From Lytechinus pictus (Eukaryota), in the NCBI RefSeq assembly GCF_037042905.1, contig NC_087251.1, positions 48,672,001-48,736,000 on the forward strand: DNA of 64,000 nucleotides, given 5' to 3'. The translations under genes and the position numbers were made by a program. This document shows, in pieces, positions 1-64,000 of the stretch. Under the pieces are notes generated by a model. The model did not search any database and was not told the origin of the DNA. It worked only from the letters and a program-made list of their open reading frames with translations. The first letter of the stretch is position 1. Every line of letters starts with the position of its first letter.

Positions 1-975
1 TTTGCTATCAATTACCATTGTGTTCGTTCTGTTGCTTATTCTATGATTTGCTCTATTTGTTTTGTTTAGCAAATAAAAACTGAAGAAGGCCAGGGCCGAA
101 AGCTTTGCAACATAGGGTGTATACTCTACTTCATTCCAAAAAGCATTCCATATAAACCCTAAATAATTTTTAGTTGACTACACAATTTCCCCTTTCATGG
201 AGTTCTTTATTTTTTCAAAAATATAAAATTACAACACAATTTAATCCTAGAAAAAAAATATATATAAAATCAGTAAGCCACAGTCATGTTTGGTATAATA
301 TTTCCAACTTTAAAAAGAAAAATCATTTTTCCGAGATTGATGTCGTATACACATTTCCATGCAATATACATGTAGGCCTATAACAAAAATACTCTTTTCC
401 GTCTTCTTTGTGATCACCAAAATATAATTAAAAGCATTATTGTTGCAGCCTAGAAATTATTTTTGTTCTGAGGTGTGTAAGTGCGATCTATTCATTTTTG
501 TGTATTTTGAAAAATCAAAAACCCCTTTCTTTAACCAAATTAGCAGTTACATAAGCAAATTGCATGAATAAAAATTTCATCAATTTCAATAGGAAAAGTC
601 CATTAGATATGGCAACATTTTGATACATTTAACAATTTGTCGTTAACATTCAACTAAGTTTTTATTCCAAAAGGAGCTAAATCCATGACAAATATAATTT
701 AAAAAAATTCTTAGAAATTGATACTGATTGCTAGATTAAAAAAAAGAATAACATGATTTGATTAATCTAAAATGATAGCACTATCATACCTATCAAAATA
801 AAACAAGGGAAAGTGGTGAATTAAAAACCTTGATTTACAGAGAAACTAAAAAAGTGGATTTAGCTCCTTTCGGAATAAAACTCTTCATTTATTAATGCAT
901 CATTTACTCATATCTTCATCGGTGTATAGATTCTATAAAAATGTCTCCGTTGCTAATCATCATATTGTATTTCTT

Positions 976-1023
<48 letters not shown>

Positions 1024-1133
1024 CTTTATTTCATAATCTAATAGAGAAGGTACAATAAACCCAGGTCCTCTACCAGTGATGATGGAACAAACTCCCCTTC
1101 ACTGGCAATAGGCATGGTAATGATACATGTATA

Positions 1134-2121
1134 CAGTGCGTATCAAAAAAAAGTTTACACTTTGAAAAAGCCCTGGGAATTAAAAAATATACAACATGTG
1201 GGTAATTTTTTCACATATAATCTTGGGTTTGGGTCTCATCTATCCAATGAAAGTAAAAGTTTTGTCAGAATGTTACACTTGAGTGAGCACTGTCAATTTT
1301 TGTAAAGCTCGCAAAAATCTGTTTGCGCAGATATGCTCGTTTTCACGATGTGTTAAGGGGAAACGGCGAAATCAAACTTACCCTGCGAAACATTTCTCAT
1401 ACATTTCCCTTGCACTTTTAGTCAATTGAAATAAGACGGATACATTCAAGCATTTTGTAACAATTTTGCCACCCAAATCGAAATTTCAGAACTTAGTAAG
1501 CACAACCTTTATCCTTTTTGTGCCAGCTGGATCTGAGGACATAACTGAATCTGAACAAAAATTTAAATCAGACATCTCCAGCATTATTTCACTCAGTTTT
1601 TATAATTGAAAGTGGGTTTACATTTCATTTTTCATTTAATACTTGTTTCTCCACACTTTTCCCAAGCTTGGCAATGATTGACAAAATGAAAATCAAGCTT
1701 AAGCCATTCCATGTAAATCACAGCTCAGTGTAAAGCAAATATCGTCACGATGGCCTCGGTGTGTGGGGGAGAGGGGTGGGGTGAAATGCTCTCTTCGAAG
1801 TGTTTTGGGCAAGGAAACAAGTCAAAAAAGGTAAAAGATATCTTCAAATCAATTTTTAATAGCTAAATTCTACGTGTTCTTCATGATTAAGGTCTACTTT
1901 TATTCGCATAACTATTTCAAAGTTCTGCGCAAATCATTTTTCACTAACTTTTCAAAAGTAAGTGGTGCTCACTCAAGCGGAAATATTTTTCGACAGTTAT
2001 ATCGTCATTTGATTAAATGGACCTGTACCAATGTTAAAATGTGGAAAAGTGTTCAGGATATTACAAATGTATAATTTTACAGGATTTTTCCAAAGTGTAA
2101 ATTTTTTTTTGATACGCACTG
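1134..2121. mobile_element. Non-autonomous Tc1/mariner-type DNA transposon (~990 bp)
   Basis: TIR CAGTGCGTATCAAAAAAAA(G/A)TTTACACTTTG at both ends; TA flanks at 1132-1133 and 2122-2123; no transposase ORF. Confidence 0.85.
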
Positions 2122-3336
2122 TATAGTATTGATTGAACTGGTACAATTAATATGTTACAATGCATAAGACATACATATTACATAAGAAAGCAGAAAATTA
2201 ATATACACTTGACTAAATGGAATGAAGTACAGTAAGCGGAAAGAGACAAGCATGTTAAATGAAAAAGAAAGGTGACTGTATCAATGAAAGAGAGATGGAG
2301 AGAGGGATCAGATAGTAGGAAAATACAAAATAAAGAGAAACCATCACTTTGTGATGAAGATATATGTATTCATAATACAAGTACGCGTCGCCACTTTTTA
2401 TACATTAGCATACATAATGATGATAAATAAATTATCCTTATATATATTCTGTAAAAAAAAATAATTTATGATTATTTCGGAAGACGACAGTGCGATCAAA
2501 CTAGAATATCTACATATTTTTTGCATAAAAAAACCTTCTCAAGCATGCATGGATTGGGTGGAAAATGTCCGTAGCCTTCTAATATCCAAATACTAAATAT
2601 GTAGAGTAAGTTCTCAAACGGCTACTTTGAATAAAATTAAAACCGTAACCGAGAGAGGGGCCTAGAATTTAAATTTAAATCCTACCTGCCAGAAAAATAC
2701 CCAGTTTAAACTCTAATCGGTAAAAATGTATTCGATTGTCACTACGCTTTTGTAATATGTTTACTTGCCCTTTGCCAAAGCTAATTACAGGCTTTAAACC
2801 TGGAACAAATTGTTTTCAATCAATTTTTTTTTTCAATTTATATTTATCCAAACTATTAAATGCATTTATTTATTCAATCCCATTTGGTATAAAAAAAGAA
2901 AAACAGACAAATTATAACAATATTTAGAGATACAATACAACAAACCATGATAGAATGTAGAAATGGTTTGAGAGCCCCAAATGCGAGAGCATGCAGCACG
3001 GATGGATCCAGGTTTTTAAACAGAGGGGGCGTAATAGCAAATCTGAAATTTTTTTGGGGCGCAGATTACAATATTCTAAGATTTGGTAAAGATTTGGTGC
3101 CCCCGCTTAGATCCGCTGCTTGCACCCTGGTATTGCTCCAGATAATTAAAGACAAGAATTGACCAATGAATTCAAATAAATAGAAGATGAATTATTAGAT
3201 ATATTATTTCAGTTTCAAGTAAATTTGGGATTGCATTCTCCGTTCAAGATGATTTTTATTATGATTGTTTCCGTCCATTCCTTTTTTTTTTTTGGGAGGG
3301 GAAAGGGGGATGGATGCGATTACGAGAATAAACCAT

Positions 3337-3604
3337 TCATGTCTTTGGTGAGGTGCAGTTATTTACCATTCGAATTACCCCTCTCCTCTCCAAGTCAATG
3401 AGAAACTTGTATTCTTCTGGCATCTTGTGGCAATTCGAGGTGTAATTGATTTTGACTTTTGGTTCGTAGTAATGATGGAGTATTGTCCGATTGTAAGGAT
3501 CCTTGTGGAATGGGTAGAAACCATATAAAGTGATGTCTTCACATAGCTGGGTTGCGGCCGTGTACGCACCTATCCCAGAAGACGGATGAACTAGATGCCA
3601 CAAT
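3337..3604 (-). CDS. ST8SIA: Alpha-2,8-sialyltransferase-like (GT29) gene, last exon
   Basis: Sialylmotif S (PSSGIGAYTAATQLCEDITLYGFYPF), motif III (HHYY), VS (HKMPEE), C-terminal Cys (NNCTSPKT*); acceptor CAG at 3605-3607, phase 2, matches the upstream donor. Confidence 0.92.
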
Positions 3605-4152
3605 CTGTTGGAAACAGAGACAATTATATCAATTAGACAGATGAAACACACGAATGTTCCGACCGCAATCAAATATTCTCGGATCGCAATTCTTTAGTGT
3701 TCATTATAAATAGAGGTTTCAATGTTATTGTTTTACCCCTCCCATCAACTTGAAAATATATTGATTACTAGTGTCTGATGTTGTATTTCATTCACATATT
3801 TAAATTCTGTTTCATAACTTATATATCAAGTACTTACAGTTTGAAATTGAATGATGTGTTTTTTTTAGATGAAAAAGATAAAAGAATGTAATAAAATAAT
3901 GTATACATGTATTTCTAAAAGAAATTAACCAAAGATTGATTCGTTAAGAAGGGTGAACTATCTTTGAATTTTTACGTTGGAGTGTCATGTCTTAAATCAA
4001 AAGCTATGATCGGATCCTGCGATATACACCTTTTCAAACTACGTTTAATGAATTGTACATTTAGAGGCGAAAACAGTCTACATGTATCGACAGTTCGATA
4101 CGAACACGTTTTCTAATACGTAAACAAAATTCCCTCCACGTTTTCAATAATA

Positions 4153-4562
4153 GGTTTATTTCCAATTCGTATAATGCCAATTCGTTCAATTGCCAACTCG
4201 TCTACTATCATTTGGTCTACCATATCATATCGTCCACTCACCACATGGTCTACTTTCATTTAGTCTAATGCCATTCCGTCTAATAACCAGTTGGTCAAAT
4301 AGTCATTTAGTCCATATACCATTTGGTCTAATTGGACAAAGTTTTAAATTGTGCAAAATGAATAAAAATAAAATGGATATTAGACCAACTGGTTGTGAGA
4401 AGAAATGGTGATTAGACTAAGTGATGATTGGATCAAATTGTCAATGGACAAAATGGCTTTTAAACGAAATTTTGATGGACGGAATGGCATTAGACTAAAT
4501 GAAAGTAGACCATGTGGTCAGTGGACGAGTTGGCAGTATATAGACGAATTGACAATTTACCC
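4153..4562. mobile_element. MITE-like element with internal inverted short repeats
   Basis: Left arm 'tgccaactcgtctact/ggtctac/tagtctaatgcc' mirrored by right arm 'gcattagacta/gtagacc/gacgagttggca'; boundaries approximate. Confidence 0.6.
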
Positions 4563-4831
4563 TTCAGAGCAAAGGGGGTAGGATGTCTGGGTTTCCAAAG
4601 AAGGGTAAGTCTTTTCAAAGTGTTATGCAATGGGCCAGATCCATTGCTATGTCAGTGCATAGATTACATTATCTTATATCATCATAAATTATCATTAAGG
4701 AGGATGGAGGAAGGGAAATATTTGTTCGGCATTCTTCAAGTCCCTGGTTAGAAGTTACAAACCAAACTAGTCGATAAGTTGGGTATAGAAAGGAAAAAAA
4801 TATTCATGTATGTAATAGATGGCATTTTTAC

Positions 4832-5416
4832 CGTGCAGATACCGTGATGAGATTCTTGGGGTTGTAGGATACGCTAAAGTTGAAATGAAGTTGTTTCCTT
4901 AGAATTGGCAAAACGTTCAGCAACTCAGAAAAGTGTCCCCTGGTGGGCATCATCACGTGATCTCTTTTCAGCAATTTTAATCTGTCATAATAGGTTTTGC
5001 ATTTGGTAGACAGCTTAGAAAGGTATTCGGTAATGTTTATCTTCGCTGGCTTATTTTTGGCGACTTTTGGCTTGAAACATGATACCAGATCTTTGATTTG
5101 CAATCCATTGATCGTCATGAATGTAACCTTTGAACCAACATCCGAGGTATATTCCTGCCCAAATACAGCTAAGTTCATTCTGAAAACGACGTCGGCGTCG
5201 TCGATGACTTCCCCACAGCGGCTGTTGAGAAGGATACCAGAATTCCCGACAAGAGCACAAGACTTTACAGGGTGTTCGATCCAGTGAGTAAGATTCAATG
5301 TCCTCGATTTCCTTAGATCTTTGTATTTTTTCTTCATTGTCATGTCTCCAGGATCTACATCCGAACTGAATATTTGTATGGTCTCCCATGGTTTCATTCT
5401 CTTGTTAACCAAGTTT
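4832..5416 (-). CDS. ST8SIA: ST8Sia-like gene, catalytic exon with sialylmotif L
   Basis: CALVGNSGILLNSRCGEVIDDADVVFRMNLAVFGQEYTSDVGSKVTFMTIN; acceptor AG 5417-5418, donor GT 4830-4831, phases 2/2. Confidence 0.93.
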
Positions 5417-5734
5417 CTGTTTAAAACAAAATAAATCAGAAAATTGTCTATACTAATATTTATCGCTAGATGTATATATTAAGAATAAAACAATGTCTAA
5501 CATATATAAGCGAGTGTTTGGTAATTGTAATAAATAACTGATATTTTACATTTCTGTAATCTTGTCAACTGGCCTTACAAATTAATGTATGATATAGAGC
5601 TTTATATTTCTATCCTAATCTAATCTATCAAGTTCTGATTTGGGAAAATCAGCCTTTAATCATTTAAACTCTATCCTTTGTCGCCATTTTTTTTCACAAC
5701 CGTTCTAAGGTAATTTTACGTGTTACCCCCCAAA

Positions 5735-5960
5735 ATAATAATAATAATAATAATAATAAAGGTATATTTACCCAGGGTAGCCACTTCAGTTCCGAAAACT
5801 GTTCTCCCAGCGGGCCCTGCTATTATTACCCGGCTAAGCTAGGCTACCTGTTGGGTGCACACAGCTTTTTGAGGAATTACTTCCTGCCGGTACCCATTTA
5901 CCTCACCTGGGTCGAGTGCAGCACACTGTGGATGAATTCCTTGCTGAAGGAAATTGTCGC
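5735..5960 (-). mobile_element. SINE, 5'-truncated (core plus LINE-like tail plus (ATT)n)
   Basis: Core 'ccacagtgtgctgcactcgacccaggtgaggtaaatgggtaccggcagga' shared with 60990-61065; (TAA)n at 5735-5760. Confidence 0.75.
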
Positions 5961-6361
5961 GGTGCGGCAATTTTGATGGCGCTGGTTTTCTTAACTTGCT
6001 TTGACGAATTGTGTCGAGTTGCAACATACAATTTAATGCCCAATTTTTCATGGCATACAATTAAGGCACAATGCAGCGCTAGGGGAGAAAAATTTGCGAT
6101 GATTTGACAGCGACACTATCTAGGGGGAAAAACGGCCCGTTACAAGTGCTCATATTGCTCCCTTACAGCATCTGACTGATGCCAGCCAGGGTCATACGCT
6201 GAAATCATGTCACTTCCAAATATTTAGGTCATAGGATTATTTGATTATTAAAAAAAAAAAAATTCTCACCTCGAAATGTGACAAGCGCCCCTTTCCCCGT
6301 CCTTAGATATGCCACGCGTCTATGACCGGCCGTGAATCGGTCTTGGTTAAATCTATAAGTC

Positions 6362-7150
6362 ATGTACATGTATAATTTCACACATTTGTATACTTTCTCC
6401 CATACTTGTACTGTATCAAAGCAATAGCTTTGATCCAGCTGAGGCATGGCGGCTTGTCATTGTTCAAAACCCACCTACACCCGACAAAAGAAATTATAAT
6501 TGGTATAGTGTCGAAAATCTGTTTATCTGACGGTCAGTCGGATAGGGGTCGCCCTGGCCACTAACCCGTCTCTGTGGTCTAGTGGTTAAAGCACCGGCGT
6601 TCAAAGGTTGGGGCCCGGGTTCGATTCCCGGCAGGTCATTTTTTCGGCATTGCCAATTTTTCCAAAGGGCAGATAGCTCTGGGAACCTTGATTTAAGCTA
6701 CGCTTACCATTGTTCTCTTCATCCATTTCTTTCACAAAATATTTAAATAAAAGAGTTGCCAAAGCTGTTGTACATGTATAATTTCACACATTTGTATACT
6801 TTCTCTCATACTTGTACTGTATCAAAGCAATAGCTTTGATCCAGCTGAGGCATGACGGCTTGTCATTGTTCAAAACCCACCTACACCCGACAAAGGAAAT
6901 TATAATTGTTATAGTGTCGAAAATCTGTCTATCTGACGGTCAGTCGGATCGGGGTCGCCCTAGCCACTCACCCGTCTCTATTGGTCTAGTAGTTAAGGCA
7001 CCGGCATTCAAAGCTGGGGGCCCGGGTTCGATTCCCGGCAGAGACATTTTGTCGGCATTGCCAATTTTTCCAAAGGGCAGATAGCTCTGGGGAACCTTGA
7101 TTTAAGCTACGCCTACCATTGTTCTCTTCATCCATTTCTTTCACAAAATA
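6362..7150 (+). repeat. Two head-to-tail ~406-bp units of a tRNA-containing repeat
   Basis: 'tgtacatgtataatttcacacatt' recurs at ~6363 and ~6769; each unit has a tRNA-like module (6568-6638, 6974-7046); homologous to the 37531-42345 copies. Confidence 0.9.
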
Positions 7151-7440
7151 TACATATTATATATGCCTCTATAATTTCAGTTTTTTGCTTCATACTTACT
7201 GTACATCAATGACAGATGATATGTTAAGCGTCCAGCTCTGTAACCCTTTATCAACAAGAGTCGTATGGGTGGTTTGCATGGCTAAGTCAATCGGGCAGAA
7301 TCCAAAATAGAAAACAAAGAATAAGACTTATTAAATTATAAGAATGTTATTCCAAGGTCTCGTCATTGAAATATGAGATTTAGGTTTTATGAGATCTAAT
7401 TATACTCGATATATTAATAGGCCTTACTTTAAGGCAAAGT

Positions 7441-9013
7441 CTGATTGATTGATTGATTTTATTCGTCAAGAATATCACAGGAGACTACAATGAAATTGAA
7501 GAATACCTTGACAGGATAGCCCATGAAAGCCGAAAGGCTTATTTCCAATGGGGTCCTATAGTTAGTATAAAACATTAACAAATTGTAACAAAAAGTATAA
7601 ACTACGACAAGTACTGGAATATGGTAAAAAAATAAAATACATACATACATATCCATCAGTCAAATAATTTGCAAACATCTGAAGCAAACGATAATCTTCC
7701 TAATATATGAAACAAGATTATATTTTAACATATTTTAACCCTACATTATCTACAATACTAGAAAACAAATGTACAAAATGTGTGATTTTTACTGGTAATA
7801 CTGTTCTCGAGTAGCTTCCAGTTTTAGGTGCTTCTTTAATGCACTCTTAAATTGAGAAAAAAAATTAACAGCTTTTACTTGATTAGGAAGAGCATTCCAA
7901 GATTGGATGCCATTAAAATAAAAAGTGTTCCCTATATGTCCTTCAGGTTTTGGTAATACAAAATTAAAATGACTATTTCGAGTATCGTACCTATGGATAT
8001 TTGATACACGGGTGAAATTATTTACTATATAATGATCTAATGTATCCGAATATAATATTTTATGCACGTGGTGTAATACTAATTGTTGTGACCTGTGATC
8101 TACATGAAGTAATATTGCCTTTTCAAGTTCATTACATCCGACATGTGCTCTTGGTCCTAAAACATTTATGTATCTGACAATTTTATTTTGAATTATTCTT
8201 AGCTTTTTCTTATCCGTAACACCCAGACTACCGTACCAAGCCGCATTAGCATAGTCGAATAGACATTGTATTAAAGCAAAGCATAAAATACGTCTAGACT
8301 TCATATTCAAACAGGTTTGATATCTATACAAAAATTTTGAGCGTGAATTTGGCTTTTTGGCGATTGAGTCTACCAAACCCGTCCATGATAGGTTACTTGT
8401 TAAATTAATTCCCAAATATTTTACTGAATCTTTTCTGTCAATTACCTGATTACTATATGAAACCTTGAAATCGTGTGTATATCTTAACTCTCGTTTCGAA
8501 CAAAATAAAATGCTTTCCGTTTTCCCAACGTGTAAACTAAGCTTGTTGTTAGACATCCATTCGATGCAATTTGCCAAATCTGCACTAAGTTTTTTATCAA
8601 TTATCTTGGGATTTGTATCTGAATATAGCAAGACACTATCGTCAGCATATAAATTAATTTAGATTCGTTAATACAAGTACACATATCATTGATGTAAGAC
8701 TTAAAAAGAATGGGGCCTAAAATGCTTCCTTGAGGGACTCCGCATTTAATAGGCAGTGAATCAGAAAGAACCGTCTGCATGGTAACTACTTGATGACGGT
8801 TAGATAAATATGATCTAAACCATGTCACACAAGCAGAGTCTAAACCCATCACTTCTAATTTCTTTAAAAGTATGTTATGATTTACAGTATCAAAGGCTTT
8901 TTGTAAGTCTAGGAGAACCATTCCAACCATGCGCCCATGTGAAATTCCGTTCCTGATAAGACATAAAAAGAATGGGGCCTAAAATGCTTCCTTGAGGGAC
9001 TCTGCATTTAATA
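7441..9013 (-). mobile_element. 5'-truncated CR1/L2-group LINE (RT C-terminal half, 3' UTR, (ATCA)n tail)
   Basis: LDLQKAFDTVNH, GVPQGSILGP, YADD (frameshift ~8650), KYLG, HRYDTR...WNALP; AATAAA then (AATC)n at 7441-7463 on minus. Confidence 0.9.
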
Positions 9014-9058
9014 AAGTTATAGATTGTTTGGCATGTGGGCATATATGCCTAAACATAC

Positions 9059-9187
9059 TTCCAATCCGCAGGCAACATATAGACCTCAGGAAACGCTTCT
9101 GTAGGATGGGTCATGGAAGTAATTTTCCTCGACCCAAAGGTCTTAATTGTACCTCGTGAAGAAAAGGGTCCTTCATGTACATATCCT
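9059..9187 (-). CDS. Candidate ST8Sia-like stem exon (GYVHEGPF...LPADWK)
   Basis: ttttcagcag acceptor, AA|gtatgt donor; open frame; phase-2 end fits the acceptor at 5416. No homology evidence. Confidence 0.4.
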
Positions 9188-9570
9188 CTGCTGAAAATAC
9201 TCAAGAAACTATGTCAATGGTACCGGTTCGGCCTACGACCCATGCTCGAAAGAACACAGTGTGATCACAGTGTGTTCACATAGTAGACTGTGAGAAAATA
9301 TAATTCTTACTGTTAAAATTCTCAAATTCAAAAGTGTGGAGGTATATTCACAATGTGGATACCTCTATAGTGTGACAGTTCACAGCGTGTTCACATGGAC
9401 GACTATGTGAATATGTGATTCACACTGTTGAAATTTTCAAATTTAACCGTATACAGATGATCTCACATTGTGTTCCAGACTATGCAGACTGTGGCATACA
9501 ATGTGGAACACTCCGTTCTTTCCTGTAGGGACGAATTATTCATTCAGTAATTGAATTCAAGATGGGGACC

Positions 9571-9754
9571 GGGTGGGTGTTTCATAAAGCTGTTCGTAAG
9601 TTAAGATCGACTTTAAGAGCGACTGTTGAATCTTTCTTATGCGCTAAATAATCACCAATGAACCTAATGATGAACCTCATTTACCACAAGGAAGGATCAC
9701 TAGTCGTTCTTAAAGTTGCTCTTGACTTACAAACATCTTTATGAAACGGCCCCC
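9571..9754. mobile_element. Short palindromic MITE (GGG..GTTTCATAAAG TIR family)
   Basis: 'gtttcataaagctgttcgtaagttaaga' vs 'tcttgacttacaaacatctttatgaaacggcccc'; similar element at ~36720-36865. Confidence 0.7.
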
Positions 9755-9877
9755 AGAATGTATTCAAGGTTTAACAATTTTTAATTCATCAGAACCTCAA
9801 TCCACTCCAAAATCGTTAGATTTGTATGGAGGGATCCCTCAAACAGCCATTCATGCTGGAGGACTAACAATACAAAC

Positions 9878-9971
9878 CGTTGTATCAAACCGTAATCAAC
9901 CACTGTTTTAAATGGTCTAATGTACATGCTTCCTATTATGTCCCACGTAGTAACGTTATGTCGGAACCGTC
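9878..9971 (-). CDS. Candidate ST8Sia-like stem exon (GRFRHNVTTW...GLIQR)
   Basis: Phase 1-to-2 exon that would complete a 5-exon, 1218-nt (405 aa) model; acceptor is weak. Confidence 0.25.
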
Positions 9972-10261
9972 CTTTCAAGATTAGATTTAAGATTTATTAA
10001 AAACTAATGAATTGGCACATGTTTGACAAAACGGAGAGGCAAAAAAGTTATTGCGACCTCCTAGGCTAGGCACACCACAATACTGACGTTACAAAACGGG
10101 TAAGTTCCAAAATCACCATGGGACGTCGTCTTTCGGTTATTTAGTTCTGTAGACTGTAATCACACCTAAGGACTGTTTCATGAAAGGAGATGTCAAGTGT
10201 TTTCTCTCACAAAGTCCATTTTACCGACAGTTCTCATATGGCCTTTCACACGTGAATCTTG

Positions 10262-10580
10262 AATCATCATTGTAATGATGATTGCTATTGTAATCGTGAC
10301 TGTGATTCGCGTTCTTAATTCTAATCATGTGCTAGTTGGTTTCACACGTGCTAAATATTCGTCATTAGCCTTATTTTTCACTGGAATCATCATTCAAATT
10401 ACGATTTTTACCGTGTTGAAAGGGCGGTTAGTGATGATGATTGCTATTGTAATCGTGACTGTGATTAGCGTTCGTGATTCTAATCAAGTTCTAGTTTGGT
10501 TTCACACGTGCTTAATATTCGTCATTAGCCTTATTTTTCACTGGAAAGTTCATTCAAATTACGATTTCTTTACCGTGTGA
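10262..10580. repeat. Tandem duplication of a ~160-bp unit
   Basis: 'tgatgattgctattgtaatcgtgactgtgatt...cattcaaattacgattt' at ~10276 and ~10435. Confidence 0.85.
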
Positions 10581-11109
10581 AAGACGGGAAGTTACCTAGG
10601 GAAACCTGTGCCTTTAACATGTTTAAGCCAATCAAAACCAATGAATATTGTCATATCTGACAAGTTATCAAGTAAGATTTGTTTTCTTCAAATTTTGGTT
10701 TGGTTGTTACATGCATAAATGATTATCGGCCTACCAGGTAAAATGTTCTCATACGACTTTCCACAAGAGGTGTTCTCTTGTATTCTCCCGTTGACTGAGG
10801 AACATGTGTGTACCACAAGGTTGATATCTCCTCGTTGTTATTCTGCACCAAACATGAATACCAGGTGCACGATAACAGCAATGTAAATAGGATTGCTTGA
10901 TGGCCCGTTCTTTAAAAACACTGAGCTCAACGATTCCATTTGCTATGAACGGAATCATAGCACCATAGCATCACATTCATCATCATTTTCATCATCATTA
11001 TCATAATCATCATCATTATCGTCGTCGTCAATATCTTTATCGTTATAAATAATAATAATGACAATAACAATTACTATAATTATCATGTAATGCCCCATTT
11101 CTTAATCAT

Positions 11110-11183
11110 AAGTAGTATACTACTACTACTACTACTACTTTTCATAATTAAACTACGTAGTAGTAGTAGTAGAAGAAGACGTA

Positions 11184-11214
<31 letters not shown>

Positions 11215-11257
11215 AAGTAGTATTGTAATAGTATCAGTAGTAGTAGTTGTAGTAGTA

Positions 11258-11322
<65 letters not shown>

Positions 11323-11372
11323 TAGTAGTAGTAGTAGTAGTAGTAGAGTGGTAGTGGAGGTGGTAGTCATAG
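11110..11372. repeat. (AGT/ACT)n microsatellite
   Basis: Long agtagtagt run. Confidence 0.95.
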
Positions 11373-11663
11373 TTACAGATACTGATTTGAATGTGCATTG
11401 TTACAAGGACTCACTGCAAAATGGCAATATCGTGTAGCCCTTACACACTCTCGGATTTTTTTTGTTTACCACACCTATATGTTCGTTAAAATATGAACCT
11501 ACCAACTCTTGTAAAAAACAAATTTGCATTCAAAATGAATTGGGATTTTTTTTCTAACCAACGGTTGGTCGGTTCATATTAAAGCAATCTTTGGGTTGGT
11601 TAAAAAAAAATATGAGAGTGTATGGTCCATCAAAGATAAAAACAAATATGCAAAGCTTCGTAC

Positions 11664-11805
11664 CGTGCCGTTGTCCACCGAATAAAATGCCCGACGTGAA
11701 GTTGTAAAAAGTGACGAAAACAACCGTCCATGTTGTAAAAATTGTTACAAGAAGTAGAAATAATTTTTTCGTTGACATCATTCTCTCTGTGGTACTTTCC
11801 TGCAT
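11664..11805 (-). CDS. ST8SIA: ST8Sia-like gene, first coding exon (cytoplasmic tail plus type II TM anchor)
   Basis: MQESTTERMMSTKKLFLLLVTIFTTWTVVFVTFYNF: basic residues then a hydrophobic span, typical of Golgi glycosyltransferases; donor G|gtacga at 11663; alternative ATGs at 11781 and 11778. Confidence 0.7.
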
Positions 11806-12093
11806 TTTCCTACTAGTTTCAGCTGTAGTCCTGAAAGTGATTTCTGCATACCACACTGGTATGGTTAGTATGTATTTGCATACCAATATTTCTATAGAAG
11901 TAAGGTGTGTACATAGCTTACGTGTCAAGCAAACTTGAGTATTCAATATTTGCATTTCGATATTCCACGAGACGAAAGGAAGAGAGACCCCACAAACAGC
12001 ATTCGCTTTAACCCTAAAAATACTGGGCTATATTGAAGCCCAAGAAGACGGGGGAGGGCTGATTCAGCCCCCCCCCCCAACCCCACTCCCCTT

Positions 12094-13662
12094 CAGCGGC
12101 GTAACAGGGGTCGGTGGCCAGGGGGGGGGGCAAGAACAAAAAATTTCCCGGTCATATCATGGTATGAACAGACGTGATGGTGATGAGGTGACGATTTTGA
12201 GAGAGCCAGACATTGCGTATCATGCAGAATTTATCTTTTTAAAAAAAAGTTGCGAGCGAGCAAAAATTTTGACATTTTTAATACAAAAATCAAAATTTGT
12301 GATAGATTTTGACATGATATCCAGATAATGATTTATTTAACTCTTCTCTCTTTCCATTCCTTTTTTGTGGTCTGTACGCCACTGTCTTGACTGTGAACAG
12401 GATTCTTTGCGGCAGTAGCATGAATAGTAAAAAAAAAAACGAGGGGCGCAGTATGGCGCATGTGCTAAAAAGCTGCTTAATATAATATAAGTCCCGAGCG
12501 AGCGAAGCGAGCGAGAAAAAATCACCTTTTTATGAGAATCTATCTTTGAGATATTTTTTGACATTATATTCAGTAGATAAAATCATATCCTACACTTTTC
12601 CTTTGCTTTTCTTTCCTCCTTTTTTTCTTGGTTATAGAACTTTTGGGGACCAAGGCTCAACCCTTCCTTACTCATGTACGGCAGTGCTATGCGGTTGGGG
12701 TCCGGGGCGGAGTCCCGAGAACTTCTTGATATCAACCTCGCAGATTGCCGCTATTTTAATCAAATCGCGGGTAAATACAGAATATAGCTTTTATACAACA
12801 CATTTATTCAACCCAGTTAAACCAAGTAGGTTATTTTGAGGGGGCAAAACAAAGCAATGTGGGAAAATTTGTAAAAAGTCGCCAGCGAGCAAAAGAAGCT
12901 GGAAAAAGGTTGCCTATTGAAATAATTAAATTCCAATTATGTGATAGATTTTTCCATTATATTCAGCAAATAACAAAATTCATTGTTTCCATTCATTTCA
13001 TTATACGTTGTCTCCTACAATTTATTTATTTTCTCTTGGATGTGGAACCAAGACCCCCCCCCCCGCGCCTGTACGCCAGTAATTGAACGTAAAGCTTAAT
13101 GTAGGAAGGGTCCCTACAGGGGGGGGGGCGTTATAGAGCCATTTGAATGTTATAGATGAAAAGCCCCTACTGCATGGGGTCTGGGGCAAAGCCCCGGTAG
13201 CTTATTTGCATAAATTTAGCAAGCTTATGGCACAATGTTGTATGCAGTCCATCTTTCTTCCAGCTCTTTATTTTCAATCCTCGGCAGCCCGGTCGTGTTA
13301 TTTAGGTTTTGCTTGTCAATTTTCTTTGTTTTCCAATGTAGCTTTTGCTTTCCATTCTACCTTCATTTCCCGCTATTGTTTGCCATTTTGTCATCTTTTA
13401 ATTTATTTCCCTTCATGCTATTGCATTACATATGCCTATTTCGGAATGATTTGTTCTTTCTTAAATGTTCTTCTCTCGTTCCTTTTCCCGCTTTCCCTCC
13501 TTTTCCATTTAAAAAAATCTTCGTTTTCTTTTCCCTTTCCCTTTTCTTTTCCCCTTTCCTCCCCCTTTCTTTCTCCCTCCCTTTTCTTTCCCCCCCCCCG
13601 TTTTTTCCCCCGGTGAAATCCGCTAGGGGAGGCAGCTTGCCCCCCTGCCTGTTACGCCACTG
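12094..13662 (+). mobile_element. Non-autonomous hAT-type element (~1.57 kb)
   Basis: TIR CAG(C/T)GGCGTAACAGG; perfect 8-bp TSD CTCCCCTT (12086-12093, 13663-13670); same family at 56455-58050 and 63672-64000. Confidence 0.88.
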
Positions 13663-15939
13663 CTCCCCTTACGTTCTCAGCCATCAACCGAGCAATCGCG
13701 ACGCTAAACGTGGCAAACGCGTACCCATGGCATAATCTACAAAACTGTAAGATCAAATTCTACGAAAAATCTCATACTAAGTAACTGTGTTAATTTATGC
13801 CTAAAATAAGAAGGTTGCTCTAATTCACTAGAATAAAGCCCCAAAACTGCTATTTTTTTATCAAGTTCACACAAGTGTGTATCAAATCAACTCTATAGTC
13901 AGTACTGTGTCTGAAATTATACATGATACATCCATACACTTCGGCACAGTATTTCATCTTTCATCGTTTTTTAATAGTTACGTTTCCTATTCCTCTTAAT
14001 TTTTTCATTTTTTTTCCTGCGTCCTCTATAATTTATAATTTGTGGTTGATAACCTTCTTTTTTTTTTTGCTTGTCAAAAAAATGGGTGTGGTGGTCCCCC
14101 CTAAAATGTTGGCTTCCGTCGCCAACGCTCTTCATTCACCTTACCATTGATCTCGAGTTTAAAGAATTTTGCTTTATTATTTTGAAAGTTTGTGGGCATG
14201 TTGATAATTGTGATAAGAATATGATTATTGATCATGTATTTATTCAAACGGCATCTGTTTTAAGGACTTTTATGGTGACTTTATCTTACTTTTCCCTCAG
14301 AGAATTTGCTCATGTGTCTTCCATACGCGAATCGATAATCTGATTAAATGGATAATATATGATTTCCTATACATCCTCTTTCTACCATTAAGGCCAGGCA
14401 CGGATCCAAGGGGTGGAGGGTAGGGGCGAACCTAATGGAGCTGCATGTAAAATGGGCGATTACCGAGAACGAGATGTCCATCATTTTAATGACCTTTTTG
14501 ATTGTTTGTCATTTTTTTCACACACATTCGAATCCCGTTAAAGTTCGACTCTGGATACACGCCTGAAGTCAGTATGATGTATTTTCATGCCCTTCTTTCT
14601 CTGTAACCCCCTCCTCTCTCTCTCTCTCCCTCTCTGCATGTCTGCCTCTCTCTGACTCTCATTTTATATCTTTCCCCGTCCCCTCTCTCCCTCCCTCCCT
14701 CACACACACACACACACACACACCCTCACACATTTCCCTGCCCTCTCGGTCCCCTGACATTTTGCTCTGAAACAATTGCTTCTAATGAAGTTCGTAACAC
14801 AAATGTTAGCGGTTAATCGTAAATTTGAAAGAAGAATTCTGATTGGTTCTTGGTCAGTCTATTGAGCAAAACGCGCATGCAAAAATGATCTTGATAGGCT
14901 ATTTCATTTAGCGATTTAGCGCTGAGATCTCACCTCACGAGCCATTCAGAGTCTGCATAGCAGACTAGATCCGACAGTGAATACATCAACATAATCCGAA
15001 ACAATCTAGAAAATAAAATGTCCGAAATTGCATTAACATCTTTATTTTCCACACTTACAATTCCAAAAAGAACAAGTTAGACATATATTAATTATCATTA
15101 AATATCATGCTTGATATAATATGTTCGGGATTTTTGCCTTTTGTACAAGATTTGTTTTACACTTTCTAGAAGACATCATTTCCATTTATCAATTTGGTGA
15201 TTTGTTTTTTTACTTTTTTACTCCCACAACACAGTAATTCATCTCAAAATCATGACATTGATGTCACTTCTACATAGCATTACTTTACTCAATGGCAAAT
15301 GTTACTAGTAGGCATTGAAATGCATTTTTTTTTAAATATCGTATGCAGTTTGCATGCAGAATAGGTTCACTTACCAGATTACATTACTATCATCATCGTT
15401 ATAATCATTATCTTTATTATCATAATTATCATAATTACTGTATTTCATCACCATTATTATCATTATTATCAATCATCATCATCGTCATCATTATGACCAT
15501 CATTATTGTTATCATAATCATCATCGTCAATATCATTGATAATCTAGTAATCTTTTTCTTACCTTTTTATCATCACAATCACCATTCATTTATAATTGCA
15601 TAGTGATGTCACGGGTTGTGTTTATCATAAACTCATGTAAAAATAGTGGTGCATTCACATTCATCTCGATTCCCCTTTTTACCAAAAATATAACGACAAT
15701 AGAACAAAGTTTGAAAGGTAGACATTTATGACAAATTGATTTTGCCTCATTCACAATAAGGATATAGTTGCATGAATACTCTTCTCACAAGTGTTACATA
15801 TAAGAAGAATTGTAAGAAAAATCACATTCATTCATTTAGTTTTTTTCTCTCTAAGGATAATATGATTAAAGAATATTCCAGAATGTCTCAGTTAACCTTT
15901 GGTATGCATGTAGGCATGAGACAGAATTTTTGGTATTTT

Positions 15940-16615
15940 TGTAATGTATAAACGATCTTGGTAGACAATAGAGACTGCTGGCGACGAAAGGGACAATATG
16001 ATTAGCTGTATTGTTTACATTGTTGAATTCACTGAGGTTATTCAAGAGTCTTCAAGAAAGAAGCAGATGCAGAAGCTTCAAGTATATTGGACATTTATAT
16101 AAAAAGGCTGGCAGTTTCTTCAAGGATCATAACTCAGTTTCGAGTCAGTCTTCATGACAGTGCATACATGTAGTTCACCTCTACGCGGAATGTTCATATC
16201 ATCAATGAACGGTTTGCAACTATTCTAGTGAGAGGAATTCTCAGTTCTCATCAAGATCATCAACCTGTTCTAGAGTACATTTTTCAACCCATGTATTGCT
16301 GAAATCGACTGTTTATCTTCATCAACTTCGTCTTCACAGAAGTTTTAACTCATTAAAATGACTTTAATTATCCATCGCATTTCAACATCAATTTCATCAT
16401 CGCCAGCATTGAGGACTTTAACATAAGAACTCATTACAAGCCAATTTGCATTGTTTGGATAATCATATTTTTGGACTGACCAGAACTGACTCTTCAGGAT
16501 ATGTAAGATTACTTAAAGATAACTTATTATTTTGTTTTATTTGTGCTCTATTTCATGTTGATAAAAACTAAATTCTTTTTGTTATTTTTTTAAATATTTG
16601 TTTAATATCGTAACA
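15940..16615 (+). mobile_element. Possible solo LTR
   Basis: TGTAATG...CGTAACA termini, TATA-like 'tttatataaaaagg' ~16095, A-rich signal ~16560; no TSD seen. Confidence 0.3.
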
Positions 16616-19167
16616 CAATAAATGATCACATTCAGAGGTAAAATCATAATCACGCATGCGCTCAATCACTGTTTTTATAATTTTGTAGAGTCAATGGATC
16701 TAATATTGTTTACCTACAAACAAAACTGCGGCAATAAGAACGCATATTTATTAATCTGAAATTTAATGTCCAAAAGAAGAGATCTTAAATAAGAAAAAAT
16801 GACCTTGAAATTAGTTCACCACCGACGTTGAAAACTAGACTGAACATGCTAAATGGAAAGTAAGCTATTTCCAATCAGGTGAACAAAGCATGTAAACATT
16901 TTACAAGACCCAATCAGAGGAGGCGTACAGAGGGGCGGGTGCTTGGGGGCTCTTGCCCTCCCAATTTTTTCACGACCAAGAACAAAAATATAGAAAAGAA
17001 AGATAGAAGGGTGAAATATATTATTTCCTGAATATTATGTCAAAATTAATCTATCACAAAATTTAGTTTTTTTAATGAAAATGTCGAAATTTTACTCGCT
17101 CGTTTCGCTCGCTCGCAACTTTTTATAATTTTGCCCGATATGCTATATCTAGCCCCCTCAAAAGTTTTGGCTCATTACGCCACTGGCAAGACCCTATAAA
17201 TTAACTTTCTGTTTTGTTGTGACACCTTTAAGTTTTCTATTTCTATTTAGAACGCACCCAATCAGTCGTCACCTTCATGTGAAAACATTTAAAAAATGTA
17301 TCGTATCGTATATATAAATAATACATCGATGAGTAATATTGATATTATCATGTACAAAGAATAGATAATAGAAACGAATCTGGGATCGAGCCATGTGAAA
17401 CATCGGCATTAGATATCTAAAAAGTAAGACACGATGAGTTTCTTATATACACAAATTAGCTCTATTTAAACCATCCCAGCAAAATATTTAAAAACAACGA
17501 CTATTTCAAACATACTGCAAAGGTAAACTTTTCTAATGCCTCATGCAATTACAGAAAAGAAAAAATTCAGCTAAAAACAAAAGTCAATACTGCGAAGCCA
17601 TTTAATCATCCAATTTAGCTCTTAAGTGTATAAGGGTGACAGAATTCAGAGAAGCGCGCTCTGAATAATATACTTTCGATTAATCTCCACGGATGATTAC
17701 ATTTAAGGAAATTGACAAAGGGTGAGATGATACTATTACATTAATTGATCTAATGCGAGTATTGATAGATTCAGGACACAAAATAAATTTACACTTGAAA
17801 GAAAGGAACCCATCTCGATTGGAAGTGCGCCTCATTTAGAAATAAGCTAATCTAAATAGCTAAATGTAAAGATATGTTTCAGTGCGACCCACTTGCCTCT
17901 ATGAGAGCGATAGCTCTCATTTCCTGAGACTGTCAGAACGTGTTTTTTTTCTAACTATTTGGGATTTAAGTTTATTCAATTGAATTCCCAGCCTCCCCCC
18001 CCCCCCATTTTCAGATTTTCAGGGGTGGATAGTGTTTTGGTTCTCTTGTTGCAAGAATTATAGAAAGTACTTTGACATGAAGAAAGCCAGAAAACACATT
18101 GATAAATACTTTTGATATCATAGGCCCATATAATTAGTAAATAGAAATGACCGTAAAATTGAGCCCTTTGGAACATCGTATCAAATACCTATAAATGTAA
18201 GACACACATTTCCTGTATGTACAGATTTGGTATTGCTTAGTTGACTGACTCTCAACCTAAACCGGGCGCAAAACATTTAACTATATAAAGCACGTATGTT
18301 AAGGTCAAGCTGCAAGGTTCAACTTTTCGAACGCCTAGCGAAGTTAATCAAAACTTTTTAAGCTGACAAAGACAAAAGCCTCATTATGCGAAGCCATTAG
18401 TCATCTTATCAAAATGATTACAATAACCGGTAAAAGTGTGCCTTGCGATAATAGTCACGTGATTAATCTCCGTGGATGACAGCAATCATTAGCAAATTAA
18501 CAAAGGGTGAAATTTTGTTATTACATTAAGTGATCTTTTGCCAGAAATGATGCACTCAGAACACAAAATAAATGTTTATTTGAAGGTAGAGAAATGATCT
18601 AATCTCAAAGCATCTAGTCAGGCTCATATACAATCACTTGCATTTACAATGTATACAAAGGTGTCAAGACGATCAACTGATCGTTTCTATGATGAACCCT
18701 GCTGTTTATGTTAATAGGTTTCATTTTCAGGTAGCAAATATTTGCCTGAGGCTGTTTCCGTATTTTTTTTTTGGGGGGGGACAGGGGAGGGGTAAATTAT
18801 GATTTGCTTTTTTGTATTTTAATTGCAATATAGATAGTGCTCTGAAACAAAGTGAGTGAAAAAATACATTTGACTAATGGCCAATGAGATTTTGTTCAAG
18901 CGTTCCCAGGAGCAATTTGTATTAATTTTGAAAAGTGCATCCGGCGCTGAGGAAAGAACTTCTTTTTTTTTTAGAATATATTGTTTTGATGATAAGACTA
19001 AAAGTTGTTAAACTGTAATGGGTATCAAGCATAAATCTAGGTGTAGAAGAAAATCAAATAACTCTGTGATACATGATGCCGCAATTATACAACTCCCAGG
19101 AATGTTCTGTAATATGATTGGTCCAAATCGGACCACATGATATCCAGCGAATTTCATTATGGCATCC

Positions 19168-19276
19168 AAAATGCACTATCCTGCACTCTGACGTCATACC
19201 AAATGTACTATCCTGCACTCTGACGTCATATCAAATGCACTATCCTGCACTCTGACGTCAGAGTGCAGGATAGTGC
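19168..19276. repeat. 3 x 32-bp tandem repeat ending in a 40-bp perfect palindrome
   Basis: Unit 'aaatgcactatcctgcactctgacgtcata'; palindrome 19237-19276 centred on TGACGTCA. Confidence 0.9.
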
Positions 19277-19589
19277 GAGGTCATGAATTATCTAGAATTA
19301 TCTAGAATTTAGATCAAATATAGCATTCGGAGCTACCCAGTAACAAGAGGGGGGTGTATAAAACAAACGATGTACGCATTCTTGTGCATAGAGGACCTAA
19401 ATAATGAACTATGTGCTCGACTCGCCAGATGGAAATACAGCAGTCGGTCCTGCAGACCTCCGTCGGTGCGGTATATCCATTCCCGACCTTTCGTTGGAGA
19501 ACGCGGACGCTTATTTGCGACGGTAGTTGATTTTGGAAGAAACTTTTGGGCCCGTCGTCATGGTCGTAAAACTCTGTCCTGCAATGCAA

Positions 19590-20485
19590 ATTGTGTGACA
19601 TGAGATTTTTTTTTCGTTTCGCATCTGGAACGGAAACATTCAATCTGCGTTTCGTGTGCAAAATTCTGGTTGCTACTATGGTAACAGCGATATATCCGAT
19701 TTAGGACGACTTTCCAAACCAACATTTGGTTCCTCCCAGAGCTCGAGAGGCCGCCCGGGGGGCCCACTTCCATATACCAGGCGCGACCACGCGTAAAAAG
19801 GGAAAGAGTCGGCAAGTACGTTACGTATAGGCCTATGTTACGTTATAAGGGTGTCAAAAACGATGTTTAAAATACTGAAAAGGAGGGATATGTTTTCAAT
19901 ACTTAGGGTTTCACATGCTAAATACTTGTTAAGAGATGCATTTTCATAATCTGGAAAATCCTTGCTTCCCTTGTTTAGGGTGCTTTTTGAAACCGCATGG
20001 TCGTGCCTGGAATCCACTCATCAATGGAAGTGGTCCCCCCGGGAATTCGAATCTAATCCCCTTTTCTGGGGAAAGTAAAACATAATGCCCATTACATTGT
20101 GTGCTAGAGGCACATCGTTTGTGTAGGAGTAAACGAAATAAAAAATTCGGCTGGTACGTGTCCAACGTATACATGCTGTGTACATAATCAACGCATGCGA
20201 AATGGTTCCGGCTGGAGAGGTGATTTGACCCATGGAATCAATTGCCAGAGATCCAAAAATAATCCACATTAAATGCAATATCGATTCGATGGACTTTAAT
20301 GATCTATATCTAAGCCTTATTTCAGTAACTTTTTCCTCACTCAATATGTACTCGATTTGTTAAAAAAAACACTTTCTTATCAATGTCATAATCTATTTTA
20401 GGTCCTGCATTTCGAATATCTCCAGCCATCAATCGTAATGTACAACATGTATGGTGCGGGTGTCGCGGGAAAGAATTTTGCACAC
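19590..20485. mobile_element. Foldback-like DNA element related to 58980-60120, with a nested ~290-bp MITE (19755-20043)
   Basis: 'atctgcgtttcgtgtgcaaaatt' inverted as 'aattttgcacacgaaaagcagat'; nested TIR 'cccggggggcccacttccat'/'atggaagtggtccccccggg'. Confidence 0.6.
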
Positions 20486-21105
20486 GAAAAGCAGATCTGT
20501 AGGGCCTGTTACCCCCCTGTAACACAAAGCTTAGCATTGATTGTAGAGCAGTTTTCTACGTTTGATTCTATTGACTATAATGTACAATCAATCGTAAAAA
20601 TCAAGTGTATGATTAAGCGTTAACTTTTGTGTTAGGGGACTTTAATATTAGCGTCCGTGAGGATTGCGAAAGGTGGCAAATGGCTCTTTTCGCACATCGT
20701 GCATTATTTGGCCCTGCATGCACTCACTTACGTGCATTATTTGCATACTATCTGATGCCATCAAATCAACTCAGACCAAACAAATATGGATTTTCAAGAC
20801 TTGTTGATAATAATAATGAAAATAATAATAATAAAAGTTTTTTTACAGTGCGCGTTAGGAAAAAGAAAGAACAAAAGATTAGAGAAAGCTGCTGGTAATG
20901 CTATGATGATATTATTTTCAGTGAAATAAATATGTTTTCAATGCAGATCTAAATTGCCCGATTGTATCAACTTGCCCTTAATTGTGTGGGATACTGTTCC
21001 ACAGTTCCGGCGCTGCGTGCGCAAACCCCGTTCACCATGAAATTTTGTCTTAACAACTTTATGTCAATACATAAAGATTATAATAATGAGCTAATGGTTA
21101 CACTA

Positions 21106-24100
21106 TAGTCCAGTCAATCTAGCCAGAATAGGGGGGTAACCCACCACTAATTGCAACACGAGATATTCCACTGAAATGCTTTCCAGGAAGGTCCCCTAAA
21201 CAACATACTAAAAGTCCCAAGAAATCCGAGCAGTGGAAATTTATGAAATTTGCATATTATGCAAATTAGCCATGAAAAATGATATAAAGAAGGGAAATAA
21301 TCCAAAGATTACAAATTAAATGTCCAAAATAATTTGATTTGAATGGAAATTCATGATAAATAACTGAATTCAATGTTTTCAATCAAAAGTGCAAAAATTT
21401 CTACCTCATTTGCATATTATGCAAATAAGCATCCTTATATGGAAAAAATGTCAAGATATTGTGATTTTTCTCATATAGACTGCTTGAAAACATTTCATTA
21501 ATGTTGACATCAATATGATACTATATCACTAAGCACGAGAATTCATCCCAATGCCTGAAAATTAATTTGCATATTATGCAAATTAGCCATTTAAAAAAAT
21601 AGAAAATGAGGAAATTAATCCAAAGATTACAAATTAAATGTCCACAGCAAGTAATTTTGAACATTATGAATAAAATAAGTTCAATGTCTTTATTTAAAAA
21701 AGCTAGCAAATCTGCCTCATTTGCATATTATGCAAATAAGTATCCTTATATGGAAAATGTCAAGAAATTTAGATTTTTATCACATTGACTGCAGTGAAAA
21801 CATTTCAGTTTTTCAAATTAATATGCTGCTATCACTAAGCATTCAAATGTATCCTAATATGATTTATATTCAAGGAAAAATACTGGAAATATGTTCTTCG
21901 CTTCCTAAGCGTTTGTCTGACAAGATGATGGGATTGGCAAGAACAAAGCACAGTATTTGAATTGGTGTGTAGTTTGTTTGAGTTGACAACCCTTTCTTAT
22001 ATGGATTGTGGGAACGACTTAGACTTTCTTGAAATTTCAGCGCATAAACATGATAAAGGGAGGCCAGGAAAAGCAAACTTATGGCAGGTAAAATCTGATG
22101 AGTAGTATCATTAAAAAGTGCAGCAGAGATTCCGTCTGGCCTAGTAGCTTCATGCAGGTTGTTTTCTTTAACAATTTCTTCAGTAGTCTGGCTACACCTG
22201 CTTGACTAAACAATATGTTATCTGGCCATATCTGGGTCAGGACTGGGTCCCAGGACTTCAGCTTCATCATCATCATGATCAGTGGTGAATACTAAGACTA
22301 AAAATCTTCGCCTTCCTTTAATAATGATATTCCAATGTAGTCATAGCTATTGATATTAAGGGCTCCAAACATGCTAATTGTTACAGCCTGGATCATTGTC
22401 AATCCGGTCAACAAATTATGTATTATAGGCTTGTCTACAAACCCTCTTATGGTCCTCTTTAATGCATTGTAGCAATTCTGAGCTTTACCTTACTGATGCT
22501 TTTGGAGCTCTAAAATGTGCAAGCCTTCCTAGCCTTTCTCTAAAACTCTTGACATCTTCCGACACAACTTATGTCCATTCTCTCATTGAGACAACTTGTG
22601 TCGGAAGAAGACATGGTTAACGGTGTGTTCTTGTTAAAGTCCTCTTGATTGGCATTCAGTCTCCTATGCTCGACTTGTCAGATTTCAGTACAGATCTGTA
22701 TGATTGTCCAAAGTACATCTGCATGACACTATTAAAGTCAGCATTCCTCCAGAAGTACATCCTTAGTCGTGCCATAAAATTTTATTCCTCTGGATAACCT
22801 CACAGTATACCCATGAGTAGCACATTGTGGCAAATAAATCTTGGAAGTGGTACACACTGTCTAATCAATGTTGGATGGTATTTGATGGTGATGTTAAGGG
22901 TGTTCCAAGCAAGTACTCATGTTCACCACCAAGACAAGTGATGATGATGATGGGTTCTTGTAAAGCGTCGGTATCCGCCTCAGCTGGGCGCTCATGGCGC
23001 TTGCTCAAAATAGGAAATATCTCACAAATTTCAATGTCTTCAAACAGTGCTTAGGATCACCATTCAGTTCAAATACTGTCCTAGTAATGCTACAATTGAG
23101 TTATTCTTGTCTTGGGATAATGTTGGAGTGGGGAACAGAAAGGTCTTCAGGTAAGACTCAAAAGTTTATTGGGTCTCTGCTCTCCTGATAAATTGGGGAA
23201 GGCTATTCCACAGCTTTGGTCCAGAGATGTAGAAGGCTCTGTCACCCCAGGTTGTGTGGCTGAGAGATTCCCTCAGCAATGCTTGAGCTGCTGATCTGAG
23301 ACTGCGTGTTGGTCTATGCTGAGATAAGAGCTCTGAGATGTAGGGTGGAGATTTATCATTAAGCGCTTTAAATACAAGGACCCCAAGTTTATAAGCTAAT
23401 TGGTGTGCTACAAGGACCAAATATTCAAAGCTAATGTGCTTTTATTTGTACGGGTGTGACATCTTGTGCTGATCACTTGGCAATCCAGGAGTTGCTAGCG
23501 TGGACTATACTCTCAAGAAACGCAAAGTCTCTATACAAAGTCAAGAAGAGAGCAAGACTTGGATGGAAATAATGAAACATTCAAGCAGTGGGATTCATGT
23601 AGAATGGACTCATCATTGTACAATATGAGTGGGGTAACTGCTCGTGACAAAACTCAATATCAACCAAGCAAGAAGTATAGGGAAGGCCATCATGGTTAAT
23701 ACACATAATCTACATGGAATTTTAGAGGAAAGTATCACTTATGTGTTTCCTTGAATATTTATAACATGTCGGATGCTTATTTGCATAATATGTAAATTAC
23801 ACTTCAGATATTAAGCTGATTATTAATTTATTTGCCATTCTTAGTGATCACATCATATTGATCTAGACTGAAATGTTTTCATAACTGTTTTTGTGAGAAA
23901 AATCAAAATTTCTGGATTTTTTTCCATATAAAGATGCTCATCATGCAAATGAGGTAGATTTATTTACGATTTTTTATATAAAACATAAATAAATTTGTAA
24001 AACTTATCATGGGCTTCAGTTCAATTCGTATTGATTGCATTTGATTTCCAATATTTGGATTATTTTCCTTATTTGTAATTTATTATGGCTAATTTGCATA

Positions 24101-24755
24101 AAATGCAAATTTTGTGATTTTCCTATATGCTTGTATATTTAAGGACTTTTAATATGGTGTTTAGGAAACCTTCCTGTAAGGTATTGCCATATTCCAATTT
24201 CAATAGATAATCTACTTGCATTTTTTTAGGGATGTATCACCAGTGTGTTTTCTTGAATATTTATAACATGTTAGATACTTTTATTTGCATAATATGCAAA
24301 TTACACTACAGACACTAAGCTGAATACAAATGTATTCAACGTCCTTAGTGATAGCAGCATGTAAATTCCAACATTAATGAAATTTTCAAGCAGATAATGA
24401 GAGAATAATCACAATACCTTGACATTTTTCCATATAAGGATGCTTATTTGCATATTATGCAAATGAGGTAGATTTTTTGCACTTTTGACAAAAAACATTG
24501 AATACCGTTACTTATCATGAATTTTCGCTCAAATTGAATTGTTTTGGACACTCAATTTGTAATATTTGGGCTATTTTCCTTATTTTTCTAACTTGTTATG
24601 GCTAATTTGCATAATATGCAAATTTCATAAATTTCCACTGCTTGGATTTCTTGGGACTTTTAGTGTGTTGTTTAGGGGACATTCCTTGAAAGCATTGCAG
24701 TGGAATATCTCGTGTTGCAATTAGTGGTGGGTCAAACCCTATATTGACTGGACTA
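21106..24755. mobile_element. Decayed long-TIR DNA transposon (Academ-like by termini and TSD)
   Basis: Termini TAGTCCAGTCAAT...ATTGACTGGACTA; inverted homology over several hundred bp (21106-~21520 vs ~24350-24755); 3-bp TSD CTA (21103-21105, 24756-24758). Superfamily is inferred. Confidence 0.75.
22938..23425 (-). mobile_element. L2-type LINE 3' fragment nested in the long-TIR element
   Basis: YKLGVLVFKAL...PPYISELL...PTRSLRS...GDRAF...GPKLWNSLP; 3' end 'aagcgccatgagcgc...acgctttacaag' plus (CAT)n tail. Confidence 0.8.
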
Positions 24756-25220
24756 CTAATTAGAACATACATGATGATCCCCTTACCCACCCTTTTCCAA
24801 TTCCACCCCCTATCCCGGCATTCATGATAACAAAGTATTTAAAGTCCCTAATGTATTCATATGATTTATATAGTTTTCTTCTCTGCTCTTTGGCGATCCA
24901 TCCTGAAACTTATCAAAAGCAGCATTTATGCTCTCATTATTCCAACACTTCTATTGTCTGGTCTTGAAGTTCAGCAAATTGTACACATTGGAGCAGTATA
25001 AACACGACTATTTCATTTTCGTATCTCGTTTATCTCTGATAGTTACGGTTGTCGTCCCTGTTCAATGTTTTCAGTTTTCCAAATATCTTATGTATTATAT
25101 CATGACTTGTCTGAATCGTTTCATACACAGAATTATCTTGACATTATAATGAATGTCATACGTTGCAACATACACGTATTTACATATATTTGAGCAGGTT
25201 TATTGCATTTCGATTCGGAT

Positions 25221-25949
25221 TTACCGGACTCCAACGTCACCGTTGCCATGATTTCCATTTGCTGTTGGTATTGGCTGGATAGAGAAAACGCTACCATTCC
25301 GTGGTCGACGACCATAGAGATCATGTGATCGCATGTCCATGGGCATCGATTGCCGTCTCCTCATCGAAATCGCATGGGCTTTCTTCGTCTCCGAGATGAT
25401 GACGAAAAGCCTATAAAACTGAAGCAAGAGCAGCAGGGCGTTTTTACAAGTAAAGAAGATCATAGACTGGTCGAAAATGCGAAACTTGATGATGAGATAA
25501 AGTCGGATGAAAAGATAAGGGCCGTCTTGGAGTATGACGCTGGTCATTAGCGCCCACGTCTCCGTGCCGCAGCAGAAGATGTTCATCGCCGTCTGTTGCA
25601 ACTTTAACCGCATCTTGACGTCATCGTCAGGTTTTGACACCTTTCCGAAGACGCGACGTTTCCTAGCCTTGGTGGCGGTCAGGCCAAGCGTGAACTGCAG
25701 AAGACTCCATGACCAGATTCCAAGGATGACGTAAAACATATCCGGGTGGCAAGCGATGGCGTCGAGTTTCAATGTCTCCAATGAAAATTCCAACATGTCG
25801 GCGGCCATACCGATGTAGACCAATAGGAGCTGAGAGAGCTGATCACGTGTTAGTTGCCCGCGAGGCATCATCCAGCGGCCAACAATGAGAATCAACATAA
25901 GAGTTTGTTGCAACGTTGTTGAGAAGAGTTGCTGCATGCCGTATACTTG
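25221..25949 (-). CDS. TMEM26: TMEM26-like paralog A, exon 3
   Basis: GRWMMPRGQLTRDQLSQLLLVYIGMAADMLEF and QDGPYLFIRL...FFTCKNALLLLLQFYRL; acceptor AG 25950-25951, phase 0. Confidence 0.92.
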   Translation of the reverse strand, partial: QVYGMQQLFSTTLQQTLMLILIVGRWMMPRGQLTRDQLSQLLLVYIGMAADMLEFSLETLKLDAIACHPDMFYVILGIWSWSLLQFTLGLTATKARKRRVFGKVSKPDDDVKMRLKLQQTAMNIFCCGTETWALMTSVILQDGPYLFIRLYLIIKFRIFDQSMIFFTCKNALLLLLQFYRLFVIISETKKAHAISMRRRQSMPMDMRSHDLYGRRPRNGSVFSIQPIPTANGNHGNGDVGVR

Positions 25950-26452
25950 CTGTAAGCAAAAAAAAAAATGGACCAAATAAACAAAAAATAGGAAGGGAAA
26001 TCATATTAGCATGGTTGAATAAGATAACTGTTTAAAAGGAACACCCAACAATATAACTAGAAAAATGAATTCCCCCAAACTCTAATGGTTTACCGGATGT
26101 TAACAATTAAAGCTCTTTTCTATTTTACGTTGGCTATAGAAAAAATACTTTCGTAAAAATGAGACTTGTCTTTCTTATACTCTTCCTTCTTTTATCTTCT
26201 CATTTTCTCTACTTAAAATATAAAAAGATGGGGTATCCCCCCTCTCCTTGTAGCAGCGCGTTTGCATGATTCTTTTAATATGGCTAGTAAGTACTTTTTG
26301 GCACATTTTAGATGACAATAGGGAGTTTTCGCATCACGGCGCAAAACGAATTTAAGAATAGCGTAAATATAATAAAAATGGCTGTCAAATGACAATGAAC
26401 AGCTGAGATCTTTGTCGAAATTTGGTGAACCGGAACAGCACTTTTGTCTTAA

Positions 26453-27043
26453 AGGAATGCTCCGGGCTGAAATAATATGGTATAAACAGATAAAGAAAAA
26501 TCAGACGAACATAACACTAAAAATTTTATCAAGATCGGAAAATAAATAACAAGGTTATGGCATTATAAAGATTTGCATTATTTCGGTGAAACAGTTCTAG
26601 GCATGTATTCATGAATATTCAATGAGCAATTGATGTCATATCCCCACTTGTTCTTTTGTATTTTATTATATGAAAATAGGTTTACTCAATTTTTTTCTAC
26701 CAAGAACTGAAAAAAATGGACTGGCAACTGATTTAATGCATCAGATATTCATTGCTGCAATTTATTTCATTATAAAGGAGGCATATTGTTCACAATGTAT
26801 GAAAAAAATGAAACAATTATGATTTCACGTAATAACATAAGAAAAAGGAAAGTGACATCATCAGCTTACCAAATAAATATTCATGATGACATGCATATAA
26901 CTATTTTCACAAAATATTGGTAAACTTTGAAATTCAATAACTTCGTTATTTTGTTATCCGATTTTGATAAAATTTTCAGCATTTTGCTCAGAGAATTTAC
27001 TCTATTTATTTAGATATAAATATATTTTGCCCGGAGCATCCCC
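26453..27043. mobile_element. Non-autonomous TTAA-targeting element (Kolobok-like)
   Basis: TTAA flanks; TIR (A/G)GG(A/G)ATGCTCCGGGC; related copy ~33980-34790. Confidence 0.78.
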
Positions 27044-27253
27044 TTAAGTTTCGGAGCTGACGAAACATTGCTAATTTTTCGTTTGTCCAGAGTCCAGGAC
27101 GAAGCCGCTGTTTTGATTCTCCAATTTTCGACAAAGACTTCTTGGTTGCTCTTTGTCATGATGGGCAATTCAAATAGATTTTCTGTGTTTTTGAAGGCGT
27201 TCTGCGTCGCAGTGCAAAAACTCCTGCACCGAACTATTACAATGATACCATAC

Positions 27254-27467
27254 CTCGTCGAGGGGTGAGACAACGTCGGCAGCTGATGAAGAATCGTTAT
27301 TAAGGCATAGAAACCCACTGATCTCTCTTGATGAGATGCTGGTTGGACAGCCAATACCGAGTCCGAGACGCTCTTTGACTTCCAGACGAAGTTTTAAAGA
27401 GCCCAATTCCATGAACCACACCACCGGCACCACTACAGCCATGTAAATGAGTGAAGACGGAACGAAC
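27254..27467 (-). CDS. TMEM26: TMEM26-like paralog A, exon 2
   Basis: (W)FVPSSLIYMAVVVPVVWFMEL; acceptor 27468-27469 (phase 2), donor GAG|gtatgg (phase 0). Confidence 0.85.
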
Positions 27468-28276
27468 CTGTAGAGAGTTGAAATTAGGGAAGAACTGATT
27501 CTAAAGCCATTCAAATTAGAGTTCAAGCCTGATTTATTGTCGTCAATACCTTATTCCTGTGAAACAGGAACGTTCATCATCCTTATCACCTTCAACAAAA
27601 GGTTTGGACTCTTCATATACCGATAAAAAGGGTTGGTATAGATTTACAGTACCTCGAGAGATTGGATAATACGTGATGCACCTTTGAAGGTGGGGTTAGC
27701 TTCATTATGCACTCTTAAGGGTGAAGAGATTTGAAACATTTTCGTGTAAAATGCCATCCCCATTAAAAAGGGCAACGTTGCACCTTTTTATGGCGCAAAT
27801 GAGCATTTTTGGGTGCTAACAATAGGCCAACTCGGATGTCCATTCAGCGCATGATCAGAAAAAGGTAATTTGTACTAAAATGACATGGCGGTTTAATATC
27901 TAATGAGATAAGCACCAACTTTGATGTCTTGATTATTCTTTTGAATTCGGTTTTTTTTTATTAGATCCACCAAAAATAACAACAATGCGTCCATTAGCGA
28001 CTGTCATTTCCCAGTTGGTCAAGTACATTGATATAACAACATGCTAATGCATTCATAGCAGAAATGCAACAAATACCTTCATAGAGTGTTCATTGTGTGC
28101 TATTTTAGTCACCTGGTCTATGCAATTTCTGCATTCTGCTATGTAAGGCATGCTTACATAATATCTTGCTTTGAAATCTGCTTATCATAATGAAATAAAT
28201 GAAGGGTCATTTGACCAAAATTGCCCATGAGGTAACTCCGAACTGGTCTTTTCCAAAAAGGTACCATCAAATTTAA

Positions 28277-28872
28277 AGGAGAATCCAACCCAAATAAAAA
28301 CTTGTTTTTATAAGAAAAAGAAAAATCAGACAAGTCGATAGGTGAAAGTTTGAACAATCTTGGACAAACAACAAGAAAGTTATGAATTTTTAAAAGTTGT
28401 AAATATCGGTAATCACTATACCCATGGAGACTTCAAAGTGGCCACATATGTGATGTCATAGTGACGTAAGGCAAGGACTACTCTTCCATGTACTCCAATA
28501 CATATTATGGCTAAAATGTGATTTTTTTCCAAAAGTTTTATTTAAAATTACATTTTTCTTTCATGAGGACATAAAACAATATACTACCTGGGTTATATTT
28601 AGATTACTGCCCCAGGGGGATGGGTACTTAGGAGAAAACCACAAATCCCTGATAATAAAGTACATGGCCTATGGAAAAGTTGTCCTTGCCCCTTGTCATA
28701 ATTTACTTACCCAGTTGCCAATTTGAAATCTACATAGTATTAGTGATCTAAATTTTAAAGCAGCTATAACTTTCTTATTGCTTGTCCGATTTCTTTCAAA
28801 CTTTCACCACTCTGTTTAATTTATTTTTATCCTTCCCAACACAACATTTAATGGCCAAGGCTGGATTCCCCT
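28277..28872. mobile_element. Non-autonomous TTAA-targeting element (Kolobok-like), second family
   Basis: TTAA at 28273-28276 and 28873-28876; TIR AGG(A/G)GAATCCA(A/G)CC. Confidence 0.78.
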
Positions 28873-30080
28873 TTAAGCTTTTACGTTGGTTTTACTTGAT
28901 TCAAATAACGCCAAGACACTCTAAATTTTACATAATTATTTCAGCATTTTAACTCATAATTTATCATAGGAGAGCCTTAAACCTACAACTTAACTTTACT
29001 CTTTTATTCCAATCAATTTTAATTTACATGTAATTTGAACATGTAAAATGTGTACATACTGTATCGTAAATATCAAAATAGTATTGAAAGGGGGAAAAGG
29101 GGCGAGTTGAATTCAATCATAGTATGGAGAAATGCGAATTGATATATCTTCATCTGCACGTTCTCGCAAATACAGGCCATCCATCTTAATGAAACAATTG
29201 TAAATGTCAGTAAAACAACTGATTCAAATTTATTTCTCCATAAAAACCAGTTCATGGCAGAGTTGGTTAAAAGTCCTATTTCAAATTAATATCGCGGATG
29301 AGAAGCTTTCGTTGTAATATTGATCCATGTCGTCATGCAAAAACACAGGCGTCGGTCTGGGACAAAAGATATAACACCTTTGTAGAGGCGATGGTAACAA
29401 ATATCGCTATCTTTCATATAGTCTCTACTTTATTGCTCATCGATTTGGATTCGGCAAGGCTTATTGAAAGGTTACTGTCTGTAATCCAAAGGACATGGTG
29501 GAATTAATAAGCAGCATTTGTATCATCCGAAGACAGCACTGTCAAATTGTCATTATTAAGCATGGCTAAATTAGCTGTTTGATTGAGATTATTTTGGGGT
29601 TTTTTTTCCAAACAGTATTGAGAGCAATTCGTCGAAATTCTTAATGATTATTTTAATTAATCACAAAAAGAAATCCACGGATCTTTAACTGGTTAATTTC
29701 TTTATTTAGTTCAGTGCTGGAGCTGACACTGTTTCAAAGCGGTATTTCTTGAAACACGCCTACCTTTTTGGCGCCAGGGAGTTGTCTATACACTTTACCC
29801 CCTTCCATTATCATGATTATGATATTATTACCATGACAATTTGAAGCCACCTTAGTCCAGTGTCACATATTTTTAGTGAAATAAAATAAATGTAGAGGCC
29901 ATAGACGTATTTTTCTTTGGGTAAAGAAATGCAAAATGTTAAATTGTGTTTTATCTTCAAAATGTTCCATCTTAATTTTGAAAAGTATGGTGCCATTGTC
30001 ATAGAAAATCGTCAAATGTTAATACTGCCATTTACATGCATTAACCACTTGAAATTCTGTCATTCTTATTTTAAAGAAAA

Positions 30081-30114
<34 letters not shown>

Positions 30115-31999
30115 AATCACATTTATTTCCTTCAAACAGATACAAAATAATATTTGACATAGTAACGAATGCAGTATATATTTCGACACAATTTTGAAGG
30201 AGGCGAAAACCCGGAAAGCAGAGCTTGAGTTGGGGCAGCCAGATACAAATAAATAACGAGTTACGTACTGTAATGACATCATATGTAATTGCATATAATT
30301 AAGAAAGTTAAGAGTAGAAAATAAACATACAGTAGATGGAGAAGAGGGAGAAGAAATGTAGGCATTAGAAGATAAGTTCATTTGAATAACAGAGTAAACT
30401 GGTCGCAATTACGTAACATTGGTACATGTATAACGAGCTTGACTGACATTTCTCTAGCATAGCAACAGGTAAGGCATGTGCATTAATTAACAATAGAAAT
30501 GGAAGGTAGTTCAAGCATGTCAATGTCAATGATCTCTGTCAGTGACCTAGAAAATTATATGGTTAGTGGACAGATGGATGCATTGGCGAGATAAGACTGG
30601 TCAGTATCATAGAGGAATCATACATTTCAAATAGCTTTACATGAATTGAAACAAACTTAGAACTACTTTGCAATGTTTATTTTTATTCAATCGTGTTCCA
30701 CAAATTAATCAAGTATTTTGTAAAATAAAATATCGTTCGCTTCCCGCAACATACTAATGCAAATCTTTGATTACTCTTCATGTTTAAAATCAGTTTTCCT
30801 CTATTCCTTTTTATCTTACATGCGTTAACTTTGATTTTAATGGAACATCAATAACCAAGTTTTGAAGTTACATCTTCTTAATTTAAATTGTTTATCTGCT
30901 AGTGAAGTGTTTACCTATTGTAAATAAATAATTGCCGGTCTAGGCATTTTGTAACCGTATTTTTTCAAAAACCAAATTTATTCATCTTGTATCGTGTATC
31001 TTGTATTCTTAATGTTAATGCCATATTTTAATACACATCTTTTTGTCCCCCGTCTTTTTTTTCATGACCTACCAGGATGAGGGATTTGTTTGATGATAAA
31101 CTCACTAAGTGCTACTAGTTACATGAGGCAATTTGTCAAACTTCGACCAGTTTTTTTTTCTTTATAATTTTTTGAACAAGCCTTTTTTTTTACTTTAAAT
31201 TAGTTTTGGATGACTCCCAGTTAAGCACAACAATGTAAGATAATTGTTTTACAATTGACAGTGACATTGGTTTAAAAAAATAACTTATCAATATGTGATG
31301 GTTTTTAAGTTACTTTATGACTTTCTTCCTTTCATTTTTTCCAGCTACTTCATGTAAAGGTGATCAGATGCAAAACAATACAAAGAGTAAGTCTTCATTC
31401 TAAATTATGTCTCCTTTTACAAGTAATGTGTGGATCATTGTATAGTAAAAAAAATCCTTTATAAATGACACATCAACTTACTCAGAAATATGAGTTTATT
31501 ATTTTAATTGTAGGGCTTGGTACAACCACAATGCAGGATCACATATTTATGTATCTTTAGAGTAATTATGTACTTCTCACCTGCAATTAATAATTCACAT
31601 TATTGGGAAAAAAACCTGTCGATTTTCCTGAACAAAAGTTTTTAGATTAGAGAAAGGGCAAGGTTGTTCCTTTTAACAAAGGCGTCGATCCGTGTGGCAG
31701 GAGACGATCGCCCCCCATCAAAATATTGGGGTGGGGAGAACATATCGATTTGCCCTCCCCCCAATAATATTAATAACTTGTATATAATTATGCAATGCAA
31801 ATGTAGGTTTAAAAGGCATTGGGGAAACACTATAAAACCATGAAACCTGGAATAAAATACTACATACACAATTGTCCATTTAAAATTCTGTTTTATAATT
31901 GTAGCGCGCAGCGCACCAATTTTTATTTGTTTACTTTTTTTTTACTTTTGCCCCCCTTCCCTTCGGCCATATGATAGGGCGCAAACAAGAACAAAGGAG

Positions 32000-32200
32000 A
32001 AACGACATCTGCTCCGGCGACAATTGCTCTGGGCTTTATTTGGTCTAAGATATAGGGTTAGGGTTGTAGTATGGTTTATGTTAGGTTTAGGGCCAGGTTT
32101 AGGACAGGGCATAGTGTTAGATCCAGGGTTGAATTTGGCCATTCCATTAGTGTGTGAAATTTACAGCGGAGCAATTATCGCCGGAGCGAATGTCATAGGA
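32000..32200. mobile_element. Short TIR element with degenerate TTAGGG-like core
   Basis: 'gacatctgctccggcgacaattgctc' vs 'gagcaattatcgccggagcgaatgtc'; internal 'agggttagggtt'. Confidence 0.6.
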
Positions 32201-32687
32201 CTAGAACAAAGGGGTGCAATTTTGCAAATGTTTCACTTTAATTCAATCCCAAAATGCATTACCAGTGCATTAATTAGGATTCAAACTTAAATCCCTATTT
32301 CATTGTGTGAAGCAATTATTATATGGCGATTCCATGTTGTGTCTTACATTTAACTATGAACAATTTTGACATGAAAATAAAAGAATACTTTTTTTATTAT
32401 TTCCTTGGTAATCCTAAGTACTACCAGAAGAGGTACAAATCTTCCAGACTTATTTTGAATCGATTACATAACCTCTGCAATTGAAATGAAAAATCATGTC
32501 AAACGCTATCGTACGGGACACAAAAATAACATAAAACAAAAGACAGGGACCTGGGAACGATTTTTTCAGTGGGGGTGCTGAAATCTCTTCTCAAAGGTGG
32601 GGGGAGGAGGGGACACAATTGAGTTTTCCATAATTACACACACACACACCTATAAGGGCACCACACACACCCACCAACCCCCCCCCC

Positions 32688-32725
<38 letters not shown>

Positions 32726-33049
32726 CATACATACATATATATGACAGTCATTTCTTAGCTTTCTTCTTATAAAAGAACATAGATATATAATTAGATAACT
32801 CGAGCGTGAAGCGCGAGCTCTTTTTTTTTTTTGGGGGGGGGGGATTTCATGTTTTTTGTCCTGAAAAATTGAACATTTTGAGCAATGTTTGTGGTCCTGA
32901 ACATTAAGATGCGTATGTAGCAAATAATAACTGCGAACGTGATCAGTGCGAGCAGATATTTTTGATATACGCTCTAGTCTGATCGAAAGGGAAGTGTTAA
33001 AGGACTGTTTGCAGTTACCCATTAAGGCGTTACATATATCAACAATCAA

Positions 33050-33900
33050 ATAATGCGAGCGCGAAGCGCGAGCTGAAAATTTGACTTTCCGACCTAAATA
33101 CTGGACATTCTAAGCACTTTTTGCAATCATGAAAAGAATAGGTATATAACTATATGATTGATGCGAGCGCGAAGCGCAAGCGGAAATAAAAATGAGATTT
33201 CAGACCTAAAAACAAGACATCTTAAGCACTTTTCTAATCATGAACAGGATAGGTATATAACTATACAATTGATGTGAGCGCAAAGTGCGAGCGGAAACAA
33301 AATTGAGATTTCAGACCCCAAAAACGAGACATTCTAAGCACTTTTCTAATAATGAAGAGGATAGGTATATAGCTATACACTTGATGCGAGCGCAAAGCAC
33401 GAGTGGAAATAAAAATGAGATTTCAGACCTAAAAACGGGACATCTTAAGCACTTTTCTAATCATGAACAGGATGGTATATAACTATACAATTGATGCGAG
33501 CGCGAAGCGCGAGCGGAATTAAAAATGAGATTTCAGACCTAAAAACAGGACATCTTTAGCACTTTTCTAATCATGAACAGGATGGTATATAACTATACAA
33601 TCGATGCGAGCGCGAAGCGCGAGCGGAATTAAAAATGAGATTTCAGACCTAAAAACAGGACATCTTTAGCACTTTTCTAATCATGAACAGGATGGTATAT
33701 AACTATACAATGATGCGAGCGCGAAGCGCGAGCGAAATTAAAAATGAGATTTCAGACCTAAAAACAGGACATCTTTAGCACTTTTCTAATCATGAACAGG
33801 ATAGATATATAACTATACAATTGATGCGAGCGGAAACAAATTGAGATTTCAGACCTATAATTGGGACATTCTATTCATGATTTGTAAATCAAGAAAATGA
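33050..33900. repeat. ~8 tandem copies of a ~110-bp unit
   Basis: 'gatgcgagcgcgaagcgcgagcgga...ttcagacctaaaaac...aactatacaatt' at ~33052, 33160, 33271, 33383, 33493, 33603, 33712, 33823. Confidence 0.92.
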
Positions 33901-34387
33901 TGGGTAATTGGATATATTCTTACAATGTGAGCGCGAAGTGCGAGCAGAAAATTTTTGACATTGTGATCTGAAACTCCACACTGAATTTAATATGGTATGA
34001 ACAGATAAAGAAAAATCAGACAAACATAAGAATAAAGATTTGATCAAAATCCGACAAGGAATATCACAGTTATTGCATTTTAAAGATTAGCATTATTCCG
34101 GTGTTTTAAGCATGTCTTCATTAATATTCAATGAGCAAACTGATGTCATATCCCCACTTGTTATTTTGTATTTTATTATATAAAATTATGTTTATTTAAT
34201 ATTTTCCCTTCAAGAACCAAAAAAAGTTGAATTGACAACTGATTTAGTCCATTAGATATTCTTCGCTGCAACTTATTTCATTATAAGGGAGACATATCAT
34301 TCACACTGGTATGAAAAAATGAAACAATTTTTATTCCATGTAATAACACAAGAAACATGATAGTGGGGATGTGACACCTTCAACCCA

Positions 34388-34641
34388 CATCGGCAGAAAT
34401 CACAGAGGAGACAGGGGGACGTGTCCCCCTACCAAAAATAGTAGGGGGACACAATATCAAATGTCCCCCCTACTATTTTTGGTCTTTCATGGAGAAAACT
34501 ACATCACTACACAATCGAAATAATACCTTTTGGACTAAATGACCTTACATTTTGGGTGAAACACTTTTTTTTTCTTTGTTTTGCTTGTCAAATTTTCCAG
34601 GCCCTGGTCCCCCTACCTTTAGGGACAGATTTCCGCACATG
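34388..34641. mobile_element. hAT-type MITE (~250 bp)
   Basis: CATCGGCAGAAATC/GATTTCCGCACATG termini; TSD TCAACCCA/TCAATCCA; second copy ~38035-38292. Confidence 0.8.
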
Positions 34642-35712
34642 TCAATCCACCTATTAAATATTCATGACGACATGCATATCACCATTTTCATAAATATTGC
34701 TAAACTTTAGAATTAAATAACTTAACTATTTGTTATCAGATTTTCATAAAATTGTATTTGATATAAATATTTTTAGCCCGGAGTAGCCCCAAAACAAGCT
34801 GCGTATCTGAATAAACATGCGCGCACGTGTTTAGAGTTAGACTTAGTATCTGGGCATTGTAAATATTTTTTTTATTATAAAAATCAATAATGCGAGCACG
34901 AAGCGCGAGCAGAAAATATTTGATATTCCGATCTCAAAATAGGTGAATTTAAACACTATTTTAAGTACTGTGTCAGACAATTTTGAAGGGGAGGAGTTCT
35001 ACAAAACGTCGTTCATTTTCATTACATTTCTGTCATTTATCAACTTACCTCTAGATTTCGAGGAGGTGCTGCCTATGGAAAATAACACATGCAGCACCCC
35101 CAAATTTTTTGGGGTGCTTCAGCTTCCCAGGGCCATGGGGCAGGGCGAAAAAGACTGTGAAATTTGATTTCTATTGTCTGACTTGTAATTGTTTATAAAA
35201 AAAAAAAAAAAGCGGTCGGGCGCGCGCACACTTGATTGGACATAAAACCTGGAAGTTTCAAGTCCAACCACACCCATGTCCCTCCCTGCTATCGAGTAGT
35301 GTGTAAACTATGGTTATCACCACGTATCGCGCGCGACCACGTCTGTATCGGAGTGCCGGAGCTTGATTGAGTCGCGTTATACGAATATGTGAAAGACTAT
35401 GTAAATGATTTGCGATTGTCGGATGGGGTAATTATGTCCATTATAACAAATATAAAAAAATACAAAGGGAACCTGATTTCGTGGGGGTGCTGCCTATGGA
35501 AAATAATACACGCAGCACCCCCAGGAAAATTTATGGGGGTGCTTCAGCACCCCCGCTTCCCAGGTCCCTGACAAAAGAGACAGAAAAAACGAAAGCATGG
35601 AATCACCCTTTAACTTAAAACAAAGTGCATCTCAGTTCGACTTCACCTCCATATTTACCGTTATCGCGAATAATTTCTAAGTAATTTGCTTATCCTTTAG
35701 CGATATACTTAC

Positions 35713-36137
35713 CATTTCCATTCTCCGTCATCATTGAAAGAATACGTTAGAACCATCTCCATGGCAAGAAAGACGAAACCTATTGCAAGGAACCAGTAAT
35801 AGGAGTTCTGTGACGTATAAACTACGCAAAATATCGCAGCCAGTCCGTGGAAAAGGAACGCGGCGCGTACAATAGAAGCGCGTATTCCTCGCTGGAGTTT
35901 CATGGAGCACACGTTTCTTTTTTGGCGCCATCTGGCAAATCGTCTGCTGATCTGTTTTTTCGAGGTTCCAGTGATTTCACTGCTTGGGTGCTGGTAGTGG
36001 TTTGGTTCTGGCGAGGCGTATCCGGATTCTTCGCTCACGATATGAGTACCATTTGCAAGCCTTCTCCTCCGATATAACTCATCGTCATCAAAACTTACAG
36101 CTTGAGTGTTATTATCGTCAGTGTCCAAGTTATCCAT
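35713..36137 (-). CDS. TMEM26: TMEM26-like paralog A, exon 1
   Basis: ATG 36137; SIVRAAFLFHGL...YWFLAIGFVFLAMEMVLTY...GEWKW; donor TG|gtaagt, phase 2; three exons total 1368 nt (455 aa). Confidence 0.88.
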
Positions 36138-37481
36138 CTTGATTCAAATTTTATCAATGATGAAACTCCTCTTGGTCCGGCGTTTTGATGAACACACATA
36201 TACTGAAAAAAACTTTAAATCAAACACACTATTCTTATTTTACGATACATACAAATAAACATTTAAAATCTCTGATGGGTCTGTGACACTATCCAGATGC
36301 ATGCCTTGCATTTCACCAAATCATCATGATCAGAAGTCTTTGCAGCGTTTCGAAACAAATTTTCTTCTTAAAATTAAATCAAAACTTCAGAAGAATGTTT
36401 ATCTTCAATCTGCAATATCCGTTCGATAAATCCATATCCACAAAACAAATGCGTTTTAAAGGTTTATGATTTATTTGTATCTCCCTGCATTCCGAATATA
36501 GTGAATTATTCCCAAATGAATTTCCCGCATGCCTCAGACACCATTTTCCTCAGATCAATCGGTTTGTGTCTGTGCCAGCTGACGCCCTAAAATGCAAGAA
36601 TGGTGTTTAGCTCATCTGCCTCGCACATAGCATGCAAGCTATATACTGGCGGCTGCAGGGGATGCGCATGCACAGTAGATCACAATGCATCTTTTCATCT
36701 TCTCGACCTATCTCATGTTTCCCGTTTCATGAAGAATTGTTGAAATAACAAATGGAAAATTTCTGTAAAAAGTTTACTATAAGCCAATCAGATTGAATGA
36801 TTTCAGTAGCTTTCAATTGTTATTATGAATTTGTTATTATAAAAGGTTTTATGAAACGGGCCCCTGATCGGTGGTGATATAGAAATATGTTTTAAAGTAT
36901 GAAATTTGGACGATTAATGAACTTGACGGATGTGCCTTCCCAATATCAGAAAGCCGAGGAGACCACAAATTGGATAGATATCGGTTAAAAGAGGGAGTTA
37001 CAAAATTTAAGCACGTAGGCCATATTTCATGGATTTGTGCTATCGGGGAAAGAAGCATTACTTTACTCCGGTGGCACCTCAAAATTGTTCCTCTCATTAT
37101 GACATAAAACTTTCGCATCATTAGCTGTGCGATGGCAATGTATCGATAGATCTTATTTAAGATAAGCCAAAAGGGAATTTAATGAACGCCACTTCGTATG
37201 AGTGTAATATTTTAATCATTTTTGTTTTCAGAGTAATGAAGTTTTCAGTTGAGGAATGATGTTACAGTTATTAATGACTTGTAGGGATTATTACCAAGCA
37301 GTTAAAGATTTTTTGTGAATACGAGGCATTATTTAGTATACGTGTATCCATTCATCCCTTTAATATTATGGCAACGCCGCTATCATACAGCATGCAAAAT
37401 ATAATGGTGCTTACACACTCGTGCGTGCACGCTCTCACACACACCCTCACACACACACGCACACACACCCTCACTCACCCT

Positions 37482-37530
<49 letters not shown>

Positions 37531-37676
37531 TGTGAAAGAAATGGATGAAGAGAACACTTCGTATGTCATTGTTCAAAACCCACCTACACCCGACAAAGGA
37601 AATTATAATTGGTATAGTGTCGAAAATCTGTCTATCTGACGGTCAATCGGATCGGGGTCGCCCTAGCCACTTACCC

Positions 37677-37748
37677 GTCTCTGTGGTCTAGTGGTTAAGG
37701 CACCGGCGTTCAAAGCTGGTGGCCCGGGTTCGATTCCCGGCAGAGACA
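37677..37748 (+). tRNA. tRNA-like cloverleaf, anticodon TCA, inside repeat
   Basis: Same as 38657-38728 except one variable-loop base; followed by a T-run. Confidence 0.55.
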
Positions 37749-38290
37749 TTTTTTCGGCATTACCAATTTTTCCAAAGGGCAGATAGCTCTGGGGAACCTT
37801 GATTTAAGCTACGCCTACTATTGTTCTCTTTATCCATTTCTTTCACAAAATATTTAAATAAAAGAGTTGCCAAAGCTGTTGTACATGTATAATTTCACAC
37901 ATTTATATATATATATAAATGTGAGAAATCATACATGCACAACAGCTTTGGCAACTCTTGTATTCAAATATGTTATGACTTGTGAAAGAAATGAATTTAA
38001 TTTCTATCACCAGTCACAATATATATATATATATTATGGGCGGAAATCCCAGGGGGGAATGCGTCCCCTACCAAAAATAGTAGGGAGGACACATCAAACG
38101 TCCCCCCTACTATTTTTGGTCTTTCATGATGGAGAAAAATTTATCATTCACAATAAAAATAAAACATGTATTTTGGACTAATTGACCTTACATTTCGGGA
38201 TGAAAACCTTGTTGTTGTTTTTTTGTTTTTTTTTGCTTGTCAAATTTTCCAGCTCCTGGTCCCCCTACCTTTTGGGACAAATTTCCGCCC

Positions 38291-38324
<34 letters not shown>

Positions 38325-38656
38325 GGCATCACCAATTTTTCCAAAGGGTAGATAGCTCTGGGGAACCTTGATTTAAGCTACGCCTACCATTGTTCTCTTC
38401 ATCCATTTCTTTACAATATTTAAAAATAAAAGAGTTGCCAAAGCTGTTGTACATGTAAAACTTTACACATTTGTATGTATACTTTCTTCCATACATGTAC
38501 TGTATCAAAGCAATAGCTTTGATCCAGCTGAAGCATGGCGACTTGTCATTGTTCGAAACCCACCTTCACCCGACAAAGGAAATTATAATTGGTATAGTGT
38601 CGAAAATCTGTCTATCTGACGGTCAATCGGATCGGGGTCGCCCTAGCCACTAACCC

Positions 38657-38728
38657 GTCTCTGTGGTCTAGTGGTTAAGGCACCGGCGTTCAAAGCTGGG
38701 GGCCCGGGTTCGATTCCCGGCAGAGACA
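38657..38728 (+). tRNA. tRNA-like cloverleaf, anticodon TCA (38690-38692), inside repeat
   Basis: Acceptor GTCTCTG/CAGAGAC, D GTCT/AGGC, anticodon stem CCGGC/GCTGG with loop GTTCAAA, T CCGGG-TTCGATT-CCCGG; A and B boxes intact; T-run immediately after. Function unknown. Confidence 0.6.
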
Positions 38729-38822
38729 TTTTTTCGGCATCACCAATTTTTCCAAAGGGTAGATAGCTCTGGGGAACCTTGATTTAAGCTACGCCTACCA
38801 TTGTTCTCTTCATCCATTTCTT

Positions 38823-38861
<39 letters not shown>

Positions 38862-38865
<4 letters not shown>

Positions 38866-41800
38866 GGTCATGAGCCAAGGAGGGGTATCAGAACCTGACT
38901 GCTACTGTGGCGTTACACTGATTTACTAAGTGAGCCAGTACTGCCAGCAAACGCCAACGCCGAGCCCCAGGCGGCGGAAAATAACCTGGCAAACTCGGGT
39001 AACCTGAAAAGGGTAGTGGGACCCTGATGGAGGAAATGCCATCTAAAGGCGGAGGAATCATAATTGATCAACGACATCCACAACTCACCAACATGCAACT
39101 GTGGCCAGCATGGTGAGTCAAGGCCACACCCCCTTCAAGACTATGGCAGCACAAAGAAAGAAACGGCCCTCAGTCCCCAGCAGCTCTGGATTGCCCAGCT
39201 ACGGGAGCGGTTGTGGCAAGGAAGGAGCAGAGGGTGCTAAGAATCTCTGGGCTAGGACAGGCTCCTTAAAGGATGTGACCATCTGTACATATAATGTACG
39301 TTCCCTTTTAGGAGAGGATAGGCTATGTGAGCTGGAAAAAGAACTAGGCAACATCACATGGGACATAGTCGGATTGTGTGAGGTTAGACGCCGCGGGGAA
39401 CATCTACAACATCTGCTGTACACAAGGGGAAAGGAGAAAAGTAGCATAGGAGGGTAGGTTTCCTTATTCACAAGGCGATAGCATCCAATGTCATTTGCTA
39501 CAAGAGCACTTCAGACAGAGTATCCCAGATCATCCAAAAAATCTCCAAGAAACAAACCATGAAAATCATTCAAGTATACCTTCCAACATCTAGCCATACT
39601 GATGAAGAGGTTGATATGGTCTATGAGGAAATTGCTAAACTACTTGATGAGGACAAAGCAAACTTTACTATAGTTATGGGAGATTTCAATGCTAAAGTTG
39701 GTAAAATGGAAGATAATAGCGAGGTGATGCTAGGAAAATTTGGCACTAGGAATGATAGGGGAGATCGTCTACTGGAATTTGCTTTAAGCAGAGGTCTTGA
39801 GGTAATGACCTCTTTCTTCAAGAAAAAGGAACATCGAAAATGGACATGGCAAAGCCCAAATGGCACCACTAGGAACGAAATCGATTTCATTCTAACAAAC
39901 AGACCGGACATCGTAAAAGACGTTTCCGTGCTAAACCGCTTCAATACTGGAAGTGACCACAGGCTTGTGAGAGCAAAAATGCATGTTAATTTCAAGCTAG
40001 AAAGATGTAAACTAATAAGGAAGAAGAACGCCAGCCTAAATGTGGGCAAACTTAAACAATGTAAGGACGAGTTTCAACTACATTGTACAGCTAAGGAACA
40101 GATTCCAAGTGCTTCAAGATGAAGTAAACCAGGAAGATGTAAATGATATCTATGATAAATTCTATCACACTGTCCAAAATTGTGCTCTTGAGATGGCAGG
40201 GAAAAGGGAAAATCAAACAAATGACAAGATCACAAAGGAGACACTTGATCTGATGAGAAAAAGGAGACAGATGAAGGTATCAACACAGAAGGATAGCATA
40301 GAATATATGGAATTGTGCAAAACCATTAGAAAACGTATGAAAAGTGAAATTCGCAGCTTCAACATAAAAAAGTCCAAGAGATCATAAAAAATAATAGCAG
40401 CTACAAAGCCACCAAACGTAAACTCTCCAGTGGGAAATCACGACTGATAGCTATTAAAGGGGAGGATGGAAGTGTTATTCATGACAGAGACCAGATAATT
40501 AATCATGTGAAGGATTTCTATCAACACCTGTACTCCAGCAAGGTCCATGTTGACACACCAATCATTGCTCAAGATACAGATGAGGACATACCACCGGTAG
40601 GAGTAGACGAGGTTGCTAAAGCCCTGCAAGCAATGAAGCGTGGTAAAGCACCAGGTAGTGATGAGGTGCTGGTGGATGTCCTTAAAGATGGAGGTGATGT
40701 CATCCTGGAACAGCTGGCCAAGCTGTTTACACTCTGTTTAGTAAAAACACAAACACCAGACAGCTGGAACAATGCAATCATAATCCTCATCCACACGAAA
40801 CTGAGGATACACAAAGGATATTAAAATGTATAGGCCAATTAGCTTACTTTCAAATACCTACAAATTATTTACAAAAGTCCTAACAAACAGAATCACTGGA
40901 ACCCTAGATTTTAACCAACCGAGGGAACAAGCCGGATTCAGAAGTGGTTTCTCTACTACAGACCATCTTCACACACTTAACCAACTATTAGAGAAGACTT
41001 GCGAATACAGACAACCCCTGTGCGTGGCATTTGTAGACTTCGCACAAGCTTTTGACAGTGTAGAATTTCAGGCAGTAATAACAGCCTTACAGGTACAAGG
41101 TGTGCACCATAATTACATCAAACTCATTCAGGAAATGTATAGCCAAGCAACTGCAACCATTCACCTGCACAAAGACAGTGATGAATTCCCCATTAACAGA
41201 GGAGTGCGACAGGGAGATACCATTTCACCCAAACTGTTCAATGCTGCACTGGAGGAAATAATACGTAAATTAGACTGGGAAAGTACGGGGCTAAACATTG
41301 AAGGTGAGTGTCTCCACCACCTGAGATTTGCCGATGATATCATTCTAATCACTGATGATGGCCACAAGCTAGAAAATATGCTCAACGATCTCAACACTGA
41401 AAGTAACAAAGTAGGTCTGAAGATCAACATGAAAAAGACAAAAGTAATGTTCAACAAATTTGCTAAGGAGGAAAGAATCATAATGGATAATTCTGAAATC
41501 GAGAAAGTAGATCATTATATCTACATTGGGCAACACGTCACAATGGATCATGAACAACTGGATGAAGTTAAAAGGAGGACAAGAGCTGGATGGATCGCTT
41601 TTGGGAATTTCAATGACATTATGAAGAGCAATATGCCAATTTGCCTTAAGAGAAAAGTATTTAATCAATGCGCTATACCGGCAATGACCTATGGTTCTGA
41701 AACCTGGTCTGTAACAAAGAAAATGGAACAGAAATTAAAAACCACTCAACACAGTATGGAACGTATAATGCTACGGATATCAAAACGTGACAGGAAAACC

Positions 41801-42108
41801 ATACAATGGATTAGGAGCCAGACTAGAGTAATAGACATAATCAAAGCAATTAAATCAACGAAATGGAGATGGGCTGGCCACCTTGCAAGATCACATGATA
41901 ATAGGTGGACCAAACGCATCATAGAATGGAGACCATGGCTAGGATCACGAAATCGGGGTAGACAAAAATTGAGATGGAGTGACGAGCTCACAAAATTTAT
42001 TGGCATAAATTGGATTGCTTCAGTACAAGACAAGCACCTTTGGCACCAACTTGAGGAGGCCTTCGCCTTGCAGTGGGCTGAACATGGCTGATATGATGAT
42101 GATGATGA

Positions 42109-42112
<4 letters not shown>
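38862..42112 (+). mobile_element. Near full-length RTE-clade LINE (APE endonuclease plus RT), inactivated
   Basis: ICTYNVRSL, WDIVGLCEVRR, MGDFNAKVG, NEIDFIL, GSDHRLV; YRPISLL, RGVRQGDTISP, LRFADDI, YGSETW, RWAGHLAR; several frameshifts and a stop; (GAT)n tail; flanked by (TA)n. Confidence 0.95.
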
Positions 42113-42186
<74 letters not shown>

Positions 42187-42193
<7 letters not shown>

Positions 42194-42345
42194 AAGTTAT
42201 ACATGTACTACAGCTTTGGCAACTCTTTTATATTTAAATATTGTGTGAAAGAAATGGATGAAGAGAACAATGGTAGGCGTAGCTTAAATCAAGTTTCCCC
42301 AGAGCTATCTACCCTTTGGAAAAATTGGTGATGCCGAAAAAATGT
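42187..42345 (-). repeat. Inverted fragment of the tRNA-containing repeat
   Basis: Reverse complement of the unit's 3' part, ending at the tRNA terminator; shares 'catcacc/gggtagat' variants with 38324-38825. Confidence 0.85.
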
Positions 42346-43739
42346 ATCTTATATATACATATTTATAATTTCACCCTTCTTATCGGATATTAAAGGTCTG
42401 TTGGGAAAGTATACCTCAACCTCGTTCCTATTTAATTCCTCCTTTATATTCATGAAAAGCCAAATCCCCGTCAGAATCGGTAATGTTTTACTAATATCTT
42501 ACTGTCCGATTTATCCACGCGCTGCATGTTGCTATAGTATCAAACTATAATCGACAGGTCAGCAATTTAATACGTGATTATAGTGTTTGACGATCGGTCG
42601 GTCACTTTCGCAGTCGAATTTGGTATGAAACGATCTATCGAATGCTTCACTTCTCTCACTGAATTCACTTTTTTTTCCTTAAAAAATAAACGAAAACCGA
42701 CATTATTTGTATTTGGAAAGGGCAAATAAAAGCAATATTTTGTGAGTGGGCATATCCGTCATTTTAATAATATCATCGATAAGTGATTTTGAACTTTATT
42801 TACTATAACATTTAATAATAGACTAAAAGAAAGTGTGATTACGCCATTCATTTTAGACCAAAAAAGCAGAGCTGTGTATGAGAAATAGGGGGAGTCTAAA
42901 GTAGCATATAGGGCGGCCTCCCGGCATATGCTATAGCAGAATTTAAAAGAAAGAATGGGAAATAGGAAGACAGGAAGTGTATGAAAAAGAAAGGTCTGGG
43001 CCTGGTCAACTGAATATTGAGGGAAAGTATATGATGTGCCCCCCCCCCCCCCCTCGGCATCAAAATATCATGCGCTGGACCTGTAACTTGATGCCATAGA
43101 ATCATAAATGGGTATGAATGCCAAATATTACACCATCAAGCCCCGTCTCACTCTTTTCCCCATCTAACTTTGATTACAACCACTGCACTAATTCCCCATG
43201 CATGGTTTTAAGTGCATTTTGACGGCATCATGAATTCATCTTCTTTTCCATCCTACATTCATTCGTGCATGATACACCCACTCACTTACACACACTCACG
43301 CCGTTTACTGCCCCTACAACTCATTTGCGGTAACACATTCACACATAATTTAGCGTTTCGTGGAAGGATCACTTATCGGATGTTTTGTCCGTCACTTACA
43401 ATAGTAACAGTGCTTCTCCGCAAATCAAAATCAATGAAAGTTGTCTGATAAAACAGGGCTTTTTTGGTAAAATGTCCGACAAGTCTTTTCATGAAACGTT
43501 CATTAGATCACCTCTGTCACATTAAATTGCGTTGGTTTATTTTCTGCATGAGCTGTGTTTTATCAAATTTTATGCATCAATGTCGTCCCAATAATTATTC
43601 ACCAATATTCCATATTGAAATTTAAATACTTGCTTTTCACTAGTCTTAACTTACAGAAATGAAAAGATGCTACTTTTAATAATAATATTTTTTTTTCTTT
43701 TATCCTCTTAATCGAGGGAGTTATTCACAATAACATGTA

Positions 43740-44915
43740 CATATGTATACAAACAATTAAAAAAAACAAAATCAATTCACTTCAATAATGCAATATTTTT
43801 TTTAATATCACATTTTTTCAAAATTCCGAACTTGCTTTTTTGTTTACATAAACTTTCTAAATAAATAATCATAGTAAGCTTGAATTCAATCCTTAAAGAA
43901 TTCGCATCATATCTTTTTCCTTTGAATATGCTTTTTATGTAATTTCGATAAATAACAAATTGAGCAATAACACAAAATAAATTACACATAACATTGCTGG
44001 AACTTTGCAGATCATAACCTATGATTAATGTTTTTCATCTATAGAAATAGTAATCTTGAAAATATAAAATACCAACCTTTCTATAATTTTCCAAAAAAAA
44101 ATCGAACATATTTACAATACAGTATGAAATGAAAAGTGGTATCAACTTCTCCGCAAATGTTACAAGAGTTGTTTTCTACTACATGCCACTTAAATAAATT
44201 GTATCTTGAGGGTAAAATCTTGTTCAAAAATTTAAAACTAAATTGTCTAATTCTATTATCCACAATTAAATGCAACTTAAAATAAAATACATGGTTCCAA
44301 CTAAAGGAAACTGGTAATGAAAAAAGATTAGACCAAAACGAAACAATGCCTGGTTCTTCCGATACCTCCGAACATAATAAAGAATATATCTTTCTTGTTG
44401 GTAAATAATCTAGAGTTATTTGTTCTCCACTTTTTAATGAAATTAAGATTCGTTCACTTTTTTTTAATTCGAGTGGATAATTTTCCTTAAACAACTTATT
44501 CAACCAATAAACAGGAAAAGACTTTTTTAATTTAGCATATTCTAAATCAAATAAAAGCTGAGAGGAATAGACAGATTTATTTAAAATATTTGGTGCTAAC
44601 CACTGACGATTTCTTATAACATCAATAACTCTAATTATACCTGCATGCTTCCATTTCTCAAATACCAACATACGTTTATTAAAAGTAATATTGCTGTTAT
44701 TCCAAATGATTTCATTTTCAATGTTTTTTACTCCAAATATACCAATATATCTTAACTTAGACCAGCTACAAAAAAAATCATGGTAAAAACTAGGTATATT
44801 TGCTTTTGTACAAAGAAAATTCATATCTTTTGTTGATATATTGTATTCAAAACATAAAGGAATTTCACCAATCTTTGATAACCAATAATTAAAAAGAAAT
44901 TTCCAACTACTTTGC
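43740..44915 (-). mobile_element. Tx1/L1-group LINE 3' fragment
   Basis: IIWNNSNI...KWKHAGI, FKFLNKILP, CNICGEVDTTFHFILYC (C-terminal CCHC), AT-rich codons. Confidence 0.8.
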
Positions 44916-45027
44916 ATTGTTTATTTTTATTCAATCGTGTTCCACAAATTAATCAAGTATTTTGTAAAATAAAATATCGTTCGCTTCCCGCAACATACTA
45001 ATGCAAATCTTCATGTTTAAAATCAGT

Positions 45028-47490
45028 TAATAATAATAATAATAATGGTGGCTACTTTTATAGCGCACAGGTCCACCTTTCGGTGCTCATGGCGCTTCAA
45101 GGAAAATAAACACAAAACATAACAACAATAGAAAACGAAAAAGAATAGAATTTGAATTCTCCTGAATAAACACTATTATACTGTTAATGGGAGATCAAAT
45201 AAGTTTTCAACTGGGACTTGAATGTTTCTGTTGATGAAATTTGGCGTAATTGGATAGGCAATTGATTCCATAGCTTTGGTCCTATAACAGAGAATGCATG
45301 GTCCCCCCAATTTGTGTTTTGTTCTGGGTGTCTGGAGCAATAGAGCATCAGATGATGAGCGGAGACTACGTGAAGGCTGATATTTTGAGATAGAGCTGCG
45401 GAGATATGTGGGGAAGAGAGTATAAATTGAATGATGTATTAGTAAAAGAATTTTTAAGGTGATTCGTTTATCAACAGGCAGCCAATGTAAGGACTGGATG
45501 ATTGGCGAGATGGAGTCATACTTTTTAGTGTACGTTAGGAGACGGGTAGCAGAGTTTTGTAGACGTTGAAGTTTTGTCAAATAGTTTTGTGGGAGGTTAC
45601 AGAACAATGAGTTTGAAAAATCTAAACGGGAGGAAATCAATGCATGGATAAGTATCTCGGCTGCAGGTTTAGACAGTGATTTTCTGATGAAACTCAAATT
45701 ACGAAGTTGATTTCTGACATTTTGTTGGACTTGAGTGATATGATTGCGAAAAGTCATTTCCTGATCAAATATAACCCGAAGACTACGGGCTATTTTAGAC
45801 GGAGTGATACAAGTGTTACCAAGATGGACGTGACATGACTGAAAGTCAATTTTCCCAAGCATAAACTTCGTTCCAAGTATTAAGAATTTTGATTTATCAT
45901 CGTTCAGTTTCAGGCAATTAGATACAAGCCATGTCTTAAGTCTTGTAGACATGTCAGTGACGACATTGAAGGTTGAAAAGACAAATAGAGTTTTATGTCA
46001 TCGGCATAACAATGGTATTTTATGCCATGTTTACAAAATATCTTGCTGATTGGTTGCATATAGAGGGAATAGAGCAGTGGACCTCCTACAGAGCCCTGGG
46101 GTACACCAAACTTCAAAGTAGTTAAACCTGAGATAGAGCTATCGATTCTAACATATTGAGATCGTTCTGATAGATAGGATATGAACCAAGCAAGGGCAGT
46201 CCCCTTGATACCTAATGAGTTAAGCCTTTCAATTAGGAGAGTGTGATCTACTGTGTCAAATGCTGAACTCAAGCATAATGAGAGCCGTAATGTTACCATT
46301 ATCCATTTCTCTATAAATTGTATCTGTTAAGTTAACTAGAAGTGTTTCTACATTATGACCAGGCTTGTACGCGGATTGATGTGGGTCAAGTAACTCATTC
46401 TCTTGTAAATATGATGTTTGTTGTGAGAAAACAACTCTTTCCAGCAGTTTACCTTAAAAAAACAAGTTTGATATCGGGCGGTAATTTTTCAAACACTCTT
46501 GATCTAAGCCTGATTTTTTCAGCGTCGGATGGATGACAGCTATTTTACAGACCTGTGGTACAACTCCCGAACTAAGACTTGTATTTACTATTCTAGTAAT
46601 GACAGGCAACAGAACTGTGGAACATTTCTTAACCAAATCCGTTGGGATTGGGTCAAGTTCACATGATTTGTTTGGAGAATTTTTGATAAATACTTCCATC
46701 TCACTGATAGTGACAGGTCGAAATTCCCTCAATTCTGACTTAATTTCGCTTACAGTGTCATTTGAGTGTAAGGCAGGAGTTTGGAAGCACTGCCGGATTG
46801 TTAGAATCTTATCTACAAAATACTGATCGAAGCAATTTGCAAGCTCAGCCTGATCACCATGAGTGAGATGTTCTGGTAAAGGAGATTTTTGTTTCCCGTA
46901 AAGCAAATCATTGGCAACTTTGTACATTTTTGTGTGTGTTTTTCCTTCAATCCTCAATCTTTTTCGAATGGTATTGTAACTTAGCATTCTTTATCAAAGT
47001 ATTGACATGTTGCTTTTGGTCATGATATATCTGCTTGTGAATCTCCAACCTAAATCGTCTTTCTAATTGTCTTCGAATCAATTTTTCTTGAGTAATTTCT
47101 GGGGTGTTCCAATCAGTATTGGGGTGAATTGTTACCTTCGGCTGCTTCTCAGGTGCCAACTTTTTAAGAGCATAGCTGAGTAAGGTATTATACATATCCA
47201 CTTCTTCATCGACACCGTTACATGTAAACAACCTGATATAAGAGACTTAACATGGGTGTCATCTGCAAACTCTTTGGGGTCAAAGGATTTCAAATTTCGT
47301 GTTGTTACTATTTTCTTCTGGTTTGTTTGTTTCGGAAGGCTTAATTCACACATCAGTGCTGAATGGTCAGATATACCTTCTACAACACAAATATTACAAA
47401 GGTTAACAGTATTCTCATTATGGGTCATGAGCAAATCTTGAACATGGCCACGGTTATGGGTTGGCTCATTAATATGTTGAACCATGTTGT
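45028..47490 (-). mobile_element. Decayed L2-clade LINE (endonuclease C-terminus, RT, 3' stem-loop, (ATT)n tail)
   Basis: QHINEPTHNRGH..D, SDH, KSCELDPIP, NYRPISNL, SAFDTVDH, GVPQGSVGGP, HCYADD, SRLDFSNSL, LHWLPV; many frameshifts. Confidence 0.92.
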
Positions 47491-48295
47491 AGGCTGTTTT
47501 TTGAAGGGGAAAACAGCTCCAGACTTCTTTGGAATGGGATCACTGATGATAAAATTTTCAGCAATAACTGGGAAGATTAAGTGAATATAAAAAAAAAATA
47601 GAGCTTCCCTCTTTTATTTATTTTTTTCTAGAAATTTAAACAAAAGTAATAGAAAGAGTTTGAGAAAAGATAGTATTCAGACTTGCTGTCTGTCTTAGAA
47701 AATTCGTTGCTTGAATGAATGATTTTCATTATTATTATTCAAAAGTCTATTGAAATCCATTCATTATGGATTTTCCTTTTAATGTCGGAGGCACATGAAG
47801 AGGCTTGTTTTGTTAAGAATATATTTTACACTTAAGCACAAGCATTTTCAAACAGTTGTTGATTTTATTCACGATAACAAATACATACTGGAACTATTTT
47901 TATTCTACTACCAAATGAATTGAGAGAGAATACAAATTCTAGGGTGAAACAAACACTGGCTTTCAAAAAATCATCGCCCATCAGAAAAAGGTTACATTAA
48001 TTTTTTTATCATAATTCGGTGAAAGCATGGGCCACCATGCATCGTATACAGTGACGTTTGGATAAATTACGTGACTTAAAATTGATTGTTGTAACTCCTA
48101 TCAGAGACTTAGTTCTTGCCCCATGCAAAAAAGAGACCTTAAGGAAAATTACGCAAATCAGAATAACAATTTTTTAAATATATTTCTCTGTCGATTTCGT
48201 GAAATGTCTGACTAAATATTGATTAATGTCATTAGTGTCTATCAGTTTTAATCAAGATTTATATTGAGACGATTTGTGTAGCTTCTGCTACAACA

Positions 48296-48969
48296 TTACT
48301 TTGAAAGAATGCTCTGTCGTCTTATTCTTATATCTGCTTCACTGGACATTGGCACCCTGTTTGGCGCCCTCACTGGACTCCCATTGAGATTGTCCCCATC
48401 GCTTTTCTGATTTTCGGCAGGAACATCTGCCTGACTCGATGAATCGTCGCCGAATTTTCTTTTCATTTCTTCGTCAACAGCGTACGTAAACGCCTTTTCG
48501 TTCATCGTCAAACTTTCGGATACCAAACTGGTACCGTCGACCATCTCAATATTGTTATTCTCCACGTCATTTCCGTCAGTGTTGTTGGCTACAAAGAGGC
48601 TGCCTCGCTTCCGTTGCCTAGATTCCACTAGCATGGCGTACACGCGGTATATCTGAAGTAGGATAACCGTCAGGTTCTTCAAGGCGTAGAAGTACACCGA
48701 GGATGCTTCATCGCCAAGTATTGCGATTATGATCAGCCGAAACACCAAGAACGGTCCATCCTGTATTGTGATGGATATTATCGCCTCTCTGAACTCTGTC
48801 GATTGGACCCAGTCGTTCTGGCGGATGTTGGGTGCTGTCCTTCGACGTTGCATCATCCGACTGAGTGGTCTGGCCTCCTTCTTTGCAACGTAAAGGGATA
48901 CATCACCGACAGTCTCACGTCGCTTTGAGAGAAGCTGGTTGACAGCATCTACCCATACATTAAGAATGG
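48296..48969 (-). CDS. TMEM26: TMEM26-like paralog B, exon 4
   Basis: IQDGPFLVFRL...FYALKNLTVILLQIYRV; acceptor AG 48970-48971, phase 1. Confidence 0.88.
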
Positions 48970-49718
48970 CTGTTTGTGAATATGCAAAAGAAAACAATAA
49001 TACATGTATCAATGTTATGAATTCAACTATAATGCCTGCTTGAATATCGATCAAAATATAATTTAGGTATGTGGATAAACAATCAAAGTTTAAAGATACA
49101 ATTACTATCACCTCAATTGTTTTATATAAAGTCAATGAGTTTACATTCAGGAAATCATGTATATTATACTATCTGCTTTTTGCATTACATGCAGCATATC
49201 GACCCTTTGTGTTTAAGTTGTTTATAATTATTTCTATATTGCATTCCTAATTAATTTTCATAACGATGTTATGACTCTCATAATTCCTAAATACCTTGAA
49301 TACTCTTACTTCTATCTTTTTTTCTTTTCTTAGCACTTAGCGATTTGAAACATAACTATAAAACGCTTCATAAATGTTATGTATTATTATTATCATTACG
49401 ATCAGGAGGCCGTATCAAAAAGTTGTCAACACGGACAAATTGTCTTCTTTTAACAATAACCTTAATAACAGTTGGAGGACAGTCCTTTTCAGCTACTCAA
49501 AACTGAGGATTTCACTAGATTGTTAGCGCTAACAAAATTTAGTCAGGTCTGACGATTTTAAATTCATGAAATGCTTCCATTTTTTATACAGTTGTACATT
49601 CATACAGATTTATGTGTATGTTGAGGGGTTCCCTTAAACATTACGCGCCTCTCTCTGTATTTATTTTACGATTTTCATGGATAAATGATCATTATCTCGC
49701 GGATTCGTTCGGCCTTAC

Positions 49719-50046
49719 CGTTTTCCCGCTTCTCATCATGAACCCTGTTCCTCTTCTCCGGAATGGCGATGCTGAATTGGAAAACGGCTATACTCCACAG
49801 CAGGAGGACAATCGTCGTAATGGCCCTGCTGCACCCGAAGTGACCATTGGTGATGATGACGGCAACGAACTCGACGATGTCTTCACCCGCCCCAACCAGG
49901 ACAAGGAGGAGCTGGGCCACCTTCTCGCGGGTGAAGTTGTCCCGTGGCAGGAGCCATCGGCAGAAGATGAGTACAAAGACTACGGAATATTCTACTACCG
50001 TTGTGAGACGCTCGTACTCCCTATATGTCTTGGCCACGAATGGCAT
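49719..50046 (-). CDS. TMEM26: TMEM26-like paralog B, exon 3
   Basis: CRWLLPRDNFTREKVAQLLLVLVGAGEDIVEF; cctcag acceptor (phase 0), G|gtaagg donor (phase 1). Confidence 0.88.
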
Positions 50047-50207
50047 CTGAGGATAACAGAGAGGGAGAAGTTTGATCAATATGATGTCCTGTACGTTTTA
50101 TAGCCAAATTCCAAGCTTTTGAAAGGCTCTCAAACATGTCACAGCAAAGAGTTTCCTCCTTTCTTGCTTGCTCTATAGTATAAATGCATCAGTGAGATGC
50201 AGATAAT

Positions 50208-50270
50208 TGTGGCTAAGTGGTAGAGCGCCGTCTCATGAACGGAAGTTATTGGTTCGGCCCACGAATGAAT
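50208..50270 (+). mobile_element. Degenerate tRNA-derived SINE head
   Basis: A-box-like 'tggctaagtgg' and degenerate B-box 'ggttcggccc'. Confidence 0.35.
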
Positions 50271-51279
50271 CATATCAACGATTTTGATAGGACCTTCTGT
50301 CTTCTAGCTTTGCGCTTGGCATTTAACCCAACTATAATGATGATTACGTATTTCGTTTTTAAGTTATTAGTATTTTGTAAGGCACAAAGACATTATCTAA
50401 TGAAATATTACTTTCGGGTTGATCTTCACTTTGCTGAAAGATCGGATAAAACATACGCTATTCTTTTACAGCTGCATTATACAGATTAATATTGTTTTGT
50501 TCATTGGGGTTTCGTCAGCCTTACTGCAAGAACTACATAAAAATAATTTTCTTGTTAATTTTTCTGATGATCTAATGGAGAAATTGCAATAGTGTATCTC
50601 ACATCTTGGCAATATGTGTTGATATTTTGCCTCGGGATTATGGGAGTTTGACAGACGTTCAGTTCAACCAAACATGAAACAATTCTTGACGATATCATTG
50701 CAATCTTAAAAGACATGACAATGAAATACCACGTCACACACGGCCTGAACTTGCACTTATTAATTCTGCTGTTTCTTGTAGTATGTTTTTTATTCACTCC
50801 CGGAAAACCATATGTTTCAACGTTTTTGTGCAGATCCTTCAAGAAAAAAAATCAGATTTCGAGTTTTGAGATGACGAACAGAGAAAGATCATTGTGAACG
50901 TGACTATAAAACAAATCATAAAATATCGAAAGGTTTTTGACTCAAGGAACTGGTTAACATTTTTCGTACTTGGAATCCGAACTATAACGCCCCAATTGCT
51001 ACCTGTGTCTGTGATAATTATGTTGTAAAAATGAAGCCATGAAAAGAGTGAACCTGAAAATCATACTACTTTAAAATCGAAAATGCACAGGTATAAGAAG
51101 CATCACCCCCAATTATATTCAAAATACTACATGTTTTACAATTATTCTACCCAGCAGAGAATTTATTATTATGATATTCCGGTCACAGAATTTGATATTT
51201 GTTATATTTTCTCCCTGAGTCTTCTCAATTTTCATGATTATTCTTTCAAAAAGACTCCTTTAATTTCTTTAAACCTTAC

Positions 51280-51451
51280 TGTCGTGTCATTATGAATCTG
51301 TTGATCGTAGACTGGATGGCTATAACATGCGCTGTAATTCTGCAAGCATGCATCGTATCCTTCTCTTTCTCTCTTGTTAAGCATCGTGATGTGGATAGTC
51401 CAGATGGCAGGAATCACGCTCATCGTATAGAGAGCTGTTGATGTGCAGATC
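51280..51451 (-). CDS. TMEM26: TMEM26-like paralog B, exon 2
   Basis: (W)ICTSTALYTMSVIPAIWTIHI; ctacag acceptor (phase 2), ACA|gtaagg donor (phase 0). Confidence 0.83.
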
Positions 51452-51559
51452 CTGTAGTTATGTTCAAAGAAAAGATGATTGGTTAAGGAAGATGTTGGAC
51501 AGTGAGTATAAGTATCATATCTATATATTACTATACTACACTACAAATCGGACGCATCA

Positions 51560-52555
51560 GAGAATGAATCGACAATGATACATCAGGTCTCACGATCTGA
51601 CATGAGAGTTGGTAAACCATGTAACAAACTACTTATATCCCAACAAAATTTAAAGGTCTCCATCCTCTCGTTTTATGAGGGAGGCGCAACAAAAGTACAT
51701 CAGAAATTACTTCTTTCTCACTACGGAAACAGTGACCAGCAAATCTCTTACTACGTTTAATTACTGTAATGAAGATAGGTGGAAGATCTCCATGAATTTC
51801 ATCCTTTGTTTTGTGATCTCTCCAACTAATAGTTTGTTCCCTCATCAAAAGTCGAGTGTATGTGCCATCTAGTCTATCTTTTAAGGACTTCTTGATTGTC
51901 CATGTTTCTGAACCATACAAAAGTATACTTTCTACACATGCTTTCAACAGAGTCTTATTGACAGAGAAACATTTGATTTCCAAATCAAATGCAGCTTATT
52001 TCAAGCATTCCATGCAAGAGCTTTCCTCGATAGAAAGTCTTTTCTTGAGTCGCATATGAACCTAAATACTTAAAATCATCCAATTATTTAAGCTTTCCCC
52101 TTTCTTTGACAGTATTGATGCATGATCATGAGCTTCATTAAATGTCATGTACTCGGTCTTTTAGGAATCCAAGTAGAGGCCAAACTTTTCAGATGCATCC
52201 TCTAATGCAAGAATGAGTTCTTGTGCATCCTTCAAAAGAGCAGTAGTCAATGATATATCATCAGCATAATCTAAATCAGTTAAATATTTGTGTTGGTCCC
52301 TACTTGTAGATACAGGTTTGATGTCCATTCCTTTTGTTCGTAATCTACTACAATTACAAATAGATATTGTGCCAAAGTGTCATCCTGAAGAATTCCAGAA
52401 GTTGTCACAAACTGTTCAGTAGGTCCATCTACACTTTGAACAAAGGAGAGTGGATCTACATACATTACATCGATTGCTTGTATTACTTCATTTGGGATAC
52501 TATAATTTGAAAGAATTTTGATCATATTAAAACAGTTAACGCTATGAAATGCCTA
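51560..52555 (-). mobile_element. Decayed RTE/RTEX-type LINE RT fragment in TMEM26-B intron 1
   Basis: GILQDDTLAQYLFVIVVDY, DLDYADD, ESILLYGSETWT...LDGTYTRLL, RFAGHC. Confidence 0.85.
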
Positions 52556-52812
52556 TGTATATAGGGCTCACGGAAACCATGTATTCTTTTCGTGTTTGGT
52601 CCTAAAATGGACAATACAAACCTGACGTTTCGACAAGTATGTTATTGTCGCCTTTAGTTGTATATGGAAAAAATAGCATGATATTTTGACAGTCTGTTGC
52701 ATTTTTTAGCTTATAATGTAAGGAGAATCCATAATCATTGATGGATTGTATAATTTTGGCCAAAACACATGGCAACATTGAAATGATTGCCGACATTTAT
52801 AAAATTGCTTAC

Positions 52813-53246
52813 CATTTCTTCTGTGAAAAGCCACGTATTTTGTACATGATTATTCCCTCGGTAGTAGAGATTGCTGCGTACACGATGCAAATACAGATGT
52901 AAGCCGCCACATGGACGTGTGCCAATGCAGCATAGAAGATGAAGAAACTATGGGCCAAAAGAATGACTCGCACCATCACTCCTTGAATCAGGAATCTCTT
53001 CTGAATACTGTCCAGGTCCGTCCAGGAGCAGCTGCAAGCAAAGCAGTTCGATTCGGACGTTGATGCTGTTGACTCGTTATCATGGTTATCATCTATAGAC
53101 ACGATGTCAGTGGGTTCTTCGATGATGGTCAGTCGTGTTGCTTGCTTTCGAAGAATGGATTTCGGCGTTGCCCATCTTGAGGGATTGTTCTCTGGTGTTT
53201 CGTCTCCAACAACAGGTTCAGCATTTCTTATGTTTTCTGTCGTCAT
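52813..53246 (-). CDS. TMEM26: TMEM26-like paralog B, exon 1
   Basis: ATG 53246; VMVRVILLAHSF...EGIIMYKIRGFSQKKW; donor TG|gtaagc, phase 2; four exons total 1608 nt (535 aa). Confidence 0.83.
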
Positions 53247-56200
53247 CTTGATCAATTGTGTTCCGGATATTGAAATCCTTCCATGTACCAAGTTTTTACT
53301 GTATGATTTATCAAGGATTGAAGCTGTTAAAATGAAGTAGGACTATACAAAAAAAAACTGCATTTTAAAAGCAGCAACACAACTCCTGTTTGTTTATTGG
53401 TCATCGATAAATCAATCAAACAATATCCAATAGTCATGTTTAAAATGAACTGAAATGCACTGAATGACCAAGTTCAATACTCGGCCCCGTGCAACGAGGT
53501 GTTTACAAACCTTAAAACTTGTGCAAGAAGTTACGATCGCGTAAAAATACACTAGTCCCGTTATGTTGTCAAATATACAAACAGTGCTCGACCTGACATC
53601 AGATGTATCCCGAACACAATAGATGACCAAATGATTGTTCAATTATCTCGGGAGACTCCTTTCTCGTTGAACCAACGGTGCGTATACTTAAGAAGTGCCT
53701 TCTGAATGCATCATCGATTAAACCCCCAAGATAGACATTGTTCGTGTTTTCTATTTATCTCTCTAAGCATTTATGTGCACTGACAACGATGATTATAATT
53801 CGACACCGAGGGCTCACTCTCCAAAGTGGCTTATACCCACCCGTTCCAAAAACTGCATCTAAACGGCGTAATTAGGCCTATAACCAAATTTGTAACACTA
53901 AATGACGTAACCCAAGTTGCGTGGCAAGGAAATCCACTAACTTGAAAGCCTTAAGTGGCGAGAACAGGGAAATTTCAAAGTCGATACCCTGAATGGAAAT
54001 GAGTATCCTTGTCAAACAAGGTAACCGTATAGCCTGGGTTCTCACAGTACTTTTGGTATAATCGTTGGGAACCCGGTTGTCAAACCCCCTGAACTTCTGT
54101 GACGAACATCGGAGCTATACAAGAACTCTTCAAACTTTACAGGAACACCCCTGAAGTGCTCTGAGATATTTGGCTTCGTTTTACTCTCCGAAAAGTGTCG
54201 AGTCTACTTGAATGATCAATATTTAAGATTCTCGCAATATATACAGTTTCATGTTCATTGTATGAAGTCGTAGAAATAAATGTAATGGGGTAATAACTGA
54301 AGGTGGGTGATCTTCACACCTTATTTGGATTGTCATCTTCCTCTATCGCTCTCGCGTGCGTGATTACGTTCTTATTAAGAAACCATATATGAATAACACT
54401 TCTCCAAGACCGTGTATCTCATAGATATCACTCCTTTAAACTTGTTAAGTAGGGAGTGTAATATCGTCATGTCGAAACCATACATGACGAGGACAAAGAC
54501 TACGTCTGCTTTCGTCGTTTCATAACAAAATTAATATTTCGAACTACTTTTTATCACATGATTTAGAATAATTTGTTCTTGAATAAAAGAGGGGACAAAT
54601 ACCGGACAAATGGCACTCCATAGAAATTTGGGCCTATCAGACTGCTACACATTGTGTTTGGCTTCTTCATTTCACTCTTTTATATAATTTCATACTCCAG
54701 TCTGCAAGATGTAGGACAAATCGCTATCTTAATAGTTTTGTACCTTTTGCGATTAGGGTATCGCCTCTTTTCAATTAATAGTTTATCAAACAACCCACAT
54801 TTTTTCTTATAGAAACTCGTATATCTGACGACTGTTCTGAGTATGTACTTTTCCATGTGCCCCCATATATTACTTCCTCCCCTTCTTCTTCTTCCTCCTC
54901 TTCTTCTCCTTCTTCTTCTTTTTCTTCTTCTTCATCTTCTTCTTATTCTTATTCTCCTTTTCTTTTCTCTTGTTCTCCGTCTTTTACTTCTTCTGCTCTG
55001 GATTAGTCATGTTTGCTGTAATAATTATTCTAAAATGTATAAAGTTTGATGTAACTGGGAAGGAAAACAGTTTCCAGTGATATGCAAGTGTCGCTAGCAT
55101 CTGCAATCATAAGATTGTAAGAGGTCCATGGTGACCATGGACCTCTTCATACTTTACTTTACTTTTACTTTTATTTATTACTAAACTACTATAATAGGTC
55201 CATGGTCATACTTTACTTTACTTTTATTTTTCTACTACTGTAATAGGTCCTTGGTCATAGCTTATTCGTGTATCTTGGGATCAATGCTTGGAAGTCGCTG
55301 GTGAACCTTACTTTGCAATTTCTAATTATTTCAATGCAGTGTGCAATACAGGTAGTGCTATGTCTTGCCCCCTCCCGCTGCCTCCCTTTCTCTCCGGGGT
55401 AATCTCCCCTGTCTGTTCTCTCTGCACTTCTTGCCCCTCCTCTCTTTTTCTCTCTTTTTCTCTCTCTTCACACTGACACATTGTTTCACCTTCTTGTTGC
55501 ATGGGTAGGCGCGGGGGAGGAGATGGTGCCATGTGAGAGTTTTCTTTTCTTTGTTGATATTATGTTTGTATATATATATTTTTGTAATGGTGCACTATTT
55601 CCTTATCATTGCCGTTCATACTGTTTCATGTCTTTCACTCACGTATTTTGAGATGTTGTCATGAAATGTATGTATGTAAATCCCAAAACAAATTTCCTTT
55701 ATGGGCCTGAATAAATTGAATTGAATTGAATTAATAGGTTTGAATATAATAAATAATTTGATTATTTCGTTTTTCTCATGTTTATTTTCAAATTCGTTCA
55801 TTTAATTATACATATCCTTTATTCACTTTAGTTGAATAACAAAGAATCTCAAACGTTGCATAATTTCGATTAAATAGCTGTATACTTGTCGTCAGGAAAG
55901 ATTAAATGACACTTAGAGAAATCCTTGTCATTTGATAGGTTGGTCGATATCCATCATTCAGCCCATTTAACAATGACGTCATCAACCGAGCAATTTTAGT
56001 CATTGAGTCATTACGAATAGATATTAAATTTGCTTTTATTCTAAGAAGGATGATAGCATAGTCACAGATTTGAACATAGGTATTCGTAAGATGATTTCGA
56101 ACATTACACAGTAAGATATTCCAAGTCTCAATATTAGCATCAAATTCTACTACGTATATTCCAAAATTGAGTCGCAGACCAGTCGTAAGGTGTGCGGTTG

Positions 56201-56454
56201 CCTTTACATGTCGATGACTTGATTGATACCTTGGAGAACAAGCGAGTTTGCACGTTTCATATTATATTTTGTATAATAAAAATAAAACCTATGTTAATGG
56301 CAAACATTGATATTGTATTAATACATCAAAACCTCTATCTTAGCCACTTTGGACAGCGACATCTCAGAACTTAAGGACGTCATTCAAAGCCGGCCGTGCC
56401 CAGGGCCGTAGCTAGAGGGGGGGTGTGACACCCCCCCCCCACATTTGTGGCCGT

Positions 56455-58050
56455 CAGTGGCGTAACAGGCGGGGGGCAGGGGGGGCAAGCTGCCCCCCCC
56501 CCCCTGGTGGAGCTCACCGGGAAAATAAATAAAAAACGGGAAAAATAAAAAAAAGGGGGAAGAAAGGGAAAGGGAAAGGAAAGAAAAAAGGGGAAAGGGA
56601 AAGGAAAGGGAAAAGAAAACTAAGAAAAAACATAAAAAAGGGAAAACAGAAAGATAACGGGAAAAGGAAGGAAAAAAGAACAAGTGAGAAAGAACAATTC
56701 GCCCCGATATACAAATACATTAACATGATTAGTAAGACAGGGAAATAAATTAAAGATGACAAAAAGGCAAACAAAAGCGGGAAATAAATGCAGAATGGAA
56801 TAAGCCAAAATCTAAATTGGAAAATAAAGAATAGGGACAAGATAACGTACACTACCGGGCTGCCGAGGATTGAGATAACGAGCGGGAAAAAAAAATGGAT
56901 GGTATATAGCATAATGTCGTATGAAAGTCTATCATAAACTTGCTAAATCTCCAAAGGCTTTGTCCAATTAAGAGTCAAGACCCCGTGCAGTGGGGGCTCT
57001 TCATCTGTAACCTTTAATGGGTTCTATAACGGGCCCCTATATGGACCCTTCCTGCATTAAGCTTTACGTTGAAGCACTGACGTACCGGGGGTGGTTCCAC
57101 AGCCAAGGGGAAATAAAATAAAATAAAGGAGGCAGTGAAATGAGATGAATGAAAAAAAATATATGACATAATATTTGCTATAATGATGTAAAAATCTATC
57201 ACATAATTAGAATTTCATTTTTAACAGGCCATTTTTTTTCTCGCTCGCTTCGCTCGCTGGCGACTTTTTACAAATGTTCACACATTTGCTATGGTGTGCC
57301 CCTCACAATATTTGGATGATTACGATACACAACTGCATTGAATGTATGTGTTGTGTTAAAGCTATATAAATATACACGCAATTTGATTAAAATAAGTGGC
57401 CATCTGTAAGGTTCAAAATGGCTTTGATATCAAGAGGTTCCGGGGCTCTGCCCTGGACCCCACCCATAAAGCACTGTTATATAGATGAGTTTGGACCATG
57501 GCCCCCAAAAATTCTACAACCAAACAAAAAAAAATGAGGAAAGAAAGGAAAGTGTATTATATTTTACTGAATATCACGTTAAAATCTATCTTCATGTTAG
57601 ATTCTCATGAAAAGGTGATTTTTTTTATCTCGCTCGCTTCGCTCGCTCGAGACCTATATTAAGCTACTTCTTGCCAGAAGCGCCATACTCGACTCGGCCC
57701 CCTCGAGCATATAGAGCTTCGCCCTGATGCTCACAATCATAACAAAAATCCTGTTCACCGTGGCGTACAAAAAAAGAGAGAAAAAAGGAAAGAGAGGAGG
57801 GTAAAATATGATATCATCTTTTTAACATTATGTCAAAATCTATCACAAAATTGGATTTTTGCAATGAAAATGTCAAAAAATTTTGCTCGCTCGCTTCGCT
57901 CGCTCACTTATATATATATATATATTTGCCCGATACGCCATATCGCCCCCTCAAAATGTTTGCCTTATGACGCCATTGCCTGTTCCATGATATGACCGGG
58001 AAATGTTTGGCTCTTGCCCACCCTGGCTACCGACCCCTGTTAAGCCGCTG
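56455..58050 (-). mobile_element. Non-autonomous hAT-type element (family of 12094-13662, inverted)
   Basis: Same TIRs; perfect TSD GTGGCCGT (56447-56454, 58051-58058); lies inside another element starting ~56400. Confidence 0.88.
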
Positions 58051-58139
58051 GTGGCCGTCGTCAAATTTATGTACCAGTTGGCAAAATTGAGGATAGAGGA
58101 GAAAAATAAAAAGAAAGAAAGAGAGAGAGAAAATATGAA

Positions 58140-58159
58140 AAATGAAAAGAAAGAAAGAG

Positions 58160-58232
<73 letters not shown>
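58140..58232. repeat. (AAAG)n microsatellite
   Basis: Direct reading. Confidence 0.95.
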
Positions 58233-58234
<2 letters not shown>

Positions 58235-58877
58235 GCCTGATAGAAGTACTACATGTAATTTCGAAGAAGAAGAATGTTCGAAGCTACTGGGCGCTCTGCC
58301 CCATACCCCACGCAGTATGGGCTCTTCATACCTTCAAAGGGCTCTGCAACGCCCCCCGTATTGACCCTTCCTACATTTAACATTTACGTTCAATCACTGG
58401 CCTACAGGGAGGGGGGGTCTTGGTTCCGAGGGGTAAATAAAGAAATTAGGAGGCAACGTTATGAAACGAATGAAAAACAATGAAATATGTTATTTGCTGA
58501 ATGTAATGTAAAAATCAATCAAATAATTAGAATTTCATTTCAAAGGGCGATTTTCTTCGGGCTCGCTTCGCTCGCTGCCGACATTTTAAAGATTTTCCCA
58601 CATTACTATGGTGTGACCCCTCAAAATATTTATTTCATTGAGCAATTGCGTTGAATTAATGTGTTGTGTAAAAGATATATACTGGGAATATATTTTATCT
58701 GCGATTTTATTAAAAATAGTGGCAATCTGTATGGTTTAAAATGACTTTGATATCAAGAGTTTCCGGGCGTTTCGTCAGACGCTCTTACACGATAGCCAAT
58801 TTTCATTATAACCTGTCCGAGGTTGCAAAAATACCAGCACTGTCATGACTGTCTCTCAACGTCTTGTTATATGATAA

Positions 58878-60374
58878 GGCTCCGTTTTACAAAGAGTTGT
58901 GAATTTCCGTACATCGACGGATACGGACCTCTACGACGCAAGTTGATTTTGAATGAGACTTTTGGCCCCGTCGCAAGTTGTGTGACATGAGCAAATTTTA
59001 ACTTTTCGCAGCCACAACGGGAACATTAGATCTGCGGTTCGTGTGCAAAATTTTAGTTACTACTATGGCAACAGCCATCGAGGGCCCCATGGGCGTCCTC
59101 GTAGAGCTCGAGAGCGCCTCTGCAATATGGAAGCAACAGTCAATCAGCGCGCCTGCATGTAGATTGATTCTTATATTCTTACACTCTGTACAGGCAACCA
59201 AAGCCCCCCAAAAAATTATTGATTTTCACCAAAATATAGGTCTATAAAGGATTCAGGTTTTGAAAATGAATAGAATCTGGTGATCATCACCACCTTGGTA
59301 TAATTTCCTAACAATGTAAGAATCCTTTGAAATCTAATCCCCCATTTCGGGGAAAGTAAAGCATAATGCCCATGGGGCATATGCCTTTCACATGCATTGT
59401 AAGCCGAGCGAGATGGCTTGTCGTTTGTGTAAGTAATTCTTTCCCTTAATATGTACTCGAGTTGCTTGAAGAACCACTTTCTTATCCATGCCATAATACA
59501 CCTTGTAGCGCTTCTCTGGACATGTCTAGCCCGGTGGAGTCCGGGGGTGTGGAGTGACGGGCAAGCTGAGCAGTAAAATGGTTATGGTACGGTATCGCAT
59601 GCGTTGATATCTACATAGATCTTAAATCTGGATTTTTCTCTCTTTTATTGTGGCTCCTCCTACACAAACGGCAAGCCATCTCGCACACAATGTGAAGACC
59701 ATACGCTCCATGGGCTTAATGTTTTATATCCCCCCACAATGGGCGATTAGATTTTAAGTTATTCTGACATTGATAGAAATTGTACCGAAGAGGTGTTGAT
59801 TACTAGATTATATTTATTTCCAACAAACTGAATCCATGTTTATAGAACTATATTTTGATGAAAAAAAAATGTTGTTTTATTGGAAAAGTCAAGAATTCAT
59901 TTTCGGTATAGATGTAAGAATATAAAATTATATCTACAGGCGTCCTGGTTGAATGCCTCTTCCATTATACAGAGGCGCTCTCGAGCTCCCATGTGGCTCT
60001 CGACAGTTGCAAAAAAAATCATTTCAAATCGGACAAGTCGCTGTTACCATATGTAGTAGCAACAAGAATTTTGCACACGAACCGCAGATCTAATGTCCGC
60101 GTTGTTGTGGGTGCGAAAAGTTCGGACTGAATCGATCAACCACAACTATGTAAAGCCAGCAACGTCAACATCAAAAGGCACGTTTAATATGTTTTATGGA
60201 TATGAAGTATGCGCAGACATTCATTATTGTCTTGACAATTTGATGTGCCCTTCTTGGGTTAACAAAGGACCTTGCTTATGCAATTCCTTGTATAGAGAAA
60301 ATTATATCAATGATAAATTCCCATATAGTTGAGGCTGATTTGATCAATCACAACTCTTTGTAAAACGGGGCCCA
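58878..60374. mobile_element. Foldback DNA element nested in a palindromic MITE
   Basis: Outer 'ccgttttacaaagagttgtga'/'tcacaactctttgtaaaacgg'; inner inverted arms ~59010-59130 vs ~59955-60110 and ~59215-59430 vs ~59660-59870. Confidence 0.7.
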
Positions 60375-60847
60375 GGTGTACACAGACTTATCGTATTTGC
60401 ACGATAATATCACAATTTCAACGATTGTGTTTTACATTAAAAAAAATAGTTCTACAATTTTTAATGGTCTTTTTACATTTCATCATCAAAGAAATTCAGA
60501 TCACATCCAAAAGAAACACTTGTCTGAAATGGGATACAGGATTGCAAAGATTCCCTGTGATTACTAACTATTTCTTATATATGAATAATTGTGATGTAAT
60601 GTGATAAGACAACCTTATTTGAAAATATTAAGAATTCAGATAAACATATGTATGAAACGTACATTAATCAGTAATAAATTATTTATAATACTTTATAAAT
60701 AATTGAATTGATTTTGACTGGGTAATCATGATTTTATTTTCTTCTATTCTATTTATGCAATACTTGATACAATGTAATTTTAATTAATTTACACTCATGA
60801 CTCCTTTACGTAATTTGATTTGTTATAATGAATATCTTTGTTTGTGT

Positions 60848-61108
60848 AATAATAATAATATGTCCATTTATATATCGCAGTTACTATGTGCATATACTCA
60901 ACTACGCTTTGATACTTGGTATCATATTATTACCCTGGCTGTAGCTGAGTCGCCATATTAATAGGCGCTAAAGCGTTCAAGGAATAAATCCTACCGGGTA
61001 ACCATTCACATCACCTGGGTCGAGTGCGGCACAATGTGGATAAATTTTCTTGCCGAAGGAAATTACGCCAAGGCTGGGATTCGAACCCACGACCCTCTGT
61101 TTCAAAGT
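60848..61108 (-). mobile_element. tRNA-derived SINE with L2-like tail
   Basis: B-box GGTTCGAATCCC on minus; core shared with 5735-5960; tail 'aagcgtagttgag...tgcgatatataaat' plus (ATT)n. Confidence 0.8.
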
Positions 61109-62105
61109 AATATATGTATTGAATGCTTATATATTTTTTCTATCTACTCTTTTTATAATGTTTTTGTATGTTATTATGCTATGTAAACATGCATATTTCA
61201 GCCACTGGCTGCAGATCATGTATTATCAATAAACCATTTATATTCTATATTCTATTTTATTCATTGAATAGTATTTTGAATTATGAAATACAGGTTCTGG
61301 TCATCTGGTAAAAATATATATATATTTTCGGGTTTTTTTAAACAACGACTAACATCAGTACATAGAAACGCAATTAAAATGCATATCCTTTTCCACAATT
61401 ACATAAAAAAGAGAATTTTTAGCAGATCATATTACATGAGTGTTCCAACACTGCATAATGCAACAAGTTTATGTATGGTAGATTTTCACTTTTTAAACGT
61501 CACATGGTTAATTCTGAAGCAAATTTTACAGTACACGATTATATGTCTTACTAATAAAATTTGGGCTATTTCCCATGGATAGAAGCTCTTATCTTATCTT
61601 TGTACAATATAATTTCAGAGGAGAAATACTATGAAAAGTAACCGGGAGAGATAACGTAGGAGAGTCATACGATATGCGATTAACGTAAATAATGCATAAT
61701 GATTCACCCCAAAACAGTATCTTGTAGATAAATAGAATCATTCCTACCAATCTTATTCCAAAACCTGTTTCATATAATACTTTTACAAAATGAAGTTACC
61801 TATTAGCCGTGTTTAGATTTTTTTAAAGACAATTTATTTTCCTCTAAAACAATAAAATCATAAGATTTAAAAGTGGAAATGTGTTTAAAAACATTAATAC
61901 ATCCAACATGTCCAAAAGCGGTTCTCGTCACTGCATACAATTAGTACACATGTGGACACACCTAGCACCATCAAAACTTAAAGCTGATTGAACCCGTATA
62001 TAAAACATAGTCTTTACAACGCTCTCAATTAGTAAAATATCAACGTTGATATAATTTTCAATATCACAGACATGATCTGTCGATAAAGCAGATTGAGCTC
62101 TTCTC

Positions 62106-63044
62106 TCAAAGTTCATCGTTTTGCAATGATTCATCATCTTCACAAATTTCAAGGGCCACTTCTTGGAATCCAGATACTGCTGAAACACCAGACTGAGCTC
62201 CCTCTTGTCCTTGGGGAACCTCACTGCTTCTGGTTTCTTCTTCAACCTGGAAAGCGTCCTCGCCTTGGTCTGTGGCGCCATCGTCAGTGTTATCACTTCC
62301 TGCTCGTGAGATAGTGACCACGACGCTTTCGGTGTTGGTTTCCCCTTCGCCCGTGAAGCCTCCATTTTGAAGACTTTTTGCATTGACAACCGGATGTGAA
62401 TTCCCGGCCGGCAGCGTCGAATGGCGCTTTACAGAGAGGCCTTTGCGTCTCCTACGGAAACCTTGGTGCACCTTCACACTGACGCGGTACGACTGCAGCG
62501 CGACAATTAGTCCGTTTTTCGCGGCGAAGAAGATGAGTGTCTCCCCTACGTATCCTGTCGAGAACATGATGTAAAGGCGGAGGATCAAGTACGGGCCGTC
62601 CTGCATGAAGATACTCACCATCAGAGACCATATCTCGCTTTCGCAATAGCAGCAGCAGGAAGCTTTACAGTTGAATCCATTAGGTTTGCTCCCTTGGACT
62701 GCGGTTGAATCGTCGGAAGAGTCACGTGATTCGATTGGACCGGCGATGCGAGGTTTTCGCTGCTTCACCGCCGTTAACCCCAGGGGAATCTGTAGGAGGC
62801 TCCAGCACCAGACAGCGATGATGAATCCAACGTAGATTTTATCACACGCCACAGCCTCGATACTCAGACTGTCCGTTGCAAATTCCAGCATATCTAGAGA
62901 CATTGCTGTCAGAGCCAATAGCAGGCTGGAGAACTGATCATGTGATAGCTTGCCTTTGGGTGCCATCCAGCGACCGAAGATGATGACTAACATCATGATT
63001 TGCTGGAAGATGGAGGAATAGCGCCGACTCAAATCATGTGTTGC
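62106..63044 (-). CDS. TMEM26: TMEM26-like paralog C, last exon (upstream exons not found in window)
   Basis: GRWMAPKGKLSHDQFSSLLLALTAMSLDMLEF; QDGPYLILRL...FFAAKNGLIVALQSYRV; acceptor AG 63045-63046, phase 0. Confidence 0.92.
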   Translation of the reverse strand, partial: ATHDLSRRYSSIFQQIMMLVIIFGRWMAPKGKLSHDQFSSLLLALTAMSLDMLEFATDSLSIEAVACDKIYVGFIIAVWCWSLLQIPLGLTAVKQRKPRIAGPIESRDSSDDSTAVQGSKPNGFNCKASCCCYCESEIWSLMVSIFMQDGPYLILRLYIMFSTGYVGETLIFFAAKNGLIVALQSYRVSVKVHQGFRRRRKGLSVKRHSTLPAGNSHPVVNAKSLQNGGFTGEGETNTESVVVTISRAGSDNTDDGATDQGEDAFQVEEETRSSEVPQGQEGAQSGVSAVSGFQEVALEICEDDESLQNDEL

Positions 63045-63671
63045 CTGCAAGTGAAGCAACATTGGAAATACTGAATTATTAGTTTGTTCATTTATAAATC
63101 CGTTGATACTATTTTTACATGGACAATAGAGATCATTTCTTTCTACTACGTGATGAATGTAACATCTTTCGGGTTCATCCCATGATGTGATCGGTTTAAG
63201 AAAATTTCAGTAATGACGAATGGAAATGACTGAAACAGAAAATCGATCAAGAAATACTCGTGTTTGTAGGCATATGCCCATATTTCATTGCAGTGTAACC
63301 TAAATTCATTTTTTTTCTCCATGTAGTATTTTGAATAAGACTGCACTGTCCCAATTTGTGTGGAAGCTAAAAGTACTATCAGACATGGTAAAATCAAAGA
63401 TACTACAAGGGGAAGATCGGAATGTACAAATAACGCGTAATGAAACGCTCGGGAAGAGCGCCCCACAGCGTTGAGTAAGTAACGACCTTTTTTACCTTTG
63501 CGTATCGCGAGATGGTTGTATACAAAACATATGAGAGAAATGGTGAAGGGTTGAAGGAATAGACAATTTTTACATTTTAATTTTCTTTTATTCATTTTTT
63601 TTTCTTAAATTAAAGATGAATATATTTCAGAGGTTTCTTTGTATTCCCATGTACCACCCTTGAGCCCTCTC

Positions 63672-64000
63672 CAGCGGCGTAACAGGGGTCGGTGGCCAGG
63701 GGGGGCAAGATCCAAAAATTTCCCGGTCATATCATGGTATGAACAGGCGTAATGGTGTAATGAGGCGACACATTGAGAAGGCCAGATATTGCGTATCGGG
63801 CTGAATTTATCTTTAAAAAAAAGTTGCAAGCGAGCGAAGCGAGCTAGCAAAAATTTTGAACTTTTTAATTAAAAAATTAAAATGTTGTGCTAGATTTTTG
63901 ACATGATATCCAAAAAATAATATATTTCACTCTTCTCTCTTATGATTCCTTTTTTGTGGTCTGTACGCCACTGTGAACAGGATTCTTTGCGGCAGTAGCG
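63672..64000 (+). mobile_element. Third copy of the hAT-type element (cut by window end)
   Basis: Matches 12094 onward: 'cagcggcgtaacaggggtcggtggccagggggg'. Confidence 0.85.

Follow-up and report, generated by a model that had tools for sequence, protein, structure and literature searches.

The known non-autonomous parasites of Penelope-like elements (PLEs) are the hammerhead retrozymes and the derivatives of Chlamys. In the cited portions of Craig et al. (2021, PMC8557442), Naiad insertions are truncated at the 5' end, form partial tandems, can carry at that end an inverted copy that is itself 5'-truncated, may have a tail, favour (TA)n and contain no hammerhead; the same portions document multicopy head-to-tail insertions of the non-autonomous Chlamys PLEs. 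The PLE tail is described there as 30-40 nt long (also in PMC11167929). For PAc, an autonomous, hammerhead-bearing Poseidon PLE of Anolis, copying is reported to begin at two neighbouring internal sites that are located in an AC-rich stem-loop and lack homology to the cleaved target, and AT-rich DNA is cut on both strands in vitro (Frangieh et al., 2024, PMC11167929, in the sections cited). Animal non-LTR retrozymes are 150-450-bp non-coding tandem units with a GC content below 50% and highly self-paired RNA, and every unit contains the type I hammerhead that defines the group (Cervera and de la Pena, 2020, PMC7229834, in part), and their dependence on PLEs is proposed (PMC7229834; Li, Clavereau and Pollet, 2026, preprint). 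Helenus/TRIMp3 elements are short non-autonomous retroelements with a tRNA-like sequence within the repeated unit and have two LTRs, a PBS, a PPT and, in animals, 4-bp TSDs (Kojima, 2024, PMC10886601, in the excerpt used here).

In this study, we analysed a 64,000-nt stretch of Lytechinus pictus DNA (the window), in which an initial annotation had flagged positions 37531-42345 as a tRNA-bearing element mobilised by a PLE. The 406-base unit found there resembles Naiads and the Chlamys derivatives (such as MRC1) in being inserted head-to-tail as partial or multiple copies, in its truncated 5' ends and inverted 5' copy, in its microsatellite targets and in lacking a hammerhead; it differs in carrying a tRNA module, of which the cited portions of PMC8557442 describe none for Naiad or Chlamys elements. 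Chlamys derivatives also generally share the 3' end of a known autonomous family, whereas the partner of the unit is a putative one. The unit is like the retrozymes in size, non-coding tandem structure, GC content, self-paired RNA and proposed PLE dependence, but has a tRNA-like module instead of the hammerhead. Like PAc, it has two alternative 3' ends, a predicted AC-containing stem-loop at one of them and AT-rich targets that would be cut on both strands; unlike PAc, it lacks a hammerhead, and its ends coincide with short microsatellite matches. It shares a short length and an internal tRNA-like sequence with Helenus but none of the LTR, PBS, PPT or TSD features, the TSD being judged at one locus (c1). 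With tRNA-derived SINEs (SINE2) it shares tRNA-like A and B boxes and high abundance, but its tRNA is internal and followed by T6, no copy starts there and these copies have no tail like that of the adjacent LINE. A literature search found no description of a 406-base tRNA-bearing repeat. Taken alone, the locus is of modest value; an abundant, tRNA-bearing, ribozyme-less PLE parasite would widen the known class.

Insertions in the flagged interval

The interval is not a single element. It is a nest of independent insertions, a hot spot that holds at least four insertions of the unit together with a LINE and a MITE (Table 1). The unit accounts for 1113 of the 4815 bases (23%), and the remainder consists of the 3.25-kb APE+RT LINE, the MITE and microsatellite. 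Part of the MITE matches 34426-34636 at 82%. The LINE, which we take to belong to the RTE clade, has its APE and RT domains in frameshifted pieces and ends in a (GAT)n tail.

Table 1. Features of the interval and of related loci, in window coordinates (U, position in the 406-base unit)
Feature	Position	Strand	Remarks
Copy c1, tandem of 1.95 units	6363-7151	+	U1-U406-U380; outside the flagged interval; tRNAs more decayed
(CA)n(TA)n microsatellite	37434-37530		Left part of the target tract; TRF
Inverted stub of the unit	37531-37556	-	U349 to ~U375; 3' end (site A) faces outward into (TA)n
Junction filler	37557-37563	+	7 nt
Copy c2	37564-37909	+	U93-U406 then U1 to U26-30; 3' end at site B in (TA)n
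Leader of c2	37598-37676	+	Antisense to the tRNA and its trailer; 0/1000 shuffles reach the alignment score
tRNA-like cloverleaf of c2	37677-37748	+	72 nt, type I, anticodon UCA; ARAGORN; Rfam RF00005, 62.2 bits
Diverged copy	37912-37996	-	U359 to U30; tail-to-tail with c2; 3' end also at site B
MITE	38037-38291		Unrelated to the unit; TIRs; inside (TA)n
Copy c3, partial tandem	38324-38823	+	U283-U406 then U1 to ~U370; 3' end at site A in (TA)18
Predicted three-way junction	38442-38529	+	z -1.96; 9/200 shuffles fold as well
Leader of c3	38578-38656	+	Antisense to the D arm, T arm, 3' acceptor strand and tRNA trailer
tRNA-like cloverleaf of c3	38657-38728	+	72 nt, anticodon UCA; ARAGORN; Rfam
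LINE	38862-42110	+	Unrelated to the unit; same TA tract; Pfam PF14529/PF03372 (APE endonuclease) and PF00078 (RT)
(AT)28(TG)14 microsatellite	42111-42193		Tandem-repeat search
Copy c4	42188-42344	-	U275-U406 then U1-U22; 3' end at site B, continuous with (CA)n
Possible tiny inverted stub of c4	42361-42374	+	U6-U19; weak

Unit coordinates U1-U406 correspond to window positions 6363-6768. The anatomy given in the initial annotation was recovered. The head-to-tail partial tandems comprise 1.2 units in c3 and 1.95 units in c1, the permuted fragments start at U93, U283, U275, U359 and U1, and the inverted stub is present. AATAAA lies at U384, the motif CATTGTTC occurs twice per unit and the hairpin ATCAAAGC/GCTTTGAT is located at 38504-38523, while a poly-A tail and a TIR are indeed lacking in the unit. 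In addition, no LTR signature was seen in it, and the tandem contains no ORF longer than 100 aa.

The copies are closely related. c2 is identical to c1 in 328 of 346 aligned columns, the two repeats inside c3 have 0/89 differences and c3 differs from c4 at one of 89 bases over their shared part. The 5' end of c3 lies at the unit position directly after the T6 run, and that of c4 coincides with the last bases of the tRNA-like sequence. The diverged copy matches c1 in 71 of 85 columns; it was rejected as the inverted stub of c3 because it is too different from c3.

Comparison of the unit with the LINE, including both LINE ends, revealed no similarity (172 and 44 of 200 shuffles scored as well). 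With nothing in common and no (GAT)n tail on the unit, the LINE was dropped as the mobilising partner. The same comparison bears on whether the unit could be a tRNA-derived SINE that a LINE, for instance this neighbour, has mobilised, with the tandems arising later. The A- and B-box regions of the tRNA-like module are intact and a LINE does sit in the same TA tract, but none of the six 5' ends coincides with U206, where the tRNA begins, three pieces extend 110-205 nt further upstream, and the likeness to either LINE end and the (GAT)n tail are missing. T6 and T5 runs follow the tRNA, and with T6 behind it the module cannot act as a SINE head. A SINE origin is refuted for these copies, none of which begins at U206, and we hold it to be quite improbable for the unit at large.

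In assembled contigs the unit is very abundant, and 6963 contigs of run X1 align to one unit. Their summed depth, which is not a copy number, is 1e5-1e6 vs 28-50 for the listed long contigs. Metagenome contigs scanned for exact motifs gave no match. For annotation, the point of practical concern is that tRNA scanners call such copies 'tRNA-SeC' or suppressor genes.

End sites and junctions

The 3' ends were said to lie often near TTTCACA, and this was borne out: three of six fall at U370-380 (site A) and three at U22-30 (site B), about 55 nt apart. The chance that six random ends fall into any two 15-nt arcs is P=0.0005, a statistic from six ends in one window, with the near-identical c3 and c4 among them. 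The six pieces have six different 5' ends. The 3' ends fall at 3-6-nt matches to the microsatellite; five of the six in the 64,000-nt window enter (TA)n or (CA)n, and the sixth enters TA-rich sequence. The association with (TA)n holds at most ends but is not exclusive, as (CA)n is also a target; the 3' end of c4 runs into (CA)14. In run X1, the best-supported true unit end (site B) enters (CA)n in 46 contigs vs (TA)n in 24, among the 16 of 415 loose ends listed; several at 6634-6637 and 6681 were disregarded because they stem from indels found only in the reference copy. The endonuclease of the putative partner probably prefers TA/CA microsatellites and would be of the Naiad or Neptune type.

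The inverted 5' stub is clear at c2 and weak at c4, where 13 of 14 positions match and 6 of 1165 AT-matched background windows score equally well; none was seen at c1 or c3. A stub with its 3' end outward is as shown in the Fig. 2 legend of PMC8557442. The inversion junction had been placed at the CATTGTTC motif. The motif is nearby, but the join is not clean: the first base of c2 (U93) precedes motif 1 by 3 nt, the break in the stub falls within motif 2 (U349), and seven foreign bases separate the stub from the main copy. This filler with 2 nt on each side forms an 11-mer that recurs at 37190-37200; for comparison, of 9776 11-mers of matched GC content taken elsewhere in the window, 44 are also present in the 1-kb flanks. 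The filler was probably templated from the nearby flank.

Alternatively, the unit could be a dispersed satellite with no dedicated RT, whose extrachromosomal circles or cDNA are captured at fragile microsatellite breaks through microhomology-mediated repair. The filler matches flank 365 bp upstream with 2-nt overlaps, which may be a repair-type footprint, the ends sit at short microsatellite matches, and unrelated elements accumulate in the one tract. Captured circles, however, should be cut anywhere, yet all six 3' ends use two sites while the 5' ends vary, and both stub and main copy have their 3' ends outward. We therefore regard capture as improbable.

Rolling-circle elements have one fixed and one variable end, head-to-tail tandems, internal hairpins and AT-rich sites, and Helitron termini are 5'-TC and CTRR-3' with a subterminal hairpin. 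The unit could be such an element (Helitron/Helentron, DINE-1-like) seen from its minus strand; the fixed end would then be the origin, the variable end the terminator, and the tandems by-products. Its fixed and variable ends, tandems, hairpins and AT-rich sites agree with this. The unit has two alternative fixed ends, not one, neither carries 5'-TC or CTRR-3', and stubs in inverted orientation at the variable end are what is described for PLEs; a rolling-circle origin is accordingly rather improbable.

The absence of a TSD was confirmed at 6363-7151, where the left flank is not a microsatellite and no duplication abuts both ends; ends inside microsatellites cannot decide the matter. This result weighs against a Helenus-type TRIM in which U1-U372 (TG...CA) is an LTR with the tRNA inside and U373-U406 a 34-bp internal part. 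c1 does start with TG at U1 and ends 8 nt past ...CA at U372, and Helenus LTRs hold tRNA-like sequence (PMC10886601, in the excerpt used here). In addition to the lack of a 4-bp TSD at c1, no purine tract abuts U1 and no tRNA-type PBS follows U372, five of six pieces do not respect U1 as a boundary, three of them continuing across it as far as U22-30, and there are inversions. Such a structure is very improbable here.

The tRNA-like module and its antisense leader

T6 follows the c2 cloverleaf; in c3, T6 lies at 38729-38734 and T5 at 38747-38751. The cloverleaf has a 7/5 fold, a 4-nt variable loop, A73 and G32, and its best Rfam model is the generic tRNA RF00005. The 'SeC' label of ARAGORN merely follows the UCA anticodon. 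tRNA-Sec has a long variable arm and an extended acceptor/T stem; the length of 72 nt, short variable loop, 7/5 fold and A73 rule out this identity. The nearest natural comparators are Gly-TCC tRNAs, identical at 52 of 72 positions and at 12 of 14 around the anticodon, among 66 tRNA calls from 64 viral-collection loci that were chosen by shared D-/T-arm letters and are not host tRNAs. The module, which resembles Gly-TCC or Glu, probably goes back to a short-arm tRNA of the ordinary kind.

The initial annotation had speculated on a link between the UCA anticodon and UGA-containing or selenocysteine-encoding ORFs, for which we found no support. In favour of a working opal suppressor or selenocysteine helper for such a partner ORF, the tRNA has a clean cloverleaf with T6 behind; the anticodon positions are absent among the 40 of 70 variants listed (four runs), and Sec-encoding Naiads occur in clams and spiders, according to the cited text. 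On the other side, the features named above, G32 included, are unlike tRNA-Sec, TCC is one letter from UCA, and the tRNAs of the copies decay with unpaired changes. Naiad recoding of in-frame UGA is itself attributed to SECIS elements in the source text. We give the suppressor idea almost no credence. For the role of the module, a passenger relic has about an even chance; a Pol III/TFIIIC chromatin or promoter aid is possible but doubtful, and a processing signal a little more doubtful.

The tRNA is preceded by a 79-nt leader that copies it in antisense but omits the anticodon arm; in c3, a 19-nt gap lies opposite that arm. The match was reached by 0/1000 shuffles in two of four copies and was weaker in c1b and c1a (20 and 35 of 1000; duplex, 22 and 83 of 1000). 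The leader is probably an old inverted copy of the tRNA, of the kind that PLE 5' inversions make. Five of six transition mismatches between the c3 leader and tRNA are G-U-compatible on the tRNA strand (p=0.11), as are 5/5 in c2 and c1b, which are not independent. In the model, the leader masks the cloverleaf in long RNA, and the resulting rod is favoured over the cloverleaf by ~23 kcal/mol in the predicted fold. No rod or cloverleaf pair is changed on both sides among the four copies, which are 96% alike and too similar to inform covariation.

The unit RNA is predicted to be strongly self-paired (MFE -137 kcal/mol, z -6.8, 0/100 shuffles), less so in c1b (z -3.3). With the tRNA removed, the flanks alone pair only marginally better than shuffles (22/300). 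Site B lies in the loop of the first stem-loop in the predicted three-way junction, which contains the ATCAAAGC/GCTTTGAT hairpin. Rfam at E<=10 gave 117 matches with no ribozyme family, and only the tRNA exceeded the gathering score; the CUGANGA core is absent on both strands of four loci. The miRNA-type Rfam matches stem from a palindrome at 37843-37978 and from (TA)n.

Proposed mobilisation

The anatomy (partial tandems, varied 5' ends, inverted stub and microsatellites) fits the earlier reading of a PLE-mobilised, tRNA-bearing element, but mobilisation by a PLE is only inferred, because no autonomous partner was found. Pfam detected no GIY-YIG family in 166 of 170 window ORFs of at least 70 aa, the other four lying in an AAAG microsatellite, and a loose GIY-YIG pattern had no match in six frames of the window. 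A text search of the Naiad/Chlamys supplement, which names no sea urchin, with three short motifs gave one match, inside GC-rich coding-type sequence. We consider it reasonably probable that the unit, which is non-coding and has no ribozyme, parasitises a Penelope-like retrotransposon.

Under this PLE reading, a tandem locus would be read through into multi-unit RNA; read-through is invoked since a Pol III transcript begun at the tRNA promoter would terminate at T6. The GIY-YIG endonuclease of the partner would nick either microsatellite strand, and reverse transcription would start inside the RNA at one of the two observed TTTCACA-containing sites. Copying would stop at variable points and give the fragments and partial tandems observed. 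A second, inverted piece would sometimes be added at the 5' end, as seen once and weakly a second time. The distance of ~55 nt between the end sites, vs the 30-40-nt PLE tail, speaks against the PLE reading, as does the position of the ends at 3-6-nt microsatellite matches, given that PAc initiates where there is no such homology. If it is correct, the unit would provide a short non-coding substrate for the RNA features (U370-U30 end) recognised by a microsatellite-targeting PLE.

Alternatively, the unit may be a ribozyme-free retrozyme in which host tRNA-processing enzymes replace the hammerhead. Multi-unit RNA would switch between rod and cloverleaf; in the rod, the leader would hide the tRNA and leave only the anticodon arm protruding, while in the cloverleaf, RNase Z (and RNase P) would cut and thereby set where units end. 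Copies of the RNA would then be placed in microsatellites by a PLE protein. A cloverleaf that serves as a processing signal gated by an antisense leader would give retroelements a previously undescribed means of cutting concatemers. The leader complementarity beyond chance, the G-U-compatible mismatches and the 5' ends at U270-283 point in this direction, and the favoured rod and the lack of covariation in four copies point away from it; on balance we find it unlikely. The stretch U270-283, around the tRNA 3' end, contains two of the six 5' ends in the window and one of two contig ends chosen by hand from run X17 (p 0.016 and 0.002, post hoc). RT stalling at a stable helix explains these 5' ends as well as RNase Z cutting does.

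Composition of the interval 37531-42345

The analysis drew on the window, four public sequencing runs taken as contigs (among them X1, X14, and X17), and published papers. Besides LINE remnants, the AT-rich window holds exons of several Tmem26 paralogues and a sialyltransferase gene. In a self-comparison, four of its loci were found to carry the 406-bp non-coding unit, whose positions U1-U406 are numbered on window 6363-6768. The copies are c1, a 1.95-unit tandem at 6363-7151 with two tRNA copies (c1a and c1b), and c2, c3, and c4 and their neighbours in 37531-42345. The initial annotation read this interval as one tandem-plus-inverted architecture. Tandems, inverted pieces, and microsatellite flanks are all there, but only 1113 of the 4815 bases are unit, and the remainder includes an unrelated LINE and a MITE. 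The LINE, which we take to be an RTE, shares no sequence with the unit (172/200 and 44/200 shuffles score equally at its two ends). The interval is several independent insertions nested in one microsatellite.

Table. Features of the interval 37531-42345 and of the rest of the window
Feature	Position	Strand	Details
(CA)n(TA)n microsatellite	left edge of interval, before inverted stub		
Inverted stub of unit	37531-37556	-	U349 to about U375
Filler	between inverted stub and c2		7 foreign bases
Copy c2	37564-37909	+	U93 to U406, then to U30
Diverged inverted copy	37912-37996	-	U359 to U30; 71/85 columns identical to c1
MITE	38037-38291		TA-flanked; 10-bp terminal inverted repeats; partial 82% match at 34426-34636, 3.6 kb upstream
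Copy c3	38324-38823	+	U283 to U406, then to about U370
(TA)18	between c3 and LINE		
LINE	38862-42110	+	apparently full-length; inserted in (TA)n; frameshifted pieces with APE and RT domains; (GAT)n tail
(AT)28(TG)14 microsatellite	between LINE and c4		
Inverted copy c4	42188-42344	-	U275 to U22
Sialyltransferase (GT29) coding pieces	3340-5478	-	
Decayed LINE remnants	7792-8978 and 44084-47539	-	RT or zf-RVT matches
280-500-bp repeat family	21106-24755		direct and inverted copies
Tmem26-family exon cluster	25224-63206	-	exons of several paralogues; 7 ORFs match Pfam PF09772
Tandem array	33053-33832		110-bp period, 7.1 copies

Insertion ends, junctions, and probable mobilisation

With the tRNA strand taken as sense, all six 3' ends in the window lie at two sites only: site A, U370-380 (c1, the stub, and c3), and site B, U22-30 (c2, the diverged copy, and c4). 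The probability of six random ends clustering at two such sites is 0.0005. For the stub and c3, the alignment continues through TA letters up to U387, and the ends were set where unit-specific letters cease. The six 5' ends are all distinct (U1, 93, 275, 283, 349, and 359). In X1, the best-supported true loose ends, among the best 16 of 415 rows, join U22 to (CA)n (46 contigs) and U30 to (TA)n (24 contigs). The unit is abundant: X1 has 6963 contigs on it, and the other three runs taken as contigs have 25, 24, and 55. X19, a marine metatranscriptome recorded as RNA, contains 34% of the unit's sampled words.

c2 and the stub meet 5'-to-5', with their 3' ends facing outward. This inversion junction had been placed at CATTGTTC, a motif present twice per unit. 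It is indeed near or inside the motif, but the break lies 3 nt ahead of the first CATTGTTC and within the second, with the 7-nt filler between. An 11-mer spanning the filler with a 2-nt overlap on each side (37555-37565) recurs 365 bp upstream at 37190-37200 (chance, 44/9776 matched 11-mers); the filler is likely a templated insertion made on closing the junction. A candidate 14-nt inverted stub adjoining c4 is weak, as 6/1165 background windows score as well. Two pairs are tail-to-tail, c2 with the diverged copy and c3 with c4; their sequences differ near the ends, and they are best read as separate opposite-strand insertions.

The absence of a target site duplication (TSD), noted initially, holds at c1, where none was found adjoining the copy; at the other copies, the flanking microsatellite would mask one. 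In the left flank of c1, 16/18 positions of 6322-6339 are complementary to 6622-6639, where the first tRNA of c1 has its 3' end, and the match takes in a variant seen in that tRNA copy alone. Candidate explanations are a small inverted stub, a quasi-palindrome correction, and chance. Eighteen nt past the 3' end of c1, 7170-7179 is a 10-nt same-sense match to the site-B end (U9-18; 9/1165 background windows).

As described in PMC8557442, insertions of Naiads, a group of Penelope-like elements (PLEs), are partial tandems truncated at the 5' end; frequent features are an inverted 5' copy, a tail of 30-40 bp, and a (TA)n bias, and there is no hammerhead. In the same paper, non-autonomous members of the Chlamys group form multicopy tandems. 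Like Naiads as described there, the unit shows tandems, polar ends, an inverted 5' stub, and microsatellite flanks, and its window copies contain no hammerhead core and no Rfam ribozyme match. PAc, the Poseidon PLE of Anolis, cleaves both strands of AT-rich DNA and begins reverse transcription at two internal sites at an AC-rich stem-loop (PMC11167929, in the part available). The unit likewise has two 3' sites, and site B falls within the loop of a predicted stem-loop. Two features count against the fit: the 3' sites are ~55 nt apart, unlike the 30-40-bp Naiad tail in that text, and a unit/microsatellite match of 3-6 nt occurs at every 3' end, unlike PAc, which is described as needing no microhomology. 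The initial proposal of a tRNA-bearing, PLE-mobilised element is partly supported. The unit, which has no long ORF, works like a non-autonomous PLE, is a candidate member of that class, and is probably mobilised by PLE machinery. Tandem copies would yield a multi-unit read-through RNA, which a putative partner PLE protein would copy in trans.

Spread as a satellite driven by repair is unlikely, and a rolling-circle element slightly more so. A retrozyme was rejected, since the unit lacks a hammerhead (compared with the available portions of PMC7229834 and of the preprint by Li, Clavereau & Pollet, 2026). Identity with the Helenus TRIM was also rejected, on comparison with the accessible part of PMC10886601, and a Helenus origin is highly improbable. 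Neither a tRNA-bearing PLE parasite nor the 406-bp repeat was described in the literature listings searched; the family may be recorded under another name in Repbase, Dfam, or subscription journals.

The tRNA module and its antisense leader

ARAGORN called three copies tRNA-SeC, a label taken from the anticodon. Rfam scored them as generic tRNA (62.2, 60.9, and 37.8 bits). The cloverleaf has 72 nt, a 7-bp acceptor, a 5-bp T stem, a 4-nt variable loop, A73, and the anticodon loop G32-U33-UCA-A-A. tRNA-Sec is long-armed. Given this length, the 7/5 stems, the short variable loop, and the Rfam result, tRNA-Sec identity was rejected. The suggested link between the UCA anticodon and selenocysteine is unsupported, and a role for the tRNA as a functioning suppressor or Sec helper is extremely unlikely. 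The comparison set was 66 tRNA calls at 64 loci of a viral collection, chosen for matching D- and T-arm letters. In this set, Gly-TCC was nearest (best 52/72, with 12/14 around the anticodon), followed by Gly-GCC (51), Pro (50), and Glu (48-49). TCC is one letter apart from UCA.

Downstream of the tRNA are T6 and T5 runs, so a Pol III product would be a ~76-nt RNA, not the whole unit. None of the window copies of the unit begins at the tRNA start, which stands against a SINE; this identity was rejected for the copies examined here, and a SINE is very unlikely overall. Most likely the tRNA is a passenger, or a helper via its Pol III promoter. It is doubtful that the cloverleaf is a host-enzyme cleavage site standing in for a hammerhead. 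Some 5' ends do lie near the tRNA end at U276 (U275 in c4 and in one X17 contig, U283 in c3), giving p values of 0.016 (2/6) and 0.002 (3/8), both post hoc and with two contig ends hand-picked from the best 16 rows. Stalling of reverse transcriptase at a 10-bp helix there explains these ends as well.

The unit folds on the tRNA strand into a long rod of -137 kcal/mol (0/100 shuffles), and on the minus strand at -131.5 kcal/mol. The rod forms because the leader, the 79 nt upstream of the tRNA, is antisense to it: the leader aligns to the reverse complement of the D and T arms, the 3' acceptor strand, and the trailer, leaving a 19-nt gap opposite the anticodon arm. The alignment score was reached by 0/1000 shuffles in c3 and c2, 20/1000 in c1b, and 35/1000 in c1a. 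In a duplex test, c3 gave -50.9 kcal/mol vs -34.9 ± 4.3; for 60 natural tRNA leaders, used as a control, z was -0.38 at the median and -2.29 at the lowest. The predicted pairing probability of the acceptor stem is 0 in 4/4 copies within the long RNA, where forcing the cloverleaf would cost ~23 kcal/mol, and near 1 in 3/4 copies when folded as a short Pol III-type RNA. The simplest origin of the leader would be an inverted partial copy inserted 5' of the tRNA, as PLE insertions make. On the question of selection for this pairing, 5/6 transition mismatches in the c3 leader are G-U-compatible on the tRNA strand (p=0.11); no double (paired) changes were found among the four copies. A leader variant with five changed positions within 6545-6564 occurs in X1, X14, and X17; judged by eye, some of its changes gain and some lose rod pairs. 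It represents a subfamily useful for covariation testing.

Follow-up and report, generated by a model that had tools for sequence, protein, structure and literature searches.

A tRNA-like cloverleaf with a UCA loop, kept in fold between two families of a repeat with Penelope-like insertion anatomy in Lytechinus pictus

A repeat present in about 2,000 copies in the Lytechinus pictus genome carries a complete tRNA-like cloverleaf with a UCA loop, and the fold of this module was kept by compensatory stem changes between two sister families of the repeat. The cloverleaf is best read as the place where Pol III starts and tRNA-processing enzymes cut in the RNA cycle of the repeat itself, and not as a decoder, a reading to which we assign a probability of roughly 0.6. 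The repeat is very probably a passenger of Penelope-like elements (PLEs). PLEs and their passengers need RNA templates longer than one unit; if the preferred reading is true, host tRNA machinery can replace a ribozyme in a PLE passenger, and a ribozyme-free passenger with a full tRNA fold and an antisense off-switch offers a small testable substrate.

The analysis covered a window of 64,000 nucleotides, that is, the whole stretch of DNA under study, and copies retrieved from the rest of the genome. The carrier of the module is a non-coding unit of 405 bp, in which the cloverleaf occupies positions 205–276. Copies of the unit are head-to-tail tandems, circularly permuted and variably 5′-truncated, with two fixed 3′-ends, the short E1 and, one tail of 54–56 nt further, the long E2. 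The window contains the following features:

38324..38825 (+), inserted copy 1.3 units long (an incomplete unit, 38324–38447, and the unit beginning at 38448), closing at the short E1 and flanked by (TA)n on either side
38602..38656 (+), degenerate antisense counterpart of the T arm, the acceptor 3′ strand, the T-run, and the D arm; predicted mask of the cloverleaf
38657..38728 (+), tRNA-like cloverleaf, copy 4, intact, UCA loop with G32 (ARAGORN, Rfam, pairing check)
38729..38734 (+), T6 run immediately 3′ of the discriminator, resembling a Pol III terminator; it also pairs in the predicted rod
37677..37748 (+), tRNA-like cloverleaf, copy 3, intact (ARAGORN, Rfam, pairing check)
37564..37909 (+), 5′-truncated unit reaching the long E2, with the tail of ~55 nt
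37509..37556 (−), inverted 5′-truncated piece ending at E1; it forms a PLE-type inverted pair with 37564–37909
37912..37996 (−), second inverted fragment of the 3′-end of the unit
6363..7151 (+), tandem insertion of two units of an older variant; its cloverleaves, at 6568 and 6974, are damaged
42188..42349 (−), piece from the 3′ part of the unit that lacks the tRNA, within (TA)n(TG)n sequence

An earlier note on this DNA had described a 72-nt four-armed fold with A and B boxes, a T-run right after the discriminator, and TCA in all four copies, the last two being intact, and had proposed scoring with a tRNA model. Each of these points was borne out. Both intact copies, at 38657–38728 and 37677–37748, form 21 of 21 cloverleaf pairs over 72 nt with arms of 7/4/5/5, including two G-U pairs, in the D and anticodon stems. 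Their loop reads G32-U33-UCA-A37-A38, the variable loop has 4 nt, the discriminator is A, and T6 follows. ARAGORN called three of the four window copies as tRNA (6974, 37677, and 38657), and the Rfam tRNA model scored three of them at 62.2 and 60.9 (the intact copies) and 37.8 bits, with a gathering score of 29 and E-values from 4e-11 to 2e-4, a match far beyond chance. The TCA is kept even in copy 6568, where the acceptor 3′ strand is damaged, and in copy 6974, which has one insertion and an interrupted T-run. The module had also been placed mid-unit, about 200 bp from the start; the internal position was correct, while the notion of a start was not, the copies being circularly permuted.

The UCA anticodon is shared with tRNA-Sec (RF01852), from which the cloverleaf differs by its 72 nt, its 4-nt variable loop, and its 7/5 fold, without a long variable arm or an extended acceptor–T helix, so the earlier statement that this is not tRNA-Sec stands. 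Separate tRNA-Sec genes of 86 nt lie at two other places in the genome (76.9 bits). The repeat also accounts for ~2,000 genes falsely called as tRNA-SeC/suppressor in the genome. The resemblance to tRNA-Glu/Asp does not establish ancestry, because among the host tRNA types within the fetched loci there is no single nearest one: Glu(CTC), Arg(CCT), and Gly(TCC) all match at 49–53 of 72 positions (~70%); Gly(TCC) as a parent would require one anticodon change. A single parent, a register-shifted Glu-TTC, was likewise dropped owing to the tie of Glu, Arg(CCT), and Gly(TCC) among these same types. In the modules mascRNA and menRNA, a tRNA-like fold is proposed to act as an RNase P/Z cutting signal inside a longer RNA. 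These are modules of host lncRNAs without A/B-box gene anatomy, whereas here a four-arm cloverleaf lies in a mobile element; the Rfam mascRNA/menRNA match to the window reached 28.9 bits, below the gathering score of 42.5.

In the 812-Mb genome, a 26-nt tag of the unit has 1,923 exact matches. The whole-region matches with the best scores are 98–99% identical, indicating that this family (family A) is young. On contig C2 (8866018–8883729; loci L064 and L065), the repeat has turned into a local satellite, an array of ~44 homogeneous units of 406 bp. For the analysis of insertion ends, segments were taken from loci found by searches, not at random, and the C2 array, the host tRNA-Glu loci, and the sister-family loci were excluded. 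The 3′-end lay within the locus in 175 of the 177 distinct segments; 67 ended at E1, 75 at E2, and 33 elsewhere. (TA)n adjoined 131 of the 142 fixed ends, versus 4 of the 33 other ends. The 5′-ends were flat, evenly spread across the unit, and no pile-up at G1 or after the discriminator was seen among the fetched segments. Fifty inverted pairs were found, two of which, at locus edges, were dropped; 17 of the remaining 48 had an unclassed end, and the 31 classed pairs comprised 29 E1/E2, two E1/E1, and no E2/E2 combinations (p 5e-7). In other species, the unit had 0 matches in metagenome data (two scans) and in viral sequences (one scan), sets that cover no eukaryote relatives. No published account of the repeat was found in the literature searched, though it may be catalogued in Repbase/Dfam or in supplements. 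At 39068–42091 (+) the window holds a LINE, broken by frameshifts, whose frames encode an endonuclease and an RT; we take it to be RTE-like by its motifs. The microsatellite that follows it on the 3′ side contains a unit fragment.

According to the available text of PMC8557442, PLEs are characterized by partial tandems, an inverted 5′-truncated copy, a tail at one end, a (TA)n bias, and non-autonomous families. The unit has the traits of the non-autonomous kind, namely partial tandems with variable 5′ truncation, inverted pairs with one tail, and the (TA)n bias. The earlier claim that the module is borne by a transposable element was right. The same genome contains autonomous PLEs with intact ORFs of 700–1026 aa carrying RT and C-terminal GIY-YIG motifs, named here by motifs read by eye (Pfam gave no family for three of three PLE ORFs tested). 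Hammerhead cores lie in their 3′ regions, which have two alternative ends 52–68 nt apart, both in (TA)n, and 16 of 17 opposite-strand pairs within an autonomous PLE locus join one end of each kind. The PLE tails fall into a group of 52–56 nt, a range that includes the unit tail, and a group of 61–68 nt. The last 106 nt of the unit weakly resemble three of 14 long PLE ends (3, 5, and 8 of 1000 doublet shuffles); all three belong to the 52–56-nt group and none of five to the 61–68-nt group, a resemblance that is suggestive only. In the 52–56-nt group the hammerhead cores begin 76–110 nt before E1, and the cloverleaf ends ~100 nt before E1, a loose positional parallel. No autonomous PLE sharing the 3′-end of the unit was found among the PLE loci examined by two protein searches and 3′-UTR comparisons. 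The partner candidates raised by the latter proved to be merely nested unit insertions in shared (TA)n, together with AT-rich weak matches.

PLEs and their non-autonomous families such as MRC1 share partial tandems, 5′ truncation, the inverted copy, the one-end tail, and (TA)n targets with the unit, as far as the available texts of PMC8557442 and PMC4209133 go. The unit differs from these accounts in having no ORF, a tail of 54–56 nt versus the stated 30–40 bp, and no clear autonomous 3′ identity found; an internal tRNA-like module is not mentioned in the available parts of the two texts. The PLEs of this genome offer some observations of their own. At least 10 different 3′-ends of PLEs, each with a hammerhead core and all two-ended in (TA)n, were noted (L081–L110, L209–L274), and the nearly strict rule of one long and one short end in PLE inverted pairs bears on the PLE integration mechanism. 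A very young high-copy PLE family (L255–L257, L264, L273, and L274) has a 909-aa ORF ending in TGA, a hammerhead core with CCGA in place of CTGA, and an internal (TA)n in its 3′-UTR that collects other insertions.

The repeat behaves like an animal retrozyme or a non-autonomous PLE, but it falls outside the retrozymes for want of a hammerhead. Animal non-LTR retrozymes (PMC7229834; bioRxiv 10.64898/2026.07.22.740005) are likewise described, in the available texts, as dispersed tandems of non-coding units, each a few hundred bases long, whose RNA is predicted to be highly self-paired, as is that of the unit here, and they are proposed to be PLE passengers. Their defining trait in these texts is that every unit holds a type I hammerhead, in whose place the unit here has a full tRNA-like gene with a terminator and an antisense mask; the word “tRNA” is absent from the available preprint text (bioRxiv 10.64898/2026.07.22.740005). 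No hammerhead core with GAAA was detected on either strand in the two families, and Rfam found no hammerhead in the 64-kb window. Family B contains a lone 7-nt word resembling a hammerhead core. A candidate at a CTGAAG..GAAA-like word of family A was rejected, as it has no stems I/III, is not kept in family B, and fails the strict core. Judging by the available text, the SINE-like repeat Sm-alpha of Schistosoma (PMC2770079, PMC6155905, PMC8490949) comes closest as a precedent, since part of it derives from a tRNA. According to PMC2770079 and PMC6155905, it is also high-copy and non-autonomous, and tRNA finders call >1,000 genes in it; it differs by an active hammerhead and a tRNA-Gln(TTG)-like part with no stop anticodon, and the available parts of these papers report no terminator, covariation, or antisense mask.

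The sister family, B, first found beside a PLE, is older, ~65–70% like A, and aligns across the whole unit. From 120 candidates 40 were scored, and decay was counted on 35 rows after removal of one family-A row. Between A and the majority sequence of B the cloverleaf is identical at 62 of 72 positions with no gap, versus 194 of 300 columns in the rest of the unit (p 3e-4). Positions 7–26 and 47–65, which contain both boxes, are identical, and G32, U33, UCA, the discriminator, and T6 are common to both. The eight stem changes affect three pairs on both sides (2–71, 6–67, and 28–42) and two pairs on one side, and break none; the simulated p was 0.023 for none broken and 0.007 for three double changes. 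These compensatory changes uphold the earlier view that the fold is not due to chance. As only two families were available, five pairs carry the covariation, and the fact that both families have TCA does not reach significance. The third-family candidates examined turned out to be degraded copies of A or B, tRNAs of the host, or SINEs of other kinds.

Within the families the picture is different from that between them. The B copies have changed at 116 of 1706 tRNA positions (6.8%) versus 290 of 3881 in the flanks (7.5%, p 0.40); TCA is present in 24 of 29, the anticodon has changed at four of 84 positions against the 7.5% of the flanks, and the loop at six of 169 (3.6%, p 0.07). Among the A copies beside PLEs, 28 of 1677 tRNA positions (1.7%) versus 98 of 4518 flank positions (2.2%) have changed (p 0.26), with TCA in 26 of 27 and one of 81 anticodon positions altered. 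Across the genome, 1,704 of the 1,782 copies whose flanks match exactly still have the original loop, which fits the youth of the family. A sample collected by a T-arm pattern showed less divergence in the tRNA than in the flanks (41/3362, p 4e-6); it was set aside as ascertainment because the pattern itself fixes part of the tRNA. Thus, no purifying selection on genomic copies was detected in either family, although a small selected subset of the ~2,000 would escape this test. A fold kept between the families together with even decay of the copies indicates selection on the transposing source elements and not on the inserted copies; it is likely that the module is selected for the element.

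The unit RNA has a second predicted fold, which competes with the cloverleaf. When the tRNA with its T-run was reverse-complemented and compared with the 55 nt upstream of the cloverleaf, the match was better than in any of 500 shuffles for A and than in 494 of 500 for B. In equilibrium predictions for unmodified RNA, the unit folds into a rod (z −5.4 in A and −6.3 in B, 40 shuffles), in which the acceptor, D, and T stems have P ~0, the anticodon hairpin has P 1.0 (A) and 0.78 (B), and forcing the cloverleaf costs 23 (A) and 28 (B) kcal/mol. The acceptor stem is predicted to be kept with a leader of 0–10 nt and lost at 15–20 nt; the antisense copy would thus mask the cloverleaf unless the RNA begins within ~10 nt of G1. 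In the same model the isolated cloverleaf folds poorly, with P 0.19 (A) and 0.004 (B) for the D stem and 0.01 for the anticodon stem of B. The rod is less cleanly kept than the cloverleaf: its 59 pairs show 13 one-sided and three two-sided changes between A and B, while seven are broken and eight gapped in B. Pair 2–71 of the cloverleaf covaries, and position 2 is unpaired in the rod. Mirror symmetry of the whole unit is supported for A alone (189 versus 152 ± 11 in shuffles, with a maximum of 184 among 60; B, 163 versus 151 ± 11). Two folds appear to be kept, the cloverleaf for RNA starting at G1, the start that the A and B boxes would give, and the rod for longer RNA.

Abundant unit-length RNA, linear or circular, is a further mark of non-LTR retrozymes. 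In a quarter of each of three RNA-seq runs, 1502, 1091, and 782 reads per 12.9 million matched the unit, about equally on both strands, mostly 90–99% alike and lying only partly on the unit. These paired-end data showed no discrete RNA ends, that is, no site where many molecules start or stop; they neither support nor exclude a 72-nt RNA because long paired-end libraries cannot show one. Four contig runs, whose type is guessed and which have no RNA record, gave single unit contigs, one of which, of 437 letters, closes on itself; this is ambiguous because tandem DNA yields the same.

The preferred reading can be put as a sequence of steps. Pol III would start at one cloverleaf within a tandem, and most transcripts would end at T6; the occasional transcript that runs on through a unit would end at the T6 after it. 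From such a transcript host RNase P/Z would cut away the leading cloverleaf in its folded state, the second staying masked, and the product would be a unit-length self-paired RNA, perhaps circularized, which the reverse transcriptase/GIY-YIG protein of a PLE might copy into (TA)n. The tRNA module would then stand in for the missing hammerhead ribozyme; hammerhead cleavage with circularization is the standing model for PLE and retrozyme RNA in the available texts of PMC4209133 and PMC7229834. A tRNA-sized RNA would be the by-product, for which a stop anticodon with G32 is maybe the least harmful loop. This specific route by Pol III and RNase P/Z is rather less likely than not. Every unit has, besides T6, a second run of T5 (A) or T4 (B), so read-through by Pol III should be rare, which speaks against the model, as do the flat 5′-ends and the RNA-seq without discrete ends and with equal strands. 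From the roles listed in the earlier note, the processing signal is the best supported one, and the stand-alone UGA suppressor found no support, given the neutral decay of the copies, the kept G32, the lack of a discrete RNA in the data seen, and the predicted masking of the fold in longer RNA.

The module could alternatively be a relic, a captured tRNA gene with an inverted duplicate kept solely for a stable self-paired rod, as in retrozyme circles, with the cloverleaf irrelevant. The rod is indeed far stabler than the cloverleaf in the unit context, its pairs include the one-sided and two-sided changes given above, the anticodon stem is common to both folds, and the copies decay neutrally. 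However, the acceptor pairs 2–71 and 6–67 changed on both sides (p ~0.02, two full pairs among four changes), and the tRNA strand is identical at 62 of 72 positions versus 36 of 56 columns in its antisense partner, a bias that a pure rod constraint does not predict, making this reading unlikely. A role at the DNA level, in which the A/B boxes recruit TFIIIC/Pol III and thereby open or insulate chromatin while the RNA is incidental, would suit the identity of the box-holding positions and the kept T6, but it leaves the compensatory changes of the acceptor and anticodon stems and the antisense mask unexplained, and we regard it as improbable. An ordinary tRNA-derived SINE mobilized by a LINE would also have a tRNA-derived part with A/B boxes, a high copy number, and 5′ truncations. 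Here, however, the tRNA is internal and closed by T6, the tandems are permuted, inverted E1/E2 pairs occur, and the 5′-ends do not pile up at the tRNA; this origin is hardly credible unless some LINE shares the 3′-end of the unit, and the earlier argument against an ordinary SINE head agrees with the flat 5′-ends and the two fixed 3′-ends.

Two further readings let the UCA decode. Copies yielding a mature charged tRNA that reads UGA would be in keeping with the complete fold, boxes, and terminator, with the loop unchanged in nearly all A copies and its UCA, G32, and U33 the same in both families, and with the slightly lower decay of the B loop compared with the flanks. In tRNAs position 32 is normally a pyrimidine. 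With G32 present and ~70% identity to any host tRNA compared, the cloverleaf has no clear synthetase identity; moreover, the anticodon is unprotected in the copies, the intact PLE ORFs (736–1026 aa) have no internal TGA needing read-through, and ~2,000 active suppressor genes would presumably be costly. A functional opal suppressor is therefore very improbable. The repeat might instead make a UGA-reading tRNA-like RNA, with UCA kept through two families for its own use, either in read-through or in docking on UGA-ending ribosomes and so capturing new reverse transcriptase. The candidate docking target is the 909-aa ORF ending in TGA, which belongs to the most numerous young PLE family found. 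We hold this variant to be a long shot too; if true, it would mean a transposon-borne RNA with a nonsense anticodon, in ~2,000 copies, in an animal.

Some other features were noted beside the repeat. Other tRNA-derived repeats, with TCG- and CAT-loop heads (L075 4610–4683, L179, and L006 2335–2406), received ARAGORN tRNA calls and are ordinary SINE-like. In the window, paralogous membrane-protein exons with a QDGPY/F motif form a local cluster at 25221–26000, 48296–49168, 49675–50097, and 62106–63206 (−), which we take to be a TMEM26-like family, and an exon with sialyltransferase-like motifs lies at 4828–5478 (−). A tandem repeat of ~110 bp at 33035–33950 is kin to a dispersed palindromic GC-rich repeat (12094–13662, 17000, and 56455–58767), and nested inverted repeats at 21106–24755 have 266-nt arms 3 kb apart in a foldback-like arrangement.
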